Part shown: piece after piece, positions 1 through 64,000 of the stretch
Layout of the letters: the number at the start of each line of letters is the position of its first letter
Numbering within the stretch: the first letter of the stretch is position 1
Origin: an uncultured virus (IMG/VR IMGVR_UViG_3300009684_000029)
Taxonomy: Duplodnaviria > Heunggongvirae > Uroviricota > Caudoviricetes
Virus record (IMG/VR): IMGVR_UViG_3300009684_000029
DNA length: 64,000 nucleotides
Strand: one strand, 5' to 3'
Made by a program: the position numbers and the translations under genes
Notes under the pieces: generated by a model
Databases searched by the model: none
The model's input: only the letters and a program-made list of their open reading frames with translations
Told to the model about the DNA's origin: nothing

Positions 1-464
1 ATCCAGAGTTATTAGAAGATGAGTTTTTCAGACCACATGACACAGCAGTAATTTCCGTTCCTCAAAAAGCACCGGAAGGTTCTATTCTAAGAACAGAAAG
101 TTCATTAAATTTATTAGAGCGTATTAAATGGTTCTATCAAAATTGGGTTGAACCAGGCCACAGAACAGGACAAAACACTCATAATATTTCAGCAACCGTT
201 TCAGTAAAAGATGATGAATGGGAAATAGTAGGAGAATGGATGTGGGCTAATAAAAATTATTATAATGGTTTATCAGTATTGCCTTATTCAGGTCATACAT
301 ATATTCAAGCACCTTTTGAAGACATTACCGAAGAAAAGTATTATGAATTACTAAAAAACTTAGAAAATATTGATTTATCTAACGTAATTGAAATCATGGA
401 TAATACTAATCATAGCGGAGAGATAGCTTGTGGAGCAGATGGTTGTGTTGTTGAAGGTGTATAA
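1..464 (+). CDS. nrdJ: Class II (B12-dependent) ribonucleotide reductase, 3' part (runs in from the window edge)
   Basis: Open frame from position 3 (PELLEDEFFRPHDTAVISVPQKAP...HNISATVS...YxQAPFE) ending in the C-terminal Cys pair ACGADGC. Confidence 0.9.
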   Translation, partial: PELLEDEFFRPHDTAVISVPQKAPEGSILRTESSLNLLERIKWFYQNWVEPGHRTGQNTHNISATVSVKDDEWEIVGEWMWANKNYYNGLSVLPYSGHTYIQAPFEDITEEKYYELLKNLENIDLSNVIEIMDNTNHSGEIACGADGCVVEGV

Positions 465-483
465 ATAAATAAATAAAATAAAA

Positions 484-513
484 TTAGGAAATACGATATT
501 AATATATTATATT
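484..513 (+). promoter_or_regulatory. Putative early/middle promoter TTAGGA-N18-TATATT
   Basis: Bipartite motif recurring with an 18-nt spacer at about 10 intergenic sites; ATG follows 5 nt after TATATT. Confidence 0.7.
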
Positions 514-518
514 TATGT

Positions 519-755
519 ATGGAATTATTTGGATGGATATGCACTATAATGATCATTATAGGATTTATATTAAATAGTATTGGAAACTTAAAATATGCTA
601 TATACGTATGGATAATTGGCGATATTGGGTGGATATTATATGATCTATCCATACGTAATTATAGTCACCTTGCCCTGAGTATTATTATTGTTATAATTAA
701 TATGTACGGGCTTTATAAAATAAACAAAAATGAAGATAAAAGTAAAAAAGATTAA
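519..755 (+). CDS. Small membrane protein (PnuC/PQ-loop-like)
   Basis: Three hydrophobic segments with W..GD.GW and NMYGLY motifs. Confidence 0.5.
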   Translation: MELFGWICTIMIIIGFILNSIGNLKYAIYVWIIGDIGWILYDLSIRNYSHLALSIIIVIINMYGLYKINKNEDKSKKD

Positions 756-1155
756 TGAAAATGCCGTTATACCAAAGTATTCAAAACCAGGCGATGCTGG
801 ATTAGATTTAACGGCAGTAAGTATTGTATTAGATACTACAACGCAAGTTATATACGATACCGGATTGGCTATCGAAATACCTGAAGAACATGTAGGATTA
901 ATATTCCCAAGATCATCAATTTGCAATTATGATTTAGAGTTATCTAATAGTGTAGGAGTAGTTGATAGCGGTTATCGTGGAACTATACGATTTGTATTTA
1001 ATAAGATTAACGGAGATTTTTCTGTAAAATATAATGTTGGGGATCGTATAGGGCAATTATTAATATTACCTTATCCAGAAATCGAACTTGTAGAAGTAGA
1101 TGAATTAAATGATTCAATAAGAGGTCACAAAGGATTTGGAAGTACCGGTAAATAA
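730..1155 (+). CDS. dut: dUTPase (trimeric)
   Basis: Motifs AGLDL, PRSS, GVVDSGYRG, RIGQL, RGHKGFGSTG. Confidence 0.97.
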   Translation: MKIKVKKINENAVIPKYSKPGDAGLDLTAVSIVLDTTTQVIYDTGLAIEIPEEHVGLIFPRSSICNYDLELSNSVGVVDSGYRGTIRFVFNKINGDFSVKYNVGDRIGQLLILPYPEIELVEVDELNDSIRGHKGFGSTGK

Positions 1156-1187
1156 AATTAACTAGATATATATATATTATATAAGAT

Positions 1188-2567
1188 ATGAAATCATTAA
1201 CTAACATATTAGAACGCATTACACTTACTAAAGAAGATATTTCTGGTATGATTCGTGAAGCAAGAAAATCTGTTCCTGGAGATCAAGTAATAATACAAGG
1301 GAATTACTTAAATGGAAGATTTCCAGAATTAGAAATGGAAGATATACGTACGTTATCAAAATTATTTAATTCAATGAGTAAGTCAATAGTAGCGCAAGAT
1401 GTATCAGAAGAAGATGCTGATGATATTATTTCAAATGCTATAACAGATATTAATAATAATAGATTTTCAATAATAGACTTTCCTTTACTAAAAGGATCAG
1501 ATGCTAATATTTTATCAAAGACTATTAATAATATGAAGTCATTTATATTAGATCAAGGATTTACAAAAGACGAATCTAATAGGATAGTTACCAAAACTGT
1601 TAATGATATATTTAATGGTAAAGCTCAGGAATATGCAAGAGGCGCTGAGCCTGGTCGAGATAGAAGTAATAAAGACCCATTTAGATCAGCTGAAGCATTT
1701 GAAGCATTTATTAAAGAAAGATATTTATCAGAAAATCAAAGTATATCTGGATTAGATGCTTTATATAACAAAATTATATTAAATGATATATCAGGGGATT
1801 TAATAAAATTAATTACTTCTGAAACCAATAAATCTTTAAAATCAGGAGAATATACAATATCAGATACTGAAGGCGAATTATATGATATTTTAAAACGCAC
1901 CGTTAAAATTGATAACGGGCATGAATCTGAATTATGGTTTGCTATAGTATTTAAAGGTTTAGTAATAGGAGCAAAAGGAGACACGCCTGATGTATTAGTT
2001 AATGGTAAGACAGTATCTTTAAAGGCTTATGGAACTTCAACTTTTGATTTTGGGACTTTAGATAATGATTCATCGAGATTATTAAGTATATTTATAAGTT
2101 TATGTCATTTATTAACGCCGATATCAATTAATCCTGTGCAGTTATCAAAACTTGATATTAATAAAGCATTAGATTTAGTTGAATCTGATGAAGTAAAAAA
2201 AGATATAAAAGAAATCTTAAAATTATCAGAATCTCCATCTATACCACGTCCTATTGCAAAATTAGCGTTACAAATTAAACGGTTGTTAAATTCTAATAAT
2301 GATAAAGATTTACATAATTTAGTAGTTCAATTTTGCAATGATATTGATATATTACTAGAAGCAAAAATTAAAGATGCTAATTGGTGGGGATTAATTGTAA
2401 CTAGTAATAAAACATTATATTTAAATGATTCTGAATCAGTATTTAATTCAATTAGATGTAAAAATAATAGATTATCAGATGCTATCGCTCATTTTAAAGG
2501 TTATCATTTATGGATAAAAGGAACGCAATTAGAAACGGCAGTTACGACAAGAAAAAGTAAAGCATAA
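1188..2567 (+). CDS. Hypothetical protein, possible C-terminal PD-(D/E)xK-like nuclease domain
   Basis: 459 aa ORF; GHESE...GDTPDVLV...VSLKAY resembles a restriction-endonuclease core; leader MKSLTNILE. Confidence 0.4.
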   Translation: MKSLTNILERITLTKEDISGMIREARKSVPGDQVIIQGNYLNGRFPELEMEDIRTLSKLFNSMSKSIVAQDVSEEDADDIISNAITDINNNRFSIIDFPLLKGSDANILSKTINNMKSFILDQGFTKDESNRIVTKTVNDIFNGKAQEYARGAEPGRDRSNKDPFRSAEAFEAFIKERYLSENQSISGLDALYNKIILNDISGDLIKLITSETNKSLKSGEYTISDTEGELYDILKRTVKIDNGHESELWFAIVFKGLVIGAKGDTPDVLVNGKTVSLKAYGTSTFDFGTLDNDSSRLLSIFISLCHLLTPISINPVQLSKLDINKALDLVESDEVKKDIKEILKLSESPSIPRPIAKLALQIKRLLNSNNDKDLHNLVVQFCNDIDILLEAKIKDANWWGLIVTSNKTLYLNDSESVFNSIRCKNNRLSDAIAHFKGYHLWIKGTQLETAVTTRKSKA

Positions 2568-2593
2568 TATATATATATAAAATAAACGATAAC

Positions 2594-2878
2594 ATGAAAA
2601 TATCAGAATTTAGAAAATTAATCCGTGAAGAGATTAAGCTGGCGGTTATGGAAGAGTCATTTATGGACAAGATCAAATCTTTTTTTATGAGAACTCCTGC
2701 AGAAACCAAGTTGTTAAATAGTTTAGACATATTTAGCGATGACTTGCTTTCTCCTGGCCAGAAAAAATATGATATTGTCATAAACAAGGCAAAGGAATTT
2801 GGAATGGATATCGATGATGCTCAGGCATTAGTTCTTCTACAAAAGAAGTTAGCAATGGAGATTGAAAAATTAAAATAA
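2594..2878 (+). CDS. Hypothetical protein with LIREE leader
   Basis: N-terminus MKISEFRKLIREEIK, shared with several other ORFs in the window. Confidence 0.7.
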   Translation: MKISEFRKLIREEIKLAVMEESFMDKIKSFFMRTPAETKLLNSLDIFSDDLLSPGQKKYDIVINKAKEFGMDIDDAQALVLLQKKLAMEIEKLK

Positions 2879-2885
2879 CAACAAC

Positions 2886-3665
2886 ATGAAAATATCACAA
2901 TTAAAATCTCTTATAAAAGAGAGCATCAAAGAAGTATTAAAAGAAAATGAAATTAATACTATCGATTACAAAAAACTAAAGACAATATATACTTTAGCCG
3001 GTAAACTTAAGTTATATGAACCTTATATGGTTGATGAAACAATAGAAGATATAAAAGCATTAGAAAATGCAGTAAAAACTAATGATGAGTCTATATTTGA
3101 AACAATGGAAGAATCACAAGTTGACACGTATGAGTTGTCAGGTCTTGCAAATTTAAATCCGGAACAGCAAGCTAAATGGAAAGGCATTGATATTGCTTTA
3201 CGAGAATTATCTCGTATAATATATAAAATGGACTTCAACCTTATAAGTGAAAAATTCAAAAAATTAGCAGTTGCCATAAATAACTTTAATGCTCCGACTA
3301 TGCAAGAAAAACGTAAAATGTCTTTAAAGGAAAATAGTCCATTAGACCCTAAATTAGCTGGTTATTGGGTGATGAAAGACAAGAATTATGCTATATGTAT
3401 GTATCCTTCGAAGCAAGAAGCAGAAATGGCATTTAAAAATCGCGGAACAAAATACGGAAGTCATGCATTAAATTCGGGATGGAAAATTATGCCAGCAGAA
3501 GAGTTTGTTTCAACCGGTGGTTTATTAGATAAACATACCAATGGTCATCCAAATTATATATCACCTTATAGACGCCCTGCTACAAATGATGCTGAGCTAG
3601 CTAAACATAAAGAACAAGATAGACTTGATCGAATAGCGCATTATTATAGAGAAATGGAAAGTTAA
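2886..3665 (+). CDS. Hypothetical protein with LIKE leader
   Basis: N-terminus MKISQLKSLIKESIKEVLKE; first ~55 nt nearly identical to the ORF at 55774. Confidence 0.75.
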   Translation: MKISQLKSLIKESIKEVLKENEINTIDYKKLKTIYTLAGKLKLYEPYMVDETIEDIKALENAVKTNDESIFETMEESQVDTYELSGLANLNPEQQAKWKGIDIALRELSRIIYKMDFNLISEKFKKLAVAINNFNAPTMQEKRKMSLKENSPLDPKLAGYWVMKDKNYAICMYPSKQEAEMAFKNRGTKYGSHALNSGWKIMPAEEFVSTGGLLDKHTNGHPNYISPYRRPATNDAELAKHKEQDRLDRIAHYYREMES

Positions 3666-3689
3666 TACATTTACGACATACATATTAAT

Positions 3690-3725
3690 AAGAGCCTGCA
3701 AAATATACCAACTGCAGGCTCTTTT
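3690..3725 (+). terminator. Rho-independent terminator
   Basis: AAGAGCCTGCA...TGCAGGCTCTT stem followed by T-rich tract. Confidence 0.8.
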
Positions 3726-3744
3726 ACTCTTATTTTAGATAAGA

Positions 3745-3774
3745 TTAGGAAATATGAAATAAAGATATTATATT
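3745..3774 (+). promoter_or_regulatory. Putative promoter TTAGGA-N18-TATATT upstream of queD
   Basis: Exact motif and spacer, directly after a terminator. Confidence 0.7.
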
Positions 3775-3792
3775 AATAAAAAATAAAAATAT

Positions 3793-4293
3793 ATGGGAAA
3801 ATTTCAATCAACAAAAGTATTTGACGGTTACAGCTGCGTATTTCGTCAATGGAAAGCAGAAGGCACACATTGTAAATTCTTACATGGTTATGGAGTATCA
3901 TTTAAAGTAACATTTGAAGGTGATTTAGATGAAAAAAATTGGGTGTGGGATTTTGGAGGTATGAAGCGAGCTAAAGGTAATATTGATGGTATGAATCCTA
4001 AAGAATGGATGGATTATATGTTTGATCATACTACAATTATAGCTAATGATGACCCAAAACTAGATAGATTTAAAACACTAGACCAACTAGGTATTATCCA
4101 ATTAAGAATAATACCAGCTACAGGAGCAGAACAATTTGCAAAATTTATCTATGAAAAGTTAAATGTATTTGTCAAAGAAGAAACTAACGGTCGCGTAAAA
4201 ATAGTAAAGGTTAAATTTATGGAGAATGCTAAGAATAGTGCTTACTATTATGAAGATGATACATTAACACCATTATTAAAAGAAATAGAATAA
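3793..4293 (+). CDS. queD: 6-carboxy-5,6,7,8-tetrahydropterin synthase
   Basis: HCKFLHGY, WVWDFG, FDHT, GAEQFA motifs; queE and folE nearby. Confidence 0.9.
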   Translation: MGKFQSTKVFDGYSCVFRQWKAEGTHCKFLHGYGVSFKVTFEGDLDEKNWVWDFGGMKRAKGNIDGMNPKEWMDYMFDHTTIIANDDPKLDRFKTLDQLGIIQLRIIPATGAEQFAKFIYEKLNVFVKEETNGRVKIVKVKFMENAKNSAYYYEDDTLTPLLKEIE

Positions 4294-4295
4294 TT

Positions 4296-4469
4296 ATGAA
4301 AACAATACAAAACAGAAACACTTTTGAAGTGAGGAGAGTATCAGACGTAGTAGCTGAGAAGATGATTTTACAAAATTGGAAATATGTTCCTAAAGCAACT
4401 GCTAAGACAATTAAAGAACCTGAATTAAAATTCGTAACTAAAACTAAAAAGCATGATAAAGTTTCATAA
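4296..4469 (+). CDS. Small hypothetical protein (57 aa, not in ORF track)
   Basis: MKTIQNRNTFEVRRVSDVVAEKMILQNWKYVPK... fills the gap between two genes. Confidence 0.6.
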   Translation: MKTIQNRNTFEVRRVSDVVAEKMILQNWKYVPKATAKTIKEPELKFVTKTKKHDKVS

Positions 4470-4776
4470 ATACGCCTTGACATCTTTCGATTTAGAAAAG
4501 ATGGAGGATTTAAAATTTGATGGCGAACATCCTAACGGATATAATCCAGGATATAAGATTAAAGGAGCTACTATTAATTTAGAGTCATCTATAAAATATC
4601 AAGCATTATTTGTTCATGATGGACCAGATAGATGGTTTCATACATCGACAGTTGAAAGACAAGAAGAATGTGAAGGATATGATTTATTATATACCCTTAA
4701 TTCAGTTTATAAAGTAACTCCAAACATTCCTGGAATATCAGGAGTTCAAGAAAAACATATAGTAACGATAGATTAA
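4453..4776 (+). CDS. Hypothetical protein
   Basis: 107 aa ORF in operon; WFHTSTV...TLNSVY motif. Confidence 0.7.
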   Translation: MIKFHKYALTSFDLEKMEDLKFDGEHPNGYNPGYKIKGATINLESSIKYQALFVHDGPDRWFHTSTVERQEECEGYDLLYTLNSVYKVTPNIPGISGVQEKHIVTID

Positions 4777-4781
4777 AGAAT

Positions 4782-4838
4782 ATGAAAAATACATTATTAA
4801 TATCAAGCGATTTCTATTCAGTACAAGGGACGTTGTAA
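4782..4838 (+). pseudogene. Displaced original N-terminus of queE (stub MKNTLLISSDFYSVQG-TL*)
   Basis: Translation matches the queE N-terminus MLISSDFMSVQG, then diverges after GTACAAGG. Confidence 0.85.
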
Positions 4839-5613
4839 AAAGTAAAACTGTCTATATTTATATTAAAAGAATATGGAATATAAAAAAGACATGAAATGGC
4901 GTAAATTAAAATTTACTGCAGAAGAAAAAAAGCAATATTATAATAGTATTATTAAACCTTTAATTTGGGAAGGGTTGACATCAAAAAAAATGCAAGATGA
5001 TAAATTAATATTATGCTCACATCCTACAGCTCGAGTCCTTTTAAAAGAGTTTGGTACTGAAGATGATATTATTAAGTATACAAATAACACGAAGTCTGGT
5101 AAAGCGCATGGTAAAACTAAAGGTCGTGCTAATAAATATAAAGGAATGAAATATGAGGAATGGATGTCACCTGAAAAAGTAATATCTAAAAAGGCTCAAG
5201 CTTCAAAACTTTGGAAGGAAAATAATCCCAGAAAATTCTTTACTGGAAATAATGTTAGTAAAGGACAGCGTTTATTATATGAGACTATAAAAGAAAAATT
5301 TCCTACAGCAGTATTAGAATATGAAATAGCAGCGCCCGGCAAAAAATATTATTTAGATATTGCAGTTCCTGACCTTATGCTAAATTTTGAATATGATGGT
5401 ATATATTGGCATTCATTTCCCGAAGCTATTGAACGAGATAAAAATCGTGATATATACTTAAAATCGTTAGGATGGAAAGTTTTTAGGTATTCATTTAATG
5501 CTAGAAATGATTTGGAAGTTAGAGAAGAATTAATTAAATTAAATATAAATTTTAAAGAATATGAATAAAATAAATAAGATGCTGATTTCATCAGACTTTA
5601 TGAGCGTACAAGG
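4829..5613 (+). mobile_element. Endonuclease element inserted in the 5' end of queE, carrying a replacement N-terminus
   Basis: Bounded by GTACAAGG at 4821-4828 and 5606-5613; contains promoter/hairpin, endonuclease ORF and recoded queE start. Confidence 0.8.
4873..5568 (+). CDS. Putative homing endonuclease, Vsr/DUF559-like
   Basis: YYLDIAVPDLMLNFEYDGIYWH...RDKNRD..L...GWKVFR; basic N-terminal half. Confidence 0.85.
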   Translation: MEYKKDMKWRKLKFTAEEKKQYYNSIIKPLIWEGLTSKKMQDDKLILCSHPTARVLLKEFGTEDDIIKYTNNTKSGKAHGKTKGRANKYKGMKYEEWMSPEKVISKKAQASKLWKENNPRKFFTGNNVSKGQRLLYETIKEKFPTAVLEYEIAAPGKKYYLDIAVPDLMLNFEYDGIYWHSFPEAIERDKNRDIYLKSLGWKVFRYSFNARNDLEVREELIKLNINFKEYE

Positions 5614-6448
5614 AGAAGGTATATCAACTGGTATTCCATCATACTTTGTACGATTAGCAAATTGCAATTTAACTTGCGGAATGTCGAGAGCATTCGCAAA
5701 TAAAATTCTAAAAGAAAAATTACTAGATGATGGTGAAATATTTAAAGGTGATTTAGAATTAGAAGGTAAAGCTACTTGGACCTGTGATTCTACATCACAA
5801 TGGTTATGGAGAGGAGTTGAGCAAGACTTTCAATATCTAATTAATCAGTGGAAACAACAAGGAATATATGATGATATATTAAGTGGTACCATTCATGTTA
5901 TTTGGACAGGTGGTGAACCTACAATTAAGTCACATCAAGAAGCTATTGTTAATTTTCACCACTATCTATATGATGTTGTGTATTATGAAACATTAGAAAA
6001 TCTAAAAGGAACAGCAGTTGCCGATGAAGATGTCTATAACTACATTAAATTAAATTTATTTAATGAAATAGAAACTAACGGCACAATAGTAATTGAAGAT
6101 GCTTTATTCCAAATGCTAAACCAAATAAATTGCTCACCTAAATTAGCAAACTCAGGAATGACTGAGAAACAACGTATTAATCCAGAAGCAATTAAACGAA
6201 TAATGTCACATAATAATTATCAATTTAAATTTGTAATAAGTAATGAAGAAGATATCCAAGAAATATTCAGCGATTTTATCATACCATTTAGCATACCTTT
6301 TAAGAATGTAGTTGTAATGCCAGGAATGGATTCGCAAACTCAGTTTCATGAAAGAACCAATTTCATTATGGAAATGGCCAAGAAATATAAAGTAAGAGCA
6401 TTATCTAGAATGCACATAAGTGCGTGGGACAAAACATTAAATGTATAA
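5561..6448 (+). CDS. queE: 7-carboxy-7-deazaguanine synthase (radical SAM)
   Basis: SVQGEG..G.PS.FVRL..CNLTC...WTCDS, WTGGEP, IETNGT, NCSPKL, FKFV, RMH motifs. Confidence 0.93.
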   Translation: MNKINKMLISSDFMSVQGEGISTGIPSYFVRLANCNLTCGMSRAFANKILKEKLLDDGEIFKGDLELEGKATWTCDSTSQWLWRGVEQDFQYLINQWKQQGIYDDILSGTIHVIWTGGEPTIKSHQEAIVNFHHYLYDVVYYETLENLKGTAVADEDVYNYIKLNLFNEIETNGTIVIEDALFQMLNQINCSPKLANSGMTEKQRINPEAIKRIMSHNNYQFKFVISNEEDIQEIFSDFIIPFSIPFKNVVVMPGMDSQTQFHERTNFIMEMAKKYKVRALSRMHISAWDKTLNV

Positions 6449-6451
6449 GTT

Positions 6452-7066
6452 ATGAATAAAAAAGGAAATGAAGGACCAACCTTCGAAGAAATAGCCGTTG
6501 TAGAAAAAGCAACTAACGGAAAAATTGGGAAATATGAATGGTGGGATGTTAGAGGTACAGACGAAGCATTTAAATCAAATATTAAACCAAAGAATGAATC
6601 AGATATAATTTTTCATGGTGTATTAGAAAACTCATTTATATCACCTAATGGAAAATATATTGGTGATTTTGATAGAGCTAAATGGTATCAAAAAAATAAA
6701 CTAAAAGTATATGAACCGTACGCTTCTGGAGTTGCTGAAGCATATAATGAAAATGATGAATTAGAAGGATATTGCGGTTACACTCATAGAGGAGCTCAAA
6801 TATTTCGAATCGGAGATAGATTATTTGATGAATCTTATGAACCAAAAGAAGAAGATTACACATCAGAACAGTGGTCAGAATGGGTTAAAAAATATAATGA
6901 CGATATTGCTGAGGCTGAGTTAGAAGGAGATACTTGGTGGGTAGATGATATTAAAAGTGATGGTATTGGTAGATATATACCATTTAAATTAAAAGGATCT
7001 AAACTTATTGAATCGATGGAAGAATGTGCTCAAGCAGCAATCAACTTAAGTAAACATTTAAGTTAA
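6452..7066 (+). CDS. Hypothetical protein
   Basis: 204 aa ORF; GYTHRGAQIFRIGD. Confidence 0.7.
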   Translation: MNKKGNEGPTFEEIAVVEKATNGKIGKYEWWDVRGTDEAFKSNIKPKNESDIIFHGVLENSFISPNGKYIGDFDRAKWYQKNKLKVYEPYASGVAEAYNENDELEGYCGYTHRGAQIFRIGDRLFDESYEPKEEDYTSEQWSEWVKKYNDDIAEAELEGDTWWVDDIKSDGIGRYIPFKLKGSKLIESMEECAQAAINLSKHLS

Positions 7067-7108
7067 TAAGTTATGAATATAAAATAATATTTATAATAAA
7101 ATATAATT

Positions 7109-7834
7109 ATGATTAAATTAATTGATTTATTAAAAGAATTTGAGTATGGTACTTATTTGTTTAGCGATCCTAATGATAAAAGTATAGTTAATAAACAGCA
7201 TATCAAATCACTTATTTCAAAGAAAGAACCAAATTCAAATGACGAGAAGATTTTTTTAAAAGCATTAAATAAATATTTTTCAGATAATGTTGAAAAGACT
7301 ATTGATGTTGATGTATTAAATAAACTATTACAGCTCAAATCAAAATTTCCAAATATTTTAGATCCAACTATGTCTAGATATTCGTCAGCATATAGAGGTA
7401 CGACTATTGATATAGACATATTACTTGAAAGTGATATTAAATTTTATAACTTTAATGTATATATTATTGAATCGCCAGACATAACTATACAATCAAAAGG
7501 ATCTGCCGGGTATCTTAGTTTTAGTAATTCATATCAACAAGCTGAACTTTTTAGTAAGGTAAATTCTAAAGATATTAATAAATTAATTAGTACTAACACA
7601 TTTCCTATTATATCAGAAATAGATTTAATCAATCCAAACTTATTATTTAATACCGAATTCACGAGAGCTGTATCTGAATTTGATGAAGAAGAATTTATAT
7701 TAGTAGATAATAAATTTACTCCTAGTAATATATTCATAGCAAACCCTAATGATATATTTAGTAAGATTAAAAATATAAAAAAGACGGCTCCTAAATTTTA
7801 CGAGTTACAATCTAAATTAAATTTAAGTAAATAA
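7109..7834 (+). CDS. Putative ADP-ribosyltransferase (R-S-E type) with MIKL leader
   Basis: AYRG ... YLSFS ... DEEEFIL motifs in ART order; TATTTATA at 7088. Confidence 0.55.
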   Translation: MIKLIDLLKEFEYGTYLFSDPNDKSIVNKQHIKSLISKKEPNSNDEKIFLKALNKYFSDNVEKTIDVDVLNKLLQLKSKFPNILDPTMSRYSSAYRGTTIDIDILLESDIKFYNFNVYIIESPDITIQSKGSAGYLSFSNSYQQAELFSKVNSKDINKLISTNTFPIISEIDLINPNLLFNTEFTRAVSEFDEEEFILVDNKFTPSNIFIANPNDIFSKIKNIKKTAPKFYELQSKLNLSK

Positions 7835-7849
7835 ATAAACAAATAAGTT

Positions 7850-8371
7850 ATGAGTATTAATAAAATAAAATATAACACTCTCTATAATCAATTAGCAGAG
7901 TCTATTGATTTTGAAAATTCGACACCCATTACTTTAAAATTAGATCAAGATGTTAGATTTAAAGTTAAAGATTTAGATGTCGGAGTAAAAGTAGAAAGAT
8001 TTGGTCATGGCAGTGAAATAATGTTTCAGCGAGGATCCATTCTATATAATAAATTCAATCCTAATACATATTATAATATTGGATTTGATATTGAAGATTC
8101 TACAATCCAAAAATATAAAACAGATTATAATACATTGGCCAATATACTAGGAATAATAGTTAAATCAACCTTAGAATGGATTAAGCAAAATAATCCAGAT
8201 GTAGTTACCATAATACCTGCTGGTAAGAATGATATTGAATCTAAAAAGAAATTAAGTATTTACGCCTCTATATTACATGGTAATGAATCTTTATTAAATA
8301 GTATTGGATACTATTGGGATACTAGTAAATTTATGGGTAAATCAGGACTATATATAGCTAAAATTAAATAA
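7850..8371 (+). CDS. Hypothetical protein
   Basis: 173 aa; YNIGF...ILGII...W....PD pattern resembles the 59182/60027 domain. Confidence 0.65.
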   Translation: MSINKIKYNTLYNQLAESIDFENSTPITLKLDQDVRFKVKDLDVGVKVERFGHGSEIMFQRGSILYNKFNPNTYYNIGFDIEDSTIQKYKTDYNTLANILGIIVKSTLEWIKQNNPDVVTIIPAGKNDIESKKKLSIYASILHGNESLLNSIGYYWDTSKFMGKSGLYIAKIK

Positions 8372-8372
8372 A

Positions 8373-8840
8373 ATGAAATTATTAAATAAACACTTAGACA
8401 CATTTGAGCCAATTATAAATAAACTAAATCAATTGGCTACTACAGGAAATAATTGCCGAATTGGAGGTTCAATGGCATTAGAATTACATGGATTAAAGAT
8501 TCCCAGGACGCCTGATGATTTAGATATTATTATATCTTTTCCTTCATTAAAACAAGAAGAATATTTGCAATTACTAGAACCATTTAATTATAATACAAAC
8601 CTTGGTATGTATGATGATAATCGATATAACTTTAAATTTAAAAAAGATGGAATGTTTTTAAATATCCTTATATCATATAATACTAATATTCATGGCAATG
8701 ATTTACTTTATAAATATAAAGACCATTACTACCCAATTGCGCCAATTGAAGAAACGATAGATGCAAAAAGAAAATATAACCGACTAAAGGATTTAGGCGA
8801 TTTTATTTATTTAAAAAATAACAATTTTAACAATCAATAA
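8373..8840 (+). CDS. Minimal nucleotidyltransferase-fold protein
   Basis: IGGSMALELHG...PDDLDII (GS plus DxD) and K...R.KD.. D at the C-terminus. Confidence 0.7.
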   Translation: MKLLNKHLDTFEPIINKLNQLATTGNNCRIGGSMALELHGLKIPRTPDDLDIIISFPSLKQEEYLQLLEPFNYNTNLGMYDDNRYNFKFKKDGMFLNILISYNTNIHGNDLLYKYKDHYYPIAPIEETIDAKRKYNRLKDLGDFIYLKNNNFNNQ

Positions 8841-8844
8841 TAAA

Positions 8845-9168
8845 ATGACAAACAACGAAGAAAATGCGCAATTAGCAAAGCCGTTAGGCGACAGAGTGTT
8901 AGTAGAAGCTGCACCGAAACATGAAGAAAAGAAAACGGAATCAGGAATCTTTATTCCAGAAACAGCCGCAACAGAAGATGTTAAATACACTACCGTAGTT
9001 GCAGTAGGAGATGGTCTTTATACCCAAAGTGGTATAGCAATTCCTATGACAGTAAAAGTAGGAGATAAAGTAGTAGTCCCTCCTTATCATCAAGGACAAG
9101 ATATTAAAATGAATGGCAAATCTTATCTTATATTAAGAGAGTCAGAATTATTAATGGTAATTAGGTAA
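8845..9168 (+). CDS. groES: Co-chaperonin GroES
   Basis: KPLGDRVLV, TESGIFIP, VVAVGDG, VKVGDKV, LRESELL. Confidence 0.95.
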   Translation: MTNNEENAQLAKPLGDRVLVEAAPKHEEKKTESGIFIPETAATEDVKYTTVVAVGDGLYTQSGIAIPMTVKVGDKVVVPPYHQGQDIKMNGKSYLILRESELLMVIR

Positions 9169-9190
9169 TTTGAAAATTAATACTTATATT
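9161..9190 (+). promoter_or_regulatory. Putative promoter TTAGGT-N18-TATATT
   Basis: Motif and spacer; implies the next gene starts at ATG 9197 rather than TTG 9170. Confidence 0.6.
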
Positions 9191-9196
9191 AATGTT

Positions 9197-10399
9197 ATGA
9201 AAGAAATGAATGAAAAATGTAACGTATTCTACTTTAGCCTAGAGCCATACAAAGCTAGATATACATATCAACTAAGTACAAAATGGATGCCAGATGCATT
9301 CGCATTACAAAGTGATAAAATTAATTTTATCGATGTTCCTGGTGAATTTAATGAAGATCAGGAAATTAAAGTCGGAGCAGTATTAGATGCTGTAGGTAGA
9401 GGTAAGTATGCAATGAGCCAATGTGCTAACTTTTTAGATATGCTTAATAAAGATATCGTAAAAGATAATGATATTGTATTTTTGCAAGACTTTTGGACTC
9501 CTGGTATTGAAAGCTTATTTTACGCCTTAGATTTATACGGTTATAAAAATATTAAGTTTTATGCTCGTAATTGGGCTCAATCTTCTGATGAATATGATTT
9601 TACCTTTGATATGAGAAAGTGGATGAGACATTACGAATTGGGGCTAGATGCACGTTTAAGTGGTATGTTTGTAGGAAGTACTTTACATAGAGATCTTTTG
9701 CGTCAAGATGGTTATACTTGCCCAATACATGTTGTATCAATGCCTGTTTCGGAAGAAGAAATAAGAAGCAAAGTTCCTAATTGGAAAGAAAAAGCAAGTG
9801 AAGCTAAAAAGAATGTGGTTATGTTTTCATCTAGATTAGATAAAGAAAAAAATCCATTCTTTATGCTTGAGGTAGCAAAGGTATTCTTAAAAAATAATCC
9901 GGATTTTGAATGGCATATAACTACATCAGGAAAAGTATTAAGAAGTTCACTTCCTGGCGTAATGGATGCTTTTAGATCATATGCTAAAGAAGAACCTAGA
10001 TTTAAATTAATGGAAGGTCTTTCTAAAGAAGAGTATTATGAAGAATTGGCATCTAATATGATTATGTTTAATTCGTCTTTACAAGATTGGGTATCATTTA
10101 CAATAGTAGAAGGTACGGCATTTGGTATTGATGTAGTATATCCTAATTTTAGAGGATTTCCAGAGCAAGTCCCGGCAAATAGAATGTATGTTCCTTTTGA
10201 TGTAGATTCAGCAATTGAAGTATTAGATAATACAATTAAAGATATGTATTATAGTGGTAGCACTAATTATGGTATTGTTGAGAAGAGTGATTTAGGAAGA
10301 AGAACAGAAGCTTGGATAGTAGCTAATAATCCTGAATTTGAATTAAATATTTGGCACGAGTCCGAATTATGTAAACACTTATTAAAAACATCTAAATAA
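9197..10399 (+). CDS. GT-B glycosyltransferase within the deazaguanine cluster
   Basis: LEPYKARYT, DFWTPG, FSSRLDKEKNP, SSLQDWVSFT..E, YPNFRGFPE. Confidence 0.85.
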   Translation: MKEMNEKCNVFYFSLEPYKARYTYQLSTKWMPDAFALQSDKINFIDVPGEFNEDQEIKVGAVLDAVGRGKYAMSQCANFLDMLNKDIVKDNDIVFLQDFWTPGIESLFYALDLYGYKNIKFYARNWAQSSDEYDFTFDMRKWMRHYELGLDARLSGMFVGSTLHRDLLRQDGYTCPIHVVSMPVSEEEIRSKVPNWKEKASEAKKNVVMFSSRLDKEKNPFFMLEVAKVFLKNNPDFEWHITTSGKVLRSSLPGVMDAFRSYAKEEPRFKLMEGLSKEEYYEELASNMIMFNSSLQDWVSFTIVEGTAFGIDVVYPNFRGFPEQVPANRMYVPFDVDSAIEVLDNTIKDMYYSGSTNYGIVEKSDLGRRTEAWIVANNPEFELNIWHESELCKHLLKTSK

Positions 10400-10400
10400 T

Positions 10401-10865
10401 ATGAAAACTAAAATACCATTCACACATAAGAATCTTGTTATTTCAGATATTAGAAAGATAACAAAAGCTAATAATACTTATGCTAATTTAGATGTATCAT
10501 ATATGATTAAGTTTGAAGATCTTGCTCAAACGTTTTATCTTCCAGCAAGTGTATTTGAAAGCACTATAGAAAAGTATTTATTGACAAAGTATTTTAATAG
10601 AACTGATATTTTGAATCTTAAATTCAATGCAGTAATTACTCCTGGATATTATATAAAGTATAATTCTCAGCTTAAAGAATATTCAAAGGTATCTGGAATA
10701 TATACTACAGCATATCTTAATTTTCTTTCAATTGATTCAGGAAGACCGTTAGATTTAGATGCAATACATATTGAAACTAATTGGCAAGAAACGACAGATG
10801 TCAAAATTGAAGAAGAACCTTCATATACTACATCTAAATATGATGACGATGATTTACCATTTTAA
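10401..10865 (+). CDS. Hypothetical protein with SSB-like acidic tail
   Basis: Ends in YDDDDLPF. Confidence 0.65.
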   Translation: MKTKIPFTHKNLVISDIRKITKANNTYANLDVSYMIKFEDLAQTFYLPASVFESTIEKYLLTKYFNRTDILNLKFNAVITPGYYIKYNSQLKEYSKVSGIYTTAYLNFLSIDSGRPLDLDAIHIETNWQETTDVKIEEEPSYTTSKYDDDDLPF

Positions 10866-10933
10866 ACAATTAAATAACATGAAAGATTTCATTTTTTTGC
10901 TGTCATCATATTTATTATAAATAGATATATGAT

Positions 10934-11782
10934 ATGTGCAAAACAACTTGTTTAATATGTAATAAAGAATTTTCGTATGTGAGCAATACGCATCTAAAAA
11001 CTCATAACTTAACTCCTATAGAGTATAAGGCCAAATTTCCCAATGCTAGCTTTAAATCTGAGATAATAAATAAAAAATCAGGCGATAAAACCCGTGGCAA
11101 ATCTTATGAGGAGTTATATGGCATCGATAATGCAAAGTTATTACGTAAAAATAGGAGTATTGCTGCGAAAAAACAAATGAAAGATATAAATCAAATTAAT
11201 ATACGTCGTGAGAAATGTGGATTGCCAGAGCATTATACAATTGATCGTAAATTAAATATGTCTATTGCAGCTAATAATGAAGATTTAAAAGAACGAAGAA
11301 GAAATACTGTCATTAATAATATAGAAAATAATAAATATCAATCTAAGATATATGGTCGTCAAAGCAACCAAGCTAGATCAGTCATCAAAGAATATCTAAA
11401 ACTTCATGATATTGATGATTCTCTATGTTATTATGATGGCGGTGGTATTACTGGGAATGAATACTATCAGATAATATATAATCCTATAACTAATAGAAAA
11501 AAGTCTATAGCTTATGATTTAGTAATAACCAAAGATTCAAAGCACTTAATTAACATTATTATAGAAATTAATGGGCCGTGGCATTATCGATTAAATGAAG
11601 TGTTATTAGATCCCAGTGGGTCATCATGCCCATTAAAATCAAATATATATACTAAAAAAGAGTCATATAATATAGATGCCTTAAAAATAAATAAGGCTTT
11701 GGAATTATCAGAAAAAGTTTATATATTCTGGTTAGATACGAAAGAATTAATAGAAATAAAAAATCAAATAACGTTAATATGA
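10934..11782 (+). CDS. Putative free-standing endonuclease (Zn finger plus Vsr-like/PD-(D/E)xK domain)
   Basis: CLIC...HLKTH zinc finger; RGKSYEELYG; YDLVI...IIIEINGPWH; stop overlaps folE start (ATGA). Confidence 0.75.
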   Translation: MCKTTCLICNKEFSYVSNTHLKTHNLTPIEYKAKFPNASFKSEIINKKSGDKTRGKSYEELYGIDNAKLLRKNRSIAAKKQMKDINQINIRREKCGLPEHYTIDRKLNMSIAANNEDLKERRRNTVINNIENNKYQSKIYGRQSNQARSVIKEYLKLHDIDDSLCYYDGGGITGNEYYQIIYNPITNRKKSIAYDLVITKDSKHLINIIIEINGPWHYRLNEVLLDPSGSSCPLKSNIYTKKESYNIDALKINKALELSEKVYIFWLDTKELIEIKNQITLI

Positions 11783-12396
11783 AAACAAAAAAAATATACA
11801 CGGATAAAGAACGTGAAGAAGTAATCGTAAATGCTTCGGTAGAGTATGGTAAATTTTTAACCGCACTAGGATTTGATTATAAAGAAGATCCGCATATGAT
11901 AGACACACCTATGCGCGTAGCTAAATCATTTGTCAATGATCTATATAAAAGTATGTATAGCGGTCCCCCAAAAATTACAGCATTTTCAAATACAGATAAG
12001 TATGATGGTATGGTGTTTCAAGGCAATATAGATGTAAAATCTACTTGTTCGCATCATGCACTTCCTTTTGTAGGTAAAGCATTTGTTGCTTATTTACCTG
12101 CGCCAGATGGTAAAGTAATTGGATTAAGTAAATTAAATAGAGTAGTTGATTATTTTTGCAGAATGCCTCAAGTCCAAGAAAATTTAACTGAACAAATAAG
12201 TGCGTATTTAGATAGAACTTGTGAAGGTAATTTAGGTGTTGCAGTTATGATTCAAGCAAATCATCAATGCGCTTGTTTAAGGGGTATACAGCACGATTCG
12301 ACAATGATGACTTCTAAACTAACTGGCGCATTTAAAACAGATAATGCTACCCGGGATGAGTTTTATAAATTTATAGGATACCTTAATAATAAATAA
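11779..12396 (+). CDS. folE: GTP cyclohydrolase I
   Basis: TPMRVAK, STCSHHALPF.G, GLSKLNR, PQVQE, HQCACLRG. Confidence 0.97.
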   Translation: MKTKKIYTDKEREEVIVNASVEYGKFLTALGFDYKEDPHMIDTPMRVAKSFVNDLYKSMYSGPPKITAFSNTDKYDGMVFQGNIDVKSTCSHHALPFVGKAFVAYLPAPDGKVIGLSKLNRVVDYFCRMPQVQENLTEQISAYLDRTCEGNLGVAVMIQANHQCACLRGIQHDSTMMTSKLTGAFKTDNATRDEFYKFIGYLNNK

Positions 12397-14946
12397 ATGT
12401 ATAAGAATGTATATTATAACAGAGAACAAAATGAAGTAATTGTTTGGGACGATAAAAAAGGTCGTCTTAATTTTAAGTATAAGAAATATGCTTATATCAA
12501 ATCTCCTAATGGCAAGTTTACTGCTTTAGATGGTAATCGTGTAGAGAAAGTATTTACTTGGGATGCTGCAGACGAACAAAGAGGTATTATTTATGAATCG
12601 GATGTTAAAGCAGAGGTAAGAACCTTAATCGATAACTATGGTGATACAGATGATATTGCAGAAAATGTAACTACTTTATATTTTGATATCGAGGTTGCAA
12701 AAGGAGATGGTTATTCTACTCCTTGGGACGCTTCAAACGAAATTACTTCAATTGCATTGTATGATGATAAATCTAAAGAATGGAGCGTATTATTAGTTGA
12801 CAGAACCAATACGGTAGCTGACAGACATAATTCAAAATATACTTTAGAGGTATTTTCATCAGAATCAGGATTATTACAAAGATTTTATGAATTATATTTA
12901 AAGATTCAACCCGATATCTTAACTGGATGGAATATAGATGGATTTGATATTCCTTATGTTTATAACAGAGCTAAAAAGCTATTAGGTGGAAGTGTTGCTA
13001 AGCAATTAAGTCCAGTTGGAGTAGTTAGTAAAGCATACAAGAAAGATAAGATTGATATTGCAGGTATAACTTCATTAGATTATATGTATTTGTATAGATC
13101 ATTTACTTATAATGAAGAACCTTCTTATGCTTTGGAATTTATCTCTCAAAAGGAATTGGGCAGGGGTAAGATTCAGTATGAAGGTAATTTAGATGCTTTA
13201 TATAAAGCAGATTTAGATAAGTTTATTGAGTATAACATTAATGACGTTCAGCTTATTGTTGATCTTAATGATAAATTAGATTTTATTACTCTTGCAAGAA
13301 ACATTGCTCATAAAGGACATGTTCCATATGAAGATGTATTTGCAGCAACTAGATATCTTGACGGAGCCTGTTTAACTTACTTATCTCGTTTGGGAATTAT
13401 CGCAACTAATAAACCTGTAAGGGAAGAAAAAGATGATGATGATGAACCTATAGGAGATAATGCTTTTGAAGGAGCATTTGTAAAAGATCCTAAACCAGGA
13501 TTATATGAATGGGTATTTGATTTGGATTTAAAGGCACTATATCCTAGTTGTCAAAGAACAATAAATATTTCTCCAGAAACTAAAGTATGTAAGATTGAGA
13601 ATTGGGATCATAACAAGTTTATGTCAAATGATCCTGACCAAGTTTATAAATATAAAAATAAATCATGGAAAGGCGGTGAGCTTAGAGAATTCTTAATATC
13701 TAATAATTTTTCTATATCAGCAGTTGGAGTTGTATATGATCTTAAAGCAAAAGGATTAGTTCCTTCTATTTTAGAGAAATGGGATTCAGAAAGAACAGAA
13801 TATCGTCAGCTAGCAAAAAAATATGGTGAAAGTGGTGATGAGAAGATGTATAGATTCTTTGATGCAAGACAATTAACTATGAAAATTATCTCAAACTCAT
13901 TATATGGTGTTTTAGGTAATGCAGGATTTAGATTCTTTGATATTGATAATGCAGAGGGTACAACCTTAGGTGGTAAAGCAGTTATTATGCATAAAACAAA
14001 TGTAGTAAATAAATGGCTTAATGATAAGATGGGTACGTCAGGTATTGATTATGTATTATATGTTGATACAGATTCTTGTTTCTTATCTGCAATGCCTTTA
14101 ATAAGAAAATTACAGAAAGCCCAAGGTAAAATATTTACGAAAGAAGAATGTGCAGGTATGACATTTAAGTTGGCGGTAGCATGTGAATCATTTATTAATT
14201 CTACGTTTGATGAATTTTCGTTATTAGCATTTAATTGTAAAGAACATCATTTCTTAACAAAGCAGGAATATGTATCTGAAACAGCTATGTGGATTGCTAA
14301 GAAACGATATGCTCAAAAAATTATATCTGAAAAAGGAACATCTATATCTCAAATAACTAATGGTAAGAAGGAATATAAATTAGATGTAAAAGGATTGGAT
14401 GTAGTAAGATCATCTTTCCCAAAAGCATTTAGAGGATTTATGTCTGGTATATTAGTTGACATTCTTAATAAAGCAGAGAAGCAAGAAATTGTAGATAAGA
14501 TATTTGAATTGAAAGATTCGATGCCCAATTTAGAAATATATGATATTATGGTTACTTCCGGTATTAAAGAATTAAGTAAATATCCTTGTAAGAAAACAGG
14601 ATCAATATTTAAAACTAGACCAAAAGGAATGACAGCCCATGCTAAATCCGCAGCAAACTTTAACGATTTATTAGAGCATTTTAAAGTTAATTATATGGCT
14701 CCTATTAAAGATGGCGATAAAATTAAATGGACATACCTAAAACCCAACCAATTAGGCATTGAAACCTGTGCTTTAACGGGCTATAATGATCCTTTGGAGA
14801 TATTATCTATAGTTAAAGAAAACGTTGATTATAATGGTATCTTTGAGTCTTCCTTGAAAAATAAATTGGATGACTTTTTCTCAGCATTAGGCTGGGGCTC
14901 AGTGCCAAATAATAACAATACAAAAAAATTCTTTGATTTTGTATAA
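12397..14946 (+). CDS. Family B DNA polymerase (T4 gp43-like)
   Basis: Exonuclease motifs FDIE, GWNIDGFDIPY, YNINDV; polymerase motifs DLKALYPS, KIISNSLYG, YVDTDS, KKRY. Confidence 0.97.
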   Translation: MYKNVYYNREQNEVIVWDDKKGRLNFKYKKYAYIKSPNGKFTALDGNRVEKVFTWDAADEQRGIIYESDVKAEVRTLIDNYGDTDDIAENVTTLYFDIEVAKGDGYSTPWDASNEITSIALYDDKSKEWSVLLVDRTNTVADRHNSKYTLEVFSSESGLLQRFYELYLKIQPDILTGWNIDGFDIPYVYNRAKKLLGGSVAKQLSPVGVVSKAYKKDKIDIAGITSLDYMYLYRSFTYNEEPSYALEFISQKELGRGKIQYEGNLDALYKADLDKFIEYNINDVQLIVDLNDKLDFITLARNIAHKGHVPYEDVFAATRYLDGACLTYLSRLGIIATNKPVREEKDDDDEPIGDNAFEGAFVKDPKPGLYEWVFDLDLKALYPSCQRTINISPETKVCKIENWDHNKFMSNDPDQVYKYKNKSWKGGELREFLISNNFSISAVGVVYDLKAKGLVPSILEKWDSERTEYRQLAKKYGESGDEKMYRFFDARQLTMKIISNSLYGVLGNAGFRFFDIDNAEGTTLGGKAVIMHKTNVVNKWLNDKMGTSGIDYVLYVDTDSCFLSAMPLIRKLQKAQGKIFTKEECAGMTFKLAVACESFINSTFDEFSLLAFNCKEHHFLTKQEYVSETAMWIAKKRYAQKIISEKGTSISQITNGKKEYKLDVKGLDVVRSSFPKAFRGFMSGILVDILNKAEKQEIVDKIFELKDSMPNLEIYDIMVTSGIKELSKYPCKKTGSIFKTRPKGMTAHAKSAANFNDLLEHFKVNYMAPIKDGDKIKWTYLKPNQLGIETCALTGYNDPLEILSIVKENVDYNGIFESSLKNKLDDFFSALGWGSVPNNNNTKKFFDFV

Positions 14947-14965
14947 ATAATCTATATATTAAAGT

Positions 14966-15325
14966 ATGAAAGAACTAAAAACAACAATAATGGTCAAGTT
15001 ATCAGTAGATGCTTGCCATAACTTTCCCTTAGCAGCAGAATTATTTCCTGAAGTAGATTTCCTAGCAGATAGACATAGACACATGTTTCATTTTACCCTA
15101 TCAAAAGAAGTATTTCATGATGATAGAGATGTAGAGTTTATAATGTTCAAAAGAGATGTATTAGAATACCTTTTAGAAACATATTATGATTATGGTACTA
15201 GAACACATGAGTTCGGTGCTAAATCTTGTGAAATGTTAGCTAAAGAGCTTTTGAATGAATTCCAATGTGAATGGGTTGAATGTTGGGAAGATAACGAAAA
15301 TGGAGCGCGCGTAGAAATAATATAA
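14966..15325 (+). CDS. dpdL: QueD paralog, DpdL-like (putative CDG decarboxylase)
   Basis: LADRHRHMF fits LxxxHRHxF; also HDDRDVEF, SCEMLA and WEDNENGA T-fold motifs. Confidence 0.75.
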   Translation: MKELKTTIMVKLSVDACHNFPLAAELFPEVDFLADRHRHMFHFTLSKEVFHDDRDVEFIMFKRDVLEYLLETYYDYGTRTHEFGAKSCEMLAKELLNEFQCEWVECWEDNENGARVEII

Positions 15326-16437
15326 TGAAAACGATTTTTATCATCGACTCTAATACAATCGACTTTAAATATCTAAAAATTTGGCAACGCGAATTAGAGG
15401 ATGCTATATCAGATTATATCCTTCAGAATGGATTAAATTGTAAAGTATCTACTATATACGGAACAGAATTAAATGGGCTATCTCTTATTGACGATAGCCC
15501 TTTAACGTTTAAATCAATTATAGATCATCAAGCATTTTGCACTAATCAATTTACTGAGTTATTTAGTACTGGTAAAGTCCGAGATAATGATATCTTTGTA
15601 TTTATGGATGCTTGGAATCCTGCTATATTTCAACTTAAGTATTTATCTGTCGCATATCAAAAGCAAATATATATTCATGGATTTTGGCAAAATGGTAGTT
15701 TTAATAAAACTCATTATCTTTATTGGTCTCAAAAACGTACATGGTTAAAGAATATTGAGCGAGCATTAGTATCTGCAATCGATAACAATTATTTTGATAA
15801 TGAATATCATTTTAATATGATAAGATCAAGTCATTTCAAAACACTTGGAATGAAGAATATGATTAATGCCCAAGATAAAATTTCTTTTGCAGGTCCTCCT
15901 ATGGAGCGAGCTGTAGAATATGCTAATGAATTTAAGGATGTTCCTAAAAGAAATATGATTGTATTTCCGGATAGAGCAAAGGAGTCAAACCAACTTATTA
16001 TATTTAAAGAACTTCAAAGAGCATTGCCCCAATATGAATGGGTAGTAGTTCATGAACGAGCTTTAAATGAAGAACAATATTACGGAACCTTGGCTGCTGC
16101 AAAATATATATTTTCGGCAGATCAAATAGATTCATCTACAACTTCGGCCTACGAAGCAATAATAAATAAATGTATACCAATAGTACCAGATAGATTAAAT
16201 TTTACTCATATAGTACCTGATAAATGGAGATATCCAAGTGAATGGACTAAAGATTATTCAACATACACTCTACATTATAATGATTTAATAGAGTATATAA
16301 AAGATAGAATGGAGAATTATGATAAGTATTCAGAGGGTATTGAAGATATAGGGAAAGAATTAACTAATAAGTATTATAATATTTCAGCATTTAAGGATAT
16401 GATATATAAATATTTGAAAAAGCCAATAGTCGTATAA
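15325..16437 (+). CDS. GT-B glycosyltransferase-like protein (paralog of 9197)
   Basis: DNDIFVFMDAWNP, HGFWQNGS, VFPDR..E, PIVPDRL...VP; start coupled to dpdL stop (TAATG). Confidence 0.75.
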   Translation: MKTIFIIDSNTIDFKYLKIWQRELEDAISDYILQNGLNCKVSTIYGTELNGLSLIDDSPLTFKSIIDHQAFCTNQFTELFSTGKVRDNDIFVFMDAWNPAIFQLKYLSVAYQKQIYIHGFWQNGSFNKTHYLYWSQKRTWLKNIERALVSAIDNNYFDNEYHFNMIRSSHFKTLGMKNMINAQDKISFAGPPMERAVEYANEFKDVPKRNMIVFPDRAKESNQLIIFKELQRALPQYEWVVVHERALNEEQYYGTLAAAKYIFSADQIDSSTTSAYEAIINKCIPIVPDRLNFTHIVPDKWRYPSEWTKDYSTYTLHYNDLIEYIKDRMENYDKYSEGIEDIGKELTNKYYNISAFKDMIYKYLKKPIVV

Positions 16438-16456
16438 TTATATTAAATAACAATAA

Positions 16457-17731
16457 ATGAAAAAATCAGAACTAAAAGAATTGATCAAAGAAGAGATCAA
16501 GAAAGTATTAAAAGAATCTACGATCTATGATAAAATACAAAGAGTCAATAATGATAAATTTACAAATGGATATGGATTTATTGGAAATGTTGCCGGTAAA
16601 AAATATGCAATTGTTTGCTATAATAGCGGAGGTCAACCAAATCTAAAACCATCAGACGTTATTAATTTGCGAGACTTAAGTAAATTAAAAGGGCTAGTAG
16701 ATGATTCAATAATTTTAAATATCCAAGCATACTTCATGCAAAAGGCTACGAAAATTACAAAAATGGAAGCTAGCGGTAATGATATAGATTTATTAATAGT
16801 TACAGATCATAATGTAAATTCTCCAGAAATATTTACTAATACTAAATTAAATAAACAATCTTCTTTAAAAGAAACTTCTATACCAGAAAATACTTTAATG
16901 AAGGCATTAAAAAAGGCTGGTATTAAAGTAACAGATGATATGAATGTTGAATTAAAAGGACCGACGGGTAAAACTAAAATCGTAACAGTTAATCCTGACG
17001 GAAAAGTAACTATGGATGAAGGCATAAAAGATAAATTAGTCATTGCAGCGACTTGCTTAGTATTAGCATCCGGATTAGTTTCTTGTACAAAGCCAGATAA
17101 TTCAGATCTTAGACCTAACAATGCTCAAACAGAAATGCCATCAGGAGAAGAAGAAAATGTTGCTCCTGTAGACTTTTTGAATACATCCGGTAAAACAGTT
17201 ACTATAAATAGTGTATTAGCAGGGTTAGGAAAATATACACCTAAACCCAAATTTAAAAAAGGTGATACGGTTCAATATAAGCAACAGACTATGAAACCTA
17301 ATGTTAAGATGCAATTAGCCGATTCAGCAGAAGCTAGAAGTGATGCACCTTGGATTGGATATTGGAAATTTACAGACCCTTGTAGAACTAATAATCACCA
17401 AGTTATGATATGGACTCAAACAGGAGATGATATGAAGAAGGGTATTATATATTCAGGATATCAATTACCCGATGATGATACAACATATTCGGCAAGAACG
17501 TATAAAATACTTGATGATGGTAAAAAATATATAATACTTGGTTATACAATTAGTTCAATTTTTTATAATAAAGCTACAGCACATATGACAGTTACTATGT
17601 CATCACCTACGTCAGACAGTGGTAAGCCTTGGACATTAGAAATAGATTATAGCGGTAATAATATGCGCGTTACATCTTGGGCTGGCGGTAATGCTATACG
17701 AGTTAGCGGGTTGGGTGGATTTAAATGGTAA
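16457..17731 (+). CDS. Multi-module protein with LIKEE leader and internal lipobox-like segment
   Basis: MKKSELKELIKEEIKKVLKE; internal KLVIAATCLVLASGLVSC; TAATTATA at 16435. Confidence 0.7.
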   Translation: MKKSELKELIKEEIKKVLKESTIYDKIQRVNNDKFTNGYGFIGNVAGKKYAIVCYNSGGQPNLKPSDVINLRDLSKLKGLVDDSIILNIQAYFMQKATKITKMEASGNDIDLLIVTDHNVNSPEIFTNTKLNKQSSLKETSIPENTLMKALKKAGIKVTDDMNVELKGPTGKTKIVTVNPDGKVTMDEGIKDKLVIAATCLVLASGLVSCTKPDNSDLRPNNAQTEMPSGEEENVAPVDFLNTSGKTVTINSVLAGLGKYTPKPKFKKGDTVQYKQQTMKPNVKMQLADSAEARSDAPWIGYWKFTDPCRTNNHQVMIWTQTGDDMKKGIIYSGYQLPDDDTTYSARTYKILDDGKKYIILGYTISSIFYNKATAHMTVTMSSPTSDSGKPWTLEIDYSGNNMRVTSWAGGNAIRVSGLGGFKW

Positions 17732-17737
17732 AATAAC

Positions 17738-17911
17738 ATGAAAAAGACAGAACTAATAAAATTAATCAAAGAGGAAATGAATTCCTTTAGAATCGAGCCA
17801 AATTTGGCATATAAGATATATGATATACTAAAAGAAGAATATCCAGTGATAGGAAAAAATGAAACTCCTCTAAGTTTTTTCCATTTGATAAATAATGGAT
17901 TAAAGAAATAA
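17738..17911 (+). CDS. Small protein with LIKEE leader (57 aa, not in ORF track)
   Basis: MKKTELIKLIKEEM..., followed by a terminator. Confidence 0.65.
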   Translation: MKKTELIKLIKEEMNSFRIEPNLAYKIYDILKEEYPVIGKNETPLSFFHLINNGLKK

Positions 17912-17914
17912 ATT

Positions 17915-17934
17915 AGCCCGAAAGGGCTTTTTTT
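17915..17934 (+). terminator. Rho-independent terminator
   Basis: AGCCC-GAAA-GGGCT followed by a T run. Confidence 0.9.
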
Positions 17935-17944
17935 ATGTTTATAA

Positions 17945-17974
17945 TTAGGTTTTATGAATCTTTATCATTATATT
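17945..17974 (+). promoter_or_regulatory. Putative promoter TTAGGT-N18-TATATT
   Basis: Motif directly after the terminator, upstream of the dpdA-like gene. Confidence 0.7.
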
Positions 17975-17996
17975 AGATAAAATTAAATAATAATAA

Positions 17997-19202
17997 ATGG
18001 ATTTATCACACTTGGTTGCACCCAACCCAAATCGAAAGCCGCTATTTATTCCTTCGCTATCAGCAGGAGGTACGGCATCATCATTACAAAAGAACCGAGA
18101 TATTGAACCTGGATTAACATCTAGATTTTATTCGAAAGATTTCCCAGAAGAATTTAGACATCCTTACTTCTTAATAACTGCAGGCCATTTTTATAAAAAG
18201 ATGGATGCTAGACAAAGATTTGGATTAGAAGAAACTTTTACCTTTGGTGATTCGGGAGGATTCCAGATAGCATCAGGCGCTATTAAATGGGACGTTAATA
18301 TTCGTGATCAAATATTACAATTCTTAGAAGCTAATTCAGATGTAGCAGCTAACTTAGATATACCTCCTCGTATGAGCTATGAAGGTAAGTTTCAAGAATC
18401 ATTAGATTTCAGTTATGATAATTTTAAATACTTTGCTCAGAAACAAAGCGGTAAAACAAGATTCTTAAATGTTCTTCAAGGAAATAATCCAAGTCAATTT
18501 AATTTATGGTATGATACCGTAAAGGACTTTGATTTTAATGGTTGGTGTGTTGGAGGTAGCAGAAGATTAGTCGATTTTATGTATACTATAGCATTATTCT
18601 TAAAAAATAGAGAGTTTGAAAAAGCTAATGTAGAATTTATTCATATGTTGGGTATTTCTAAGGTATCAGACTTCTTTATCCTGGGAACTTATCAAGCTCT
18701 TTTAAATAAGCATTATGGGGGTAGAATCCAATTAATGACGGATAGCTCTTCACCAGGACAATTTCCAGTGTTTGGCGATTTGATTATAGGGCCTAACTTC
18801 TCAGCTCAGAAATGGGATCAAATACATGTATCAAGAGATATTAAGTATAGAGAAGAAGATTTAATGCCTACTTTATTTCATACTCCTATAACAAAGAATT
18901 GGAATATGAAGATTATTAATGATTACAAACAGGAATATTATGATAGAGGTACATTACAAAATTTATTAGTATTTAACAAAGGATTATTAGATATTAGTAG
19001 TTTCTGTACTAAGGATATTGAATTATTAGGAGAAGTTATTCCTAAAGATTTATATTCAATACTTCAATCCATTCATGAAATGTTTGAATCAGATGATCCA
19101 ATGTATATCTATGAAAAATATAGAGGAATCTATATCAATTACGGTGGCCAGTGGATTGCTAGCCAGCACAAAGAGGTTATGAATAACTTCTTCGAACTAT
19201 AA
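17997..19202 (+). CDS. dpdA: DpdA/TGT-fold deazaguanine transglycosylase
   Basis: DSGGFQ, NLDIPP, LNVLQG, GW.VGG, HMLG, TDSSS TGT motifs; folE/queD/queE context. Confidence 0.85.
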   Translation: MDLSHLVAPNPNRKPLFIPSLSAGGTASSLQKNRDIEPGLTSRFYSKDFPEEFRHPYFLITAGHFYKKMDARQRFGLEETFTFGDSGGFQIASGAIKWDVNIRDQILQFLEANSDVAANLDIPPRMSYEGKFQESLDFSYDNFKYFAQKQSGKTRFLNVLQGNNPSQFNLWYDTVKDFDFNGWCVGGSRRLVDFMYTIALFLKNREFEKANVEFIHMLGISKVSDFFILGTYQALLNKHYGGRIQLMTDSSSPGQFPVFGDLIIGPNFSAQKWDQIHVSRDIKYREEDLMPTLFHTPITKNWNMKIINDYKQEYYDRGTLQNLLVFNKGLLDISSFCTKDIELLGEVIPKDLYSILQSIHEMFESDDPMYIYEKYRGIYINYGGQWIASQHKEVMNNFFEL

Positions 19203-19239
19203 AATTAAATCATTCTAATAAAAATAAAAACAATAAGTT

Positions 19240-19956
19240 ATGCAAAAAGAAAGAATTGTGAGTCTTATCAACAGATATCACTTAGCTGGTAATACAGACA
19301 GCGTAAAGTTAATTATAAAGGATAATCAATTGATTTGTTCTTTTATTTCATCTAATCAAAACGTGATTGGAGAGGTAGTATTGGATTCTGTAGATATTGA
19401 GGATGCAGAGTTGGCAGTATATACTACAAGTCAATTATTAAAAATGTTATCTGTATTAGATAGCGAAATTGAAATCAAATTAGTTAAAGTAGATCAAAAG
19501 GTATTTTCTTTAATCATTAGTGATAGCAATACTTCAATTACTTATATGTTATCAGATCTATCAGTAATTAAAGCAGTTCCTAAAATAAAAGCTCTTCCAT
19601 CTTTTGATGTTAAGATTGATATCACAAAGGAATTCTCTGATAAATTCTTAAAAGCTAAGAATGGTATGCCAGAAGCTGAAAACTTCGCAGTTACGTCAGA
19701 TGGTAATAGTTCAGAAGTATTACTTAATTATTCGACAGTAAATACTAATAGAATCAAGTTTAGTGTAAATGCTGAATCAGAAGGAAAATTATCTCCTACT
19801 TGTTTCTCTGCTAATATCTTTAAAGAAATTTTAAATTCGAACAAAGGAGCAGAAACAGGAATCTTTGAAGTATCGGGTCAAGGATTAGCAAGAGCTACTT
19901 TTACTGGCGAGGACTTTAAATCTACGTATTACTTAGTACAATTAAGCATCCAATAA
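19240..19956 (+). CDS. DNA polymerase sliding clamp (gp45-like)
   Basis: 238 aa, beta-rich, ends VS.QGLA...F......TYYL; lies before the clamp loader. Confidence 0.8.
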   Translation: MQKERIVSLINRYHLAGNTDSVKLIIKDNQLICSFISSNQNVIGEVVLDSVDIEDAELAVYTTSQLLKMLSVLDSEIEIKLVKVDQKVFSLIISDSNTSITYMLSDLSVIKAVPKIKALPSFDVKIDITKEFSDKFLKAKNGMPEAENFAVTSDGNSSEVLLNYSTVNTNRIKFSVNAESEGKLSPTCFSANIFKEILNSNKGAETGIFEVSGQGLARATFTGEDFKSTYYLVQLSIQ

Positions 19957-19957
19957 T

Positions 19958-20260
19958 ATGATAAATACATTAACAATCTCAGAAACTCAAAGACTTCAAG
20001 AGTCTTTTACAAAGAGTATGACTCAAATCGTTCCGACATATATTCAAGGTTCTAAAAACCATTATAAGTTCGTGACCTGGGTTATAGATGAATCATTAGA
20101 TTCTAATTATCGTTTAGTAACTGATATTACTGCTTTAAGTAGTGAAAGAAGTGAAATCGAAACCTTTGCTCAATACAAGAATCGTTTAAAGATGCAAAGA
20201 ATGTTTAAAAAGTATCGTTATATGTTTACAACAGATATTTCTGAGAAGAATGGCAATTAA
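19958..20260 (+). CDS. Hypothetical protein
   Basis: 100 aa ORF in operon. Confidence 0.6.
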   Translation: MINTLTISETQRLQESFTKSMTQIVPTYIQGSKNHYKFVTWVIDESLDSNYRLVTDITALSSERSEIETFAQYKNRLKMQRMFKKYRYMFTTDISEKNGN

Positions 20261-20320
20261 AATACTTTATCTTTTTCTTTAGTTTTTTCTTTCATCTCCC
20301 ATATTTATAATAAAGAGAAT

Positions 20321-20485
20321 ATGGGAAGATTAAGAAAATATAATACCGAAAAAGAAAGTAAAGAGGCTCAAAGACAATTTGCTCGCAATTACTATTGGAA
20401 GAATAAAGAACGTCTTGATAGAGAAGCTAAAGAAAGATATCAAAATAAAATCAATCCGAATAATGAATTACGAAAAGATTTATAA
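20321..20485 (+). CDS. Small basic protein preceding the HNH endonuclease (54 aa, not in ORF track)
   Basis: MGRLRKYNTEKESKEAQRQFARNYYWKNKE...; lies behind TATTTATA and a hairpin; overlaps the HNH start. Confidence 0.65.
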   Translation: MGRLRKYNTEKESKEAQRQFARNYYWKNKERLDREAKERYQNKINPNNELRKDL

Positions 20486-21245
20486 TGATATCGTAGCTAA
20501 GGCTAGGGCTGAAGATAGAAGGAAAATAAAGGGCGGAATATATTATGAAGCACATCATATCATACCAAAATGCTTAGGCGGAGACGGAAAGACATCTCAA
20601 CATAAACATCCTAATATTATATTACTTACTGCTAAAGAACATTATATTTGTCATCGATTATTATGTGAAATATATCCAAATAATAATAAATTAGTATATG
20701 CTTTTTGGAGGATGATTAATAGTTCAGGCGGTAATAACGATAGATATATTTTGTCTGGAAATGAATTTAAAAAAATAAAAGAGGAAATAAAGATAAAACT
20801 TGCAGGAAGAATAATTTCATCAGATACTAAAAAAAAGATGTCTATTTCTAGTAAAAATAGACCTCCAATGTCTGAGGAAACTAGAAAAAAATTATCAGAT
20901 AACTCTAAAGGTAAAAATAATCCAGGATCTAAACCTGAAGTAATTGCTAAACGCGTAGCTACTATGACCAAAAAAAGTTTAAATGGTATTTATGGCGTAT
21001 CAGGAAACCGTCATGCAAATTATAAAGGAGTTTTAGAACAAAAGATATTAAAATATAAAGGTGGCATTGCATCTGGTAATGCCACCCAAGTTGAAATTGA
21101 TGGTGTTAATTATGATTCTTATAAAGCAGCAAGTAGAGTATTTGGAATAGCAGGAGAAACCATATCTAGAAGATGTAAATCAGATAAATATCCTGCATGG
21201 AAAATTATAAAAGAATATAAAAAAGATGATAAAGAAAGAACATGA
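20463..21245 (+). CDS. HNH homing endonuclease with NUMOD3-like repeats
   Basis: YYEAHHIIPKCLGG...NIILLTAKEHYICHRLL; S.ETRKKLS repeats; start taken as ATG 20463 rather than TTG 20379. Confidence 0.9.
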   Translation: MNYEKIYNDIVAKARAEDRRKIKGGIYYEAHHIIPKCLGGDGKTSQHKHPNIILLTAKEHYICHRLLCEIYPNNNKLVYAFWRMINSSGGNNDRYILSGNEFKKIKEEIKIKLAGRIISSDTKKKMSISSKNRPPMSEETRKKLSDNSKGKNNPGSKPEVIAKRVATMTKKSLNGIYGVSGNRHANYKGVLEQKILKYKGGIASGNATQVEIDGVNYDSYKAASRVFGIAGETISRRCKSDKYPAWKIIKEYKKDDKERT

Positions 21246-22155
21246 TATTTGGACAGAGGCCTATAGGCCGCAAATACTCGAAGACTACGTCGGTAATGAC
21301 CACATAAAAGAGAAGATTCGGGTATTTCTTCAAAACGAAGATATGCCTCATCTTCTTTTAAGTGGACCTCCAGGTACAGGTAAAACGAGTTGCGCTAAAT
21401 TAATTACAAATACTTTTGATTTTGAAATGCTTTATATAAATGCATCTGATGAAAACTCAGTTGATGTTATTAGAGATAAAATAAAATCATTTGTAAGTAC
21501 GATTAGTTTTAATAAGTTTAAAGTAGTTATATTAGACGAGGCAGATTATGTTACTATTCAAGCTCAAGCAGCATTGCGTAACTTAATGGAGACATTTAGT
21601 AGCCATGCTAGATTTATTTTAACCTGTAATTACCTAGACAGAATTATTCCTGCTATTCAAAGTAGATGTCAATCCTTTCAAATCATTCCTCCTAATAAAA
21701 AGGAAGTGGCAGAAAGGGTAGTAAAGATATTGAACAATGAAAATATTACTTTTGATATTAAAGATGTTGCAAACTTTGTTAATGAAGGATATCCAGATAT
21801 CAGAAAGGTAATTAACTTATGTCAACAGCATTCAGTAAACGGAGAACTAACACCTGATAAATCTATTTCATCTAGAAAAGCATATACTTTACAATGTATT
21901 GATATATTAAAGAATGAAACCAGTCCAAAAGAATGCTTTACTAAAATAAGACAATTAATCGCAGATTCTAAGATAAGAGACTTTGCTGATTTATTTAGAA
22001 TATTATATGATGAGATAGATGTTTATGGAACGGGTCATATTGGCCCTGTTATTATGATAATAGCAGAATATCAGTATAAAGACACTTTCTCAGTTAATAA
22101 AGATATCAACGCTGCGGCGATGTTCGCAGCTCTTATAGGAACTATTAAAAAATAA
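21226..22155 (+). CDS. Clamp loader large subunit (gp44/RFC-like AAA+)
   Basis: W.E.YRP, GPPGTGKT, INASDE, LDEAD, SRC. Confidence 0.95.
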   Translation: MIKKEHDIWTEAYRPQILEDYVGNDHIKEKIRVFLQNEDMPHLLLSGPPGTGKTSCAKLITNTFDFEMLYINASDENSVDVIRDKIKSFVSTISFNKFKVVILDEADYVTIQAQAALRNLMETFSSHARFILTCNYLDRIIPAIQSRCQSFQIIPPNKKEVAERVVKILNNENITFDIKDVANFVNEGYPDIRKVINLCQQHSVNGELTPDKSISSRKAYTLQCIDILKNETSPKECFTKIRQLIADSKIRDFADLFRILYDEIDVYGTGHIGPVIMIIAEYQYKDTFSVNKDINAAAMFAALIGTIKK

Positions 22156-22184
22156 AAACAAACCTTTAAAAACAAATAAATAAA

Positions 22185-22436
22185 ATGAGAGAAGAATTAG
22201 GACAAGAACTAGTAGAAGTAGCTGTACCATCACCAAAAGATGAGTACAGACCATCAGACAAAGAAGCACTTCGTGAATATGAAGTTAGAATTAGATTCTT
22301 AAGTAGAGGATGTGTTGTAAGTGTAGGATGCCAGGAAATTGCATTTGAATCAGTAGAAACAGCTATGACTGCGATCAATGCGTATGTTGCAAATCCTTAT
22401 GATGAACAAAAAAGATGGAGAAAAATACTAGGATAA
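22185..22436 (+). CDS. Hypothetical protein
   Basis: 83 aa; RGCVVSVGCQEIAF. Confidence 0.7.
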   Translation: MREELGQELVEVAVPSPKDEYRPSDKEALREYEVRIRFLSRGCVVSVGCQEIAFESVETAMTAINAYVANPYDEQKRWRKILG

Positions 22437-22834
22437 TGAGTGGAGATGTAAAATTTGAAGGCACCCCAGAAGAATGGGGTGCTTTAGTAAAACAAAACAA
22501 AATAAATTGGATTGCTAAGGTTTGTCATCAAGCTAATAAAGCATGGTGTGAATCAGAAGGAGATAATTCTCAAAAAGATTGGATTGAAGCTGAACAATGG
22601 CAACGAGATTCGGCAATTAATGGTGTTAAGTTTAGAATTAGTAATCCAAATGGTGGACATGATGCTTCACATAATTCTTGGATGAAAGAAAAAGTAGAGA
22701 CAGGATGGGTTTTTGGTGAATTAAAAGATACTGAAAAGAAAACCCACCCTTGCATTGTGCCATTTGACCAATTACCTAAATTCCAGCAAAAGAAAGATGC
22801 TTTGTTCTGTGCTATCGTGGATGCTTTAAAATAA
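22436..22834 (+). CDS. RyR-domain protein
   Basis: HNSWM..K...GWVFG..KD...KTHPCIVPF..LP..Q..KD; start at coupled ATG 22436. Confidence 0.8.
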   Translation: MSGDVKFEGTPEEWGALVKQNKINWIAKVCHQANKAWCESEGDNSQKDWIEAEQWQRDSAINGVKFRISNPNGGHDASHNSWMKEKVETGWVFGELKDTEKKTHPCIVPFDQLPKFQQKKDALFCAIVDALK

Positions 22835-22840
22835 AATTAT

Positions 22841-23107
22841 ATGGCAATGGATTTATCGCAGCTCGGCAAAAGCGGAGCAACAGCAAACGTAGGAGGAGTT
22901 GAAATTGATTACTTGAAACAACCTGCTTTAGAATGTGAAGAAGTATATGAAGATGGAGAAGTGTGTGGTAATCATACCTTCTTACCTGTATATATCTTTA
23001 AAAAAATATCTGCAGTTCTTGCGCCTACCGGTAAAGAAGAACTTATACCAATGGAAACCTATAGATGTTCTGCTTGTGGGTCAATACCTAAAATATTCCC
23101 TCAATAA
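22841..23107 (+). CDS. Zinc-ribbon protein
   Basis: C...CGNHTF...KKISA...C..CG. Confidence 0.7.
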   Translation: MAMDLSQLGKSGATANVGGVEIDYLKQPALECEEVYEDGEVCGNHTFLPVYIFKKISAVLAPTGKEELIPMETYRCSACGSIPKIFPQ

Positions 23108-23622
23108 TGTCAGAAGAAGTAATTAAGGCAGTATCTGTTTTCGATTTAGTTAAGATCATGACCTCAACCGAAAGGAAATGGTCTGATCTTAACGACGCGG
23201 AAAAGAAAGCAACAGAACCATTTATGATAATCATGATTCTGTCAATGCATCCTGATTTATTAGAGATAGTAAATGAATTTCAAAGATATGCTATATCGTC
23301 TGATTTAAAGCCTAAAGAAGTTTATTCATTCTTTAATGATATTTTACCAAAGCGGTCTTATTATAGTCCTTGGGTTAAAGGTAAGAATGAAAATGCTTAT
23401 AGCAGTGTATTAATAGATGTTATAAGTGCTGAATATGAATGTTCAAAGTCTCAAGCTTATGAGTATTTAGATTTATTAACAGGCATTAATAATATAGATG
23501 CTATCATTAAGATAGTAAGTAAATATGGATATACCGAATCAGAGATAGAGGCTATTCTTTTAAATAAATCATTACCAAAACCAAAAGCGCCTAAGAAGGT
23601 AGCATCTAAAAAGAAAAAATAA
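23107..23622 (+). CDS. Putative clamp loader small subunit (gp62-like)
   Basis: PFMI...LSM, LPK...Y.PW.K, Y..S...A.EYL; close to the gp44-like gene. Confidence 0.7.
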   Translation: MSEEVIKAVSVFDLVKIMTSTERKWSDLNDAEKKATEPFMIIMILSMHPDLLEIVNEFQRYAISSDLKPKEVYSFFNDILPKRSYYSPWVKGKNENAYSSVLIDVISAEYECSKSQAYEYLDLLTGINNIDAIIKIVSKYGYTESEIEAILLNKSLPKPKAPKKVASKKKK

Positions 23623-23626
23623 CACA

Positions 23627-23836
23627 ATGCAATCAAAAAAACACAGCATACTTGAAAGTATATCTAACGTAACAGTAGGATTCTTAACTACTTTAATTTT
23701 CAGTCCATTTATATATTCTTTATGTGGTATGACATATACCTGGACTCAATTAGGTAGTGTAACAATAATCTTTACCATAATATCAATATTAAGATCTTAT
23801 ATTATAAGAAGATTCTTCAATCATAAACACAAATAA
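23627..23836 (+). CDS. Small two-TM phage protein
   Basis: MQSKKHS..ES..N...G...S..RSY..RR.FN. Confidence 0.7.
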   Translation: MQSKKHSILESISNVTVGFLTTLIFSPFIYSLCGMTYTWTQLGSVTIIFTIISILRSYIIRRFFNHKHK

Positions 23837-23882
23837 CAAATAAAAAGGTTGTTTATTTGAAATAAATCTCTTATATTTAAGT

Positions 23883-24227
23883 ATGAATAAAGAATTTATA
23901 CCCTACGAACAAGCATTAGCTTTAAAAGAATTAGGTTTTGATGAGCCTTGTTTTGCAAAATATAAATCAGACAAATTATTATTAAATATCAAGTGGAATA
24001 ATATATGGTGTGAAAATATAAATGAATTTGAAATTTATGCACCAACATACTCACAAGCTTTTAGATGGTTTAGAGAGAAGTATGGTTTACATATGTCAAT
24101 AAATGTAAAAGATGGTATTTGGTATTTTGAAAGGTTTAGTATAAATGGATTTAAAACCTATGAAGAAGCAGAACTTGCTTGTCTTAAAAAATTAATTGAA
24201 ATAGTAAATGAAAGAAAAGGCGCCTAA
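23883..24227 (+). CDS. Hypothetical phage protein
   Basis: KEFIPYEQALALKELGFDEPC...APTYSQAFRWFREK; TATATT 5 nt upstream. Confidence 0.75.
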   Translation: MNKEFIPYEQALALKELGFDEPCFAKYKSDKLLLNIKWNNIWCENINEFEIYAPTYSQAFRWFREKYGLHMSINVKDGIWYFERFSINGFKTYEEAELACLKKLIEIVNERKGA

Positions 24228-24483
24228 AATAGAAATAACTATCCCTAAAATTAAAAAGGAGTATGTATTTTCTGACAATGAAAGTACTGACACTTGGATA
24301 TACAATGATAAAGGTCTTTTAGAAGTAAAGATTGATTGGGATAAAAAATTACTTAAATCAATTCAAGATGAAATACTTTATCAAGAATCATTACCAAAAT
24401 CAAAACGAAAGTATTTGAATCCGGAAAATGGTAAGTTTGTTGGATATGCCCGAGCTAGAGATTTAGGATTTTTTGAAGATTAA
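24208..24483 (+). CDS. Hypothetical protein
   Basis: 91 aa ORF in operon. Confidence 0.6.
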   Translation: MKEKAPKIEITIPKIKKEYVFSDNESTDTWIYNDKGLLEVKIDWDKKLLKSIQDEILYQESLPKSKRKYLNPENGKFVGYARARDLGFFED

Positions 24484-24496
24484 ATAAATAAAGTAT

Positions 24497-24721
24497 ATGA
24501 GTGCAGAAATATTAAGAACGGAATTTAAATTGACATTCTCACAAGAAAATGATTGTATGGAAAGTAGTGACTTAGGTCAATTCTTAAATATATACACTGA
24601 AAATGGAGGTGGTGGTGATTATTTTGTTATGGATACAGAAAGATGGGCATTTGAGAATATTGATGACCTAATCGAAACCTTAAATCAATTTAAAGAAAAA
24701 TACGATAAACTAAATAAATAA
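24497..24721 (+). CDS. Hypothetical protein
   Basis: 74 aa; ENGGGGDYFVMDTERWAF. Confidence 0.65.
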   Translation: MSAEILRTEFKLTFSQENDCMESSDLGQFLNIYTENGGGGDYFVMDTERWAFENIDDLIETLNQFKEKYDKLNK

Positions 24722-24722
24722 T

Positions 24723-24914
24723 ATGAATAAAACAATGAAAATTGTAGATATATCTCTACATCTTATAATGATACTAACATGTATCTTATCTTTAATATTT
24801 ACACCTTTTAATTCTTGGATAGTGAATACTTTAATATGGGTAGGAATATCTTTATTAAAAGCATTAACTATTTCTAAGTTAGAAGATGAGATTGAAGAAA
24901 TATCAAAATTCTAA
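24723..24914 (+). CDS. Small membrane protein
   Basis: Two hydrophobic segments. Confidence 0.55.
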   Translation: MNKTMKIVDISLHLIMILTCILSLIFTPFNSWIVNTLIWVGISLLKALTISKLEDEIEEISKF

Positions 24915-24915
24915 T

Positions 24916-25149
24916 ATGGCTGATATTAACAAAGAACAAGTAAATCACCCTTCGCATTACGGCGGGGGTGATAATACTTACGAAGTAATTAAAGTAATCG
25001 AAGCATGGGACTTAGACTTTCATCTAGGAAATACGGTCAAGTATATTTCACGAGCAGGAAAGAAAGATCAAAATAAAGAACATCAAGATCTTAAAAAAGC
25101 TTTATGGTATTTAGAACGCAAAATTAATAACTTAGAAACTAATAAATAA
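24916..25149 (+). CDS. DUF3310-family protein
   Basis: VNHPSHY...GNTVKYISRAGKK...DLKKALWYL; start at ATG 24916. Confidence 0.85.
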   Translation: MADINKEQVNHPSHYGGGDNTYEVIKVIEAWDLDFHLGNTVKYISRAGKKDQNKEHQDLKKALWYLERKINNLETNK

Positions 25150-25150
25150 A

Positions 25151-25318
25151 ATGGAAGAAATATATGGATTTGTCTTTTGGCACAATTATTTAAATTCAAC
25201 ATGGTATGCAATACCTAGAGACCAGTATAGTACCTTTTTTGGCGGTAATGCTAATGCAGAAGGAGTATTAAAATCGGGAGATATTAAAACTCTAATTTCT
25301 ATTATAGAAAATCTTTAA
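25151..25318 (+). CDS. Small hypothetical protein (55 aa, not in ORF track)
   Basis: MEEIYGFVFWHNYLNSTWYAIPRD...; starts 1 nt after the previous stop. Confidence 0.6.
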   Translation: MEEIYGFVFWHNYLNSTWYAIPRDQYSTFFGGNANAEGVLKSGDIKTLISIIENL

Positions 25319-25370
25319 ACCTTTAATTGTTTTATAGTATGATGTAATATTTATAATAAAGCATTATACT

Positions 25371-25628
25371 ATGAACTTTAAAGACTGGATAATAGATTTG
25401 TTTAAAGACGAGAGAAGATCAACCTCGGTAAAGCCCGTAATAGCAATTATAGGGGCTTTATTTTTATGTATAACGATGGCTATTAATTCAGTCTCCCATG
25501 CTCAATTTCATCCTAATAAAGATTTAATAGATGCAGTAGTGTTAATTACCGCCCTAGCCTTAGGAGGTGATACTATGGATAAGTTTAGTTCATTTACTAA
25601 GAAAAAAGAGGAAGACCTTCCTAAATAA
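25371..25628 (+). CDS. Two-TM protein, holin-like
   Basis: Two TM helices and a charged tail; TATTTATA at 25348. Confidence 0.5.
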   Translation: MNFKDWIIDLFKDERRSTSVKPVIAIIGALFLCITMAINSVSHAQFHPNKDLIDAVVLITALALGGDTMDKFSSFTKKKEEDLPK

Positions 25629-26025
25629 TTTTCTTTTTAATTAAGATTTTAGAGAAGAATAATTCGAAGCTTAAGCTAAATGCTGAATGTAATAATAATA
25701 AATTACCTGCTATATTAACAAATATAGATTCCGTTACTATAACTGGATTATAGAACACTATAGCTAACGTAAATGCGGTAATCATAAGCATTTTAGCTAA
25801 GTGCCATGCATCTGTTAAAAATACTAAGAATGTTTTAGATCCGAAGAACTTAGGCCCTAAATTTGGATTATTATCCTTATACTTGTTCACCCAAGATTCT
25901 TGAGGGTTGAAAAACGTAGATAGTTTAGTATACTTACTAAAGATAGATGTTTTGTATCTAAAAGAAAGAACATCCATTGTGGCATTAAATGCCCCTGCTA
26001 AAAATAATAAAAATAATGTAATCAT
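25621..26025 (-). CDS. Membrane protein; the only convincing minus-strand gene
   Basis: SWVNKYK...LTDAWHLAK; TATTTATA on the minus strand just upstream (26029-26036); no large + ORF here. Confidence 0.75.
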   Translation of the reverse strand: MITLFLLFLAGAFNATMDVLSFRYKTSIFSKYTKLSTFFNPQESWVNKYKDNNPNLGPKFFGSKTFLVFLTDAWHLAKMLMITAFTLAIVFYNPVIVTESIFVNIAGNLLLLHSAFSLSFELFFSKILIKKKII

Positions 26026-26038
26026 ATCTATAAATATC

Positions 26039-26068
26039 TTAGGAAATATGAAATTAATTCTTTATAAT
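26039..26068 (+). promoter_or_regulatory. Putative promoter TTAGGA-N18-TATAAT
   Basis: Motif; ATG 5 nt downstream. Confidence 0.7.
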
Positions 26069-26073
26069 TAAGA

Positions 26074-27045
26074 ATGACAATCATAAATAAGATCTTAAAA
26101 ACAACAGAATCATTAAATATAAATGATACGACAAAAAAGAAAATATCCTTTAGTCAATATTCCAAATGGGCCAATTGCCCTAGAAGTTGGAAGCTTTCAT
26201 ATATAGATAAAATAAAAATATCAAGACCCTCTATATCATTAGTATTTGGAACTTCTTTCCACGAAACTCTACAGCATTTTTTATCGGTATTGTATAACGA
26301 TTCTGTAAAGAAAGCAAATCAAATTAATCTTCATGATATGTTGAAAGAACAAATGATGAATAACTATGCAGTAGATTTATCAAATAATAATGGAGTTCAT
26401 TTTGCTACTAAAGCTCAATTATTAGAACATTGGAATGATGGCTGCGAAATATTAGATTATATAGTTAAACATAGAGTAGAATACTTCTCAACTAAAGGAA
26501 TGGAATTAGTAGGTATTGAATTACCATTATTAGTTCAAGCTTCAGATAAAAATGAAAATGTATCATATCTTGGATATTTAGATTTAGTAATGTATGATAA
26601 AGATTTAGATAAGATTATTATATATGATATCAAAACATCTACAAAAGGATGGACAGATAAAGAAAAGAAAGATAAAGTCAAAACGTCCCAAGTAATCCTA
26701 TATAAAAAATACTTCTCTAAACTATTAGATTTCCCGGAAGATAAAATTAAAGTTGTATTTTGGATAGTAAGACGTAAATTATGGGAGAATCCTGATAATC
26801 CTTATATCAAAACAAAACGTATTCAAGAATTCATACCTACCGCAGGAACCAAGACAGTTAAAGATGTTGGAAGATCTATAGATACTTTTATATCAGAGTG
26901 TTTTAATGATGATGGAAGTTATAATACCGAAGCACAATATCCTGCTATATCTGGAGTAGAAAATATAAATTGTAAGTGGTGTGACTTTAAATCTCATGAA
27001 GGATGCCAATTAAGTGAACGTAAAACAACAAACTTATTTAAATAA
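26074..27045 (+). CDS. PD-(D/E)xK exonuclease (RecB/Cas4-like)
   Basis: SFSQ...CP, FGTSFHE, GYLDL...IYDIKT, Q..LY, CKWCDF....C. Confidence 0.88.
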   Translation: MTIINKILKTTESLNINDTTKKKISFSQYSKWANCPRSWKLSYIDKIKISRPSISLVFGTSFHETLQHFLSVLYNDSVKKANQINLHDMLKEQMMNNYAVDLSNNNGVHFATKAQLLEHWNDGCEILDYIVKHRVEYFSTKGMELVGIELPLLVQASDKNENVSYLGYLDLVMYDKDLDKIIIYDIKTSTKGWTDKEKKDKVKTSQVILYKKYFSKLLDFPEDKIKVVFWIVRRKLWENPDNPYIKTKRIQEFIPTAGTKTVKDVGRSIDTFISECFNDDGSYNTEAQYPAISGVENINCKWCDFKSHEGCQLSERKTTNLFK

Positions 27046-27084
27046 AGGTTTGGTATTTTAAATATTTTTTTATATATTAATGAT

Positions 27085-27522
27085 ATGATAGAGAAGCCTA
27101 AAATTTTAAAAATAGGAATTGCTGGAGATATAATTTATGAAAATGCAAGAAAAATTAAAGAAACGTTATTTCAGTTAAAGAACAGCCTTAAAGGACAAGA
27201 ATTTATAATATATTCATTAGGAAGTATACATGGAGCAGATAAATACATTAAAAAATATTGCTTAGAGCTTAATATTACTTATAAAGAATTTACACCATTA
27301 TTTCTTCCAGTAACATTATATTCTGTATTTCCGGCAGAGATGCATAATCAAAGATGGCATCCAGCAATAGCAGATAGGCACATAAGAAACTTCTTGAAAA
27401 CCTGCAAAAAATTCATTATATTTATTAATAAAGATGAAGTATCAAGTAAGTTTAATATAAAGTTAATTAAGTCTCAAACTACAAAACTAAAATCACCAAT
27501 AGTATTTATTAATGAAGGTTAA
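27085..27522 (+). CDS. SLOG/YspA-like protein
   Basis: KIGIAG...G..HGADKY. Confidence 0.5.
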   Translation: MIEKPKILKIGIAGDIIYENARKIKETLFQLKNSLKGQEFIIYSLGSIHGADKYIKKYCLELNITYKEFTPLFLPVTLYSVFPAEMHNQRWHPAIADRHIRNFLKTCKKFIIFINKDEVSSKFNIKLIKSQTTKLKSPIVFINEG

Positions 27523-27571
27523 AAAAAGGACCGGTTTTAAATATTAAGACGATAATTATATAAAATAAGTT

Positions 27572-27634
27572 ATGACAAACACCAAGAAACCAAAAATTCT
27601 CTTCTTGTGCGATGACCCTAGATTTAGTTGGTAG
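27572..27634 (+). pseudogene. Displaced original N-terminus of the glycosyltransferase at 28736/28807 (stub MTNTKKPKILFLCDDPRFS-W*)
   Basis: Joins in frame to RFSSGIAT at 28813 across the direct repeat AGATTTAGTT. Confidence 0.85.
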
Positions 27635-28822
27635 TTTTTACGACGATCCGAGATATTTATATTAAAGATATCATGGATTCCACTATACATACTATAACAG
27701 GCAGTATTTATATTCCTTGCGTTATTTGCGGGATTAAAATGAAGAATCGTATTAACGGCTCACATCTTAAAAAACACTTATTAACGATTCAAGAATACTT
27801 AATACAATATCCTGCAGCAGAAACAGGCTCATACAGTACATCAAATTTCAAATGTGCTATTTGTAATGAAGTAGTAAATAATAACTCTTCTATCAAATCA
27901 AAACATATTAATGGTCATGGATATACAATAGATGAATATAATATTAAATATACTAAAATAGAATGCGGTTGCGGCTGTGGTAATATAGCAGAATATTCAT
28001 ATTCTAGACATAAATATAATAAGTTCGTTACTGGGCACGATTATAAATCTTGGAATTCAGGATTGACAATGGATACAAACGATTCCTTAAAAAAAATATC
28101 TGAAGCTAGAAAGAAAACTAAAGGAACGTATACTAATAAACAAAAAAAGGAAATTTCCGAAAGATCTAAACTATATTGGAAAGCCCATCCAGAGTCTAAA
28201 ATATTAATGGTGTCTAAGATTAAAAATACTATGTTAGAGAAGTATGGTGTAGATAATTTTAGTAAACATTCATCATTTCTTGAGAAATTTAAAAAAACAT
28301 CGCAAGACCGGTATGGTGTAGATTATCCTAATCAAAACTCTGAAATATATGAAAAATCTTGCAAGAGTCGCAAATACTTTAAAGATTATATACTGCCATC
28401 AGGAAAAAAGATAAGAATACAAGGATATGAAGGTTATGCAATAGATATATTATTAACTATATATCATGAAAATGATATATTAACAAAAAAATCTGATATG
28501 CCTGAAGTATGGTATGAATTTGAAAATAAAAGACGTAGATATTATCCAGATATTTATATACCTTCACAAAATTTAATAATTGAGGTTAAATCTACTTTTA
28601 CATACAAATTAGAGACTCTACAAATACATTCCAAATTAAATGCTTTAAAAGAAATGGGATTTGATGCAAATATTTGGATTATCGATAAAAAAATATTATA
28701 TTCGATTATAAATTAATAAATAAAATAAGTTATATATGTTAAATGATTTAAACCAAGATAGTCGTCACTTGGAGAAGAAGAAGATTCTTTTCTTATGTGA
28801 CGACCCGTGACAAGATTTAGTT
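27630..28822 (+). mobile_element. Endonuclease element inserted in the 5' end of a GT gene, carrying a second copy of the N-terminus
   Basis: Direct repeat AGATTTAGTT at 27620-27629 and 28813-28822; internal promoter/hairpin, endonuclease and KKKILFLCDDP copy. Confidence 0.8.
27673..28716 (+). CDS. Putative homing endonuclease (Zn fingers plus PD-(D/E)xK)
   Basis: CVICG..HLKKH, CAIC..H, CGCGCG; KYGVDN/RYGVDY repeats; YYPDIYIP...IIEVKS; start at ATG 27673. Confidence 0.85.
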   Translation: MDSTIHTITGSIYIPCVICGIKMKNRINGSHLKKHLLTIQEYLIQYPAAETGSYSTSNFKCAICNEVVNNNSSIKSKHINGHGYTIDEYNIKYTKIECGCGCGNIAEYSYSRHKYNKFVTGHDYKSWNSGLTMDTNDSLKKISEARKKTKGTYTNKQKKEISERSKLYWKAHPESKILMVSKIKNTMLEKYGVDNFSKHSSFLEKFKKTSQDRYGVDYPNQNSEIYEKSCKSRKYFKDYILPSGKKIRIQGYEGYAIDILLTIYHENDILTKKSDMPEVWYEFENKRRRYYPDIYIPSQNLIIEVKSTFTYKLETLQIHSKLNALKEMGFDANIWIIDKKILYSIIN

Positions 28823-30168
28823 CAGGTATTGCCACGATGGCCAGAGAAGTTATCCTAGGCACCTGCCACGTATTTGATTACGTTGTTATAGGAGGCGCCT
28901 TAACCCATCCCGAAGAAGGACAAATTATCGATCTTTCAGAATCTATTAAAACAGATACGGGTAAGATTGCAAATGTAAAATTATATCCAGTATCAGGATA
29001 TGGAACACCAGATTTAGTAAGACATTTAATTACTGCAGAAAATCCTGATTGCATTCTTCATTTTACCGATCCTAGATATTGGATATGGTTATATAATATG
29101 GAAAATGAAATACGTCAGCGCATTCCTATTACGTATTTAAATATTTGGGATTGTCCGCCACCACCAATGTATAATAAACCATACTATCAATCATGTGATT
29201 TATTAATGAATATATCTAAACAAACTTATGGTATTGTTCATAAAGTATTAGATGGTTGCAATTATGAAGATTGGCAAATTACCTATGTTCCGCACGGTAT
29301 AAACGAATCTCATTTCTTTCCAATATCAAAAGACTCGGAAGGATATAAAAGCGTCTTAGACTTAAGGAAATCATTCTTAACGGGTAAGAAAAACAAAGAT
29401 GTTATTCCTGAATTCGTATTTTTATATAATTCAAGAAACATAAGAAGAAAACAAACAGCGGATATTATATTAGCATATAAAACATTCTGTGATAAGTTAC
29501 CTAAAGAAAAGGCTGCTAAATGTGTATTAGTTCTTCATACTCAACCAATAGATGAAAATGGAACTAACTTAATTGAAGTTAAAGATGTTCTTTGCCCCGA
29601 TTATAATGTTAGCTTTACAAACAGAGCCTTTAATGTTCATGAAATGAATACTTTATATAATGCATCTGATGTATTAATAAATATTTCAAGTAATGAAGGA
29701 TGGGGATTATCAGCAACGGAAGCTATGATGTCAGGTATATGTACTATTGTTAATATGACAGGAGGTCTTCAGGATCAAGTTGGATTAATGAAAGATGATG
29801 GTACTTTATTAACAGCAGATGATTATAAAGAAAAGGATTGGCATTCAAACCATGATGGAAGATATACTAAATGGGGCAATTGGTCAAAACCAATTATTCC
29901 AAGCAATCGTTCTATTCAAGGCTCTGTACCTACTCCTTATATCTTTGATGATAGAGTTAAGTTTGAAGATGTAGCAGAGGCTATGTTTGAATGGTATAAT
30001 ACTCCAGAAGAAACTAGAATCCAATATGGATTAGAAGCTCGTCAATATTTAATAGATAATAAAATGAGCGCAATAGGTATGTGTGAGAATGTTATTACAG
30101 ATATCACTACCTGCTTAGAAAATTTCGAACCTAAAGAAAGATTTACTCTTTTAAAGCTTACAAAATAA
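28736..30168 (+). CDS. GT4-like glycosyltransferase; 5' segment (28736-28807) is out of frame with the body (28807-30168)
   Basis: Body has FTDPRYW, YVPHG, NSRNIRRK, NEGWGL...EA; the segment MLND...KILFLCDDP stops at TGA 28808, 5 nt short of RFSSG. Confidence 0.8.
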
Positions 30169-30193
30169 ATTAACCAAATAAATAAAAATAAAT

Positions 30194-30541
30194 ATGTTTC
30201 ACAGAATCATTAATTGGATTACGAATCCATTCAAAAAAGAAGAAGAAAAAATCACATTACCAAATGTAGCACCTTTATCAAAAGAAGTAAAAAATAAACT
30301 TATATCTGATTTAATTGAGGTAGCAAAGGAGTTTAAAGAAAAGAAAGAAGTAGAGTTAGATACATTACCTTTAACAAGAGTATCAAATGAAACTAAAGAA
30401 AAGATTGCTACTTTAGTAAAGGAAGATTTTAAATCAAAGAATACTTTAAACGTTGAGCATGAAGTGGTAATTACAGAATCTGCTCCTAAAAAGAAAAAGC
30501 GTTACTACAAAAAGAAAAAAGCAACAGATTCATCTAAATAA
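30194..30541 (+). CDS. Hypothetical protein with basic tail
   Basis: 115 aa; KKKKRYYKKKK. Confidence 0.6.
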   Translation: MFHRIINWITNPFKKEEEKITLPNVAPLSKEVKNKLISDLIEVAKEFKEKKEVELDTLPLTRVSNETKEKIATLVKEDFKSKNTLNVEHEVVITESAPKKKKRYYKKKKATDSSK

Positions 30542-30555
30542 TCTATAAATCAGTT

Positions 30556-31890
30556 ATGACATCAAATAAAAAGACTATCGTGCTGCAGGCGCCAATCTCT
30601 ACCTGTAGTGGCTACGGTGCCAGAAGTAGGGATATTGCGAAAGCATTAATAGAGAATGAAAACTATGATGTTACGATTATCCCTACTAGATGGGGTGATA
30701 CACCTCAAAATTTCTTGAATGATAAAGATCCTTTGCATCAAGAAATACTTAAACGATTTGCAGCCCCTAATCAACAAATACCTCAACCTGATACCTTTAT
30801 TCAGATTACAGTTCCTAATGAATTTCAAAAAGTCGGAACGCGCAAATCTATTGGTATTACAGCAGGTATGGAAACTACATTAGTAGATGCAGCTTGGATA
30901 GAAGGAAATAATCGTATGGATATGGTTCTTTGTTCTTCAAAACATTCAACAGAAGTAATGAAATCTAGTAAGTATGATAAAATGGATCAGAACACTAAAC
31001 AAAAGGTTGGAGAATTAATTTCTGAAAAAGAGATTGACATTTTATTTGAAGGAATAGATTTTAATATCTATAAGAAGATAGAAACCATTAATTTTAATGT
31101 AAATGCTTTTATTTCGCAGATACCAGAAACATTCTGCTTTTTAGTTGTTGGGCATTGGCTTCAAGGACAAATGTGGGAAGACAGAAAAAATATGGGAGGT
31201 ACTATATATACTTTCTTAAATGCTTTTAAAGGTAAGAAGAATGTACCTGCATTGATACTTAAAATTAGTTGTGGCTCATATTCTGAAATAGATCGTCAAG
31301 AAATTCAAAAGCGCGTTAATCAAATTAAAAAGATGTTTGATGACGAAGGAATAAGAATACCTAATATTTACTTATTACATGGTGATTTAACGGATGAAGA
31401 AATGAATTCATTATATAATCATCCAAAGGTAAAAGCTATGGTGTCTATGACTAAAGGAGAAGGATTTGGAAGACCGTTAGCAGAATTTGCAGTTACAGGA
31501 AAACCAATTATTGTTTCTCAATATTCAGGTCATATGGATTTTCTTCCTAATGAAATGGTTATGTATGTTCCAGGTGAAATGAGACCAGTTCATGCATCAG
31601 CAGTTATTCCTAATTTAATATTAGCAGAATCGCAATGGTTTATGCCTAATCCAGCAATCGTTGAAAGATATTTAAATGATACTTTTGAAAATTATAAAGT
31701 AAAATTGGAATCATCTCGTAAGCTAACTAAATACTTAAAAGATAATTTTTCTTTTGATAAGATGAAAGAAAATCTTTATAATTATATCGATGCTCCCGTT
31801 AAGGTAATAGCACCGAAGCCACAAATGCAACAATTGAAGTTACCTCAAATCAAAAAAATTGAGCTACCCAAATTAAAGAAAATAGATTAA
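30556..31890 (+). CDS. GT4-like glycosyltransferase
   Basis: SGYGARSRD, VGHWL...DRKN, KGEGFGRPL.EF, SGHMDFL. Confidence 0.88.
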   Translation: MTSNKKTIVLQAPISTCSGYGARSRDIAKALIENENYDVTIIPTRWGDTPQNFLNDKDPLHQEILKRFAAPNQQIPQPDTFIQITVPNEFQKVGTRKSIGITAGMETTLVDAAWIEGNNRMDMVLCSSKHSTEVMKSSKYDKMDQNTKQKVGELISEKEIDILFEGIDFNIYKKIETINFNVNAFISQIPETFCFLVVGHWLQGQMWEDRKNMGGTIYTFLNAFKGKKNVPALILKISCGSYSEIDRQEIQKRVNQIKKMFDDEGIRIPNIYLLHGDLTDEEMNSLYNHPKVKAMVSMTKGEGFGRPLAEFAVTGKPIIVSQYSGHMDFLPNEMVMYVPGEMRPVHASAVIPNLILAESQWFMPNPAIVERYLNDTFENYKVKLESSRKLTKYLKDNFSFDKMKENLYNYIDAPVKVIAPKPQMQQLKLPQIKKIELPKLKKID

Positions 31891-31891
31891 T

Positions 31892-32395
31892 ATGATAAAA
31901 CCAAACTTAACAGAAACCATTCCTTGCCCTTGCAAAAATGGCGGTAATGCATTTAAAGACTCATTCGATAGAATCGAAGTTTCTTTATGCAGTACTTGTG
32001 GATTAATGACTACTTCTCAATATCAAGAAGATTCAGAACAAGTATTAAAGATTAAAGAATTATGTCCTCCCGAAATAATGCTTATAAGTATATTAGATGA
32101 TAATAACTTTAGATGGTTTCCATCGGTAATACCTTATTCAAAGAAGGGTGTTATTTATGCAGAGCCTAAAGGTAAGAATCAATTTAATTGGTATGTAGCT
32201 CCAGTAGTTAAAGTAGCGGAAGCAGAAGGTTATTTATATATTAATCCTGCTACTAATACTCCTTATGAAAGACGTATTGCGCAAGAACAAGCTATTATAT
32301 TTGATAAGAATGAATTTATAAAAGCATTGGAGTTATCAGAAATAGATGAAGCTAAAGATTTATTAAACCGAATTAACCAAATATTTAATAATTAA
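31892..32395 (+). CDS. Hypothetical Zn-binding protein
   Basis: CPC...CSTCG, RWFPSVI. Confidence 0.65.
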   Translation: MIKPNLTETIPCPCKNGGNAFKDSFDRIEVSLCSTCGLMTTSQYQEDSEQVLKIKELCPPEIMLISILDDNNFRWFPSVIPYSKKGVIYAEPKGKNQFNWYVAPVVKVAEAEGYLYINPATNTPYERRIAQEQAIIFDKNEFIKALELSEIDEAKDLLNRINQIFNN

Positions 32396-32399
32396 TATT

Positions 32400-32651
32400 A
32401 TGAATGAATCACAATTTATACAATGGCTTAAGGGCTATTTAGATGGAAGAAAAGTATCTGCAGGAGAAAACACCTTATCTTTTGAGTTAGCTACGATCAA
32501 ACATAATTTAAGTATGGTATATACAGATCCTAACCCTAAATATAATATTGAGTCTAGAGATACAAACGGGTATAAAATCTATGTTGATGGTATTGATGGC
32601 CGAACAACAAACTCATCTAATACAGTAAATAAAACAATACTAAAAGGGTAA
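32400..32651 (+). CDS. Hypothetical protein
   Basis: QFIQWLKGYLD. Confidence 0.65.
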   Translation: MNESQFIQWLKGYLDGRKVSAGENTLSFELATIKHNLSMVYTDPNPKYNIESRDTNGYKIYVDGIDGRTTNSSNTVNKTILKG

Positions 32652-33205
32652 TGATAAAACTTAAAAGCTTACTTAAAGAAGCTAAACCAGAAACCCATGA
32701 ATATGGATGTGTAATGTTATATTTTACCTTTCCAGAAATAAATACTATTCATCATCTTATTGATCAAAACGATATCTATACTGATGATAATGATCCTTCT
32801 TATGGATTAGAAGATGAACCTCATATAACATTATTATATGGATTACATCCTGAAGTAACGGTAGATCAAGTAAAGCACGTATTAGATGGACATGTTTATT
32901 CTACTTGTAATATATTTAATGCTTCCGTATTTAATAACGAAAAATATGATGTTTTAAAGTTTGATGTAAGGGGTGAAGGATTAAATGATACTAATACAGC
33001 ATTAAAGGCATATCCTTATACAAGTAATTTTCCTGATTATCATCCTCATCTTACAATTGGATATCTTAAAAAAGGAACGGCTCAAAAATATGCTGATAAG
33101 ATTAATAACATAATGCCCAAAGGATATCAGTTAGTTCCTAAGTATGCAGTATATTCTGAATCAGAAGGAACGAAAAATCAATTACCAATACATACAAATC
33201 AATAA
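32651..33205 (+). CDS. 2H phosphoesterase (T4 57B/Acb1-like) with MIKL leader
   Basis: Two HxT motifs: PHITLLYG and YHPHLTIGY. Confidence 0.8.
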   Translation: MIKLKSLLKEAKPETHEYGCVMLYFTFPEINTIHHLIDQNDIYTDDNDPSYGLEDEPHITLLYGLHPEVTVDQVKHVLDGHVYSTCNIFNASVFNNEKYDVLKFDVRGEGLNDTNTALKAYPYTSNFPDYHPHLTIGYLKKGTAQKYADKINNIMPKGYQLVPKYAVYSESEGTKNQLPIHTNQ

Positions 33206-33532
33206 ATGAATAAAGATAATAATACAACACCAGAGACTATATATGTAGTTCAAGCATCGTCTGGAGAATGGGATTCATATCACGAATGGGTGGTAGGAGT
33301 ATTTGATAACCTTAGAATGGCAAATACTTTAAAAAATACTTTAGATGCAAAAGCCGAAAAAATAAAATCTGAATGCCCGATCAAATATTCGGCTAATTTG
33401 ACTACATCTCAAGTTATGTCTGAAGAAGATGAAAAAATATATTGGGACTACTATGCTTTACATCAAACCGAAATGGATTGGTGTGGAGTACGTATAGAAG
33501 AATGTTATTTAAATATACCAATAGAATACTAA
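33206..33532 (+). CDS. Hypothetical protein
   Basis: IYVV..SSGEWDSY. Confidence 0.65.
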   Translation: MNKDNNTTPETIYVVQASSGEWDSYHEWVVGVFDNLRMANTLKNTLDAKAEKIKSECPIKYSANLTTSQVMSEEDEKIYWDYYALHQTEMDWCGVRIEECYLNIPIEY

Positions 33533-34168
33533 ATGAATATATCATATTGCATAACAGTGTGCGACGAGCATGAAGAATTAGATTTATTATTAAATCATAT
33601 GTTACCTTTATTAGAGGAAGAAGATGAAATTATAATACTTAGAGACATAACAAAAACTAATAGCAAGGTTACTAAGGTAATACTTAAACATACACCATTA
33701 TTTGGCGATCGTATACGAACTATCGAAACTTCACTTAATAAAGACTTTGCGGCATTTAAAAACAATTTTATAGACGCTGCAAATGGCGAGTATATATTTC
33801 AAATTGATGCTGATGAAGTACCTAATGAATTCTTAATAGAAAATATAAAACCAATTCTTAATATTAATAGAGATATAGATGTATTTTATATTCCTAGAGT
33901 TAATAAAGTAACTGACATTACTCAAGAGCATATTCAAAAATGGGGTTGGAGATTTGATGAGAAAGAAAGAATAAATTATCCTGATCCTCAAATGCGTTTA
34001 TTTAAAACAAATAAAGGAATCAAGTGGAAGAATAAAGTTCATGAAGTATTAGATGGTTATGAAACTATGACTACGCTTCCTTGGGAGGAGCATGAAGACT
34101 TTTGCCTTTATCATATTAAATCGATTACAAAACAAGAAAAACAAAATAAATTTTACGAGACAATATGA
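33533..34168 (+). CDS. GT2 glycosyltransferase
   Basis: ISYCITVC.E, DFAAFKN, IFQIDADE, VHE. Confidence 0.9.
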   Translation: MNISYCITVCDEHEELDLLLNHMLPLLEEEDEIIILRDITKTNSKVTKVILKHTPLFGDRIRTIETSLNKDFAAFKNNFIDAANGEYIFQIDADEVPNEFLIENIKPILNINRDIDVFYIPRVNKVTDITQEHIQKWGWRFDEKERINYPDPQMRLFKTNKGIKWKNKVHEVLDGYETMTTLPWEEHEDFCLYHIKSITKQEKQNKFYETI

Positions 34169-35076
34169 ATAAAACATTAATCACAGGAGGAAGTGGAATG
34201 GTAGGAAAATCTTTAATAAAGTATTTACCTAACGCTATTTATATATCTTCTAAAGATTATGATTTAACATCAGAAGAACAAATAATCCAAATGTTTAATC
34301 ATATTAAACCAACAAATGTACTTCACCTAGCAGCAAAAGTAGGAGGAATAATACATAATATAAAATATCCAGCAGAATATTTTGAAGATAACATTTTAAT
34401 GAATAGTTTATTACTTAAACATTCCTATTTAAATAATGTAGATAGATTTATAGGAATATTAAGTACATGTGCCTACCCAGATGTAGTAAAAAATTACCCA
34501 ATACTAGAAAAAGATCTACATATAGGTCCACCATCACCAACTAATTTTTCATATGGATATGCTAAACGGGTATTAGCAGTTCAAATAGATTCTTATAATC
34601 AACAGTATAAAACTAAATACCAGTATTTAATACCTTGTAATTTATATGGAGAATTTGATAAAATGGGTGATAATAGTCATTTTATAGCAGCATTAATTAA
34701 AAAAATACATAATGCTAAAATTAATAATGAAAAAGAAATATTTTTATTTGGAGATGGAAGTCCTTTAAGACAATGTATGCACTCAGATGATTTAGCTTAT
34801 GTTATAAATTATTGTTTAGAAAATAACATTTATGATAATATGAATGTGTCTGTAAATACTAATTTATCAATATTAGAAATAGCTAAAATTGCTCTTAAAG
34901 CTTGTAAAGCTGAGAATATAAAAATAAAATTTGATACAACAAAACCAAATGGACAATACAGAAAAGACGTATCTGTTGATTTATTAAAAGAAAAAATTCC
35001 ATCATTTAATCCTATCAATTTATATGATGGAATTGAAAAAACATATAATTACTTAATTAAAAATAATAAATTATGA
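34165..35076 (+). CDS. GDP-fucose synthase/ColC-like epimerase-reductase
   Basis: TGGSGMVG, HLAAKVGGI, STCAYP, YGYAKR, PCNLYG, KPNGQ. Confidence 0.9.
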   Translation: MNKTLITGGSGMVGKSLIKYLPNAIYISSKDYDLTSEEQIIQMFNHIKPTNVLHLAAKVGGIIHNIKYPAEYFEDNILMNSLLLKHSYLNNVDRFIGILSTCAYPDVVKNYPILEKDLHIGPPSPTNFSYGYAKRVLAVQIDSYNQQYKTKYQYLIPCNLYGEFDKMGDNSHFIAALIKKIHNAKINNEKEIFLFGDGSPLRQCMHSDDLAYVINYCLENNIYDNMNVSVNTNLSILEIAKIALKACKAENIKIKFDTTKPNGQYRKDVSVDLLKEKIPSFNPINLYDGIEKTYNYLIKNNKL

Positions 35077-36254
35077 TAAATTTAGTTCAAGACACTATAG
35101 ATAATAAGGATATAAACCAATTAATTAAATGGTTAAAAACATATCCTAGACTTACTAAAGGTCCATTAACACCTCAATTTGAAGAAAAATTTGCAAAATG
35201 GATAGGAAGCAAATATTCAGTATTTGTAAATTCAGGATCTTCAGCTAATTTATTAATGTTATATGCTTTAATAATATCTAATAAACTGAAAAATAAAAAA
35301 ATAGTTGTACCTTCATTATCATGGGCGACAGATTTAGCTCCTGTAATTCAATTAGGATTAGAACCAATATTAGTAGATTGTAATTTAGATAATTTATCTG
35401 TTGATACTAAACATTTAGAAGAAATATTTGCTAATGAAAGTCCTTCATGTTTAATATTAGTATCAGTTTTAGGACTTAGCCCAGATATGGATAAAATAGT
35501 TAAATTATGTGATAAATACAATGTTATTCTATTAGAAGATAATTGTGAGTCTCAAGGTACTAAATATAAAAATATTAAATTAGGTAATTTTGGATTAATG
35601 TCTTCATTTTCAACATATTTTGGTCATATAATGAGCACTGTTGAAGGTGGAATTATTACTACTAATGATAAAGACATATATGATACTTTAATACAATTAC
35701 GAAGTCATGGTTGGGATAGAGATTTAAATAAAGAAAAACAAACACAACTAAGAAATGAATGGAATGTAGATGAATTCTCAGCATTATATACATTTTATAT
35801 CCCTGGTTTTAATTTACGTCCAACAGATATAAACTCATTTTTTGGAATAAATCAATTAAATAAAGTTGATAAATTAATAAAAAAACGAAATAGTAATTTT
35901 AAATTGTTTAAAAAATTATTAAAAGATAAAGTTTGGTTTCCTAAAGAAACAAATAACACATACACATCAAGTTTTTGTATTCCTATAATAATGAACAGTT
36001 CATTAGAAAAAGAACAATTAATAAAGATACTAACAAAAAATAATATAGAATGTAGACCATTAATTTCAGGTTCTATGGGTAATCAACCATTTTATAAAAA
36101 AATATATGGCATTAAAAAATTACCTAATTGTTCTATCATAGATGATAGAGGAATATACATTCCTAACCATCCAAAATTAAGTAATGAACAAATTGAATTT
36201 ATGTGTAGTCTTATAATTAACTTAACAAATGAAAGTAAAAGCAATTCATTTTGA
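35073..36254 (+). CDS. ColD-like GDP-4-keto-6-deoxymannose 3-dehydratase (DegT fold)
   Basis: VNSGSSANL, EDNCES; STYFGHIMST.EGG has His and no Schiff-base Lys; RSHGW. Confidence 0.75.
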   Translation: MINLVQDTIDNKDINQLIKWLKTYPRLTKGPLTPQFEEKFAKWIGSKYSVFVNSGSSANLLMLYALIISNKLKNKKIVVPSLSWATDLAPVIQLGLEPILVDCNLDNLSVDTKHLEEIFANESPSCLILVSVLGLSPDMDKIVKLCDKYNVILLEDNCESQGTKYKNIKLGNFGLMSSFSTYFGHIMSTVEGGIITTNDKDIYDTLIQLRSHGWDRDLNKEKQTQLRNEWNVDEFSALYTFYIPGFNLRPTDINSFFGINQLNKVDKLIKKRNSNFKLFKKLLKDKVWFPKETNNTYTSSFCIPIIMNSSLEKEQLIKILTKNNIECRPLISGSMGNQPFYKKIYGIKKLPNCSIIDDRGIYIPNHPKLSNEQIEFMCSLIINLTNESKSNSF

Positions 36255-37032
36255 TATAGAACAATATTTACATTCTTGTAAAGATATTGATTTTTCATTA
36301 TTCTTAGAAACTATTCCTGAAACTCAAGACGAATTATCTTCTATTAATATAATTTCTATTCATGAACCAAATGAATATTTTGGTAAACATGATTGGATTA
36401 TTCAAAATAAAAATTTATTTGATGTTATATTAACTTGGAATGATAAAATATTGAATACATGTGAGAATGCCATTTATTTACCATTTGGTCATACTTGGTT
36501 TAAACCTGATCAATATAAAAAAAATCATAAAAAAGAATTTAAGGTAGCTCATTTAAGAGGAAATTTACTTAAATCATATGGGCACCAAATTCGTTGGGAA
36601 ATCTTAGATAGAAAAGATGAAATTAAAATACCTACTAAATTTTTTGATGTATATGGTGATAGACATAATATTGAAAGAGCTAGAATAGATAAAGAAGAAG
36701 TTTTTGGAGATTCAATGTTTGGAATAGCCATAGAAAATTTTTCACATAGGGGATTTTTTACAGAAAAAATATTAGATTGTTTTTTATTAAAAACCATTCC
36801 TATTTATTGGGGATGTTCTAATATAGATACATTTTTTAATAAAGATGGTATTATTAAATTTGATAATGTGGATGATTTTATTTATATTTCTAATAAATTA
36901 ACAGAAGAGGATTATTTTTCAAGAAAAGATATAATCGAATGTAATTATCAATTAGCTCTTGAATATGTTAATTATGAACAAAATATAGTAAATAAAATCA
37001 CCGAAATTTTTAAATTAAATGACCTTATATGA
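36229..37032 (+). CDS. GT10-like (fucosyl/colitosyl) transferase
   Basis: FGIAIEN....FFTEKILDCF...TIPIYWG. Confidence 0.75.
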   Translation: MKVKAIHFDIEQYLHSCKDIDFSLFLETIPETQDELSSINIISIHEPNEYFGKHDWIIQNKNLFDVILTWNDKILNTCENAIYLPFGHTWFKPDQYKKNHKKEFKVAHLRGNLLKSYGHQIRWEILDRKDEIKIPTKFFDVYGDRHNIERARIDKEEVFGDSMFGIAIENFSHRGFFTEKILDCFLLKTIPIYWGCSNIDTFFNKDGIIKFDNVDDFIYISNKLTEEDYFSRKDIIECNYQLALEYVNYEQNIVNKITEIFKLNDLI

Positions 37033-38342
37033 AAGAAATCTTAGAATTAGTAGAAAATTATATTAAAGAAAAGCATTCCAATAAAAAATGGGAAGCAGGA
37101 AAAGATTGGGTTCAATATGCAGGCCCATACTTTGATTCACAAGAATATGTAGCTGCTGTAAAGTCTTTATTAGGAGAATGGTTAGTATTAGGTGCTGATG
37201 CGATTAAGTTTGAAACTAAATTTCCAAAGCTATTTGGTAAAGAATATGGTTTATTAACTAATAGCGGGTCAAGTGCTAACTTATTAATGATGTTAGCTCT
37301 TACATCTAAAAGAGGATTAAATCTTCCAAAAGGAACTAAAGTAATTACTCCTATCGCAGGATTTCCGACTACTATTAATCCAATATTTCAAGTAGGATTT
37401 ACTCCTGTATTTGTTGATATTGAATTAGATACTTTAAACTTAGATTTAAATGGAGTTGAAAAGGCATGTATTGAAAATCCAGATGCTAAGATTATTACTT
37501 TTGCCCATGTATTAGGTAATCCGCCTGATATGACACGATTAATGGAAATAGTAGAAAAGTATAACTTAATCTTATTAGAGGATTGTTGCGATGCTTTAGG
37601 ATCTACTTACGAAGGTAAACCATTAGGATCATATGGAATGTTATCAAGTTGCTCATTTTATCCCGCACACCATATGACTTTAGGCGAAGGAGGATTTGTA
37701 GCTTGTAATGATGAAGCAACAGAAAGAATCATTAGAAGTTTTAGAGAATGGGGAAGAGGATGTTATTGTGTAGGTAAGCAAAATTTATTAGAGTGCGGAA
37801 CATGTAATAATAGATTTAGTAACTGGCTACCTTCATTGCCAAATGATATATTTGATCATAAATATACTTACGAAGAAATTGGATATAATTTAAAGCCAAT
37901 CGAAATGCAAGCTGCTATTGGCTTAGTTCAAATGGAAAAGTTAAAAGAGATTGGCGAAAAAAGAAGAGAAAATTATAAGAATTTATTTGAAGCTTTTAGT
38001 AAATATGAGAAATACTTTCATTTACATAAAGCTCAACCAGGCGCTGACGTTGATTGGTTTGCATTTCCAGTTACTTTAAAAGATTCTGCCCCATTTAAAC
38101 GATCAGACATCTGTCAATTCTTTGAAGCTAATAAAGTGCAAACCCGTCCATACTTCGCAGGTAATATAATGCTGCAACCTGCTTATTCCGGTATAATGGA
38201 TCCAGAGAAAGTAATTAATGATTATCCTGTTGCTAGAAAAGTAACTACCGATACATTTTTCTTAGGCACGTCACCAGTGATTGATAAATTAAAAACAGAT
38301 TATATTGAAAGTATATTAGATAAGTTTATTAATACATTATGA
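37029..38342 (+). CDS. rfbH: RfbH/DdhC NDP-4-keto-6-deoxyhexose 3-dehydratase (E1)
   Basis: SFYPAHHMT.GEGG, Fe-S Cys motif WGRGCYC...C..C, DHKY. Confidence 0.9.
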   Translation: MKEILELVENYIKEKHSNKKWEAGKDWVQYAGPYFDSQEYVAAVKSLLGEWLVLGADAIKFETKFPKLFGKEYGLLTNSGSSANLLMMLALTSKRGLNLPKGTKVITPIAGFPTTINPIFQVGFTPVFVDIELDTLNLDLNGVEKACIENPDAKIITFAHVLGNPPDMTRLMEIVEKYNLILLEDCCDALGSTYEGKPLGSYGMLSSCSFYPAHHMTLGEGGFVACNDEATERIIRSFREWGRGCYCVGKQNLLECGTCNNRFSNWLPSLPNDIFDHKYTYEEIGYNLKPIEMQAAIGLVQMEKLKEIGEKRRENYKNLFEAFSKYEKYFHLHKAQPGADVDWFAFPVTLKDSAPFKRSDICQFFEANKVQTRPYFAGNIMLQPAYSGIMDPEKVINDYPVARKVTTDTFFLGTSPVIDKLKTDYIESILDKFINTL

Positions 38343-39304
38343 TAATTAATAAACGAGCTTTAATTATAGGTATAACTGGTATGGTTGGCAGTCATTTAGC
38401 GGATTTTTTATTAGCTAAAGGCTATCAAGTATATGGTACAACAAGAAGTGATATAAAGGATGTAAATCTAAATAATATAAATAATATTAAAGATAAGATT
38501 ACTTTAATTAAAGTAGATATAAATAACCAAACTGATATAAATTCAGCAATTGAAATAAGTAATCCAGATGAAATTTATAATTTTGGAGGTATTTCATTTT
38601 CACCAAATAGTTGGATATCTCCAGAGTATACTGCTAGTGTAAATGGATTAGGTCCATTGCGAGTATTAGAAGGAATTAAAACTTATAATACGAATATTAA
38701 ACTTTATCAAGCTAATAGCAGTGAGATATATGGTAACTTATCAAATATTATTGTTGACGAGTGTACTATTCCAAATCCAAAGACTCCTTATGGTATTGCA
38801 AAGCTATATGCTAAATGGATGATAGATCATTACAGAAAGAACCATAACATTTTTGCTTGCAATGGAATAACATTTAATCATGAATCTGAAAGAAGAGGAT
38901 TACAATTCGTAACCAGAAAAATAACAAGAGGCGTAGCAGACATTTATCTAGGAAATATATCTTCAATTGAACTTGGAAATTTAGATATCTCTAGAGATTG
39001 GGGCTATACTCCAGACTATGTAGAAGCAATGTGGTTAATGCTTCAACACAATAAGCCAGATGATTATATTATATGCACTGGCCAAATGAATACTTTAAAA
39101 GATTTTTTAAGAATAGCATTTGAAAATATAGGAATTACGGATTTTTCTTCTTATATTAAAGTAAATCAAGATTTTATACGTAACAATGATATAAATCTTC
39201 TTCAAGGTAATCCCAATAAAATAAAAAAGGAATTAGGGTGGGCATCGACAACAAATTTAGATACTTTAATTAGAAAAATGGTTATTAACGATATTAAAAT
39301 TTAA
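38339..39304 (+). CDS. gmd: GDP-mannose 4,6-dehydratase
   Basis: GITG..GS, YQA.SSE, PYG.AK, FNHES.RRG..FVTRKI, LGNLD..RDWG. Confidence 0.9.
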   Translation: MIINKRALIIGITGMVGSHLADFLLAKGYQVYGTTRSDIKDVNLNNINNIKDKITLIKVDINNQTDINSAIEISNPDEIYNFGGISFSPNSWISPEYTASVNGLGPLRVLEGIKTYNTNIKLYQANSSEIYGNLSNIIVDECTIPNPKTPYGIAKLYAKWMIDHYRKNHNIFACNGITFNHESERRGLQFVTRKITRGVADIYLGNISSIELGNLDISRDWGYTPDYVEAMWLMLQHNKPDDYIICTGQMNTLKDFLRIAFENIGITDFSSYIKVNQDFIRNNDINLLQGNPNKIKKELGWASTTNLDTLIRKMVINDIKI

Positions 39305-39308
39305 AATA

Positions 39309-40526
39309 ATGATAGTAAATTTAGGAAAACATTATGTATCTGATTTTATTCAGTCAGATGCAGATTATGAAGGTAAAGAAAAATATAGTTTAGATTTAGA
39401 ATTAGATCCTATAGTCGGAGCAGCTAAATTAACTATAATGCCCCCGGCTAATACAATGTGGGGTAAGTATTGGTACAGGTCTGGTATTAATGATACTATG
39501 ACTAAAGAATTAGGTAATATTGTAAATGAAATTACGTCTAGAGTTAAATGGAATGATAATGATATTTGGTTAGATATTGCTTGTAATGATGGGACATTAT
39601 TATCTCAAGTACCTAATAACTTTGTGAAATTAGGAATTGATCCGTGCGACGATTCATATTTTGAGCAATCAAGTAAACAAGGAACAATCGTTCAAGATTA
39701 TTTTTCATATGATGCTTATGAAAAAACAGGATATGGTGATAAAAAAGCAAAAGTAATCACGACCATTGCAATGTTCTATGATCTAATAGATCCGCATCCA
39801 TTTATCAATGATGTATGTAAAGTATTAGATGATAATGGTATTTGGGTATTGCAATTATCATATACACCTTTAATGATAAAACAACTAGCTTTTGATAATA
39901 TTTGTCACGAGCATGCATATTATCATTCACTTAATTCATTTAAGAAATTATTTGAACAACATAATCTTAAAATTGTAGATTGCAGCTTAAATGATGTTAA
40001 TGGTGGTAGTTTTAGAGTATATGTACAAAAGAATGAAGCTTTAATTACTTCATTTGGAACTTCCCCGTTACGAGATGTTTGTAATTTTAGAGTTAATTCT
40101 TTATTGGAATATGAAAATACTAACTTAGATATTAGCAATGCAGATGTCTGGAAAAAGTTTATGTCTGATATTGAAGCATTAAAAGACCAAACAGTAACCT
40201 TTATTAAAAAAGAAAAAGCCAAAGGAAAAATAATCTGTGGATATGGTGCTTCTACTAAAGGAAATACATTACTTCAGTGGTTTGGATTAAATAATACATT
40301 AATTGATGCGATTGCTGAAAGATCACCTTATAAGTTTGGATTAAAGACAATTGGAACTAATATTCCTATTTTATCAGAAAAAGATGTAAGAGCTATGAAC
40401 CCGGATTATATGTTAGTTCTTCCTTGGCATTTTATTAATGAGTTTATAGAAAGAGAAAATGAGTTTTTAACTAAAGGTGGTAAGTTTATCGTGCCTTGCC
40501 CTAAATTTGAAATAATACAAAAATAA
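39309..40526 (+). CDS. NDP-sugar C-methyltransferase
   Basis: YWYRSG, LDIACNDGTLL, ICHEH, GYGASTKGN, LPWHF. Confidence 0.88.
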   Translation: MIVNLGKHYVSDFIQSDADYEGKEKYSLDLELDPIVGAAKLTIMPPANTMWGKYWYRSGINDTMTKELGNIVNEITSRVKWNDNDIWLDIACNDGTLLSQVPNNFVKLGIDPCDDSYFEQSSKQGTIVQDYFSYDAYEKTGYGDKKAKVITTIAMFYDLIDPHPFINDVCKVLDDNGIWVLQLSYTPLMIKQLAFDNICHEHAYYHSLNSFKKLFEQHNLKIVDCSLNDVNGGSFRVYVQKNEALITSFGTSPLRDVCNFRVNSLLEYENTNLDISNADVWKKFMSDIEALKDQTVTFIKKEKAKGKIICGYGASTKGNTLLQWFGLNNTLIDAIAERSPYKFGLKTIGTNIPILSEKDVRAMNPDYMLVLPWHFINEFIERENEFLTKGGKFIVPCPKFEIIQK

Positions 40527-42058
40527 TGAAAATATATTTTATTAATAGTAAAACAAAAAATTGCGGAGTCTATCAATATGGACTTAGAATTTGGGATATA
40601 ATAAAAGAATCAAAATTAGATATCAGTTATCATGAAATAGAAACATTAGAAGAGTTCTATAAACTAGATCTTAATAATGTTGATATTTTATTTTTTAATT
40701 GGATTGAAGGCGGACAAACAGGCCCATTTGGCTGGTACCAAAATTCAGTCGTTTTAGATATAAAAGAAAATTATAATCATATTAAAACAATAACCATAAT
40801 GCATACTCCAGATTTATGGACTGCTACATTTAATTATTATATTGATCAAAATCCTCTTAATAATGGATTTATAAGGCCATTATATAAATATGACTTAAAT
40901 AAACCCAAACCACAACATGATATTACTCATATTGGGTCTTTTGGATTTGCTGGCGATCATAAAGGATTTGATGATCTTGTAAAATTAGTAAATGACCAAT
41001 ATGAGGAAGCTCAAATTAATTTACATATTACTAGAGCCCATTACGGAGATGTCGACGGTATTCATCAACAAAGAATTATAGATAAAATAAATGCAATTCC
41101 TTTAAAGCCAGGAATTAAATTAAATATTACTACGAATTTTATTAATAATGATGAATTATTAGATTTTGTTTATAATAACGATATTATTATTTTAGCTTAT
41201 AGATTAGGTAGAGACCCATCAAGCTTACCTGATTATCCAATATCAGCAAATATTCCTATAGCAATAACAAATGTAGGAATGTTTAGTCATATTTATAATG
41301 AGAATATTGATATTGCTTTACATACTATACCTGAAATATTAGAATATAATAAAACATACAATTATATAGGTAAATTAAGAGAAGAATGGTCTAGAGAAAA
41401 TTTACTTGAAACGTTTGAAAGTTTAGTAATAATGATACATAATTCAATTGAAGATAAAACATACGCTCAAGTATGTCAGGATCAATTTGCATTAACATTA
41501 ATTGGTAAAAATGGTTATTTTCTAGATTTAGGAGCAGGGTGGGATCATTCAGGTATAAATAGTAATACTGTATTATTAGAAGAAAATGACTGGAGTGGTA
41601 TTTGTATAGAAGGCCATGGCCCATCCCATGCCTTAAGATTAGAAAAAGCTAAACAAGCTCTTGTGTTAAATGTTTTTATTCCTGATACGCAAATAATAGA
41701 TATACTTAAAAATAATAATGCTCCTAAAATAATTGATTATATATCAGTAGATATTGATCCAATGTCAATGATTGCATTAAATAATTTTCCGTTTGATGAA
41801 TATGAGTTTAAAGTAATGACATTTGAACATGATTCATATAGAAATGGCCCAGAACAAAAAAATCAATCACATTCTTTATTAACTGAAAAAGGTTATATAT
41901 GTTTATGTAATGACATTCAAGTACCTGAAGGTATGGGTGAGACTAATTATTTTGAAGATTGGTGGATTAATCCAAAATATTTTTCGGAAGAATTTATATC
42001 TAATAATACCTTTAATCAAAAATCTGGAAAATATATTATAGAAAACATTAAAAAATAA
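40526..42058 (+). CDS. Glycosyltransferase-like / FkbM methyltransferase fusion
   Basis: N-terminal CGVYQYG...GSFGF...KGF; C-terminal QD.F...GYFLDLGA...SNT..LE...IDYISVDID...FEHD. Confidence 0.7.
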   Translation: MKIYFINSKTKNCGVYQYGLRIWDIIKESKLDISYHEIETLEEFYKLDLNNVDILFFNWIEGGQTGPFGWYQNSVVLDIKENYNHIKTITIMHTPDLWTATFNYYIDQNPLNNGFIRPLYKYDLNKPKPQHDITHIGSFGFAGDHKGFDDLVKLVNDQYEEAQINLHITRAHYGDVDGIHQQRIIDKINAIPLKPGIKLNITTNFINNDELLDFVYNNDIIILAYRLGRDPSSLPDYPISANIPIAITNVGMFSHIYNENIDIALHTIPEILEYNKTYNYIGKLREEWSRENLLETFESLVIMIHNSIEDKTYAQVCQDQFALTLIGKNGYFLDLGAGWDHSGINSNTVLLEENDWSGICIEGHGPSHALRLEKAKQALVLNVFIPDTQIIDILKNNNAPKIIDYISVDIDPMSMIALNNFPFDEYEFKVMTFEHDSYRNGPEQKNQSHSLLTEKGYICLCNDIQVPEGMGETNYFEDWWINPKYFSEEFISNNTFNQKSGKYIIENIKK

Positions 42059-42059
42059 T

Positions 42060-42311
42060 ATGGATACAATTGGAAATTTAATTGATAAATTAACAATAGC
42101 TAATATTCGTATCTGGATGGCAGAAGATATTAAGCGCGATAAGAATGCGACAGATAAACAAATTGCAGATGCAACGAAAGTAACTAATGTCGTAAATGGA
42201 TTAAGGACTGATTTAATTCAAGAGATTGATGAGTCATTAAACGAAATGGTAAGTACTGGTAAATTACAAAAATTATATAAACAAGGATCAACAAAAATGT
42301 ATGGTAAATAA
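42060..42311 (+). CDS. DUF4254-like small helical protein
   Basis: TIGNLIDKLTI.NIRIW..ED...N..R.DLI.EID. Confidence 0.6.
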   Translation: MDTIGNLIDKLTIANIRIWMAEDIKRDKNATDKQIADATKVTNVVNGLRTDLIQEIDESLNEMVSTGKLQKLYKQGSTKMYGK

Positions 42312-43107
42312 TTTTATAATGTCTGGTAAATTGGGAGATTTTTTACATGCAATGTTTGCAGTAAAACAAATCTGCTTAACCAATAATATCAAAGCAAATA
42401 TATACATGTATGATATTGGGTGGGAGTTTGGTATACATAATACACATGCAGAGCTATCTCCTATATTTTTACAACAAGATTATGTACAGTCATTTAATAT
42501 ACTTACAGATTATGAATTAGATCCAATTCAAAGACCAGATCAAAATACTCCGATACGAATACATAATAAACAAATTTTAGAAGAGGGATATATTGATTTA
42601 GGATCTTATATAAGATCTCCATGGTTATATAAAGTATGTTGGTCTGAGTTATATAGTAAAACATTTAACTTTGAAATTCAGCAACCATATAATTGGATTA
42701 CATATAATAAAATCATTCCAGAATTATCAAATAAAATTTTAATTCAAAGAAAATATAATCCATACGTATCTAATAATAATTTTCCATATAATGATATTAT
42801 TAATCATTATGGAAAAGAAAATATATTATTTATATCATCTGCTGAAAAAGATTATAATGAATTTCCATATAAAGATGGTATTGGTTTCTTGAAGGTAACT
42901 ACTTTAGATGATTGGTTTACGTGTATTAATTCATGTAAAGAAATAATAGCAAATCTTTCTGCACCTGCCGTAATGTCTCATGCATTAGATAAACAAAGAA
43001 TAATCGAATTATCTAATATACCAGATGCTATGCATTGTATTGGAGAAGAAAAATATTCATCTAAAGTTCGTTGGTTTATTAATCATGATTTACACACTAT
43101 AATATGA
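42301..43107 (+). CDS. Glycosyltransferase-like protein (GT9-like)
   Basis: SGKLGDFLH start; I.N.SAP C-terminal motif; glycan cluster context. Confidence 0.5.
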   Translation: MVNNFIMSGKLGDFLHAMFAVKQICLTNNIKANIYMYDIGWEFGIHNTHAELSPIFLQQDYVQSFNILTDYELDPIQRPDQNTPIRIHNKQILEEGYIDLGSYIRSPWLYKVCWSELYSKTFNFEIQQPYNWITYNKIIPELSNKILIQRKYNPYVSNNNFPYNDIINHYGKENILFISSAEKDYNEFPYKDGIGFLKVTTLDDWFTCINSCKEIIANLSAPAVMSHALDKQRIIELSNIPDAMHCIGEEKYSSKVRWFINHDLHTII

Positions 43108-43934
43108 AACCAATTATAATATATACGTACGACTTTGATATGGGCATAGGCGGTATTAAAGTAATGCATAAACTATGTCATTTATTAAATGAATTTGGAT
43201 ATGAAAGTTATTTAATGCCTATTCATATACGTGATGAGTTTTTAACATACTATGATAATACGCCAATTATTACTGAAGACCTATTAAATGATATTGAAAA
43301 TTGTATTGTAATATATCCAGAAGGAGTAAAATATAATCCATTAAACTCAAAACATGTAGTTAGATGGATATTAGGGCCACCTAGAGAAGAAGATATTATT
43401 ACGTATAGTAAAGATGATATGATACTTTGGTATATGGATTATTATTATTTAGACCATGTAGGTCAAAGAGACAATCAATTATTTATTACTGAATTCCATG
43501 AAGATATATTCTTAAATCAAAATCAAACTAGATCAGGATCATCTTATTGTATACGTAAATGTAAAGACCCTAAATTTATACATCCAGAAGATTCTATTTT
43601 TATTCCATATCATGGCGGTGGAGATTTAGTAGGATTAGCAAATCTATATAATCAAACAGAAAAATTTTATTGTTATGATAATTATACTTTCTTATATGTT
43701 CAAGCAGCAATGTGTGGGTGTGTAAGTATAGTAGTTCCAGATGGTACCAAAACTAAAGAAGAATGGTTAATTGGCTCTAGATTAAACCAATATGGTATAG
43801 CTTATGGAGAAAATGATATTCCAAGAGCAATTGAAACATTACCATTACTTTATAAAGAAATAGAAAAAATTAATTTGGAAATACAAGACCAAATTATTAT
43901 ATTCATAAATAAATGCAAAGATAAATTTAAATGA
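43104..43934 (+). CDS. WavQ-like glycosyltransferase
   Basis: GGIKVMHKLCH.L, IVIYPE...NPL....VVRWIL, YD.YTF...AA.CGC. Confidence 0.65.
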   Translation: MKPIIIYTYDFDMGIGGIKVMHKLCHLLNEFGYESYLMPIHIRDEFLTYYDNTPIITEDLLNDIENCIVIYPEGVKYNPLNSKHVVRWILGPPREEDIITYSKDDMILWYMDYYYLDHVGQRDNQLFITEFHEDIFLNQNQTRSGSSYCIRKCKDPKFIHPEDSIFIPYHGGGDLVGLANLYNQTEKFYCYDNYTFLYVQAAMCGCVSIVVPDGTKTKEEWLIGSRLNQYGIAYGENDIPRAIETLPLLYKEIEKINLEIQDQIIIFINKCKDKFK

Positions 43935-44878
43935 AAGTAGTATATATAACAGGATGTTTAGGATTTATAGGATCTTATCTTACAAGAAAATGTTTAGAAT
44001 TGGGCTGGTATGTTAAAGGTGTTGATAAAATGACCTATGCAGCTAATAAAACTTTACTAGACGAATTTAAATCATATGATAATTTTTCTTTTGTTCATTG
44101 CGATATTAATGATTTAAAATTTTTATATGACTGCGATTATGTAATTAATACAGCCGCCGAAACCCATGTCGGTAATTCTATATCAAATTCTGATGAGTTT
44201 GTTTCTTCGAATGTTAATGGTGTACATAATTTATTAGAGTTAATTAGAAACCATCGCGGTGAACATAGCGAAAAGCCAATATTTATTCATTTTAGTACTG
44301 ATGAAGTATATGGAGATATAGATAATGGAGCTCATATAGAAGAAGATTTATTAAAACCAAGTAACCCATATTCGGCAACAAAGGCAGCAGCTGATATGCT
44401 TGTGTTAGCTTGGGCAAGAACATATAATCTTCCTTATATAATTGTCCGTCCTACAAATAACTATGGAATTGGACAATATGTAGAAAAACTAATACCTAAG
44501 TCTTGTAAATATTTAAAGTTAGATAAAAGTATTCCATTACATAATAATGGTGATCCAATTCGAAACTGGTTACATGCTAAAGATACCGCAGAAGCTGTTA
44601 TAACAATTATTAATTCTAATGTTAAAAATGAAATTTATAATATTTGTGGTGGGTTTGAACAAAGTAATAAAGTAACAACAGAAAAAATAATTAAAGAATA
44701 TTTTGGAAATACACCTTATTCTTCTTATATTAATACTAACTATAAAAGACAAGGCCAAGATGTAAGATATGCTTTAGATGATTCTAAACTAAGATCATTA
44801 GGATGGGAACCTAAAGCAGTATTTGATAAAGAATTAAAAGATATTGTAGAATATTATAAAAATAAATTTATATGGTAA
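43931..44878 (+). CDS. rmlB: dTDP-glucose 4,6-dehydratase-like
   Basis: TG.LGFIGS, DKMTYAA, AAETHV, STDEVYG, PYSATKA, EKLIP, R.GQD.RY. Confidence 0.9.
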   Translation: MKVVYITGCLGFIGSYLTRKCLELGWYVKGVDKMTYAANKTLLDEFKSYDNFSFVHCDINDLKFLYDCDYVINTAAETHVGNSISNSDEFVSSNVNGVHNLLELIRNHRGEHSEKPIFIHFSTDEVYGDIDNGAHIEEDLLKPSNPYSATKAAADMLVLAWARTYNLPYIIVRPTNNYGIGQYVEKLIPKSCKYLKLDKSIPLHNNGDPIRNWLHAKDTAEAVITIINSNVKNEIYNICGGFEQSNKVTTEKIIKEYFGNTPYSSYINTNYKRQGQDVRYALDDSKLRSLGWEPKAVFDKELKDIVEYYKNKFIW

Positions 44879-46650
44879 ATATACGTGTTGCAGATTATGT
44901 TGTTCAATTTTTAGAAAGCAAAGGCATTAAGCATGCTTTCACTGTTACTGGTGGAGGTGCTATGTTTTTAAATGATGCATTTGCCTTATCTAAAAAAATA
45001 AAAGGTATTTTTAACCACCATGAACAGGCCTGTGCAATGGCTGCAGTTGGATATTCTAAGATTACTAATGAAGTGGCTGTTGTTGTTCCTACAACCGGGT
45101 GTGGCGGAACAAATACAATTACCGGTATACTTGATGCTTGGCAAGACAGCAATAAAGTTTTTGTAGTTTCAGGTAATGTTAATAAAAAAGAAACGACTTA
45201 TTGTTCTAATATACCTTTGCGTAAGTTTGGTGTGCAAGAAGCTAATATTGTAGAAATAGTTAAACCAATTACTAAGTATGCTATAATGGTAACAGATCCT
45301 AATACTATTGCATATGAATTGGAAAAAGCCTATCATTTATGTGAATCTGGAAGACCTGGTCCAGTTTGGATAGATATTCCTTTAGATGTACAAGGTAGTT
45401 ATATTGATATATCCAAGTTAGAACATTTTTATATACCTGAAGAATCAAACCAAATAATAGACTATTCAATTTTGGAGGATTACTTAAAAAAATCAGAAAG
45501 ACCGATCATAATAGCCGGATATGGTATACAATTATCTAACACAAGAGAAGAATTTATTCACTTTATAGAAAAATACAATATACCAGTTGCTTTTACATAT
45601 CTTGGTATAGATTTCCTACCTTCTACACATCCTCTATATGTCGGTCGTTTAGGCACAAAAGGTGATAGGGCAGGAAATTTTGCGGTACAGAATAGCGACT
45701 TGGTTATATCTTTAGGAAGTAGCCTAAGCGTATCAGTAACAGGATTTAGATATGAAACCTTTGCGAGAGAAGCTAAAAAAATTGTTATTGATATCGATCC
45801 AAATGAACATAGCAAGAATACTATTAATATTGATCACAAATTTATTACCGATTTAAAGTATTTCTTTAAAGATATTAGAGATTTAAATTACAAATGCAAT
45901 TCAACTTGGGTTGATAAATGTATATCTTGGAGAAATGAATGGCCTGTATTTAATGATACGTATACGGATGTGTCGAATGGTATTAACATATATTATTTTT
46001 TAGAAATGTTATCTAAATACAATAAAAGTGATGCAATTACAGTCAGCGATGCAGGATCTGCATACTATACAACATCTCAAGCTTTAAAAATAAGAGACAA
46101 ACAAAAGTATATAACTTCAGGCGCACAGGCCGATATGGGATTTACCTTACCAGCAACTATAGGTGTTACTGTTGGCTCTGATAGTAAAAACATTATAGGT
46201 ATTACTGGCGATGGCTCATTTCAAATGAACATACAAGAGCTTCAAACAATTAAAAATTTTAATTTACCAATTAAAATCTTCGTATTAAATAATGGTGGAT
46301 ATCTTTCTATAAGAAATACAATGGATAAATTTTTTGAAAGTAGATATTATGGCACGGATGTTAATTCTGGATTAGGGCTACCAGAAGTAAGTAACATTGC
46401 TAATGCTTATAGTATACCTTATTTTAAGATTGAAACTAAAGAAGATGTTGAGGTTAAATTAAAAGATATTCTCAATTCAGATGGTTATTGTTTGGTTGAA
46501 GTAATATGTCCTTTTAAGCAAGATATATTACCATCATCTTCTACTAAAAAAATGGAAGATGGAAAGTTGTTATCACAACCTTTAGAAAATATGTTTCCAT
46601 TTCTAAGTGAAGAAGAATTTAAAAAACAAATGATAATAAAACCTTTATAA
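44872..46650 (+). CDS. ThDP-dependent acetolactate-synthase-like enzyme (YerE-like)
   Basis: HHEQAC.MAA, GRPGPVW.DIP, GDGSFQMN...LNNGGY; sugar cluster context. Confidence 0.85.
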   Translation: MVNIRVADYVVQFLESKGIKHAFTVTGGGAMFLNDAFALSKKIKGIFNHHEQACAMAAVGYSKITNEVAVVVPTTGCGGTNTITGILDAWQDSNKVFVVSGNVNKKETTYCSNIPLRKFGVQEANIVEIVKPITKYAIMVTDPNTIAYELEKAYHLCESGRPGPVWIDIPLDVQGSYIDISKLEHFYIPEESNQIIDYSILEDYLKKSERPIIIAGYGIQLSNTREEFIHFIEKYNIPVAFTYLGIDFLPSTHPLYVGRLGTKGDRAGNFAVQNSDLVISLGSSLSVSVTGFRYETFAREAKKIVIDIDPNEHSKNTINIDHKFITDLKYFFKDIRDLNYKCNSTWVDKCISWRNEWPVFNDTYTDVSNGINIYYFLEMLSKYNKSDAITVSDAGSAYYTTSQALKIRDKQKYITSGAQADMGFTLPATIGVTVGSDSKNIIGITGDGSFQMNIQELQTIKNFNLPIKIFVLNNGGYLSIRNTMDKFFESRYYGTDVNSGLGLPEVSNIANAYSIPYFKIETKEDVEVKLKDILNSDGYCLVEVICPFKQDILPSSSTKKMEDGKLLSQPLENMFPFLSEEEFKKQMIIKPL

Positions 46651-46651
46651 T

Positions 46652-47581
46652 ATGAAAAAAAATATTTTAAACTTTCAAAAAATGAAAGAAAATGCTGAAC
46701 CAATAACATGGATTACGGCATACAGTTATCCTATGGCTGAGGCAGCTGAGAAAGCTGGTATTGATATGATTTTAGTAGGAGATTCTGGAGGAATGGTGGA
46801 ATTGGGTTATGAAACTACAAACCCCGTTACAATGGATGAAATGATTCAACTAGCAAAAGCTGCCAGAAAAGGCGCTCCTAATACATTTATTGTAGGAGAT
46901 ATGCCTCAAGGATCTTATGAAATCTCAGATGAAGAAGCAGTTAGAAATGCTATGAGGTTTGTAAAAGAAGCTGGATGTGATGCTATTAAACTAGAAGGCG
47001 GTAATAGGGTGGCTAACAGAATAGCTGCTATTAATAATGCTGGTATAATTGTTGTCGGTCATTTAGGATTAACGCCGCAATCAACAGCTGCCTTTGGAGG
47101 TTATAAAGTTCAAGGAAAAACTATTAAAAGTTTTGAAGAAACTATACAAGATGCATATGCAGTACAGAAGGCAGGCGCGACTTTATTATTACTAGAAGCA
47201 ATGCCAGCTAAATCAGCTGAGCAAGTAGCCAAGCAACTTAACATCCCAGTCTTAGGAATTGGAGCAGGTCATTTGGTTGATGGTCAACTTATTATTATGC
47301 ATGATTTATTAGGATTTTATTCTAAGTTTAGGCCATGGTTTGCAAAATGTTATATCCCTCAAGTTATATCGAAGTATAGCAATAACTTATTATCTCAAGA
47401 AGATTTAAAGAAATTTGGTACAGAAACCCGAGAAGATGGGTTAGGTTCATTAGTATATTTAGCTATCAAAGAATATGTTAATGAAGTAAAATCTAGAATG
47501 TATCCATCTGCAGATTACATTTACCCTATTAAAGATATAGAATTAGCATCTATCATAAAATCTCACCATTGGATTATATGA
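46652..47581 (+). CDS. panB: Ketopantoate hydroxymethyltransferase-like protein
   Basis: TAY, LVGDS.G, VGDMP.GSY, KLEGG, GHLGLTPQ, GIGAG..DGQ. Confidence 0.92.
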   Translation: MKKNILNFQKMKENAEPITWITAYSYPMAEAAEKAGIDMILVGDSGGMVELGYETTNPVTMDEMIQLAKAARKGAPNTFIVGDMPQGSYEISDEEAVRNAMRFVKEAGCDAIKLEGGNRVANRIAAINNAGIIVVGHLGLTPQSTAAFGGYKVQGKTIKSFEETIQDAYAVQKAGATLLLLEAMPAKSAEQVAKQLNIPVLGIGAGHLVDGQLIIMHDLLGFYSKFRPWFAKCYIPQVISKYSNNLLSQEDLKKFGTETREDGLGSLVYLAIKEYVNEVKSRMYPSADYIYPIKDIELASIIKSHHWII

Positions 47582-48351
47582 AAATATTAATAACTGGCGG
47601 TAACGGTTATATAGCAAAGGGCTTATATAACAATTTAAAGGATATACATAATATTACTTTATTAACAAGACAAGAATGTGACTTAACAAATTTTCATGCA
47701 GTTAATTCTTATTTTCATGATAAGTATTTTGATGTACTTATTCATTGTGCCGTAGATGGTGGTAGCAGATTAAAAGAAGACTCAGTTGATGTATTAGATA
47801 ATAATCTTCGTATGTATTACAATCTTCTTTCTAAAAGAATTCATTATGATAAATTTATTCATTTTGGGTCCGGTGCTCAGTTTCGGTCTGAACCTGGACC
47901 ATATGGTATAAGTAAATCCATTATCGCCGATTCGATGATCAATAAAGATCAATTTTATAATATCATTATATATGCTATCTTTGATGAAAATGAATTAGAT
48001 ACGCGTTTTATAAAAGCTAATATAAAAAAATATATTAATAAAGAATCAATGATCGTTCATAATAATAAGAAAATGACATTTTTTTATATGAAAGATTTGG
48101 TTAAGTTAATTGAATATATTATGTTAGAGAACCCAAGTAAACTAATAAAGAATCATTATGCTGCGTATGTAAATGAATATTCATTAAAGGATATTGCAGA
48201 GTATATTAATACTTTAGGAGATTATAAAGTGCCAATTTTAATAGGAACTGAGTCAGGAGAAGATTATGAATCTAAATATAATGCGCCTTACGGATTAGAT
48301 TATATTGGATTAAAGCGGGGTATCTTAGAAACATATAATAAATTGAAATGA
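47569..48351 (+). CDS. NAD-dependent epimerase/reductase
   Basis: ITGGNGYIA, FGSGA, YGISK (start may be ATG 47578). Confidence 0.85.
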   Translation: MDYMKILITGGNGYIAKGLYNNLKDIHNITLLTRQECDLTNFHAVNSYFHDKYFDVLIHCAVDGGSRLKEDSVDVLDNNLRMYYNLLSKRIHYDKFIHFGSGAQFRSEPGPYGISKSIIADSMINKDQFYNIIIYAIFDENELDTRFIKANIKKYINKESMIVHNNKKMTFFYMKDLVKLIEYIMLENPSKLIKNHYAAYVNEYSLKDIAEYINTLGDYKVPILIGTESGEDYESKYNAPYGLDYIGLKRGILETYNKLK

Positions 48352-49256
48352 ATATAACAATTACATATCATATAATGCCATGGGAAATAGATTATGTTCT
48401 ATTAACCTTTCAACAACTTAAAAAGTCTAAGTATTATTTACCTGAAGATGTAAATATTACTATCAATTCAGCTTTAAATTTATCTTCATTCTTAATTAAT
48501 TGGGAAGAATCAAAACTACCAAAAGAATATTTTATTGAGAAATATAAAACATTATCAATACTTTTAAAAGACTATAATCATATTCCATTTATATATGAAG
48601 GAACTGAAATATGGGGTCATTTAGATTTGCAACGAGATGTTATAGTAAATAAATCTGACTACTATATTAGTGTATGTCCTGATATGTATTTTAGTAAATA
48701 TTTATTATCATACTTAGCTCAGGCTGCGAAAGAAATTAAAAATAAATACTTTGTTCTTACTCCTCAAATTTGTCGTATGTGGGATGAATCTTGGGAAATA
48801 TTAACCCATGATAAATATAAAATAGGCCCGCATTATGGATGGGAGAAAACTGTTGACATTTATGATGTAGATAATTTTTTACATACTTCAAATGAAGAAA
48901 TATCTATAACTCCTATTAATCAAAATAAATGGGCTGGTTGGTTTGATTTATATAATAAAGATTTTTATGAGGATTTAGTAAGAATACCCGATGAATGGAA
49001 AGGTTATGGAGGATGGGATTATTATGGATTAATTATTAGCCACTACGCTAAACAAAAAGGATATGACTTTCAGCAATATCGATTAGACGGTCAAGTTATA
49101 TTTGAGTATTCGGTAGGCCCTTTAAACACTGACGATGTACAAGGATTTACTAACTATTATAAAAAGTTTCTCGTAAAAAGAGATGTATCTGAGCAAAGAG
49201 AATTTTTTAATTCGAGAATAAATCATTATATTGAAGAAAAAATAAAGACATTATGA
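48348..49256 (+). CDS. Putative GT-A glycosyltransferase
   Basis: CPDMYF, WD.SW, GYGGWD. Confidence 0.6.
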   Translation: MNITITYHIMPWEIDYVLLTFQQLKKSKYYLPEDVNITINSALNLSSFLINWEESKLPKEYFIEKYKTLSILLKDYNHIPFIYEGTEIWGHLDLQRDVIVNKSDYYISVCPDMYFSKYLLSYLAQAAKEIKNKYFVLTPQICRMWDESWEILTHDKYKIGPHYGWEKTVDIYDVDNFLHTSNEEISITPINQNKWAGWFDLYNKDFYEDLVRIPDEWKGYGGWDYYGLIISHYAKQKGYDFQQYRLDGQVIFEYSVGPLNTDDVQGFTNYYKKFLVKRDVSEQREFFNSRINHYIEEKIKTL

Positions 49257-50398
49257 ACATATCATTAATATTAGGTATAAAGAATAACTTAGAATATACT
49301 AAGCACTTTTATACTACAACAAGACAATTATATCCCAATATAGAAATATGCTTTGCAAGTTATGCGTCTATCGATGGGACTGACGAATGGTTAGATTCTT
49401 TAAAGGATGAGAATGTTAAGTCATTTTATTCTTCAGAAACTAAAACATTCTCAGATACTTTTAATAAAGCTGCTGAATTAGCTACTAAAGATTATGTTAT
49501 GTTTATGCATAATGATATTGTATTAGCGCCTAACTTTTTTGAAAATATTGAAAAGCATTTAAATAAAGATTCTATTATTTCATATACAACAATCGAACCT
49601 CCTATTTTTGCAGGACATGAAAGACCAGGAAAGATAATTAAAGACTTTGGATCTGATATTCAATCTTTCCGTTTAAATGAAATGTATAATTTTACAAAAT
49701 TAGCTCAAGAAGAATATAAAGATAAAACAGAATCAGGCATTACATTCTTTTCATGCATACCCAGAAAGACATATTTAGAGATGGGTGGTTTAGATAGATT
49801 ATATAATCCTATGTTTTGTGAAGATGATGATTTAATTCTTAGATTTAAATTGCTAGGATTAAAATTATTTACTTCTTTAGATTCTATTTGCTATCATTTT
49901 GTTAGTAAGACAAGTAGATTCTCTGAAGAATATCAACAACGTACTCAGCAAATCGAATATCAATCAAATAAAAACTTTATTCGTAAATGGGGCTTTAGAA
50001 ACTCAATTCACAATAAAAAATATAATATAGCATTTTCTATTACAAATTGCACGTCCCAAATATTAGAATTTTTAGAACCTTGGTGCGACAGAATTTATAT
50101 TGATGATGAAATGGGAGTTTTGAAGTCTCATTATATAGATAAAGAGCAACTTAATACAAAATATGACTTACTTCAACGTATAATGACTATAGGATATAAT
50201 GATGCATTAAGTGAAAATGATATCATTGTAGAGTTTGATGCAAAGAACTTTAATCAAGAATCTTTTAATATAATTCAAAACTTATCTGACATCATTGCAG
50301 AAACGGCAGAAGTAGGTCAGTTTGAATTAGATTGCTTCAAAATTACAATTAATAGTATTGAGGATTATTCTAATAATCTTATACATATAATTAAATAA
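49253..50398 (+). CDS. GT2 glycosyltransferase
   Basis: S.DGT, FMHNDI, GG.D......EDDD...R, YHFVS. Confidence 0.88.
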   Translation: MNISLILGIKNNLEYTKHFYTTTRQLYPNIEICFASYASIDGTDEWLDSLKDENVKSFYSSETKTFSDTFNKAAELATKDYVMFMHNDIVLAPNFFENIEKHLNKDSIISYTTIEPPIFAGHERPGKIIKDFGSDIQSFRLNEMYNFTKLAQEEYKDKTESGITFFSCIPRKTYLEMGGLDRLYNPMFCEDDDLILRFKLLGLKLFTSLDSICYHFVSKTSRFSEEYQQRTQQIEYQSNKNFIRKWGFRNSIHNKKYNIAFSITNCTSQILEFLEPWCDRIYIDDEMGVLKSHYIDKEQLNTKYDLLQRIMTIGYNDALSENDIIVEFDAKNFNQESFNIIQNLSDIIAETAEVGQFELDCFKITINSIEDYSNNLIHIIK

Positions 50399-50410
50399 TG
50401 AAAAATATCT

Positions 50411-50440
50411 TTAGGACTTACAAAGTTTAATTTATATATT
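50411..50440 (+). promoter_or_regulatory. Putative promoter TTAGGA-N18-TATATT
   Basis: Exact motif; ATG 5 nt downstream. Confidence 0.7.
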
Positions 50441-50445
50441 ATAGT

Positions 50446-50802
50446 ATGAAATCTCCAGTTCAGCAAGTAAGCGAAAAGATGTTTGGATATGTTAATTTAA
50501 CGGTTGAAGATGTAAAATTTAATCCTGCTTTATTCTTATCGCATAAATTAACATTTGAGCAATATATAGAATGGTATAATTGGTCACAAGATTTATTAAC
50601 AGAATCATATCCTTCAATGTCTGAAATAGAAATATTAAAGATCTTAGATTTATTTGATATCAAGTTTGGATTATTATATGATTATATTAAAGTAGATGGA
50701 AAATTATCAGACGAATTATTAGAAATGCTTCGTGAGGTAGCTCCAAAGAAAATGAAAGAATCAAAAAATAAAATATTAGATGGTAAAACATCTTATGCTT
50801 AA
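50446..50802 (+). CDS. Hypothetical protein
   Basis: 118 aa ORF behind a promoter motif. Confidence 0.65.
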   Translation: MKSPVQQVSEKMFGYVNLTVEDVKFNPALFLSHKLTFEQYIEWYNWSQDLLTESYPSMSEIEILKILDLFDIKFGLLYDYIKVDGKLSDELLEMLREVAPKKMKESKNKILDGKTSYA

Positions 50803-50808
50803 TTACAT

Positions 50809-51063
50809 ATGAAAAATCAATTATTTACATATTACATACTTCTTCCAGGCGATACCGAAGAAAACATAACCGATGCTAATATATTAGGAGAAGAAAGTAC
50901 TCATAATAATTTTTGGCCTGGAGATGGATTGACAGCATTAAACAATATTATTGACAGAAGACCTGATATGCTAGATCAAATTACCGTTATCAGATCTGAT
51001 AGGAAAGTAATTACGATAGAGAAATTTTTAAATGATATTAAGAAGTTTAACATTAAAAAATAA
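50809..51063 (+). CDS. Hypothetical protein
   Basis: YYILLPGD...LGE.S...FW. Confidence 0.65.
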   Translation: MKNQLFTYYILLPGDTEENITDANILGEESTHNNFWPGDGLTALNNIIDRRPDMLDQITVIRSDRKVITIEKFLNDIKKFNIKK

Positions 51064-51067
51064 CAAT

Positions 51068-51580
51068 ATGACAATAGACGACGATATAGATGCATTGCAA
51101 TGGAATTCTATAATAGACTCAAATTTCAAGACTCAAATTATTTATCCAAATAATCCATCCTTTAAAAAAATGTATGATAATTATTTTAAAGTATATGGTG
51201 TCGCATTTTTACATTTTCCTAGCATGACTGTATTTATTGACGGTCGAGAATTCATCAAAGATGGATATACCACTTCACACATTTATGCAGTGGAGGCCCA
51301 CGAGATTGCTCATTATATTTTAAAACATGATATGAATGCTCCTTCAAAAGAACAAGAGATGGCAGCAGATGTAGCAGGAATTCAAATATTACACTTCCTA
51401 GATCACCAAGTAGCTAAAAACTTATTAATAACCCGGTTTACTTCTTTGTATACGGACGATTATAGTATGGAAAATAACTTATCTCCAAAAGAGCAAGAGT
51501 TGCTTAAATCATATTTAAAACTGCGTAAATATAGCTGGTGGGAAAGTATTAAAAAATTTCTTTGGAAATTTAAAAAGTAA
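51068..51580 (+). CDS. HExxH metallopeptidase-like protein
   Basis: AHEIAH...E..AD; likely start ATG 51068. Confidence 0.65.
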   Translation: MTIDDDIDALQWNSIIDSNFKTQIIYPNNPSFKKMYDNYFKVYGVAFLHFPSMTVFIDGREFIKDGYTTSHIYAVEAHEIAHYILKHDMNAPSKEQEMAADVAGIQILHFLDHQVAKNLLITRFTSLYTDDYSMENNLSPKEQELLKSYLKLRKYSWWESIKKFLWKFKK

Positions 51581-51595
51581 TTATTATATTAAGGT

Positions 51596-52177
51596 ATGGG
51601 AAGGGCTAAAATTATATATAAAAGAAAGTTACGAAGCTTTATTAATTTTATGTCTCATGAAATATTTAATGCCGTCAAATTAAATAAGAAGAAGACTTTA
51701 TCATTTGAATTTAATTATAATGATGAAGTTATTGAATTAAAAGTAGCTATTAAAAGAGTAGGTATAGATATAGCATTTGATATATGGGGAAGTAGTTCTG
51801 ATGAAGATATTAATATGAATATTTCTATATCAACTAAATTATTCAGCTCAAAAGATTATAATCAATTCAATGCCGAGATAAGAGAATTCTTAAGGCATGA
51901 AATGGAGCATATCGGACAATATCATGAAATATCTGGTAAAGAAGATATATATGGTTATCCAGCAGCAACTACAGAATTAGATTACTTTACAGTCCCTTAT
52001 GAAATAGATGCTTTCTTACATGGATTGAATTATAAAAGAAAATATCTTAAAACTAATATCATAGATGAAATAAATAATTTGCTCAAAAATTATTATTATG
52101 TAAATGACCCAATAATATTAGATGCATGGATTACAAGATTAAAGATAATTTTACCTCATACCTTAAACAATGACTGA
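51596..52177 (+). CDS. HExxH-containing protein
   Basis: RHEMEH..Q, Y...P.EIDA; TTTGGA-N18-TATATT at 51561-51590. Confidence 0.65.
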   Translation: MGRAKIIYKRKLRSFINFMSHEIFNAVKLNKKKTLSFEFNYNDEVIELKVAIKRVGIDIAFDIWGSSSDEDINMNISISTKLFSSKDYNQFNAEIREFLRHEMEHIGQYHEISGKEDIYGYPAATTELDYFTVPYEIDAFLHGLNYKRKYLKTNIIDEINNLLKNYYYVNDPIILDAWITRLKIILPHTLNND

Positions 52178-52439
52178 AAAAAATTATATACATAAAGTAC
52201 TTAGTGAAGGTGTTGATCTTTTAACATCACCTACTCTTAAATTTCCAAGAGATATAACTAACGATGAGCGAATCCTTTTCTTTCAAAGAATGATTAAGTT
52301 TTTCGAAGATAAAGAAGATTATTTAAAGTGTGCGCGTCTTGAAAAACCATTATACAAATACATTAAACAACAAAAACAAGAATCCAATGGACGAAAGCAT
52401 AGAATTAAAAACTCCATCACAGGCTCTCAAATTACTTAA
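52170..52439 (+). CDS. Hypothetical protein with UVR-like motif
   Basis: FFEDKEDYLKCARL. Confidence 0.55.
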   Translation: MTEKNYIHKVLSEGVDLLTSPTLKFPRDITNDERILFFQRMIKFFEDKEDYLKCARLEKPLYKYIKQQKQESNGRKHRIKNSITGSQIT

Positions 52440-52782
52440 AGAAGATTTAAAATCTCATACCGGATTCAAAAGATTAATTAGTCAAGGATTTATTAATAAG
52501 CTTAGATTCTTTGCATCTGCATACGATATTATTAAAGATAACTTCAAGCAAACGACGAAAGTATTTATTCTGGAAGAACAAGTAAATATATTAATCAATA
52601 ATGAAGTCCAATTAAATTTAAGTTCAGCTATCGAAATATTAACTAACAATGATCTTTTAGATATAACTGCTGTTGACCCAGAAGGGCAATTATTATATAA
52701 GCTATCTGATAAAGGTATTAAAGTCATAGAACAACTTAAAGCATTAGATGGCAAGGAAAAAGAAGATACCGGAAATATTTAA
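52387..52782 (+). CDS. Hypothetical protein (possible winged helix)
   Basis: Start MDESIELK; LL...VD.EG..LYKLSDKG. Confidence 0.55.
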   Translation: MDESIELKTPSQALKLLKEDLKSHTGFKRLISQGFINKLRFFASAYDIIKDNFKQTTKVFILEEQVNILINNEVQLNLSSAIEILTNNDLLDITAVDPEGQLLYKLSDKGIKVIEQLKALDGKEKEDTGNI

Positions 52783-53026
52783 CCTGATAATATTTAATAA
52801 CGATAAATTATCTTTTTTAGAGGTTATCTTAATATTAAAGTCAATAGGGTTAATGGAATTACAAGCAAATCAATGTGCGATGTTAATTCATAATAAAGGA
52901 AAATACGCTGCAGTGTCAGGTGAATATGATGAAATGAAGTCAGTTCAAGCTAACTTGACAGAGTATGGAATAAAGTCGGAGGTAGAACCGAAAATAAATA
53001 AAACAATAAATAAAAACAAAACTTAA
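52748..53026 (+). CDS. clpS: ClpS-like Clp protease adaptor
   Basis: LIIFNND..SF..V...L...QA.QCA.LIH.KGK....SG. Confidence 0.75.
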   Translation: MARKKKIPEIFNLIIFNNDKLSFLEVILILKSIGLMELQANQCAMLIHNKGKYAAVSGEYDEMKSVQANLTEYGIKSEVEPKINKTINKNKT

Positions 53027-53031
53027 CAGTT

Positions 53032-53223
53032 ATGGAAGAAAAAACATCAAACGTAATGTTTACGGACATGAAAGATTTATGGACAGAATTCGAAACAAAT
53101 CATTCGGATTTTGCAACTACGGGTAAAAAGAAAGCAGCAGCGAGAGCTAGAAAAGCTATTCAAAACCTTAAGGCTATGATTACTAATTACAAGAAAGCTT
53201 CAGTAGAAGAATGTAAAGCATAA
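53032..53223 (+). CDS. Bacteroidetes-type histone H1-like (Hc1) small protein
   Basis: F...G.KAAARARKA...LK.....YKK.SV. Confidence 0.7.
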   Translation: MEEKTSNVMFTDMKDLWTEFETNHSDFATTGKKKAAARARKAIQNLKAMITNYKKASVEECKA

Positions 53224-53242
53224 TTAAAGCCATTAGTATATT

Positions 53243-53272
53243 GGGGTGGGGAATAAAATCTCCACCCTTTTT
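53243..53272 (+). terminator. Rho-independent terminator
   Basis: GGGTGGGGA...TCTCCACCC followed by TTTTT. Confidence 0.8.
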
Positions 53273-53306
53273 ACGCCCAAGATATAATTATAATAAATAG
53301 AATAAA

Positions 53307-53753
53307 ATGAATAATAATACCCTTAAAAAACTTATCAAAGAAGAAATAAGATCTATACTTAAAGAAGGAGAACATGATCAACAAAACTATATGTTCTTTC
53401 AAAATCTTCATACTATTAAAAGAATGGTAGAAAAAATGCTTGCTCTTAATCCACAAGAAGTAGACACATTATTATCTAACGGTCATGCATGGGCTGTAGA
53501 TCATATTTCAACTTCTGCAGATGATGTAGGTGAAGTAGGAACTTGGCTTTGTAATGAGTTAGGACGTGATATGAATAACACTAATATGATGACTGAATCT
53601 AATTCAAGAAATGATATTGCTAATTATATTATTATATTATCAAATAGACTTATTGTAGCTAAACAAGAAGGCGATCAAAAGATGATTGATACATTAACTA
53701 AATGGATTGCAGATTTAAAGAATGAACTTAAAGGCCTTAAAGAAACTAACTAA
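53307..53753 (+). CDS. Hypothetical protein with LIKEE leader
   Basis: TLKKLIKEEIRSILKE; TAATTATA at 53285. Confidence 0.75.
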   Translation: MNNNTLKKLIKEEIRSILKEGEHDQQNYMFFQNLHTIKRMVEKMLALNPQEVDTLLSNGHAWAVDHISTSADDVGEVGTWLCNELGRDMNNTNMMTESNSRNDIANYIIILSNRLIVAKQEGDQKMIDTLTKWIADLKNELKGLKETN

Positions 53754-54199
53754 TGACAAAACACGATAAACTAAGACAATTACTTAAAGAGCAAATCAGA
53801 AAAGTAATTCTTAAAGAAGGATTTCAATCAGCAGACAATATTTATATGTCAATGTTTGAAGATAATATTGTTCTTACACAATCATTTAATGGGTCAGAAT
53901 CAGATATGGGCCAAAAGATAGAAATATCTATGAAAGACTTTCCTAAGATATTAGATGGTTTATTTAATTTGGTTCCTGTAAATAGAATACCAGTTAACTA
54001 TCGTCAAAGTATGATAGCAAAGTTATCTGATAAAGCAATTGATCAAGAAACTGATTTAGATGCTGAAAAACCAGATAAAGAATTTAAGGGCGGTAAAGGT
54101 AAAGAAGAAGAGGGCGGTGAAGAAGAAGCTGCACCAGAAGAAGAAGCACCAGCAGGTGAAGAAGAAGCTCCGGCTAAAGGTAAAAACCCATTCGCATAA
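53753..54199 (+). CDS. Hypothetical protein with LLKE leader and acidic tail
   Basis: KLRQLLKEQIRKVILKE; EEEAAP/EEEAP repeats. Confidence 0.7.
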   Translation: MTKHDKLRQLLKEQIRKVILKEGFQSADNIYMSMFEDNIVLTQSFNGSESDMGQKIEISMKDFPKILDGLFNLVPVNRIPVNYRQSMIAKLSDKAIDQETDLDAEKPDKEFKGGKGKEEEGGEEEAAPEEEAPAGEEEAPAKGKNPFA

Positions 54200-54603
54200 T
54201 GAGAAATGATAAGTTTAGATTACTTCTTAAAGAAGAAATACGCAAGATATTAAAAGAAGATGATATTGTTCCAGTAGGACCTGAAGGAGAAAAGATATCA
54301 GATTCAAAGGTTGCAGCAAAACTTTCTAATACTCTTAAACAATCTTTACTAAAAGTACCATCATCTATGAGATCTAGACTTACTGATTTAATTGCTGATG
54401 ATGGTATACGAAGTGCGTTAAAGAGTAAAGATCAAAGGGCAAGTATATTAACTGCTATTGCGACAGCATTTGGTGTTAATGATCAAGAATTTGGTCAAGT
54501 CGTATCTCAAATCAAAAAGAATTTGGCGATGACTAATACAGAAGCACCTCAAGGTACAGAACAAGGAACTGAAGGCGGAACTGACCCTAATGATATAGCA
54601 TAA
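54199..54603 (+). CDS. Hypothetical protein with LLKEE leader
   Basis: KFRLLLKEEIRKILKE. Confidence 0.7.
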   Translation: MRNDKFRLLLKEEIRKILKEDDIVPVGPEGEKISDSKVAAKLSNTLKQSLLKVPSSMRSRLTDLIADDGIRSALKSKDQRASILTAIATAFGVNDQEFGQVVSQIKKNLAMTNTEAPQGTEQGTEGGTDPNDIA

Positions 54604-55160
54604 TGATAAAATTAAGACCTATAGTTAATAATATACTTAAAGAAGATGACGGCGAAACCGTTACCTGGGGTAATGTTAGAAGATTTTTGGAGTCAATTCG
54701 AAAAGAATCAAAAACTAAAAACTGGGGCAAGATTATAGGATTTGCTAAAGACGTACTTGGCACTAGTATAGTACCTGATTCAATTAATGCTATACTTAAA
54801 ATTATAGGAGGGAGTACCGGTCAAGAAGGAGGTGCTGAAGAAAGCGCTATTGATTTAGCAAAATCTTTAATGGCATTAAGTAAAATGGTATCTCAAGCTC
54901 AATTAGAAAATCCATTAAATTCCCAAGCATCTAAATTTAAAGGCGAGCTATGGGATAAATTAAAATTAAGTTCTAAAGTATCAGCAGTACTAGATAATAA
55001 TATAGAAAAGGAATTTATTAATTCTGTATTAGAACCTATGATAAGCAATCCAGGTAATGATAATGAACCTATACCAAATATAGATGAATTATTAGGTAAA
55101 TGGCTTAATGATACTAAAGGATTAGCAACAGATGCAGATATTCAATTCAAAGGAAGATAA
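54603..55160 (+). CDS. Hypothetical protein with MIKL leader
   Basis: MIKLRPIVNNILKE. Confidence 0.7.
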   Translation: MIKLRPIVNNILKEDDGETVTWGNVRRFLESIRKESKTKNWGKIIGFAKDVLGTSIVPDSINAILKIIGGSTGQEGGAEESAIDLAKSLMALSKMVSQAQLENPLNSQASKFKGELWDKLKLSSKVSAVLDNNIEKEFINSVLEPMISNPGNDNEPIPNIDELLGKWLNDTKGLATDADIQFKGR

Positions 55161-55181
55161 GGAGATTTATAATATATACAT

Positions 55182-55754
55182 ATGGAACCATTAACTCATA
55201 ATAACAATACCTTTAATGATTTAACTTATCAGCTATATAAACATATGTCTGATAAATATGAAGTTCTTAAGAATCAATATCCAAAATTCATTATCAATAC
55301 CAAACAACAATCATCTCATATCTTAGGACCAACAGCTAACTATCAACCAGAGACTAAAACTATTACGGTATTTAGTTTTGGAAGACATCCTAAAGATATG
55401 TTAAGATCATTTGCCCATGAAGTTATTCATCACGTTCAAAATTGTGAAGGAAGATTAACTAATACTTCTACCCATGAAGGATATGCATTAGACGACTCAA
55501 ATATGAGCGAGCTTGAACGAGAAGCATACGAGCAAGGGAATATGTGCTTTCGTGAGTTTGAGGATCTATACAAGCGCCAAAACCCCATTACCGAAGATGG
55601 TGGTGCGACAATGAATGCTGCAGAAATGAAGCGTCACAAAAATAAATTGGGCAAGCTTAATAAAGTATTAGCGAAACAGGGAGATCAAATGATTCCTTAT
55701 CCTAAAGAATTACCCAATACCGTTATGAATGCTAAATTAATTACTAAAAAATAA
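55182..55754 (+). CDS. HExxH metallopeptidase-like protein
   Basis: GRHPKD.LRSFAHEVIHH.Q...EREAY..GN. Confidence 0.7.
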   Translation: MEPLTHNNNTFNDLTYQLYKHMSDKYEVLKNQYPKFIINTKQQSSHILGPTANYQPETKTITVFSFGRHPKDMLRSFAHEVIHHVQNCEGRLTNTSTHEGYALDDSNMSELEREAYEQGNMCFREFEDLYKRQNPITEDGGATMNAAEMKRHKNKLGKLNKVLAKQGDQMIPYPKELPNTVMNAKLITKK

Positions 55755-55773
55755 CAATATAAAATATAACAAT

Positions 55774-56025
55774 ATGAAAATATCACAATTAAAGTCTCTT
55801 ATAAAAGAGAACATTAAAGAAGTTTTATCTGAGGGAGCACTTTTAAATTCTATTACTCCAGGTTTGGAAGGCGAAGTTAAAATAGCTGTTCAAAGTTTAG
55901 AAGCTTACTTAAATAAAACCAACGCAATCTTAGATTATAATCACGCACGTAAACTAGCAGAGCTTGTTATTGATATAATTGACGCTGCAAAGGATGAAGC
56001 AAGAAATGAATACAGCGATTACTAA
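55774..56025 (+). CDS. Hypothetical protein with LIKE leader
   Basis: MKISQLKSLIKENIKEVLSE. Confidence 0.7.
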   Translation: MKISQLKSLIKENIKEVLSEGALLNSITPGLEGEVKIAVQSLEAYLNKTNAILDYNHARKLAELVIDIIDAAKDEARNEYSDY

Positions 56026-56190
56026 AAAATAAGAGTATGGGTAATCAAGAAGAATATCCAGATTTTTTTGAGCATAACGAATTATAACAAATGACCAAAA
56101 AAGAAAAGAAGTCTAAGAACAGAAAGAAAATAGCTAAAGCTACTATTAAACTTCAACAACAAAAAGGCATCTATAAAAAGAAAACATAAT

Positions 56191-57360
56191 ATGATTAAGC
56201 TCAAAGATTTATTAGAGAATGTTAATATTGATTCGAAATTTAATTCTGATCTAATAAACTATATCAATAAAGAATATCGTGAAGATTATACAACATTAAC
56301 TCCTAGGGAAATTAATGATGGTTATTGTGATTTATGGGCTAGTTTATTTGTAAAGAAATTTGGCGGAGAGCATCAATGGTCTTATGACTTTCCTAATGAA
56401 CCTAATGCGCATTCATGGGTCAAGCTTAATAATAAATTTTATGATGCTGAAGCACCTAACGGAGTTTCTAGTTTAATTGAATTACCAGAATTCCAAAGAT
56501 TTATATCAAAATATGGAAATGAATGGTTAAATGATTCATTTTATAAAAATATACAATCGAGCACAACAGAAATAACAGAAGATCTTCGTGATTGGTTTGG
56601 TAAAGGTGGTAAAGGCGGAGTCGGTGGAGGAGGATGGGATAGATATAATTCATCAGGAGATAGAATAGGTAAGTGCGGAGATGCTAAAGAAGGAGATGCT
56701 TATTCAGCTTGTCTTTCAAAAGAAAAAGCAGAAAAATTAGGTAAAGAAGGAAGAGCAGCATTCGTAAAAAGAAAAAGGGCTGCCCAAAAGAAAGGCGGAG
56801 ACGCTAAGAAGGGCGGAGAAAAAACTAAAGGGCAAAAGGCTATTAAAGTAAAAACGGGCGTTAAAGAAGAAATAACACCGGAGCAGTCCGAAAAAATAGG
56901 TATGCCATATAAAGGAAAGAATAACCAAAAGTTAAAAGAGAACTTTAAAGATGGCAAAAATCCTGAACGTAAAGGATTATCTAAAAAATTTGGTATTAGC
57001 CAAACAATGACTATAGATCAATTAAAAAATATAGCAAAATCTTCTACCGGAAAAAAACAAAAAATGGCTCAATGGAATCTTAATATGAAAAGAGGTAGAA
57101 TGAAAAAAGAAAATTTAGATCCTAATACATATACAGATAAAAACAGTTCAGTTCCTTATGGGTCGGGATATGAGAGAATAAATGAATTAGAGAGGCAATT
57201 AACTTTATTCCTAGAGAAAAATATACCTACTAATCCATCAAAATGGTCTTATTATAAATCACAAGCCAAAAAGAAATTCGATGTATACCCTTCAGCGTAT
57301 GCAAATGGATGGGCTGCAAAAATGTATAAAAAAGCTGGTGGAGGTTGGCGTAAATCTTAA
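56191..57360 (+). CDS. Multi-module protein with MIKL leader
   Basis: MIKLKDLLE; Cys-His-Asp module, G/K-rich module, two basic modules ending YPSAYANGWAAKMYK..GGGW. Confidence 0.75.
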   Translation: MIKLKDLLENVNIDSKFNSDLINYINKEYREDYTTLTPREINDGYCDLWASLFVKKFGGEHQWSYDFPNEPNAHSWVKLNNKFYDAEAPNGVSSLIELPEFQRFISKYGNEWLNDSFYKNIQSSTTEITEDLRDWFGKGGKGGVGGGGWDRYNSSGDRIGKCGDAKEGDAYSACLSKEKAEKLGKEGRAAFVKRKRAAQKKGGDAKKGGEKTKGQKAIKVKTGVKEEITPEQSEKIGMPYKGKNNQKLKENFKDGKNPERKGLSKKFGISQTMTIDQLKNIAKSSTGKKQKMAQWNLNMKRGRMKKENLDPNTYTDKNSSVPYGSGYERINELERQLTLFLEKNIPTNPSKWSYYKSQAKKKFDVYPSAYANGWAAKMYKKAGGGWRKS

Positions 57361-57365
57361 TAACT

Positions 57366-57716
57366 ATGATAAAACTTAAAGACATAATCACGGAAGAAAA
57401 AAAAGAAGTATCTAAAGATGCTTTTGAAGAATTTGCTGAAACTAGAATGGGCGGAGCAGAAAAAATAACTAATGATATGCATAAAAAAGGCGGATTAGCT
57501 TTATTAACATGGCATCATTATAAAGTAAAGCTTCCTTATTATAAAAAGGCATCAGAAGGTAAACTAGATGTTGAAAAAATGCAAACCGAATATAAAGAAT
57601 ATTTAGAGAAACTTTATAAATCAACTAAAGGCGATATGAATATTACTCAAATACAATTTCAAGAGTTAGTTGGAAAACTTGAAGTATTGGGTGAATTAAT
57701 AATCAAACACAAATGA
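57366..57716 (+). CDS. Hypothetical protein with MIKL leader
   Basis: MIKLKDIITE. Confidence 0.7.
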   Translation: MIKLKDIITEEKKEVSKDAFEEFAETRMGGAEKITNDMHKKGGLALLTWHHYKVKLPYYKKASEGKLDVEKMQTEYKEYLEKLYKSTKGDMNITQIQFQELVGKLEVLGELIIKHK

Positions 57717-58468
57717 TCAAACTAACAGACATAGTAAACAAGATTATGCTAGCGGAAGAAATGGTTCAATCTGACGCATGGAAATCTATACAAAAAACTC
57801 TTGATATTCTTAGTAAAAAAGATAAAGTATTACTTTTAACCTGCTCAAATAGACATAATTGGGATGACAATAATATAGATATTCCAAAATCTACAATGAT
57901 AGCGATGTATCTTCAAGAAAAATTAGGAGATAAAGCAGTTCTAATAGATATACCAGAATTAAAAATATTTCCTTGCGAAGGTAATGTTTCTAGAAAAGAA
58001 GGAAATTCTTGTGGAATATTAAAATCAAAGCTTAAAGATAAAACTAAAAACCCGACCGGAAACCATAGATGTTGGGCTAGTCTTAATAATAAAAGTGATG
58101 AATTATGGAAAGTATCTAAAGAGCTATTTGAGTCTGACGCTGTTATATTTTTTAGTTCGATCAGATGGGGTCAAACAAATATGTTTTATCAAAATTTAAT
58201 TGAAAGATTAAATTGGTTGGAGAATAGACATACGACATTAGGCGAATCTAATATCATTAAAAATATTGAAACGGGATATATTTGCGTTGGCCAAAATTGG
58301 AATGGTGAAGTAGTTAGCGAAACACAGAAAAAGGTACATGAGTTTTACGGGTTTAAACCAAATAATGATTTGTATTGGAATTGGCAATATACAAAAAATG
58401 TAAATGATGAAACCCAGAAATCTTACGAAAAAGCATATCCTAAATTTATAAAAGATACTAAAATATAA
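57713..58468 (+). CDS. Flavodoxin-like/NADPH-dependent FMN reductase-family protein with MIKL leader
   Basis: LLTCSNR...PKS, FPCEGNVS...C...CW, SDAVIFF..IRWG...LIERL. Confidence 0.7.
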   Translation: MIKLTDIVNKIMLAEEMVQSDAWKSIQKTLDILSKKDKVLLLTCSNRHNWDDNNIDIPKSTMIAMYLQEKLGDKAVLIDIPELKIFPCEGNVSRKEGNSCGILKSKLKDKTKNPTGNHRCWASLNNKSDELWKVSKELFESDAVIFFSSIRWGQTNMFYQNLIERLNWLENRHTTLGESNIIKNIETGYICVGQNWNGEVVSETQKKVHEFYGFKPNNDLYWNWQYTKNVNDETQKSYEKAYPKFIKDTKI

Positions 58469-58475
58469 TTTACTA

Positions 58476-59180
58476 ATGATAAAGCTTAAACCATTACTAG
58501 AAAAAATACAAGAGTTTAATCCTTCCAATATAAATGCTGAATTTAATAAGTTAGCTGATATATGTGAAGGATTAGGTAACCATGAATTTCTTTCAAGAGA
58601 ATTTGGCGTCGAAGCTGGGTTTGGATTATATCTTGTATATACAGAAGAATGGACTAAAGGAAAGATTGGATTAAATTTAAGTTACGAACCAGAAATAAAA
58701 GCATACTTTACTCAATTAACCGATAAATTCGGAATGGATCATATAGTATATACTTCTTATAAAAGTTCAAGAGGCGGCTTCTTTGGCCGTGAATATTTAA
58801 TGATACCAATATCTCCATTCAAAACAATTTGGAGTCCTGATGTGCGCGATATTTATTCTGATATAAGTCAAGCAATAAAAAAGAATGAGCCCGTTCAACC
58901 TATGATAGATTCATATGTGGATGATTGGCCAACACAACCTACAGGAGAAGTATTGGTAGACTGTGACCAATATTATTTATTGAATTTTAAGCGCTTTGCA
59001 GATTTATATGGGTGGATGACGTCATCGAGAATACAAGCAAATAAACAATTTCATGCACCAAGACCAGGAAAGAAAGCTGATCTACTTGCAGTTACTACTT
59101 ATAGTGAATTAGCGCCATTTTTAAATTGGTATGCAGAAGAATCAAAATTTGATGCCCCAGTAAGCGACAGACCTAGATAA
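58476..59180 (+). CDS. Hypothetical protein with MIKL leader
   Basis: MIKLKPLLE; FFG..Y...P......WSP.V.D...GEVLV. Confidence 0.7.
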   Translation: MIKLKPLLEKIQEFNPSNINAEFNKLADICEGLGNHEFLSREFGVEAGFGLYLVYTEEWTKGKIGLNLSYEPEIKAYFTQLTDKFGMDHIVYTSYKSSRGGFFGREYLMIPISPFKTIWSPDVRDIYSDISQAIKKNEPVQPMIDSYVDDWPTQPTGEVLVDCDQYYLLNFKRFADLYGWMTSSRIQANKQFHAPRPGKKADLLAVTTYSELAPFLNWYAEESKFDAPVSDRPR

Positions 59181-59181
59181 T

Positions 59182-60012
59182 ATGATAAAACTTAAAACAC
59201 TATTAAAAGAATTAGGAGAAGGCGTTGCTCCTTATCAATGGTCAGGTCCTCAAGAAAGTAGAAATGGAGACGTTACTTATTTTTTTACTACAGAAGATAA
59301 TGATGATTATCAAGTAATATTTTCGCAGTCAAATGAAAGCCTAGAAAAACTTGATTGGTCAGTAGACTTCTTTGCAAAAGATAATAATAGATGGTCAGCT
59401 GAGATAGATACTAATCGAGGAAGACAATACAAAATTATATCTACAGTAATGGATATTATATCATCATTTATAAAAAAATACCCAGCATATACAATTCATA
59501 TTATTGGTTCTGATTATGACGGTCAAAGAAATAAGTTATATACTTTATACGCTGAAAAGAATATTTCTAAACTTCAAGGATGGAAATATAAAATAGAAGG
59601 CGGGGGAGGTATATTATTATACAAAAGGAAGCCGTCAGCAAAATCTTTATTAAAGACAGGCGAGCCAATAATTAATGGAAATCTTGATTTAGAAGGATCT
59701 AATATAACAAAACTACCAGATAATATTACAACTGTCAACGGAAATCTTATCTTACGAAATTCTTCAATAATGTTTCTTCCTGATAATTTAACTGTCAATG
59801 GATATCTCGATTTATCAGATACTCCTATAACAAAATTACCAAATAATTTAACAGTAAAAAGTGATCTTATTATAAATAACACAAAAATAGAAGAATTACC
59901 GTCTAACTTAAAACCAGGAAAATACTTCCAACTAGGATATACTCCGCTTTCTAAAAAATATACTAAGGAACAATTTGAAAAAATATTTCCTACCACTATA
60001 TTTTTTTTCTAA
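59182..60012 (+). CDS. MIKL-leader protein with C-terminal leucine-rich ~20-aa repeats
   Basis: GNLDL....ITKLPDN.TV repeated about 4 times; N-terminal half paralogous to 60027. Confidence 0.75.
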   Translation: MIKLKTLLKELGEGVAPYQWSGPQESRNGDVTYFFTTEDNDDYQVIFSQSNESLEKLDWSVDFFAKDNNRWSAEIDTNRGRQYKIISTVMDIISSFIKKYPAYTIHIIGSDYDGQRNKLYTLYAEKNISKLQGWKYKIEGGGGILLYKRKPSAKSLLKTGEPIINGNLDLEGSNITKLPDNITTVNGNLILRNSSIMFLPDNLTVNGYLDLSDTPITKLPNNLTVKSDLIINNTKIEELPSNLKPGKYFQLGYTPLSKKYTKEQFEKIFPTTIFFF

Positions 60013-60026
60013 AATATAATTTATAA

Positions 60027-60524
60027 ATGATAAAACTTAAAACACTATTAAAAGAAGTAGGAGAAGGTGTACCACCTTATCAATGGAGCGGGCCTCAAGA
60101 ACAATCTGGAAATATTAATTATCATTTTACTACAGAAGACAATGATTCATATCGTGTCGTATTTACTGGCATTGAAGGGAATGATTGGAGATTAGATTTT
60201 TATGTTAAAGAATCTAAACCCAATAGTGAATATGATTCGGGTACCGTAACCAATAAAGGCAGACAATTTAAAATCATATCTACAATAATGGATATCATGA
60301 AAGATTTTATAGAAGAATATCCTGCAGATACTATTGTATTTTCAGGCGCTGACAAAGAAGGATCTAAAACAAATCAAAGGGAAGAGTTATATAAAAAATA
60401 TATCATAAAGAATATTCATTTATTGCCAGGCTGGGATACAAATATAGATATGCCAGGGCAAATAGGACACCTTTCTATATTTAGGGAAGAACCTTTAGAT
60501 GATATGCAATTATCAATAAAATAA
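60027..60524 (+). CDS. MIKL-leader protein, paralog of the 59182 N-domain
   Basis: First 30 nt identical to 59182; shared GEGV.PYQWSGPQE, FTTEDND.Y, TN.GRQ.KIIST.MDI. Confidence 0.75.
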   Translation: MIKLKTLLKEVGEGVPPYQWSGPQEQSGNINYHFTTEDNDSYRVVFTGIEGNDWRLDFYVKESKPNSEYDSGTVTNKGRQFKIISTIMDIMKDFIEEYPADTIVFSGADKEGSKTNQREELYKKYIIKNIHLLPGWDTNIDMPGQIGHLSIFREEPLDDMQLSIK

Positions 60525-60576
60525 AAAATAACGGTTGTTTACATAAAAGTATATAATTATATTAAAGAAAAAGAAA

Positions 60577-61560
60577 ATGAATAAAACTAAATTAAATGAA
60601 TTATCGCCAGAAACAAAAATGTCTGCATTTAAAAAAGCCGCAGCATATACTAGAAAGCCAGGCGAAATAACTAATAAAGTCCTTCATAATAAACGTATGT
60701 CTCAAGCATATACATTTGAAAAGAATGTTAGTCCACAAATACAAGCTCAAGCAGATACTATTGCAAAGTTAATTGGGTCTGAATTTATTGCTTCTATAGA
60801 TAAAGGCATATATGGTTCAGAAGAAATACCTGCAATATCTATAAAATTTTATGAGCCAACAAATAAACAAAGCAATGCAACATTACTTGTTAGCGCTGGG
60901 TCTGGTTATAATGCTGGGGATATCAGTACCGATCTTAAACTAAATAATATAGAGTTATCAGAACCTGTACAAAGAAAGCTTTTAAGATTTGCTGACGCTA
61001 TTTATAAAAGCGAAATATCAAGTAATTTAAAAGAAGATTATAATACAAAAAGAACAATGAATAAAAACATATTAAAGACTCTTATAAAAGAGTGCTACCA
61101 AGAAGTATTAGCAGAAAATCAAGATTATTCAATGCAATGGGATTCAATGTCACCTGAAGCTAGAGAAGAAGAATTATTAAAGAGCTTTAAAAATCCAGAT
61201 ATGGCTGCAAAATATGCAGAATATAGTTGGAATGAATTACCTGATAATATATCAGATATGGTATTGAATGAAGGTTTTGATGATCAAGAAGCTGAATTAC
61301 CTGCTACAAGAAGTGTAAATATGGGTGATGCGCCAAGTAAAATTGATTTAGGTATTAATACTAAAGCATCTAGTAAGATAAGTAAATTACAATCTGCTAT
61401 TGATCAATTAAGTGCCACTCTTAAAACTAACTTAGATCTTTATAAAGCCGGTAAAATGTCAATCCAAGATTATAAAACTGCTGTAGGAGATATTCCAGTA
61501 AAGCTTAAAGGTTTAGTTTCAGCATTAGAGATGGAAATAGGAAAGACGGCTAATATATAA
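60577..61560 (+). CDS. Multi-module protein with an internal LIKE leader-like segment
   Basis: MNKTKLNE start; internal MNKNILKTLIKECYQEVLAE at 61057; TAATTATA at 60554. Confidence 0.7.
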   Translation: MNKTKLNELSPETKMSAFKKAAAYTRKPGEITNKVLHNKRMSQAYTFEKNVSPQIQAQADTIAKLIGSEFIASIDKGIYGSEEIPAISIKFYEPTNKQSNATLLVSAGSGYNAGDISTDLKLNNIELSEPVQRKLLRFADAIYKSEISSNLKEDYNTKRTMNKNILKTLIKECYQEVLAENQDYSMQWDSMSPEAREEELLKSFKNPDMAAKYAEYSWNELPDNISDMVLNEGFDDQEAELPATRSVNMGDAPSKIDLGINTKASSKISKLQSAIDQLSATLKTNLDLYKAGKMSIQDYKTAVGDIPVKLKGLVSALEMEIGKTANI

Positions 61561-61593
61561 TCAATATGGATAATCCTCCGCGAGAATTTAAAA

Positions 61594-61818
61594 ATGACAT
61601 TCAGAAACACATTCAAGAAAAATATTCTAATGATAATATTGATCATGGCGACATTCTTCAACCCCATGGGATTTGCGGAGTTATTCGCCCTGGTTCAATT
61701 ATGGACTGGGTCATTTTTAATAACAGATGGCATTTTTTATGTCATCTCAATCTCTTTGTTTATCCTTTATTATACATTATCAAAAAAATGGGGCTTCAAT
61801 AAAAATGGAAATATCTAA
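61594..61818 (+). CDS. Small membrane protein
   Basis: ATFFNPMGF..LF plus hydrophobic segments. Confidence 0.6.
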   Translation: MTFRNTFKKNILMIILIMATFFNPMGFAELFALVQLWTGSFLITDGIFYVISISLFILYYTLSKKWGFNKNGNI

Positions 61819-62089
61819 GCAAGGTAATTATACCTCACCCGCAAATCAAGTATCCGCAATGGATTCAACCTTAAGAGATAAACTTAAGAAACGATTAAAA
61901 TATGTTGTTCTTGATTTCTTAACGGACAATCCAGAATATGATATAACAACTGGTAAAGATACTATGATGCATTCAGTATATTCATCAGATATGTATTTAG
62001 AAGAATCAATTAAATCTTTAAATTCTTTAACGGAATTATTTAATATGATTAATGAGCATTATCAAATATTAAATGAATCAGGAGAATAA
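61805..62089 (+). CDS. Hypothetical protein
   Basis: Start MEISKQ overlaps the previous gene. Confidence 0.55.
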   Translation: MEISKQGNYTSPANQVSAMDSTLRDKLKKRLKYVVLDFLTDNPEYDITTGKDTMMHSVYSSDMYLEESIKSLNSLTELFNMINEHYQILNESGE

Positions 62090-62258
62090 TAGTGAACCCA
62101 AACTTAAAGAAGGATTACATTATTACATCGAAGAAGGCAATTACGTATTTACAGAGCTATATCATAGAGAGCGCGGTTACTGTTGCAGGAATGGATGCCG
62201 ACACTGCCCTTATACAATTAAGCTTCAACGAAATAATAAAAATCTTAAAAAAGATTAG
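62073..62258 (+). CDS. DUF5522-like cysteine-rich protein
   Basis: YY...G.YVFTE.YH..RGYCC.NGCRHCPY. Confidence 0.8.
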   Translation: MNQENNSEPKLKEGLHYYIEEGNYVFTELYHRERGYCCRNGCRHCPYTIKLQRNNKNLKKD

Positions 62259-62284
62259 GACTTATAAAAATAAAACATTATATT
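62255..62284 (+). promoter_or_regulatory. Putative promoter TTAGGA-N18-TATATT
   Basis: Exact motif and spacer. Confidence 0.65.
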
Positions 62285-62312
62285 TAAATAAGATCAAAAG
62301 AAAATTAATAAT

Positions 62313-62504
62313 ATGATCAATCTCATAAAAACCTTTGAATATTGTATGAGCAGAAAATATTCATTTTGTTACAGAAATCAATATACTGGTGAAGTGATAG
62401 ATAGTGTGTATGCAGTATCTAGATTGTCTGCTGCTAAGTTTTTTGCTGCAAGAAAACAATTGACATTAAAAGAGTTCTTAAAAATATTTACAATCTCAAA
62501 ATAA
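62313..62504 (+). CDS. Hypothetical protein
   Basis: AAKFFAARKQL.L.EFLKIF (start may be 62346). Confidence 0.6.
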   Translation: MINLIKTFEYCMSRKYSFCYRNQYTGEVIDSVYAVSRLSAAKFFAARKQLTLKEFLKIFTISK

Positions 62505-62515
62505 ATAATCAATAT

Positions 62516-62680
62516 ATGAAAAACAAAACAATCGCGGCCATTGCTGCCTTGACAATTATGTTCACAGCATCTTGCGGACAATCATCTTCAACAAAAACAT
62601 CAACAAATGATTCTACAGAAATTTCTTTGGATTCAGTTGAATTAGTTATTGATTCAGTATATACCGATTCGGTAAACTAA
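62516..62680 (+). CDS. Small lipoprotein (54 aa, not in ORF track)
   Basis: MKNK plus hydrophobic stretch plus TASC lipobox, then S/T/D-rich tail with repeated DS. Confidence 0.7.
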   Translation: MKNKTIAAIAALTIMFTASCGQSSSTKTSTNDSTEISLDSVELVIDSVYTDSVN

Positions 62681-62700
62681 AAGTTTTAGAAGATTAAATA

Positions 62701-62732
62701 AAGAGCCTGGAATTAATATTCCGGGTTTTTTT
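62701..62732 (+). terminator. Rho-independent terminator
   Basis: GCCTGGAAT...ATTCCGGGT followed by a T run. Confidence 0.8.
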
Positions 62733-62827
62733 ATGGTCTTATATATCAATCCATTAGATATTATTAAAAGATTTGTTTAGGAACTATGAAATAAATTCTT
62801 TAATATTATGTATAAATAAAAATAAAT

Positions 62828-63097
62828 ATGATATTATTAGGAATAGGAACAGTCATAATCCTTGTGGCATTATTAATTCAAGTAAATATTTTACAGAATC
62901 GATTAAAAGAGCATGAACGTAAAATGTTATCTTTAGCAGAAAGCTTAAATTTAATAGCTGATACTTTAGATAATTTAATACATGCACATAATTCTTTAAT
63001 TGAAGACATTAATCAAGCAAAGGCTGAAATAATGGAAATGGATAATATTGATAATATACTTCCATTAGATTTAACCAATTCAATGGGCTTAGCATAA
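62828..63097 (+). CDS. N-terminal TM plus coiled-coil protein
   Basis: Hydrophobic N-terminus; TTAGGA at 62777. Confidence 0.6.
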   Translation: MILLGIGTVIILVALLIQVNILQNRLKEHERKMLSLAESLNLIADTLDNLIHAHNSLIEDINQAKAEIMEMDNIDNILPLDLTNSMGLA

Positions 63098-63108
63098 TAT
63101 TTAAATAA

Positions 63109-63339
63109 ATGACAAATATGTTTATAACAGAATCAAAATCATTACCAAAGTATCATTTTGCAGGTACTGTAGAAGAAATAACTTGCGAGCGAATTAGCGA
63201 AGCTCAAATATCATTTAAGTTACAAAATCCAGCAGGGCCAAGAATATCCCATACTATTCAACCAGCAGAAATTCTTTCTGTTAAAGATCGTATGTCATAT
63301 ATTAGTAACGAAATTATTAAAGTAAGACAAAAAATATGA
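63109..63339 (+). CDS. Hypothetical protein
   Basis: 76 aa ORF in operon. Confidence 0.55.
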   Translation: MTNMFITESKSLPKYHFAGTVEEITCERISEAQISFKLQNPAGPRISHTIQPAEILSVKDRMSYISNEIIKVRQKI

Positions 63340-63929
63340 GTATAATTAAAGAGAACATAGACGCACTATACGATATGTGGTGGAACATATTGGGTTATAG
63401 ATTAAGAAACTTTTATCGATCAATCGTGAACGTGATAAGGTGGTTACCGACTATATGGGAGGATAGAGATTGGGATGATTCATATATCCTTACTATACTT
63501 CAAACTAAGTTACGATTCCAATCTAAATACTTAGCTAAGAACAGTCAGCATTATTATGTTGGTAATGATGTTTATTATATGAATATATGTATTAAATTAA
63601 TTGAAGCCATTAAGGAAGAAATATATGTTTCAGAATATTCAGATTATCATGATACGGAATATTATTTCGTAGATTCAGATAAGGAAGGACTTTCAATAAT
63701 GAAGCATAATAGAAAGAGTGAGAAGTTTAATGACTATTACTTAAAATATCCTTTGATCTACAAAAAAGTTATGAATGGAGAAGGATGGGTGGATATTAAT
63801 AGATTTAAAGATAATGATTTTGAATATCGTCATGCCATCGCAATGAATATAGCTCATATTAATAGCGCGCGAGCTAAAGACTTATTATATAAAATCTTAA
63901 GAGATAAGTTATCATCTTGGTGGAGTTAA
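63336..63929 (+). CDS. Hypothetical phage protein
   Basis: RWLPTIW.DRDWD..YIL...KL; ends WW. Confidence 0.75.
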   Translation: MSIIKENIDALYDMWWNILGYRLRNFYRSIVNVIRWLPTIWEDRDWDDSYILTILQTKLRFQSKYLAKNSQHYYVGNDVYYMNICIKLIEAIKEEIYVSEYSDYHDTEYYFVDSDKEGLSIMKHNRKSEKFNDYYLKYPLIYKKVMNGEGWVDINRFKDNDFEYRHAIAMNIAHINSARAKDLLYKILRDKLSSWWS

Positions 63930-63951
63930 TAGATAAATAATAATATTAAAT

Positions 63952-63979
63952 AGGATAGAGTAAAATCTATCCTTTTTTT
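63952..63979 (+). terminator. Rho-independent terminator
   Basis: AGGATAGA...TCTATCCT followed by a T run. Confidence 0.8.
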
Positions 63980-64000
63980 ATGTTCTATCATATTTATATT

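Follow-up and report, generated by a model that had tools for sequence, protein, structure and literature searches.

T4 SegF reportedly brings about intronless homing as a free-standing phage homing endonuclease gene (HEG). Elements of the SegF and mobE kind either occupy the space between intact genes or divide a gene into two halves that still work. Aeh1 mobE splits nrdA (cited in PMC2677866 and PMC8351571). Vsr-like HEGs occur in phage and metagenomic settings, and stand-alone inserts within coding regions have been reported (PMC3239194, PMC2677866); upstream hairpins and an overlap with the downstream gene's start have been described for them (PMC2677866). One of them, I-Bth0305I, cuts directly next to the place where it is inserted; three consecutive base changes block it, and single changes have little effect (PMC3239194). 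The Vsr-like cases described in these two papers use a group I intron or a split intein or leave two complementary gene pieces.

Elements that replace a gene end have been described in fungi. Among them are the WHO elements, whose homing target in Torulaspora and Lachancea yeasts is FBA1 (Coughlan et al. 2020, PMC7282813). As that paper presents them, the displaced end stays behind as a fragment, proposed as a second homology region, and 3 of the 7 core bases distinguish sensitive from resistant alleles (PMC7282813). The fungal mitochondrial mORFs create gene hybrids, as described for atp6, atp9, cox2 and nad3 of Glomus and atp6 of Allomyces (PMC3630166).

The locus analysed here lies in a 64,000-nucleotide stretch of DNA (the window) from an uncultured virus, a lake phage, and is very probably a mobile homing-endonuclease cassette in the 5' end of queE that involves no intron or intein. 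As in the WHO elements, an HEG stands beside a full-length target gene, each integration would replace one gene end with a resistant copy, and no splicing is needed (PMC7282813). As in the mORFs, an endonuclease ORF lies in a coding gene with a foreign duplicate of the gene's end, and the native end is left alongside with only synonymous differences from relatives (PMC3630166). In sequence, the order of stub, nuclease and full-length gene is that of end-replacement elements in mirror image: WHO replaces the 3' end (PMC7282813) and the mORFs duplicate the C-terminus (PMC3630166), whereas the queE element replaces the 5' end and for that reason has to bring its own ribosome-binding site and start codon. 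The WHO elements, which form clusters in a eukaryotic nuclear genome, encode an intein-like protein that has a zinc finger (PMC7282813), whereas the queE element has a protein of Vsr-like fold and is present as a single copy in a phage; the mORFs differ in their organelle host and in their LAGLIDADG or GIY-YIG nucleases, often fused in frame (PMC3630166). With I-Bth0305I and the 'fractured gene' loci of Dassa et al. 2009 the queE element shares the nuclease fold, the conserved acidic and His residues, a hairpin ahead of the start and a 3' end that overlaps the start of the next gene, and none of the Vsr-like cases as described there duplicates and replaces a gene start as it does (PMC3239194, PMC2677866). 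Like SegF and mobE it is a free-standing HEG in a T4-like replication-gene setting, and it would also share with them spread by double-strand-break repair, co-conversion of flanking markers and resistance by target polymorphism; unlike them it lies within coding sequence and restores one complete gene by duplication. The classical intergenic free-standing HEG of the T4 Seg/Mob type is ruled out by this within-gene insertion and target duplication. An earlier note, made from the sequence of this DNA, had supposed that such a design was undescribed as a phage element. We found no phage account of it in the open-access literature; the design as such, however, has its mirror-image 3' precedents in the WHO elements and mORFs (PMC7282813, PMC3630166).

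Organization of the queE Locus

The locus consists of a 16-codon queE stub, a conserved 44-nt spacer, a Vsr-like endonuclease gene and a complete queE, in this order. Its features, in window positions, are as follows.

4453..4776, + strand: upstream neighbour gene (ORF) of 107 aa without a family assignment, forming the left flank in the occupied allele
4773..4789, + strand: original queE translation-start region, repeat copy 1 (direct repeat D3)
4782..4838, + strand: stub, 16 codons of the original queE start followed by 2 foreign codons and a stop codon
4815..4817, + strand: Tyr codon (TAT) of the old copy, presumed part of the target
4821..4828, + strand: GTACAAGG, last old-gene bases, repeat copy 1 (family D7), insertion junction
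4829..4872, + strand: left end of the element, with hypervariable junction bases
4834-4847: conserved block within the left end, giving the stub its stop codon
4852-4876: folding hairpin of the left end that pairs with the nuclease start codon
4873..5568, + strand: free-standing Vsr-like (EDxHD-type) homing endonuclease gene, 231 aa
5552..5613, + strand: replacement queE start, start region and first 18 codons, repeat copy 2
5600..5602, + strand: Met codon (ATG) in place of Tyr, candidate resistance change
5561..6448, + strand: complete queE, 7-carboxy-7-deazaguanine synthase-like radical SAM gene (PHROG 2076)

The anatomy given in the earlier note was borne out. The ORF at 4782-4838 translates as MKNTLLISSDFYSVQGTL up to its stop codon, GTACAAGG at 4821-4828 recurs at 5606-5613 (direct-repeat family D7), and the spacer motif singled out there, TATTTATA, lies at 4855-4862. 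The complete gene (5561-6448) begins MNKINKMLISSDFMSVQGEG as claimed, its ATG falling within the final codons of the endonuclease gene, and deletion between the 8-bp repeats does yield an intact queE reading frame. The translation-start region TTAAAGAATATGAA is likewise duplicated, at 4773-4789 and 5552-5568 (repeat family D3, 94% identical). The insertion point lies 47 nt into the former coding sequence, with the first 16 codons of the target duplicated, and the complete gene matches PHROG 2076 (QueE) at 8e-37 (PHROGs).

As a control, the first and last 30 residues of the 87 window genes were compared with the neighbouring 1.5 kb. The stub match scored 55, well above chance, since the median of the 173 comparisons was 26 and their 95th percentile 37. 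It ranked third, and the two that outscored it are full-length tandem paralogs, no stubs. A screen for further cases of stub, nuclease and duplicate, proposed earlier and carried out here across the window, found none, the second HEG of the window (20379-21245) being without a stub. A promoter/terminator scan was uninformative, with 13 promoter-like sites against 9.0 +/- 2.7 expected, and found no terminator.

The Endonuclease

The ORF at 4873-5568 (231 aa), called Vsr/DUF559-like from the letters alone, scored 23.3 bits against DUF559 in Pfam (cut-off 20.6), while its MTES_1575 match, at 29.4 bits, stayed under the cut-off of 38.2; its PHROGs label is homing endonuclease. A phmmer search of the PDB matched 3r3p at E = 0.044. 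With an AlphaFold model (pLDDT 78.6), Foldseek placed 3r3p_B, the catalytic domain of I-Bth0305I, first among PDB entries (E = 1.5e-3, target TM 0.66), with the Vsr entries 1cw0 and 1vsr at ranks 4-5. As modelled, the C-terminal nuclease domain has the Vsr fold expected of an EDxHD/Vsr-like homing endonuclease. The conserved catalytic Glu, Asp and His residues expected of this family are present as well: D162, E173, D175, H180 and D193 occur without exception in the 25 relatives aligned. In the HMMER alignment to 3r3p, E173 falls on a Glu, and D175 and H180 on the Asn and Ala of the crystallised chain. Residues 1-125, where a NUMOD-like modular DNA-binding region would be looked for, matched no Pfam family, and the model has a confident helical domain at residues 20-70 (pLDDT 88-96).

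Membership of the WHO protein family was considered and rejected: Pfam returned only DUF559 and MTES_1575, and the fold is Vsr-like. With no intein-like or zinc-finger match, the element would work like WHO without belonging to that family.

Empty Alleles

Besides the window's own contig, 33 queE loci were available, 31 of them with a readable 5' end, and the nuclease was absent from the available DNA of all 31 of these related viral loci. One of them, L002, has upstream genes 96% and 99% identical to those of the window (the latter being the 107-aa gene at 4453-4776), followed directly by queE. The 5' end of another empty allele, L004, is 87% identical to the window stub. The nearest record, G001, had no match to the nuclease and, as a 23.6-kb fragment only, is uninformative.

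The empty allele that had been predicted, in which the stub runs straight into the gene body, was present in run X7, a freshwater metagenome, as a joint of 4820 to 5606 with a depth of about 238, ambiguous over exactly the 8 bases of GTACAAGG. The joint lies in two short contigs (61 nt and 90 nt), the shorter side having 25 letters. They were placed at a likeness threshold of 88%, at which such joints can derive from other organisms. At 202.7, the depth of the 61-nt contig comes near that of the flanking contig (226); that of the 90-nt contig is 35.7. Record 8 of the same run spans 4770-4825 with 1 differing letter (1 in 56). Runs X6 and X8 contain the occupied junctions with zero differences. 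Parts of the stretch uncovered in X7 or X8 were excluded from the evidence.

The occupied allele is without about 36 nt at the 3' end of the upstream 107-aa gene that both empty forms have: L002 contains the missing bases, and X7 record 8 shows 38 extra letters. Compared in DNA with L004, queE of the window is about 75% identical over its 5' two-thirds and 92-98% over the last third, a mosaic of the kind that would be expected from co-conversion. As judged from these alleles, the locus occurs in the occupied and empty states that go with end-replacement homing elements, and their coexistence in related phage DNA indicates that the cassette moves.

Other Occupied Alleles

Two more occupied alleles, L036 and L042, have the same order of stub, nuclease and complete queE. 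Their nucleases are 80% and 82% identical to that of the window, all three are of 231 aa, and in 3 of 3 alleles the nuclease gene extends at its 3' end over the queE ATG. What lies upstream of the cassette differs: the 107-aa gene in the window, an unrelated 102-aa gene in L036, and queD directly in L042. Among the three nucleases, dN/dS is 0.06-0.11 with dS about 1, a ratio that shows, at the level of codon comparison, a protein under purifying selection.

All three stubs end at the same codon, with the CA of a Gln codon. They differ from one another at 10-13 of 30 nt (57-67% identity) with only 0-1 residue differences, a pattern reproduced by random substitution in <= 5e-6 of trials. The stubs are host-specific, differ almost only synonymously and were live gene starts until recently. 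At 57-67% identity over 30 nt, a donor stub would pair poorly with a distant recipient by classical homology, and short-homology joining may be the actual route. In L036, stub and new copy are identical over their initial 32 nt; of the 24 nt that follow, 13 differ. The new copies of L036 and L042 are nearly the same, so that the number of independent occupied lineages may be as low as two.

The 45 nt before the nuclease ATG are identical at 39-40 of 45 positions among the three alleles, against only 63-69% identity at third-codon positions of the nuclease gene. A stem pairing with the endonuclease start codon was found in all three. The hairpin seen earlier is weak when taken alone, with z = -1.5 in the window and z-scores of -0.3 and -1.3 in the two relatives, none significant. 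The junction bases differ among the three occupied alleles, a divergence that would fit either neutral decay or independent imprecise joins.

The Tyr/Met Site

Two codons before the junction, Met (ATG) replaces Tyr (TAY) in each of the three occupied alleles. The 31 empty alleles have Tyr (25), Phe (4), Leu (1) or Met (1) at this site, and the association of Met with occupancy gives a Fisher p of 7e-4 with relatedness ignored. The sole Met-type empty allele is L002, whose start differs from the new copy of the window by 2 nt over the 30 nt compared and which therefore looks like a converted resistant allele or one that has lost the HEG.

The replacement start had been described as recoded. Of that claim, the change of Tyr to Met stands, being linked to the nuclease; the other codon differences are for the most part ordinary allelic synonymous variation. 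Recoding as a selected synonymous change in general was rejected, the empty alleles varying as much at synonymous sites. Locally, L036 is suggestive of recoding. In the alleles compared, Tyr to Met is the only change consistently linked to the nuclease, and we infer that it is the resistance change of the carried start. A cut at or beside the junction, at the SVQGEG-coding site proposed in the earlier note, is suggested by the junction positions.

Alternative Explanations

The sequence between the 8-bp repeats might be removed from RNA or protein as a degenerate group I/II intron or an intein, the stub being a true first exon, and the restoration of the frame on deletion between the repeats is what such an element would give. 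We regard this as close to inconceivable. The earlier note had already held that there was no intron or intein, and in agreement with it an Rfam scan of 4300-6600 at E <= 10 returned only three chance-level eukaryotic snoRNA/miRNA rows and otherwise no family, and Pfam no intein family. The non-coding part is only 44 nt, the nuclease gene is delimited by a start and a stop codon, and translation of the stub is likewise closed by a stop. The downstream copy is a complete gene whose own start serves in L002 without an insert, and the joined form is present in DNA contigs. No spliced joint was found among the contigs of the RNA-library run X9, a weak negative because contigs cannot exclude rare spliced forms. 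X9 contigs do lie at 5125-5544, inside the nuclease gene; they may be DNA carry-over and are no proof of transcription.

A fixed relic is improbable, if less extremely so. One ancient faulty insertion would have duplicated the queE start, the nuclease would now be inert or domesticated and no longer home, and the three occupied alleles would be vertical descendants, later shuffled by ordinary phage recombination. In its favour are the dS of about 1 among the nucleases, which shows an old element, and the diverged junction bases. Stubs 10-13 of 30 nt apart with 0-1 amino acid changes are, however, impossible for old neutral relics, and the window stub is 1 letter in 56 from a live empty allele (X7); the upstream genes differ in all three contexts, and the low dN/dS argues that the protein is maintained. 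A more credible alternative, though still one that we consider doubtful, is ordinary free-standing endonuclease homing through homology in the upstream gene and queE, with the stub as debris and Tyr to Met as a hitch-hiking change. For close relatives there is indeed extended homology in the upstream gene (L002 and the window, 99%), the stubs are too divergent for efficient pairing, and there is an L043-type locus without a change at the site. Against this, the upstream context differs for each occupied allele, yet every stub has been kept to the same codon; the arrangement can be stable only if the full target copy that follows the nuclease is resistant; and Met is the only consistent difference. 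We retain the mobile cassette that replaces the queE start, and the core of the earlier reading, a splice-free endonuclease element at the 5' end of queE with a replacement N-terminus, is supported.

Proposed Mechanism

The cassette would have three parts: a short regulatory leader, the gene for the Vsr-like (EDxHD-type) endonuclease and, welded to the last codons of that gene, a full new start for queE with a ribosome-binding region, ATG and about 18 codons. The endonuclease would cut insert-free queE alleles at or beside the Tyr-Ser-Val/Ile-Gln-Gly codons. To the right of the cut, repair from the donor queE body would copy the new start and part of the gene by co-conversion; to the left, joining would take place within the short queE 5' sequence, and the recipient's start would remain as a dead stub. 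Met for Tyr, three adjacent base changes by the junction, would make the carried copy nuclease-resistant. In later moves the stub could provide the left homology, and the element would then be independent of the upstream gene.

More tentatively still, and we think rather improbably, there may be a broader class of start-replacement homing cassettes in phages, with the dead stub as a functional component. It would then be a portable left homology that gives entry to any target allele whatever lies upstream, and also a short leader ORF run by the host gene's start signals, which terminates about 30 nt upstream of the nuclease start and unfolds the hairpin hiding that start. The nuclease would police gene conversion between stub and new copy, so that only the few cut-site codons stay different. 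If this were true, the scattered Met/Phe/Leu/His/Cys variants in the F-Y-S/T-V/I-Q/E-G-E-G motif, which is otherwise fixed in phage QueE, would be traces left by an arms race against the nuclease family.

End replacement would be a third route, besides introns and inteins, by which an HEG can occupy important coding sequence without harm to the host, and the queE locus would place this route in bacteriophages and at the 5' end. Its natural series of sensitive empty, occupied and resistant-looking empty alleles, together with a one-codon resistance candidate, makes the mechanism directly testable. Unannotated stubs and duplicated N-termini near nuclease genes may mark mobile boundaries and co-conversion tracts in phage genomes. 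queE is part of the 7-deazaguanine DNA-modification pathway, so that traffic at queE may move modification genes between phages.

More Distant Relatives

Distant relatives of the nuclease adjoining QueE-like genes (PHROG 2076) were found in L043 (61% identical), L044 and L045 (39-40%) and L047 (40%), and among the loci compared their positions show an association of the nuclease family with queE starts. The L043-type queE has no nuclease-linked residue change, the occupied locus being the same as 5 empty relatives at the site, and a protein-level stub search upstream of L043 found nothing. By eye, L043 has a decayed remnant that begins like an MSKI-type start; in the L047 stub search there was a weak match, FFTIEG (score 24), and L058 has a possible topoisomerase stub (score 34). 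None of these three observations was counted as evidence. The occupied queE of L047 retains Phe-Tyr, its only difference being a Cys before Glu-Gly. The nucleases of L044 and L045 end in ...LASDFYSI, a queE-start fragment, and their queE genes have at the same site the minority variant GPGFLT, where the consensus is K-I/V-F-Y-T; this variant was present in 9 of the 79 loci with a readable site.

Anatomy of the queE Locus

Re-reading of the region returned the stub, the endonuclease ORF, the queE start, and the 8-base repeat as the earlier note had described them. The features of the locus are as follows.

4782-4838, stub ORF (the old queE start): MKNTLLISSDFYSVQG then TL and a stop
4873-5568, nuclease ORF of 231 aa, beginning 34 nt past the stub ORF
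5561, start of queE, within the last codons of the 231-aa ORF: reads MNKINKMLISSDFMSVQGEG...
4821-4828 and 5606-5613, copies of the repeat GTACAAGG
4773-4789 and 5552-5568, copies of the start-region repeat TTAAAGAATATGAA

The claim that neither an intron nor an intein is involved also stood: no Rfam family was found in 4300-6600 even at E ≤ 10, no intein family was found at the locus with Pfam, only 44 non-coding nt separate the old-gene bases from the nuclease start, and the nuclease gene has its own start and stop. In a screen of 173 comparisons, in which the first and last 30 residues of 87 window genes were matched to the 1.5 kb beside them, the stub reached a score of 55 (median 26, 95th percentile 37). 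Higher scores were seen only twice, both for full-length tandem paralogs, and this screen gave no second stub-plus-nuclease case in the window. The top scores came from a tandem paralog family at 53307-60524, neighbouring genes that share a similar N-terminal motif (e.g., MIKLKTLLKE...).

The 231-aa protein matched Pfam DUF559 (23.3 bits, cut-off 20.6), MTES_1575 under that family's cut-off, and PHROG homing-endonuclease families. Its top solved structure by sequence was 3r3p, the I-Bth0305I catalytic domain (E = 0.044), which was also the top fold match (target TM 0.66) of a structure model built from 25 relatives (pLDDT 78.6), followed by E. coli Vsr. The nuclease belongs to the Vsr-like family, and D162, E173, D175, H180, and D193 are unchanged in 25/25 relatives. 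It is under strong purifying selection, with a dN/dS of 0.06-0.11 at dS ~1 among three occupied alleles. The downstream gene is QueE-like (PHROG 2076, 8e-37), and the window is a T4-like phage region with queD, a GTP cyclohydrolase I gene, a family-B polymerase, and a clamp loader.

Occupied and Empty Alleles

The cassette of stub, nuclease gene, and complete queE is present in two further contigs.

L036, viral contig of 115 kb: nuclease 80% identical; stub MSKINSNKLLISSDFYSI; new queE start MSKINSNKLLISSDFMSIQGEG; upstream, an unrelated 102-aa gene
L042, metagenome contig: nuclease 82% identical; stub MSKINTDKLLISSDFYSV; same M-type start (Met in place of Tyr); upstream, queD

In all three occupied alleles the old queE sequence is retained through the CA of the Gln codon, followed by a few variable bases and a conserved leader. 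The 45 nt preceding the nuclease ATG are identical at 39-40/45 positions among the three, the nuclease third-codon positions at just 63-69%; a stem pairing with the nuclease start codon occurs in 3/3, with weak fold statistics.

Of 33 queE loci surveyed besides the window's own contig, 31 had a readable 5' end, and the nuclease was absent from the DNA fetched for every one of them (31/31); two had merely 15 and 29 nt upstream, bases unlike the nuclease 3' end. One related locus, L002, has both upstream genes of the window, at 96% and 99% identity, with queE directly after them. The earlier note had predicted an empty allele with the stub joined directly to the gene body, and such a joint was recovered when public contigs were compared with window 4300-6300 (likeness threshold 88%). 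In the freshwater metagenome run X7, the joint from 4820 to 5606 is present in two short contigs, with depths of 203 and 36; its shorter side is 25 letters at the 88% threshold, and the breakpoint could lie anywhere within the 8-base repeat. An X7 contig of 1098 nt (depth 226) covers 4300-4767 and 4770-4825, with one differing letter in 4770-4825. Occupied junctions were found in two other runs, X6 and X8, with zero differences.

The 3' end of the upstream gene in the occupied allele lacks ~36 nt (12 codons; window 4765-4772 versus L002:2940-2985 and X7 record 8) that are present in both empty forms; repair during the insertion may have left this scar, or the difference may be a polymorphism unrelated to it. 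The contig ends of L003, L004, and L011 fall inside the queE 5' end or a few bases ahead of it. Coexistence of occupied and empty alleles in one sample would be expected to disturb assembly in this way.

Origin of the Stubs and of the Carried Copy

The stubs of the window, L036, and L042 differ pairwise at 10-13 of the 30 nt encoding LLISSDFYS(V/I) and at only 0-1 residues, and an equal number of random substitutions preserves the peptide this well in ≤ 5e-6 of 200,000 trials. By this pattern, the stubs belonged to live genes until recently. Since the nuclease dS is ~1, one old insertion with neutral decay thereafter cannot account for the stubs. Each stub must derive from a working queE in the lineage of its host, which means repeated entry or ongoing exchange with empty alleles.

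The new N-terminus had been described as recoded. The codon differences are real but mostly ordinary, since synonymous sites in the queE start vary freely among empty alleles. The sole consistent difference is a change of Tyr to Met two codons ahead of the junction: Met is found in 3/3 occupied alleles, and the 31 empty alleles have Tyr (25), Phe (4), Leu (1), or Met (1) (Fisher p = 7e-4 for Met, uncorrected for relatedness). The only empty Met allele is L002; its start and the new copy in the window are identical but for 2 of 30 nt, and its bases upstream of queE match those preceding the window's stub. L002 would be the expected product if the insert had been lost between the two copies of the start region, or if a cut had been mended with the new copy of a donor and the nuclease gene had not been copied along. 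Stability of the arrangement requires a resistant complete target copy downstream of the nuclease. The change of TAY to ATG alters three adjacent bases, and for I-Bth0305I cleavage is blocked by three consecutive changes and little affected by single ones (PMC3239194).

The window queE and that of the related locus L004 are ~75% identical in DNA over the first two-thirds and 92-98% over the last third, and the stub is 87% like the L004 start by manual count. This fits an L004-like gene whose 5' part would have been replaced by donor sequence (co-conversion). The middle of queE (window 5920-6040, codons about 121-160) is hypervariable, being longer and unrelated in the window and shorter in L002 and other relatives, with an identity of 40-50%.

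Proposed Mechanism and Known Systems

From the anatomy, polymorphism, selection, and correlations observed, we infer the cut site, repair route, stub formation, and Met resistance as follows. The nuclease would cleave at or beside the Tyr-Ser-Val-Gln-Gly codons, the right side of the cut would be repaired from the donor with co-conversion, the left join inside the short queE 5' homology would strand the recipient's start as a stub, and the carried copy would be resistant through Met. Over 30 nt the three stubs share only 57-67% pairwise identity, and the left join between distant alleles may therefore rely on the well-conserved last 9-14 bases alone. In that case the variable bases at the junction could reflect imprecise joining just as well as decay.

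Yeast WHO elements carry a resistant copy that replaces the FBA1 3' end, with the displaced fragment as second homology (PMC7282813), and fungal mitochondrial mORFs have duplicated C-termini (PMC3630166). The logic of the queE cassette is the same, but WHO elements act at the 3' end and the cassette at the 5' end, and mORFs duplicate C-termini whereas the cassette duplicates the gene start. The Vsr-like nuclease family became known from phage-like metagenomic "fractured genes" and from recA introns; these reports mention hairpins ahead of the nuclease gene and an overlap between its end and the start of the next gene, as in the queE cassette, but a duplicated, replaced gene start is not among the features described there (PMC2677866, PMC3239194).

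The core reading of the earlier note, an endonuclease element invading the queE 5' end, is supported with two corrections, the ordinary nature of most codon differences and the existence of a precedent. Its suggestion that the design was undescribed held in part: no phage description of start replacement was found in full-text searches of the literature outside subscription journals, but the WHO elements and mORFs are a 3'-end precedent. What appears new is the 5' end, the phage, and the Vsr-like nuclease; the end-replacement kind of element is already known. The locus documents such an element with an unusually complete set of natural alleles.

The Wider Nuclease Family

We inspected 24 nuclease-relative loci (L035, L036, L042-L063), drawn from the 49 found by search together with L042. 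In the 7 closest, namely the window's own contig, L036, L042, L043, L044, L045, and L047, the nuclease gene is immediately followed by a QueE-like gene (PHROG 2076); in the remaining 17 it lies beside other genes. At L043 (nuclease 61% identical) there is a decayed remnant similar to an MSKI-type start, and the queE had no site change compared with 5 empty relatives. In L044 and L045 the nuclease C-terminus, ...LASDFYSI, is a piece of a queE start that stops at the same codon, and their queE has GPGFLT where most relatives have K-I/V-F-Y-T, a variant found in 9/79 readable loci (2 occupied, 7 empty). In both (L044:3090-3145), the fragment (...MLASDFYSI) is fused in frame to the nuclease C-terminus and a complete queE with its own start follows, so that the order is reversed relative to the window.

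At L058:1734-1770, a nuclease relative upstream of a topoisomerase/gyrase-B-like gene is preceded by a weak 11-residue match (score 34) to the N-terminal region of that gene, which may be another stub or chance. In the viral contig L011 (910-3308; also L092), a Tyr-type queE (30-863) is followed by a 312-aa HEG-like ORF with a DUF723 zinc finger, a 209-aa ORF, a C-terminal fragment of an L043-type queE (about 2520-2765), and a paralog of the 209-aa ORF. This arrangement looks like a replacement event on the queE 3' side.

Other Genes of the Window

A second free-standing homing endonuclease gene at 20379-21245 (+), with an I-TevI DNA-binding domain and NUMOD3 (PHROG 655, 2e-38), shares 20 nt with the beginning of the clamp-loader gene (21226-22155); the terminal-30-residue screen found no clamp-loader stub near it. 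The gene right after queE, 6452-7066 (+), has a Pfam hit (4e-12, 46.8 bits) to Tad6, a type I Thoeris inhibitor. A ~20-kb run of sugar-modification genes at 28800-50400 encodes glycosyltransferases, DegT-type aminotransferases, dehydratases/epimerases, a C-methyltransferase, a TPP enzyme, and a ketopantoate hydroxymethyltransferase, and an Acb1/2H-phosphoesterase-like gene lies at 32651-33205.

Follow-up and report, generated by a model that had tools for sequence, protein, structure and literature searches.

In a 64,000-nucleotide stretch of DNA from an uncultured virus (the window), the start of a phage glycosyltransferase (GT) gene holds a selfish endonuclease gene together with a substitute start, and a stop and 5 extra bases cut this substitute off from the body of the gene. 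The region runs on the + strand from 27572 to 30168. A previous sequence-only reading had described here a stub of the gene, an endonuclease gene, a second copy of the 5′ end and a 10-bp repeat, and each of these elements lies where that reading had placed it.

The orphaned original 5′ end of the GT gene is the stub MTNTKKPKILFLCDDPRFSW (27572..27634), which follows intact alleles to 27629, then diverges and ends with TAG. In an alignment with the insert-free alleles L003 and L004 the stub is collinear through ...CCTAGATTTAGTT and then broken, which identifies it as the original start of this lineage. The exact 10-bp direct repeat AGATTTAGTT (family D14, 100% identical) occurs at 27620..27629, over the GT codons R-F-S, and again at 28813..28822. 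Taken alone it is within chance, since 1.6 kb of AT-rich sequence here hold 16 families of direct repeats of 9-22 nt; what gives it weight is that both copies are the same codons of the same gene.

A promoter-like motif, ATATTTATATTAAA (27653..27666), is found 20 nt upstream of the ATG of the nuclease gene. Matches to ATATTTATWWTWAA number 6 in the window against 0.59 expected (0/100 shuffles reach 6), and all 6 lie on the + strand with an ATG 19-26 nt downstream. The hairpin previously noticed near TATTTATA is recovered at 27645..27679 as a predicted RNA structure (-13.6 kcal/mol, z -2.9, 3/200 shuffles equally stable) that surrounds the motif and buries the nuclease AUG in its 3′ arm. A third partial copy of the target overlaps the motif at 27640..27654, where 13/14 bases are those of the D-D-P-R codons of intact alleles; this copy is identical in the cassette of the relative L005. 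By analogy with I-TevI, whose operator overlaps its own promoter and shows 15/20 identity to the homing site (Edgell, Gibb & Belfort 2010, PMC2988022), it may be a predicted operator resembling the homing site. It may also be a decayed continuation of the stub, given that 14/20 bases match the T-M-A-R-E codons.

The nuclease gene itself (27673..28716, 347 aa) begins at the first ATG, 27673, of an open frame spanning 27628-28716. The N-terminal part of the protein carries Cys/His zinc-finger-like repeats, and the C-terminal part is a PD-(D/E)xK domain matching Pfam DUF7487 (4.7e-45); in PHROGs, weak matches are to 'homing endonuclease' and 'endonuclease' families. In the predicted model (pLDDT 86.5), residues 228-347 match the folds of TnsA (Z 8.8), Vsr (6.6), I-Bth0305I (3r3p, Z 6.0, 77 residues aligned), Hjc (5.7) and I-Ssp6803I (2ost, Z 4.5, 81 residues aligned). 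With the two homing endonucleases I-Bth0305I and I-Ssp6803I this is a shared catalytic fold at most, the N-terminal DNA-binding part being different and a relationship at the sequence level being absent. Foldseek returned weak matches throughout (best E 0.021), and a comparison with PDB sequences gave a single match, a phage exonuclease at E 0.039. In the motif YPD(293)...E304-V-K306, D293 and K306 are invariant and E304 is nearly invariant in 30 homologues. From its core fold and motif, the nuclease belongs to the PD-(D/E)xK superfamily. Both the fold and the family are those of a nuclease, which would probably cleave the empty allele. At E<=1e-5 it has 449 relatives, and P0002 and P0003 are further variants of it.

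Downstream of the nuclease gene comes a duplicated upstream region of the gene start (28717..28735, families D2 and D4), in which ATAAAATAAGTTAT is also present at 27560-27573. It is followed by a replacement 5′ ORF of 24 codons (28736..28810) made of a unique N-terminal extension, MLNDLNQDSRHLE, and a homologous replacement of strand beta1 (KKKILFLCDDP). The synonymous differences from the stub that had been reported for this copy are real, with 6 differences in the 24 bases compared over the I-L-F-L-C-D-D-P codons. The target copy of the carrier is altered by these 6 changes and by a spacer that splits it, which would prevent cutting. At the junction (28805..28812), the last sense codon CCG is followed by the 5-base spacer TGACA (28808-28812), whose first three bases are the stop TGA (28808-28810) of the replacement ORF, and the conserved GT sequence resumes at AGA directly after it. 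The previous claim of an endonuclease insertion at the 5′ end of the GT gene, bringing a replacement 5′ end, is supported. However, the replacement copy is out of frame with the GT body and separated from it by the TGA-containing spacer, so that simple start replacement fails here, and ribosomes probably hop or restart to make the enzyme. A GTG in the frame of the body (28807-28809) overlaps the TGA. CCG is a rare codon in the window (6% of Pro codons), as is GAC (13% of Asp codons).

The body of the gene (28813..30168) resumes at the invariant Arg17 (RFSSGIATMARE...) and is 98% identical to intact alleles. Its assignment as a GT-B fold enzyme rests on the Pfam match to Glycos_transf_1 (38.2 bits, cut-off 26.4). 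In the predicted model of an intact allele (pLDDT 91.7, pTM 0.90), strand beta1 covers residues 7-14 and a helix residues 21-33. Across 44 diverse homologues, K8, D14, D15, R17, S20 and G21 never vary. In the model the break lies within the beta1-alpha1 loop, between the invariant D15 and R17. A second, related GT is found next to it at 30556-31890.

Comparison with relatives gives the state of the gene with and without the insert. The alleles L003, L004, L022 and L023 (L004 and L023 being the same 41,642-bp contig), whose GT is 98% identical, are intact and insert-free and read MTNTKKTKILFLCDDPRFSSGIATMARE, which is what deletion between the repeats had been proposed to restore; their GTs begin exactly as had been predicted. 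The window and the near-identical contig L002 are occupied. Presence and absence of a homing element at one fixed site are therefore seen among near-identical genomes. In the more distant L005 (GT 82% identical) the same cassette follows another stub, MKKKKILFLCDDPRF, also closed by a stop, and this stub matches the native start of the empty alleles L025, L027 and L028. Exact-pattern scans for the cassette ends returned only the two known contigs.

We hold with high confidence that the region is a mobile cassette. That it would instead be a one-off local duplication, a misassembly or a self-splicing intron removed between the repeats is very improbable. The 10-bp repeat does flank the insert and excision between its copies would restore the frame, but the same cassette stands behind another stub in L005, and independent assemblies from other samples (L024 and a contig of run X7) carry the spacer unchanged, without indel, which disposes of misassembly or sequencing error at this point. 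An intron would need no second copy of the gene start. In self-splicing introns the 5′ exon ends with U and the intron with G; no placement of the splice sites in the repeat gives both, and Rfam, group I and II introns included, gave 0 matches at E<=1 in 27400-29000. Molecules deleted between the repeats had also been suggested as a check. Among assembled contigs, run X7 contains the cassette end together with a joint from 27619 to 28813; this joint, in a 150-nt contig with 9 mismatches, comes from a related insert-free strain, and is no evidence of deletion in the same strain or of circles. RNA runs found share only 7-11% of the sampled words of the stretch.

Reassignment of a stop codon was also considered and rejected. 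Among the 71 ORFs of at least 100 aa in the window, 57 end with TAA and 14 with TGA; reading TAG as sense merges no real genes, and the interruption in the window is a frame change anyway. A search for a suppressor or unusual tRNA found no tRNA gene in the window, the nearest record being a 23.6-kb fragment.

The interrupted start can exist apart from the nuclease. The sequence-only reading had missed that L024 and L026 keep it without nuclease or stub, and that it occurs in a distant lineage: at the same codon, L030 (GT 50% identical) bears an insert of independent origin that contains a stop, and directly upstream of it there is no nuclease gene. Between the window and L024, 0/77 bases differ over the replacement ORF and spacer and 16 over the next 120; between L005 and L026, the figures are 0/81 and 11 over the next 120. 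Identical modules followed by diverged bodies thus place a sharp module boundary at the 3′ end of the spacer. P0128 is a GT that bears an N-terminal extension of this kind and has no interruption. For the bodies, dN/dS is low, at 0.048 (window vs L024) and 0.129 (L005 vs L026); these values were dropped as proof of function after interruption because identical modules sit on diverged bodies, whose divergence may predate the arrival of the module.

A second hairpin, also missed previously, abuts the stop. It is predicted at 28761..28804 with 17 bp (an 8-bp lower and a 9-bp upper stem; -22.4 kcal/mol, z -4.1, 0/200 shuffles equally stable). Extension codons form the 5′ arm and beta1 codons the 3′ arm, the rare GAC and CCG contributing to the stem, and the last base of the structure directly precedes the CCG codon. 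For comparison, 167 loci with enough upstream DNA were reduced to 141 distinct upstream sequences. Upstream of the conserved Arg codon, 138 of these are intact (mean MFE -7.4, sd 3.2, minimum -17.8 kcal/mol), and the 3 interrupted forms, the only ones, occupy ranks 1-3 in stability, at -22.4, -25.2 and -28.0 kcal/mol, and in each of them the hairpin ends at the codon that precedes the stop. The hairpin is thereby associated with the interruption. The scans took 80 loci each, of 139 and of at least 596 relatives, so that more cases may exist. The hairpin of L030 has another sequence and the same geometry, its lower stem, of 10 bp, ending within the codon that precedes its TAA (z -7.9, 0/200 shuffles); 5/18 pairs are compensatory between the two hairpins. 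Weaker hairpins, of -12 to -18 kcal/mol, are predicted in some intact alleles, and part of the upper stem is incidental because Lys codons pair with Leu and Phe codons. A predicted stimulatory mRNA structure is present at the site, and it probably helps ribosomes to cross the gap.

In all variants the stop directly follows the last sense codon: CCG-TGA in the window and L024, CCG-TAA in L005 and L026, CGA-TAA in L030. The junction of L005 and L026 reads CCG TAA AAA CCT AGA, with a Pro codon again after the gap, and a hop here would give the exact consensus CDDPRFSSG. In the window there is no matched landing codon, a 5-base slide bringing ACA and not CCN into the P site, whereas take-off and landing codons match in L005 and L026 (CCG...CCT) and partly in L030 (CGA...AGA).

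That ribosomes hop across the stop and spacer is a tentative reading, to which we give slightly less than even weight. Against it stand the missing landing codon of the window's own form, the overlapping GTG, which fits stop-restart, the partly incidental upper stem and the weaker hairpins of some intact alleles. The displacement needed is +5 in the window, +9 in L005 and +8 or +5 in L030, and the spacing between the stem's base and the resumption codon is likewise not constant (9, 12-13, and 8 or 11 bases), so that no one rule fits all three variants. Furthermore, the known interrupted lineages of independent origin amount to no more than two or three, L030 being a single contig for which no close relative was found in IMG/VR.

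A first alternative keeps the same cassette and has the GT made in two pieces. Translation would stop at the TGA and restart at the GTG at 28807, giving a body starting M-T-RFSSG that associates non-covalently with a beta1 peptide. The hairpin would enforce the coupling, the start of the body becoming accessible only once a ribosome opens the stem. This reading is rather unlikely in our estimate, though the GTGA overlap of stop and start in the frame of the body is the classic layout for stop-restart coupling. Phage genes split by nucleases and working as complexes have been described, as in T4 genes 39/60 and Aeh1 nrdA (bioRxiv 10.1101/2022.08.31.505936; PMC2988022), and a ribosome that has reached a stop can start anew within a few codons of it (PMC2988022). 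However, in L005 and L026 the interval from the TAA to the invariant R17/S20/G21 is free of ATG, GTG and TTG, and an ATG first appears 8 codons later. In L030 an ATA in the frame of the body overlaps the TAA, which would fit a restart, but ATA is a very poor start codon. In addition, beta1, which is the first strand of the predicted GT-B N-terminal domain, would have to come from the 24-aa peptide, and the break would separate the invariant D15 from R17.

A second alternative, which we regard as unlikely, again keeps the cassette and considers the GT as inactivated. The stop and spacer would be a repair scar or a protective indel in a dispensable enzyme, and the hairpin would serve another role, for instance protection of the 3′ end of the nuclease transcript. 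The broken frame, the form without cognate landing codon in the window and the adjoining paralogous GT favor this view, as do modules that look recently spread, since intact bodies then need not reflect selection after the interruption. Conversely, the hairpin is tied to the interruption in L030, where no nuclease gene lies directly upstream, and the stem has no U-tract after it and so is not terminator-like. The modules of the window and of L030 are only about half identical, although the beta1 codons, the stem with its compensatory changes and the position of the stop are retained in each. Finally, the bodies are free of further stops over about 450 codons in 5/5 distinct interrupted contigs (window, L024, L005, L026 and L030).

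Returning to the hop, the following mechanism may be envisaged. A mobile homing-endonuclease cassette (about 27635-28812) has entered a phage GT-B gene between its codons 16 and 21. It supplies the stop ending the orphaned original start, a promoter-like motif set in a hairpin that would hide the nuclease AUG on read-through transcripts, the gene for the zinc-finger and PD-(D/E)xK (DUF7487) endonuclease, and a replacement start. The latter brings its own upstream region, a unique N-terminal extension and differently spelled beta1 codons, and closes with a stop and 5-base spacer exactly at the point where the parental sequence resumes. During co-infection the nuclease would cut the uninterrupted ...GAY GAY CCN AGA TTY AGT... 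of insert-free phages, and repair would copy the cassette into the cut allele. The gap probably splits the nuclease target; together with the synonymous changes, the spacer would probably protect the carrier by dividing the recognition sequence. A ribosome would translate the 24-codon ORF and stall once the rare CCG occupies the P site and the stop the A site. The 17-bp hairpin, refolding behind the ribosome, would drive a short forward hop over the spacer. Translation would then pick up at AGA, that is Arg17, to give the full-length enzyme. This whole account, hop included, would make the locus a homing cassette with a recoding gap resembling that of T4 mobA/gene 60, an interpretation that we put forward with somewhat less than even confidence. 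The insertion polymorphism, the limits of the cassette, the interruption and its link with the hairpin are observed in the sequences, while cleavage, protection and the hop are inferred from them.

The MobA element joins a nuclease, NTE, HomR and a bypass; its insert stops at the landing codon or directly past it, and loss of the nuclease with retention of the bypass is frequent (Manning & Atkins, bioRxiv 10.1101/2022.08.31.505936). The T4 gene 60 bypass, of 50 nt, lies in this element (bioRxiv 10.1101/2022.08.31.505936). The likeness extends to the order of parts (nuclease, new start with unique extension, respelled target copy, stop-containing gap), to an insert ending at or just after the resumption point with the gap in the target region of the nuclease, to insert-free relatives at 96-99% identity, and to derivatives that keep the gap without the nuclease, here L024 and L026. 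The order of parts and the stop-containing gap at the junction are thus those of the T4 MobA/gene 60 class, whereas its HNH nuclease in a topoisomerase gene is replaced here by a PD-(D/E)xK (DUF7487) nuclease in a GT gene. The insertion lies 16-21 codons into the gene, so that the upstream piece is a dead stub beside its replacement, while in MobA the corresponding piece is an ORF1 that still functions and has gained a C-terminal extension. The gap measures 5-9 bases here against 50 in T4; instead of a stem-loop within the gap, one long hairpin ends at the take-off codon; and matched take-off and landing codons occur only in the L005 form. Bonocora et al. 2011 is reportedly a further source on the MobA element.

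A mobile endonuclease ORF of fungal mitochondria creates a hybrid gene in Allomyces macrogynus atp6. There as here, a nuclease in a coding region brings a foreign replacement end and the original end is left as a remnant. However, the atp6 case concerns a 3′ end, in frame, in mitochondria, whereas the present one concerns a 5′ end with its own upstream region, out of frame, in a phage.

For T4-type free-standing endonucleases, a promoter inside a hairpin hides the nuclease start on longer transcripts (Edgell, Gibb & Belfort 2010, PMC2988022). A nuclease beside its target gene and a promoter-like motif in a hairpin would be the counterparts here. The promoter motif and the host are different, no Shine-Dalgarno sequence takes part here, and the control is predicted.

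As regards recoding, it has been proposed that pairing of the exiting mRNA drives bypassing forward, and constructs have provided examples of short stop-hopping (Wills et al., bioRxiv 10.1101/2024.12.09.627546). According to a review, natural in-frame stop hops were still unknown in 2016 (Atkins et al. 2016, PMC5009743). The present junctions resemble such hops in that a stop directly follows the take-off codon, few bases would be skipped, and codons for the same amino acid flank the L005 gap. The known hops, as there described, differ in being low-level events on synthetic constructs without stimulatory hairpin. The concept of a 'saviour indel plus compensatory recoding' (Wills et al., bioRxiv 10.1101/2024.12.09.627546; Atkins et al. 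2016, PMC5009743) would also apply, an indel protecting against attack while low-level recoding supplies the product, as is proposed here.

It is tempting to imagine a second, independently evolved endonuclease-linked bypass, a 5-9-base hop over a stop driven by refolding of a hairpin whose 3′ arm consists of mRNA just emerging from the ribosome, the gap shielding the DNA of the element from its own nuclease. We consider this possible, with more reserve than the hop itself. Programmed bypassing has so far rested almost wholly on T4 gene 60, and the account by its authors still calls this bypass cassette unique and its purpose a puzzle (bioRxiv 10.1101/2022.08.31.505936). Here an unrelated nuclease and gene, in phages of a different bacterial phylum, apparently form the same package. 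If so, this would speak for a protective gap plus recoding as a general solution for nucleases living inside essential sequence, and the short gap and single hairpin would offer a far simpler test of whether exiting-mRNA pairing pushes the ribosome. The three variants (5-, 9- and 8-base displacements, with and without landing match) and the uninterrupted relative would form a natural mutational series. Even if the hop is wrong, the before and after alleles document the entry of a nuclease into a coding region without intron or intein, and the protective module is seen to outlive the nuclease in natural alleles.

Other nuclease-like genes are present in the window at 10934 and 20321, and neither is accompanied by a clear stub of the gene that follows. 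The queE locus had been cited as having the same layout and as indicating a general strategy. The wording is fair for a recurring scar, which may reflect a strategy or a by-product of break repair. The layout itself (4782..6448, + strand) is as described: a stub, MKNTLLISSDFYSVQGTL, closed by a stop at 4782-4838, the same promoter-like motif as at the GT locus (4854-4867), a nuclease of another type whose Pfam matches, to MTES_1575/DUF559, are weak (4873-5568), and queE beginning at a new start that is in frame (5561-6448).

The insert in the GT-B fold glycosyltransferase (GT) gene has in large part the layout that a sequence-only reading had ascribed to it. The orphaned original gene start (the stub) is present at 27572-27634 and counts 20 codons, the nuclease ORF encodes 347 aa from the ATG at 27673, preceded by the announced hairpin, which encloses a promoter-like motif, and the gene start recurs as a second copy at 28736. 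The 10-bp repeat proposed to mark the junction does occur as exact copies at 27620 and 28813, but taken alone it is not beyond chance because 16 repeat families were found in the same sequence; it gains its significance from homology, as the two copies correspond to the R-F-S codons of the GT. Homologous GTs were expected to share the start deduced for the uninterrupted gene. In fact, all 138 intact distinct relatives begin with ...K-I-L-x-L-x-D-D-x-R-x-x-S-G, and the closest intact relatives of the window GT read MTNTKKTKILFLCDDPRFSSGIATMARE. However, the idea of a simple start replacement has to be abandoned, since a five-base spacer that opens with a stop codon keeps the replacement start apart from the GT body.

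The stub, the nuclease gene and the second copy are absent from four related loci with a 98% identical GT (L003, L004, L022, and L023, the second and the last belonging to one contig). The same cassette as in the window is found in L005, a 197-kb contig with an 82% identical GT, where the nuclease is 71.5% identical to that of the window. The stub of L005, MKKKKILFLCDDPRF followed by a stop, differs from that of the window and corresponds to the native start of three other loci (L025, L027, and L028). The cassette sequence common to both extends from ...CGACGATCCGAGATATTTATATTAAA to ...GACGACCCGT plus the stop. Furthermore, X7, a sequencing run from another study, yielded one contig with the insert-free joint and a second one that covers the nuclease 3′ end together with replacement ORF and spacer. 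The view that the insert is a mobile homing-endonuclease cassette is well supported, and we hold it to be very probably right. In the L005 group, an extra 191-aa gene is located between a SLOG-like gene and the GT gene (2182-2757 in L005; 2800-3375 in L026, another member). In both cassettes, the final codons of the nuclease resemble the intergenic region 3′ of this extra gene, which suggests that the cassette was put together in such a background.

At the window junction, the replacement start ends with ...TGT GAC GAC CCG TGA, and a five-base spacer, TGACA, which begins with this stop, precedes the AGA codon where the conserved sequence resumes, so that the GT body lies in a different frame from the replacement start. 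In L005, the junction reads CCG TAA AAA CCT AGA; here the frame is kept, but a stop interrupts it and the Pro codon occurs a second time. Two loci, L024 (98% group) and L026 (L005 group), carry the interrupted start alone, without stub or nuclease. The module made of the replacement ORF and the spacer shows 0/77 differences between the window and L024, followed by 16/120 in the adjoining bases; between L005 and L026 the values are 0/81 and 11/120. Such identical modules with diverged flanks define a sharp 3′ module boundary at the spacer and indicate that the module has spread, or has been converted, across diverged backgrounds. From their sequences, L024 and L026 appear to have upstream regions recombined from the two such regions that are duplicated in the cassette forms, which fits a loss of stub and nuclease. 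Nuclease loss is described for MobA elements in a preprint (Manning & Atkins, bioRxiv 10.1101/2022.08.31.505936). A GT lineage of 50% identity, represented by L030, carries at this codon position another insert with a stop (...GAT GAC TGT CGA TAA AA AGA GTT...). No further interruption was found in the 141 distinct upstream sequences that 167 usable loci provided; these loci came from two scans, one retaining 80 of 139 relatives, the other 80 of at least 596. Two nuclease-like genes of L030 do not adjoin its interrupted start: a GIY-YIG nuclease gene 2.5 kb upstream (956-1753) and a gene for a 341-aa protein with weak Vsr/DUF559-like matches, located between two GT genes (5797-6822).

The interruption is associated with a predicted hairpin. 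In the window, it spans 28761-28804 (-22.4 kcal/mol, z -4.1, 0/200 shuffles as stable), with an 8-bp GC-rich lower stem and a 9-bp upper stem, and it ends at the base before CCG. Values of -25.2 kcal/mol (z -5.6) and -28.0 kcal/mol (z -7.9) are obtained for L026 and L030; the L030 hairpin differs in sequence, and its lower stem, of 10 bp, ends in the codon that precedes TAA. Folding of an insert-free allele is not beyond chance (z +0.25). When the 141 distinct sequences are ranked by fold stability, the three interrupted forms occupy the first three places, the intact forms having a mean of -7.4 kcal/mol (sd 3.2, minimum -17.8). Codons of a non-conserved N-terminal extension make up the 5′ arm, and those of the conserved strand β1 the 3′ arm. 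Compensatory changes affect 5 of 18 pairs, from three sequences only; in L030, an Asp-codon change is paired with an Arg-to-His change in the opposite arm. The stem contains rare codons, GAC (13% of Asp codons) and CCG (6% of Pro codons). The upper stem arises in part incidentally, from the pairing of Lys with Leu/Phe codons, and weaker versions are present in intact alleles. P0128, an uninterrupted GT homologue of 74% identity, has the same type of extension, MLDNLSKNGLHEKKKK..., where Leu replaces the Arg of the interrupted forms, the codon of which pairs in the lower stem.

Six GT residues, K8, D14, D15, R17, S20, and G21, show no variation among 44 homologues. In the structure model (pLDDT 91.7), β1 covers residues 7-14, the following loop residues 15-20 and a helix residues 21-33, and the interruption falls between the invariant D15 and R17. 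Considering the junction sequences, it may tentatively be imagined, at somewhat less than even chances, that the GT is made by a ribosome hopping over the stop and the spacer. In L005 and L026, a hop from CCG to CCT would fit exactly, giving the product CDDPRFSSG; in L030, a hop from CGA to AGA would fit approximately and yield DDCRVSSG, of consensus length. The hairpin would drive the hop, as its lower stem could form only by drawing mRNA from the ribosome; such a driver role of mRNA pairing is proposed for gene 60 by Wills et al. (bioRxiv 10.1101/2024.12.09.627546). The window version fits a hop poorly because the cognate landing codon is absent. Its junction would rather suit a stop-restart mechanism, with initiation at the GTG overlapping the TGA, but L005 and L026 do not fit, which makes this possibility doubtful. 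Alternatively, the GT would be inactivated in cassette carriers, in agreement with the broken frame; this is at odds with the association of hairpin and interruption and appears improbable. Low dN/dS values are not counted as support, since identical modules sit on diverged bodies.

The closest known system is the T4-type MobA/gene 60 element, in which a nuclease is associated with translational bypass: module order, loss pattern, and logic are alike. However, another nuclease, another target, another site within the gene, a gap of another length and other RNA elements place the cassette outside that family. Nuclease elements replacing gene ends also exist in fungal mitochondria. No description of the cassette was found in the papers surveyed.

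Residues 141-330 of the nuclease match Pfam DUF7487 (4.7e-45), a family not named in the papers listed by a literature search, and PHROGs gives weak matches to 'homing endonuclease' and 'endonuclease' families. In its YPD...EVK motif, D and K are invariant and E is nearly so among 30 aligned homologues. Foldseek searches with the structure model (pLDDT 86.5) gave weak matches (best E 0.021), and an all-against-representatives fold search with residues 228-347 retrieved TnsA (Z 8.8), Vsr (6.6), I-Bth0305I (6.0), Hjc (5.7), and I-Ssp6803I (4.5). The modelled domain thus shows a PD-(D/E)xK fold, the fold scores not implying a closer relationship. This agrees with the earlier assignment to a Zn-finger PD-(D/E)xK enzyme, Cys/His motifs being repeated, on reading, in the N-terminal third. 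The family counts 449 proteins at E<=1e-5, including variants of the nuclease at 86%, 83%, and 72% identity.

The promoter-like motif ATATTTATWWTWAA occurs six times in the window against 0.59 expected (0/100 shuffles reach 6). All copies (4854, 7087, 10908, 20301, 25347, and 27653) are on the + strand with an ATG 19-26 nt downstream, and the motif probably represents a phage promoter class. Three or four copies precede nuclease-like genes, with Pfam matches to DUF7487 (cassette nuclease), MTES_1575/DUF559 (4873, weak), the I-TevI DNA-binding domain (20379), and a zinc finger-like domain only (10934). The cassette motif sits within the predicted hairpin at 27645-27679, which buries the nuclease AUG. 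T4 nucleases likewise have their start codon buried in a hairpin, an arrangement that restricts them to late transcripts (PMC2988022). Moreover, 27640-27654 matches the D-D-P-R codons of the target at 13/14 positions and overlaps the motif, thereby recalling the I-TevI operator as presented in the same source. Alternatively, this segment may be what is left of a decayed stub continuation, and on this view it matches the T-M-A-R-E codons at 14/20 positions.

The same layout had been claimed for queE (4782-6448). An 18-codon stub (4782-4838), the motif (4854-4867), a different nuclease (4873-5568; 231 aa, weak MTES_1575/DUF559 matches), and a new queE start at 5561 are indeed found there, but the new start is in frame and there is no interruption. 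At 20321-21245, the frame of a gene that matches I-TevI-type DNA-binding and NUMOD3 domains opens with TTG 20379, while the ATG at 20321, behind the motif, begins a short ORF in another frame; judging from these frames, this nuclease gene may be frameshifted or decaying. At 10934-11782, a gene behind the motif encodes a protein of 282 aa that matches a ROS/MucR-type zinc finger; the gene lies directly 5′ of GTP cyclohydrolase I with a 4-base overlap. It may represent a further nuclease-like insert; no clear stub was seen there.

The window is AT-rich (29% G+C) and phage-like in gene content, with a family B DNA polymerase, clamp-loader and queuosine-pathway genes, and a large sugar-modification cluster. 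TAG stops are found in 0/71 ORFs of at least 100 aa and 1/95 of at least 60 aa; reading TAG as sense across the window ORFs merged no real genes. The nearest record, a 23.6-kb IMG/VR fragment, is identical to the window across the cassette region, and the closest named relative is Flavobacterium phage immuto (GT 48% identical). A Pfam match to the Thoeris inhibitor Tad6 (4.2e-12) is located at 6452-7066, and a weak one, under the curated cut-off, to the anti-CBASS protein Acb1/2′-5′ RNA ligase family at 32651-33205. Downstream of two GT genes, a sugar-nucleotide enzyme cluster of ~17 kb (33500-50400) encodes epimerases/dehydratases, two DegT-type aminotransferases, a C-methyltransferase, a TPP enzyme, a ketopantoate hydroxymethyltransferase, and GT2 enzymes.

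What the first reader, a model, noticed from the sequence alone, without database searches (positions are those of the whole stretch)
28736..28830. Replacement start is out of frame: candidate -1 frameshift at GAC-CCG-TGA
Seen: the replacement N-terminus reads GAC GAC CCG TGA CA AGA TTT AGT, i.e. 5 extra nt (TGACA) relative to the stub's GAC CCT AGA TTT AGT. The 453-codon body is otherwise intact. Inference: a P-site tRNA-Pro slip from CCG to CCC while paused at UGA would give DDP-VT-RFSSG and a full-length enzyme. Starting at GTG 28807 instead would lose the first GT-B beta strand (KILFLCDD). Alternatives are precise excision of the element acting as a switch, recent inactivation, or an assembly error.
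Basis: partly seen in the sequence, partly recalled or inferred. Interest (0 to 1): 0.7.

Follow-up and report, generated by a model that had tools for sequence, protein, structure and literature searches.

The report
Ribosome-bypass cassette in phage glycosyltransferase gene
A phage sugar-transferase gene was invaded by a selfish endonuclease cassette that leaves a five-base gap holding a stop codon near the gene's start, and related phages suggest that ribosomes skip such gaps with the help of a conserved RNA hairpin, much as in phage T4 gene 60.

Summary
A 24-codon leader ORF (28736-28810) ends ...GAC GAC CCG TGA, and an intact 451-codon GT4 glycosyltransferase body resumes at AGA 28813, 5 nt out of register.

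It is not an assembly error: an independent contig (L024) carries the same 5 nt.

The locus is a homing-endonuclease (HEG) insertion. It reads old 5' stub, HEG, then a replacement 5' end.

In about 280 distinct family loci, the gap site lies inside an almost invariant DD.R..SG motif. Seven genomes are interrupted exactly there, with five gap types of 5, 6, 8, 9 and 41 nt. All seven share three features:
- a stop codon directly after the last leader codon;
- an N-terminal extension whose RNA pairs with the beta-1 coding sequence;
- the resulting strong hairpin ends at that codon, shows compensatory changes, and is absent from all 256 intact alleles.

In four of the five types the gap ends in a codon synonymous with the take-off codon, so a hop restores the consensus protein. 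The 41-nt type has a gene-60-like layout.

Best reading: a HEG-linked translational bypass cassette. A dead allele or a split gene is not excluded. Nothing has been tested at the bench.

The parts
27560..27573 (+). 14-nt upstream motif ATAAAATAAGTTAT, copy 1, in front of the stub's ATG.
   Evidence: identical to 28720-28733.
27572..27634 (+). Stub. It is the original 5' end of the glycosyltransferase gene (20 codons, MTNTKKPKILFLCDDPRFSW, then TAG), cut off by the insertion.
   Evidence: Its N-terminus is the local type seen in the uninterrupted L002/L003.
27620..27629 (+). 10-nt direct repeat AGATTTAGTT, copy 1, at the left junction of the insertion.
   Evidence: identical to 28813-28822.
27641..27666 (+). 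26-nt element identical in the window and in L004. It looks like a second remnant of the DDPR-coding target, followed by a short palindrome just before the HEG ATG.
   Evidence: Read by eye. The identity profile gives 26 of 30 at 27643-27672.
27673..28716 (+). Homing-endonuclease-like ORF of 347 aa. Two C2H2-like fingers lie N-terminally (by eye). The C-terminal domain is DUF7487, with invariant E253, D293, E304 and K306.
   Evidence: Pfam PF24308, E = 4.7e-45. PHROGs 'endonuclease' and 'homing endonuclease' families. Alignment. Absent from 98%-identical relatives.
28720..28733 (+). 14-nt upstream motif, copy 2, in front of the leader ATG.
28736..28810 (+). Leader ORF, the replacement 5' end: MLNDLNQDSRHLEKKKILFLCDDP followed by TGA.
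   Evidence: The same leader occurs in L024 with no HEG, and a near-identical one in L004 and L026.
28761..28804 (+). Two-tier RNA hairpin: an outer stem of 8 bp, a 2x3 internal loop, an inner stem of 9 bp and a 5-nt loop. Its 3' arm is the beta-1/DD coding sequence, and it ends 1 nt before the take-off codon.
   Evidence: -22.4 kcal/mol, z = -4.6, 0 of 200 shuffles fold as well. Found only in interrupted alleles. Compensatory changes are tabulated.
28805..28807 (+). CCG, the last leader sense codon and proposed take-off codon.
28808..28812 (+). The 5-nt coding gap TGACA. Its first three bases are the in-frame stop TGA.
28807..28809 (+). GTG overlapping the stop (GTGA). This is the alternative reinitiation start, and its product would lack beta-1.
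28813..30168 (+). Glycosyltransferase body from Arg17 (AGA) to the stop: 451 codons, GT-B fold, GT4-like. The first 10 nt are copy 2 of the direct repeat.
   Evidence: Pfam PF00534, E = 1.4e-9. Alignment. Model and fold matches to 3oy2, MshA and BshA.

Best explanation
The 5-nt insert is the coding gap of a mobile cassette made of a homing endonuclease plus a cleavage-immune replacement 5' end for the glycosyltransferase gene.

Shown:
- The HEG sits exactly at the conserved DD.R..SG-coding site.
- The cassette brings its own start, an N-terminal extension, a recoded copy of beta-1 and a short gap that starts with a stop codon.
- The extension's RNA pairs with the beta-1 coding RNA in a strong hairpin that ends at the last leader codon.

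Inferred:
- Ribosomes that start at ATG 28736 pause with peptidyl-tRNA-Pro on CCG and UGA in the A site.
- The hairpin refolds as its 3' arm leaves the ribosome and drives the mRNA forward.
- Decoding resumes at AGA 28813. This is a +5 hop with the tRNA over ACA, where 2 of 3 positions can pair. It gives the wild-type DDP|RFSSG junction and a full-length enzyme.
- The gap also destroys the HEG's target and so protects the cassette. This step rests on analogy with MobA/gene 60.

For this allele alone, a -1 slip, or no productive decoding at all, remains possible.
For: 1. Mobility.
- L002 and L003 (98% protein identity) have the uninterrupted gene and no HEG.
- The window and L004 (81% identity) each have their own local-type stub, then the HEG, then the same leader.
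- HEG-like matches occur in the window contig and L004 only, among the GT-bearing loci of 403 loci searched.

2. The site matters.
- DD.R..SG in one frame was found in 158 of 167 loci, and in 326 of 339 after further scans. The loci lacking it are the interrupted ones plus three that could not be evaluated.
- Beta-1 spans residues 7-14.

3. Seven interrupted genomes carry five gap types at the same site.
- Window and L024: CCG TGA CA|AGA.
- L004 and L026: CCG TAA AAA CCT|AGA.
- L030: CGA TAA AA AGA|GTT.
- L260: CGG TAG CGA|CTC.
- L389: ATT TGA, a 41-nt gap, then ATC|AGA.
- The codon after take-off is a stop in 5 of 5 types. Stop trinucleotides make up 0.080 of the window, so the chance value is p^5 = 3e-6.
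- In 4 of 5 types the gap ends in a codon for the same amino acid as the take-off codon. A hop then gives exactly the consensus seen in the nearest intact relatives: L260 against L294-L303, and L389 against L120.

4. The hairpin.
- The 84-nt MFE is -22.4 to -31.0 kcal/mol in 6 of 6 distinct interrupted loci. In 256 intact loci the mean is -8.5, sd 3.2 and minimum -17.2.
- z-scores run from -4.6 to -7.2, with 0 of 200 shuffles folding as well.
- A perfect inverted repeat of 8 bp or more occurs only in interrupted loci.
- The 3' end of the stem sits at, or 1 nt before, the first base of the take-off codon, although take-off is codon 16 in some types and codon 17 in others.
- Four stem positions show double compensatory changes.

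5. L389 has a gene-60-like layout: a 5' stem-loop, a stop after take-off, a stem-loop inside the gap that pairs the take-off and landing regions, and GGAGG 6 nt 5' of the landing codon.

6. All bodies are intact.

7. Literature.
- The MobA/gene 60 cassette has the same logic. Its 5' stem-loop is proposed to propel bypassing (Manning & Atkins, bioRxiv 10.1101/2022.08.31.505936, Introduction and Discussion read).
- Stop-hops in which 9 nt encode one residue are known from synthetic constructs (PMC5009743, passages).
Against: - There is no experimental or proteomic evidence of any kind.
- The window's own gap is the one type without a synonymous landing codon. ACA can pair at only 2 of 3 positions.
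- GTG (window) and ATG (L389) overlap the leader stop, so termination-reinitiation is possible in those two types.
- dN/dS cannot show selection since the interruption, because the cassette moves between backgrounds. The window's body is closer to the uninterrupted L002 (dS 0.13) than to L024 (dS 0.21).
- The 2-nt repeats flanking the gaps (CC, CG, GA, AT) could be repair scars rather than selected landing codons.
- No intact allele keeps the extension or the hairpin, so interrupted alleles could be short-lived.
- The sample is only seven genomes.
- The contig-level read data left the site uncovered.
Confidence: 0.55

Rival explanations
1. One reading: a -1 frameshift. Peptidyl-tRNA-Pro slips from CCG to CCC while UGA is in the A site, and reading continues GTG ACA AGA, giving DDP-VT-RFSSG.
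For: C CCG TGA allows full re-pairing in the -1 frame, and the body is in that frame. A stop in the A site and a C-terminal Asp-Asp-Pro favour pausing; this last point is recalled knowledge, not from a call.
Against: - It is non-productive or impossible in the four other gap types that share the hairpin and stop design.
- Its product adds 2 residues inside a spacing kept in 158 of 158 uninterrupted loci.
- No significant downstream stimulator was predicted.
- The conserved hairpin lies upstream. That position is reported to attenuate -1 shifts and to stimulate forward shifts (PMC6321510, abstract start in the listing).
Confidence: 0.12
2. A dead but HEG-immune allele. The gap is a repair scar or protective insert that stops cleavage and inactivates a dispensable gene, and the body has simply not yet decayed.
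For: The cassette spreads horizontally and seems recent in the window's lineage. The window's gap lacks a matched landing codon. No 'hit-and-run' intact alleles that retain the hairpin were seen.
Against: - It does not explain why 7 of 7 interrupted genomes carry a hairpin kept by compensatory changes.
- It does not explain a stop as the first gap codon in 5 of 5 types.
- It does not explain the synonymous duplicate codon in 4 of 5 types.
- The beta-1 residues of the leader are kept through synonymous recoding, for example Ser AGC in L260 against TCG/TCA in its relatives.
- Five of the seven genomes have no HEG to drive a dead allele, yet all bodies are intact.
Confidence: 0.2
3. A gene in pieces. 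The 24-residue leader peptide (beta-1 plus DDP) and a body reinitiated at GTG 28807 (GTGA overlap) are made separately and assemble. This would resemble HEG-split nrdA, or T4 gp39/gp60.
For: A start codon overlaps the stop in the window (GTGA) and in L389 (TGATG). HEG-split phage genes that stay functional are known (Manning & Atkins, Discussion).
Against: - No start codon lies near the stop in L004/L026 or L260. The first in-frame ATG there is 11-12 codons on, beyond the invariant R17, S20 and G21.
- In L030 only AUA overlaps the stop.
- The model explains neither the hairpin nor the duplicated codon.
- The GTG lies 2 nt 3' of a -22 kcal/mol hairpin.
Confidence: 0.1
4. An artefact or a DNA-level solution: an assembly error, an intron, an alternative genetic code, or precise excision between the 10-nt repeats that restores the gene.
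For: The direct repeats AGATTTAGTT (27620-27629 and 28813-28822) could in principle mediate excision.
Against: - The same insert is present in the independent contig L024.
- No Rfam intron or other RNA family matched 27300-29100 at E <= 10, apart from two chance-level hits.
- The five gap types use all three stop codons, and three of the five gap lengths (5, 8 and 41 nt) put the body out of frame, so no single code change works.
- The window has no tRNA, and none of the tRNAs found in the scanned loci of L004's phage is a suppressor.
- No joint was seen in the laid contigs, but the site was not covered.
Confidence: 0.03

Closest known systems
Phage T4 gene 60 / MobA translational bypass cassette (50-nt coding gap in the topoisomerase gene)
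   Same: - A HEG is inserted in a conserved ORF.
- The cassette supplies a new start and an N-terminal extension.
- A short insert lies inside the conserved motif and target.
- A stop follows directly after the take-off codon.
[quoted passage not shown]
- There is a 5' stem-loop.
- Cassettes persist after the HEG is lost.
- L389 adds a stem-loop inside the gap and a GGAGG 6 nt before landing.
   Different: - The host gene is different (a GT4 glycosyltransferase).
- The HEG family is different: DUF7487, PD-(D/E)XK-like by motif, not MobA.
- The leaders are not homologous.
- Gaps of 5-9 nt are too short for a take-off stem-loop.
- The 5' hairpin here is the most conserved element, whereas in gene 60 relatives it is the least conserved (Manning & Atkins, Discussion).
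- The old 5' stub is a 20-codon remnant, not a functional first half.
- Bypassing has not been shown here.
[quoted passage not shown] 1987, seen only as a reference-list entry; described in PMC5009743)
   Same: L260 (CGG TAG CGA) has exactly this layout. L004 (+9), L030 (+8) and the window (+5) are close variants.
   Different: Those hops are non-programmed and of low efficiency, in artificial constructs. The 2016 review states that no natural in-frame stop hop was known. Here the sites are natural, recurrent and flanked by a dedicated hairpin.
byp elements of Magnusiomyces capitatus mitochondria (27-55 nt bypassed inserts)
   Same: Mobile inserts in essential coding sequence are tolerated through bypassing. 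[quoted passage not shown]
   Different: That system is mitochondrial, uses an unassigned A-site codon rather than a stop, has no HEG and has no defined 5' hairpin.
HEG-split phage genes (mobE in Aeh1 nrdA; T4 genes 39 and 60)
   Same: A free-standing HEG inserted inside an ORF, with added terminal sequences at the split.
   Different: Here the first piece would be only 24 residues, and three of the five gap types have no start for the second piece.
Programmed -1 or +1 frameshift sites with a stop in the A site (for example prfB)
   Same: The ribosome pauses on a stop codon with a shift-prone P-site tRNA.
   Different: No single-nucleotide shift fits the sister cassettes, and the stimulator is a large upstream hairpin.

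Membership tests
Gene 60-type programmed translational bypass cassette | A non-coding gap inside an otherwise continuous ORF. Removing the gap restores the conserved protein. | tested here: met
   Removing 5 nt (window, L024), 9 nt (L004, L026), 8 nt (L030), 6 nt (L260) or 41 nt (L389) restores DD.R..SG.
Gene 60-type programmed translational bypass cassette | A stop or slow codon immediately 3' of the take-off codon. | tested here: met
   TGA, TAA, TAA, TAG and TGA in 5 of 5 gap types. The chance value is about 3e-6.
Gene 60-type programmed translational bypass cassette | [quoted passage not shown] | tested here: inconclusive
   CCG/CCT (L004) and ATT/ATC (L389) are matched. CGG/CGA (L260) and CGA/AGA (L030) encode the same amino acid but can pair at only 2 of 3 positions, depending on the tRNA. 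The window's own CCG has only ACA before the resume codon, so the feature is not met there.
Gene 60-type programmed translational bypass cassette | A take-off stem-loop within the gap, with the take-off codon on its 5' side. | tested here: not met
   The window's gap is only 5 nt. The feature is present only in L389 (-23.3 kcal/mol, z = -4.3).
Gene 60-type programmed translational bypass cassette | A 5' stem-loop that can refold behind the ribosome. | tested here: met
   Present in 7 of 7 interrupted genomes and in none of 256 intact alleles.
Gene 60-type programmed translational bypass cassette | A nascent-peptide signal, and a demonstrated bypass product. | not testable with these tools
   All cassettes have an N-terminal extension of 14-19 residues, but it also encodes the hairpin arm. 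No protein data exist.
MobA element (by descent) | Insertion in the topoisomerase II large-subunit gene, with a MobA-type endonuclease. | tested here: not met
   The host gene is a GT4 glycosyltransferase (PF00534). The HEG matches only DUF7487 in Pfam.
Free-standing homing endonuclease | Presence/absence polymorphism at one site between close relatives, with flanking co-conversion. | tested here: met
   The window carries the HEG, whereas L002, L003 and L024 do not. Local stubs occur in two lineages. A tract at 28843-28860 resembles L004/L026 (by eye).
Free-standing homing endonuclease | A nuclease fold and site-specific cleavage of the intact target. | tested here: inconclusive
   Invariant E253, D293, E304 and K306 fit a PD-(D/E)XK motif. 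The model has pLDDT 59, and Foldseek found no match at E <= 0.001; the weak hits are PD-(D/E)XK nucleases. Cleavage cannot be tested here.
-1 programmed ribosomal frameshift site | A slippery site plus a 3' stimulator, conserved among relatives. | tested here: not met
   C CCG allows the slip, but no significant 3' structure was found, and the relatives do not keep a -1 solution.
GT-B fold, GT4-like glycosyltransferase | Two Rossmann-like domains, a Glycos_transf_1 C-terminal domain, and an N-terminal beta-1/loop/helix. | tested here: met
   PF00534, E = 1.4e-9. Model with pTM 0.88. Foldseek matches 3oy2, 3c4q and 3mbo at E down to 1.9e-15.

The most novel reading that the evidence does not exclude
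This would be a second, independent family of homing-endonuclease-linked translational bypass cassettes. It sits in a phage glycosyltransferase gene, with gaps from 41 nt (gene-60-like layout) down to 5 nt. The family would include the first natural 'stop-hops'. It would also show a mechanism in which a dedicated two-tier hairpin, refolding as its 3' arm leaves the ribosome, ratchets 5-9 nt of mRNA through a ribosome stalled on a stop codon. In the window's allele this would happen without a matched landing codon.
Probability: 0.35. Interest if true: 0.9.

Novelty: new variant of a known kind. Interest (0 to 1): 0.8.

Why it matters
Programmed bypassing in phages is known only from gene 60 and its homologues, all in topoisomerase genes. 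This is stated in Manning & Atkins 2022, whose Introduction and Discussion I read. The 2016 recoding review says that shorter-distance counterparts had 'long been presumed' and that no natural in-frame stop hop was known (passages).

If these cassettes are bypassed, three things follow:
- Homing endonucleases have at least twice solved self-immunity inside a conserved motif by the same trick.
- The cassettes form a natural series of gap lengths (5, 6, 8, 9 and 41 nt) with one shared hairpin design, which makes the proposed role of mRNA refolding at the ribosome exit directly testable.
- Gene callers miss such genes, because they report a truncated enzyme.

My four literature searches found no description of bypassing in a glycosyltransferase gene. 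The library holds only open-licence PMC papers and bioRxiv preprints, and I could not see supplements of the preprints.

Tried and rejected
- **Group I or other intron.** The Rfam scan of 27300-29100 at E <= 10 gave only two chance-level hits.
- **Assembly error.** Rejected on the evidence of L024.
- **Suppressor tRNA or an altered code.** The window has no tRNA. L004's 197-kb phage gave 33 Rfam tRNA matches, and ARAGORN named no suppressor in the 8 loci scanned. The five gaps use all three stop codons.
- **Reads.** The four runs laid were Logan contigs only, and none covers 28765-28911, so nothing can be said about the site. No joint was found. A metatranscriptome held two 151-nt contigs inside the HEG ORF, which does not prove transcription.
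- **No whole genome is held** for the window.
- **Pattern scan for the leader in viral contigs.** It returned only the window-like contig, L004 and one chance match, L005.
- **Viral scan with the L030 protein.** It found only L030's own contig.
- **dN/dS of bodies** (interrupted pairs 0.048 and 0.128; intact pairs 0.064-0.158). This is uninformative on function because the cassette recombines between backgrounds.
- **Window-versus-L004 identity profile**. The hairpin scores 29 of 30, but the 3' half of the HEG is also 25-29 of 30, so the conservation is only modestly exceptional.
- **MAFFT alignments of the hairpins**. They were not in structural register for L260, so I tabulated pairs anchored on the take-off codon in a script. 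I did not use the count of structure pairs or a covariance model.
- **HEG classification.** There was no PDB sequence match and no significant fold match.
- **Earlier-findings look-up.** It returned nothing.
- **Complex prediction** for leader peptide plus body was not run, because the leader is under 30 residues.
- **L392** looked truncated in my script but is intact at the site. It is a low-quality contig with Ns.
Full report
**1. Observation**

The window is AT-rich phage-like DNA (29% G+C) with closely packed genes on the + strand. At 28736 an ATG opens a 24-codon ORF that ends ...AAG ATT CTT TTC TTA TGT GAC GAC CCG TGA. The long ORF 28807..30168 (453 aa from GTG) is in the -1/+2 frame. 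It reads V-T-R-F-S-S-G-I-A and onward.

A 20-codon stub at 27572-27634 ends GAT GAC CCT AGA TTT AGT TGG TAG. Against the stub, and against the uninterrupted relatives, the downstream copy has five extra bases, TGACA, at 28808-28812.

**2. Anatomy of the locus**

Between the stub and the leader lies a 347-codon ORF (27673-28716). It matches Pfam DUF7487 at E = 4.7e-45 and PHROGs 'endonuclease' and 'homing endonuclease' families. An alignment with six relatives keeps E253, D293, E304 and K306, a PD-(D/E)XK-like motif. The fold search was not significant.

The body is a GT-B, GT4-like glycosyltransferase:
- Pfam PF00534, E = 1.4e-9.
- The AlphaFold model of the intact relative has pLDDT 89 and pTM 0.88.
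- Foldseek matches a chlorovirus glycosyltransferase (3oy2), MshA and BshA.

In that model beta-1 is residues 7-14, the loop is 15-20 and the first helix is 21-33.

Two direct repeats flank the insertion:
- 14 nt, at 27560-27573 and 28720-28733.
- 10 nt, at 27620-27629 and 28813-28822.

**3. The insertion is mobile**

| Locus | Protein identity to the window's GT | State |
|---|---|---|
| L002, L003 | 98% | uninterrupted gene directly after the upstream 145-codon gene; no HEG |
| L004 (197-kb complete phage) | 81% | own stub of the local N-terminal type seen intact in L025, a 71.5%-identical HEG, and a nearly identical leader |
| L024 | 98% | leader and gap, but no HEG and no stub |
| L026 | 81% | leader and gap, but no HEG and no stub |

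Among 403 loci held at the end, HEG-like matches occur only in the window-like contig, in L004, and in loci that were fetched with the HEG itself.

**4. The gap sits in a conserved motif**

I examined the 5' ends of family members from one metagenome scan, four viral-contig scans with glycosyltransferase protein alignments, single-protein viral scans and one genome-contig scan. Each alignment scan returned only the best 80 of 139 to more than 600 relatives.
- 158 of the first 167 loci read DD.R..SG in one frame. The nine that do not are the interrupted ones.
- After all viral scans the tally was 326 intact, 10 interrupted and 3 not evaluable.
- After removing duplicates this is 256 intact and 6 interrupted.
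- The MAG scan gave 20 loci, of which 16 could be evaluated: 13 canonical, 2 distant variants and 1 interrupted.

**5. Five gap types at one site**

| Locus | Sequence at the gap | Gap |
|---|---|---|
| window, L024 | CCG TGA CA \| AGA | 5 nt |
| L260 | CGG TAG CGA \| CTC | 6 nt |
| L030 | CGA TAA AA AGA \| GTT | 8 nt |
| L004, L026 | CCG TAA AAA CCT \| AGA | 9 nt |
| L389 | ATT TGA, 33 further nt, ATC \| AGA | 41 nt |

- In all five types the first gap codon is an in-frame stop. Stop trinucleotides make up 0.080 of the window, so five of five has a chance of about 3e-6.
- In four of the five, the last gap codon encodes the same amino acid as the last leader codon. Joining the leader to the resume codon then gives exactly the sequence of the nearest intact relatives. 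For L260 these are ten relatives at 70-79% identity, all reading SDDLRLTSG or SDDMRLTSG. For L389 the match is L120, CDDIRMHSGIATMAREIV.
- Readthrough would add two or three residues to the in-frame types and cannot serve the other three.
- A -1 shift serves only the window type.
- All five bodies are open full-length frames.

**6. The hairpin**

Every interrupted allele has an N-terminal extension of 14-19 residues before the conserved KKIL... The RNA of that extension is complementary to the beta-1/DD coding sequence.

| Locus | MFE (kcal/mol) | z-score | Shuffles folding as well |
|---|---|---|---|
| window | -22.4 | -4.6 | 0 of 200 |
| L004 | -25.2 | -4.9 | 0 of 200 |
| L030 | -28.0 | -7.2 | 0 of 200 |
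| L260 | -31.8 | -5.0 | 0 of 200 |
| L389 (5' stem-loop) | -22.8 | -5.5 | 0 of 200 |
| L002 (intact control) | -3.7 | +0.5 | 137 of 200 |
| L025 (intact control) | -3.5 | +0.85 | 165 of 200 |

- Over an 84-nt window, the six distinct interrupted loci give -22.4 to -31.0 kcal/mol. The 256 intact loci give a mean of -8.5, sd 3.2 and a minimum of -17.2.
- A perfect inverted repeat of 8 bp or more ending within 16 nt of the Arg17 codon occurs only in the interrupted loci.
- The architecture recurs: an outer stem of 8-10 bp, a small internal loop and an inner stem.
- The outer stem ends at, or 1 nt before, the first base of the take-off codon. This holds although take-off is codon 16 in the window, L004 and L389 but codon 17 in L030 and L260.
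- Anchored on that base, four outer-stem positions show double compensatory changes. Examples are G-C/A-U, U-A/C-G, C-G/A-U/G-C and C-G/U-A. No position loses pairing except the terminal A.C in the window.
- The leader keeps the beta-1 amino acids while its codons are recoded. An example is Ser AGC in L260 against TCG/TCA in its relatives.
- The arms in L389 (UUUCGUCAC...GUGACGA) are homologous to the window's. The 41-nt and 5-nt gaps therefore belong to one cassette lineage.

**7. Reading**

The design has these parts:
- a HEG at a conserved site;
- a replacement 5' end with an extension;
- a short insert in the target;
- a stop after the take-off codon;
- a synonymous landing codon;
- a 5' stem-loop.

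This is the design of the MobA/gene 60 cassette. There the insert protects against the endonuclease, and the 5' stem-loop, which forms after it leaves the ribosome, is proposed to propel bypassing. Cassettes there also outlive the endonuclease (Manning & Atkins, bioRxiv 10.1101/2022.08.31.505936; Introduction and Discussion read). The Wills et al. preprint 10.1101/2024.12.09.627546 I saw as abstract only.

L389 adds two more gene 60 features. It has a stem-loop inside the gap that pairs the take-off and landing regions (-23.3 kcal/mol, z = -4.3), and GGAGG lies 6 nt before the landing codon.

Stop-hops in which 9 nt specify one residue, and +5/+6 hops, are known from synthetic constructs. The 2016 review says no natural in-frame stop hop was known (PMC5009743, passages). 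Weiss 1987 and Herr 2004 I saw only as reference-list entries.

An upstream refolding hairpin is reported to attenuate -1 shifts and stimulate forward shifts, also in 70S ribosomes (PMC6321510, abstract start in the listing).

I therefore infer forward bypassing. The strength and placement of the hairpin suggest that zipping of the outer stem pulls a few bases of mRNA through a ribosome stalled on the stop.

**8. The window's own allele**

The window type is the odd one, because no proline codon precedes AGA. The options are:
- a +5 hop with the tRNA over ACA, giving the wild-type junction;
- a +2 shift, giving one extra residue;
- no productive decoding.

The gap could descend from a CCG TGA CCA AGA stop-hop by loss of one C. 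This is my conjecture only.

UGA followed by C as a weak terminator, and Asp-Asp-Pro as a poor termination context, are recalled knowledge and come from no call.

**9. Caveats**
- Nothing has been shown at the protein level.
- dN/dS of interrupted pairs (0.048 and 0.128) equals that of intact pairs (0.064-0.158). However, the window's body is closer to the intact L002 than to L024, and sequence similarity drops right after the gap. The cassette has therefore been moved between backgrounds, and the ratio says little.
- The hairpin's 29 of 30 identity between the window and L004 is matched by parts of the HEG.
- Start codons overlap the stop in the window and in L389.
- The 2-nt repeats flanking the gaps may be repair scars.
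- No intact allele retains the hairpin.
- The laid contigs did not cover the site.

**10. Verdict**

Noticed in passing
window 27641-27666; L004 1851-1876: A 26-nt element between the stub and the HEG start is identical in the window and in L004, although its flanks differ. It reads like another remnant of the DDPR-coding target, followed by a short palindrome that abuts the HEG ATG. It may be an older junction or a regulator of HEG translation.
   Followed up: partly
L185 1138-1212; L193 1610-1730 and 1904-1996 (L004's phage, G002): The complete 197-kb phage of L004 gave 33 Rfam tRNA matches (two of them below the family cut-off), including two tRNA-Pro(UGG). It also has a low-scoring tRNA-like gene that ARAGORN reads with a 6-nt anticodon loop ('gg'), and two long tRNA-like elements beside the second tRNA-Pro. 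A doublet-reading Pro-like tRNA would be notable next to a Pro-codon recoding site, but it would not rescue L004's in-frame gap.
   Followed up: partly
L213 2040-2100 (Microcystis phage Mel-JY01, PP395634.1): The homologous glycosyltransferase of this cultured phage is annotated as two CDSs. The first ends at a TAA in a variable insert, and the second starts 11 nt on in the +1 frame. This is a different site from the one studied here. It may be a sequencing error or a real split.
   Followed up: no
window 26074-27522 and 30556-31890; L030, L389, L213: Synteny is conserved across 50%-identical phages: a PD-(D/E)XK nuclease, one or two small genes, then the glycosyltransferase. In the window a second weak Glycos_transf_1 protein (30556-31890) follows.
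   Followed up: partly
window 27977-28127 and 28433-28583: A lake metatranscriptome run (X9) holds two 151-nt contigs identical to the HEG ORF. DNA carry-over cannot be excluded.
   Followed up: no
window 27560-27573 and 28720-28733: Recombination between the two copies of the 14-nt motif ATAAAATAAGTTAT would remove the stub and the HEG. It would leave the arrangement seen in L024, with the leader allele directly after the upstream gene.
   Followed up: partly
window 28843-28860: Just 3' of the gap, the window carries a short tract (GTTATCCTAGGC) that resembles L004/L026 rather than its 98% relatives. It looks like a co-conversion tract from the cassette donor.
   Followed up: partly
L400 and L401 (MAG contigs): Two distant family members depart from the motif: L400 reads DDIQ in place of DD.R, and L401 has no DD at all. 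Arg17 and the DD pair are therefore not absolute outside the core family.
   Followed up: no
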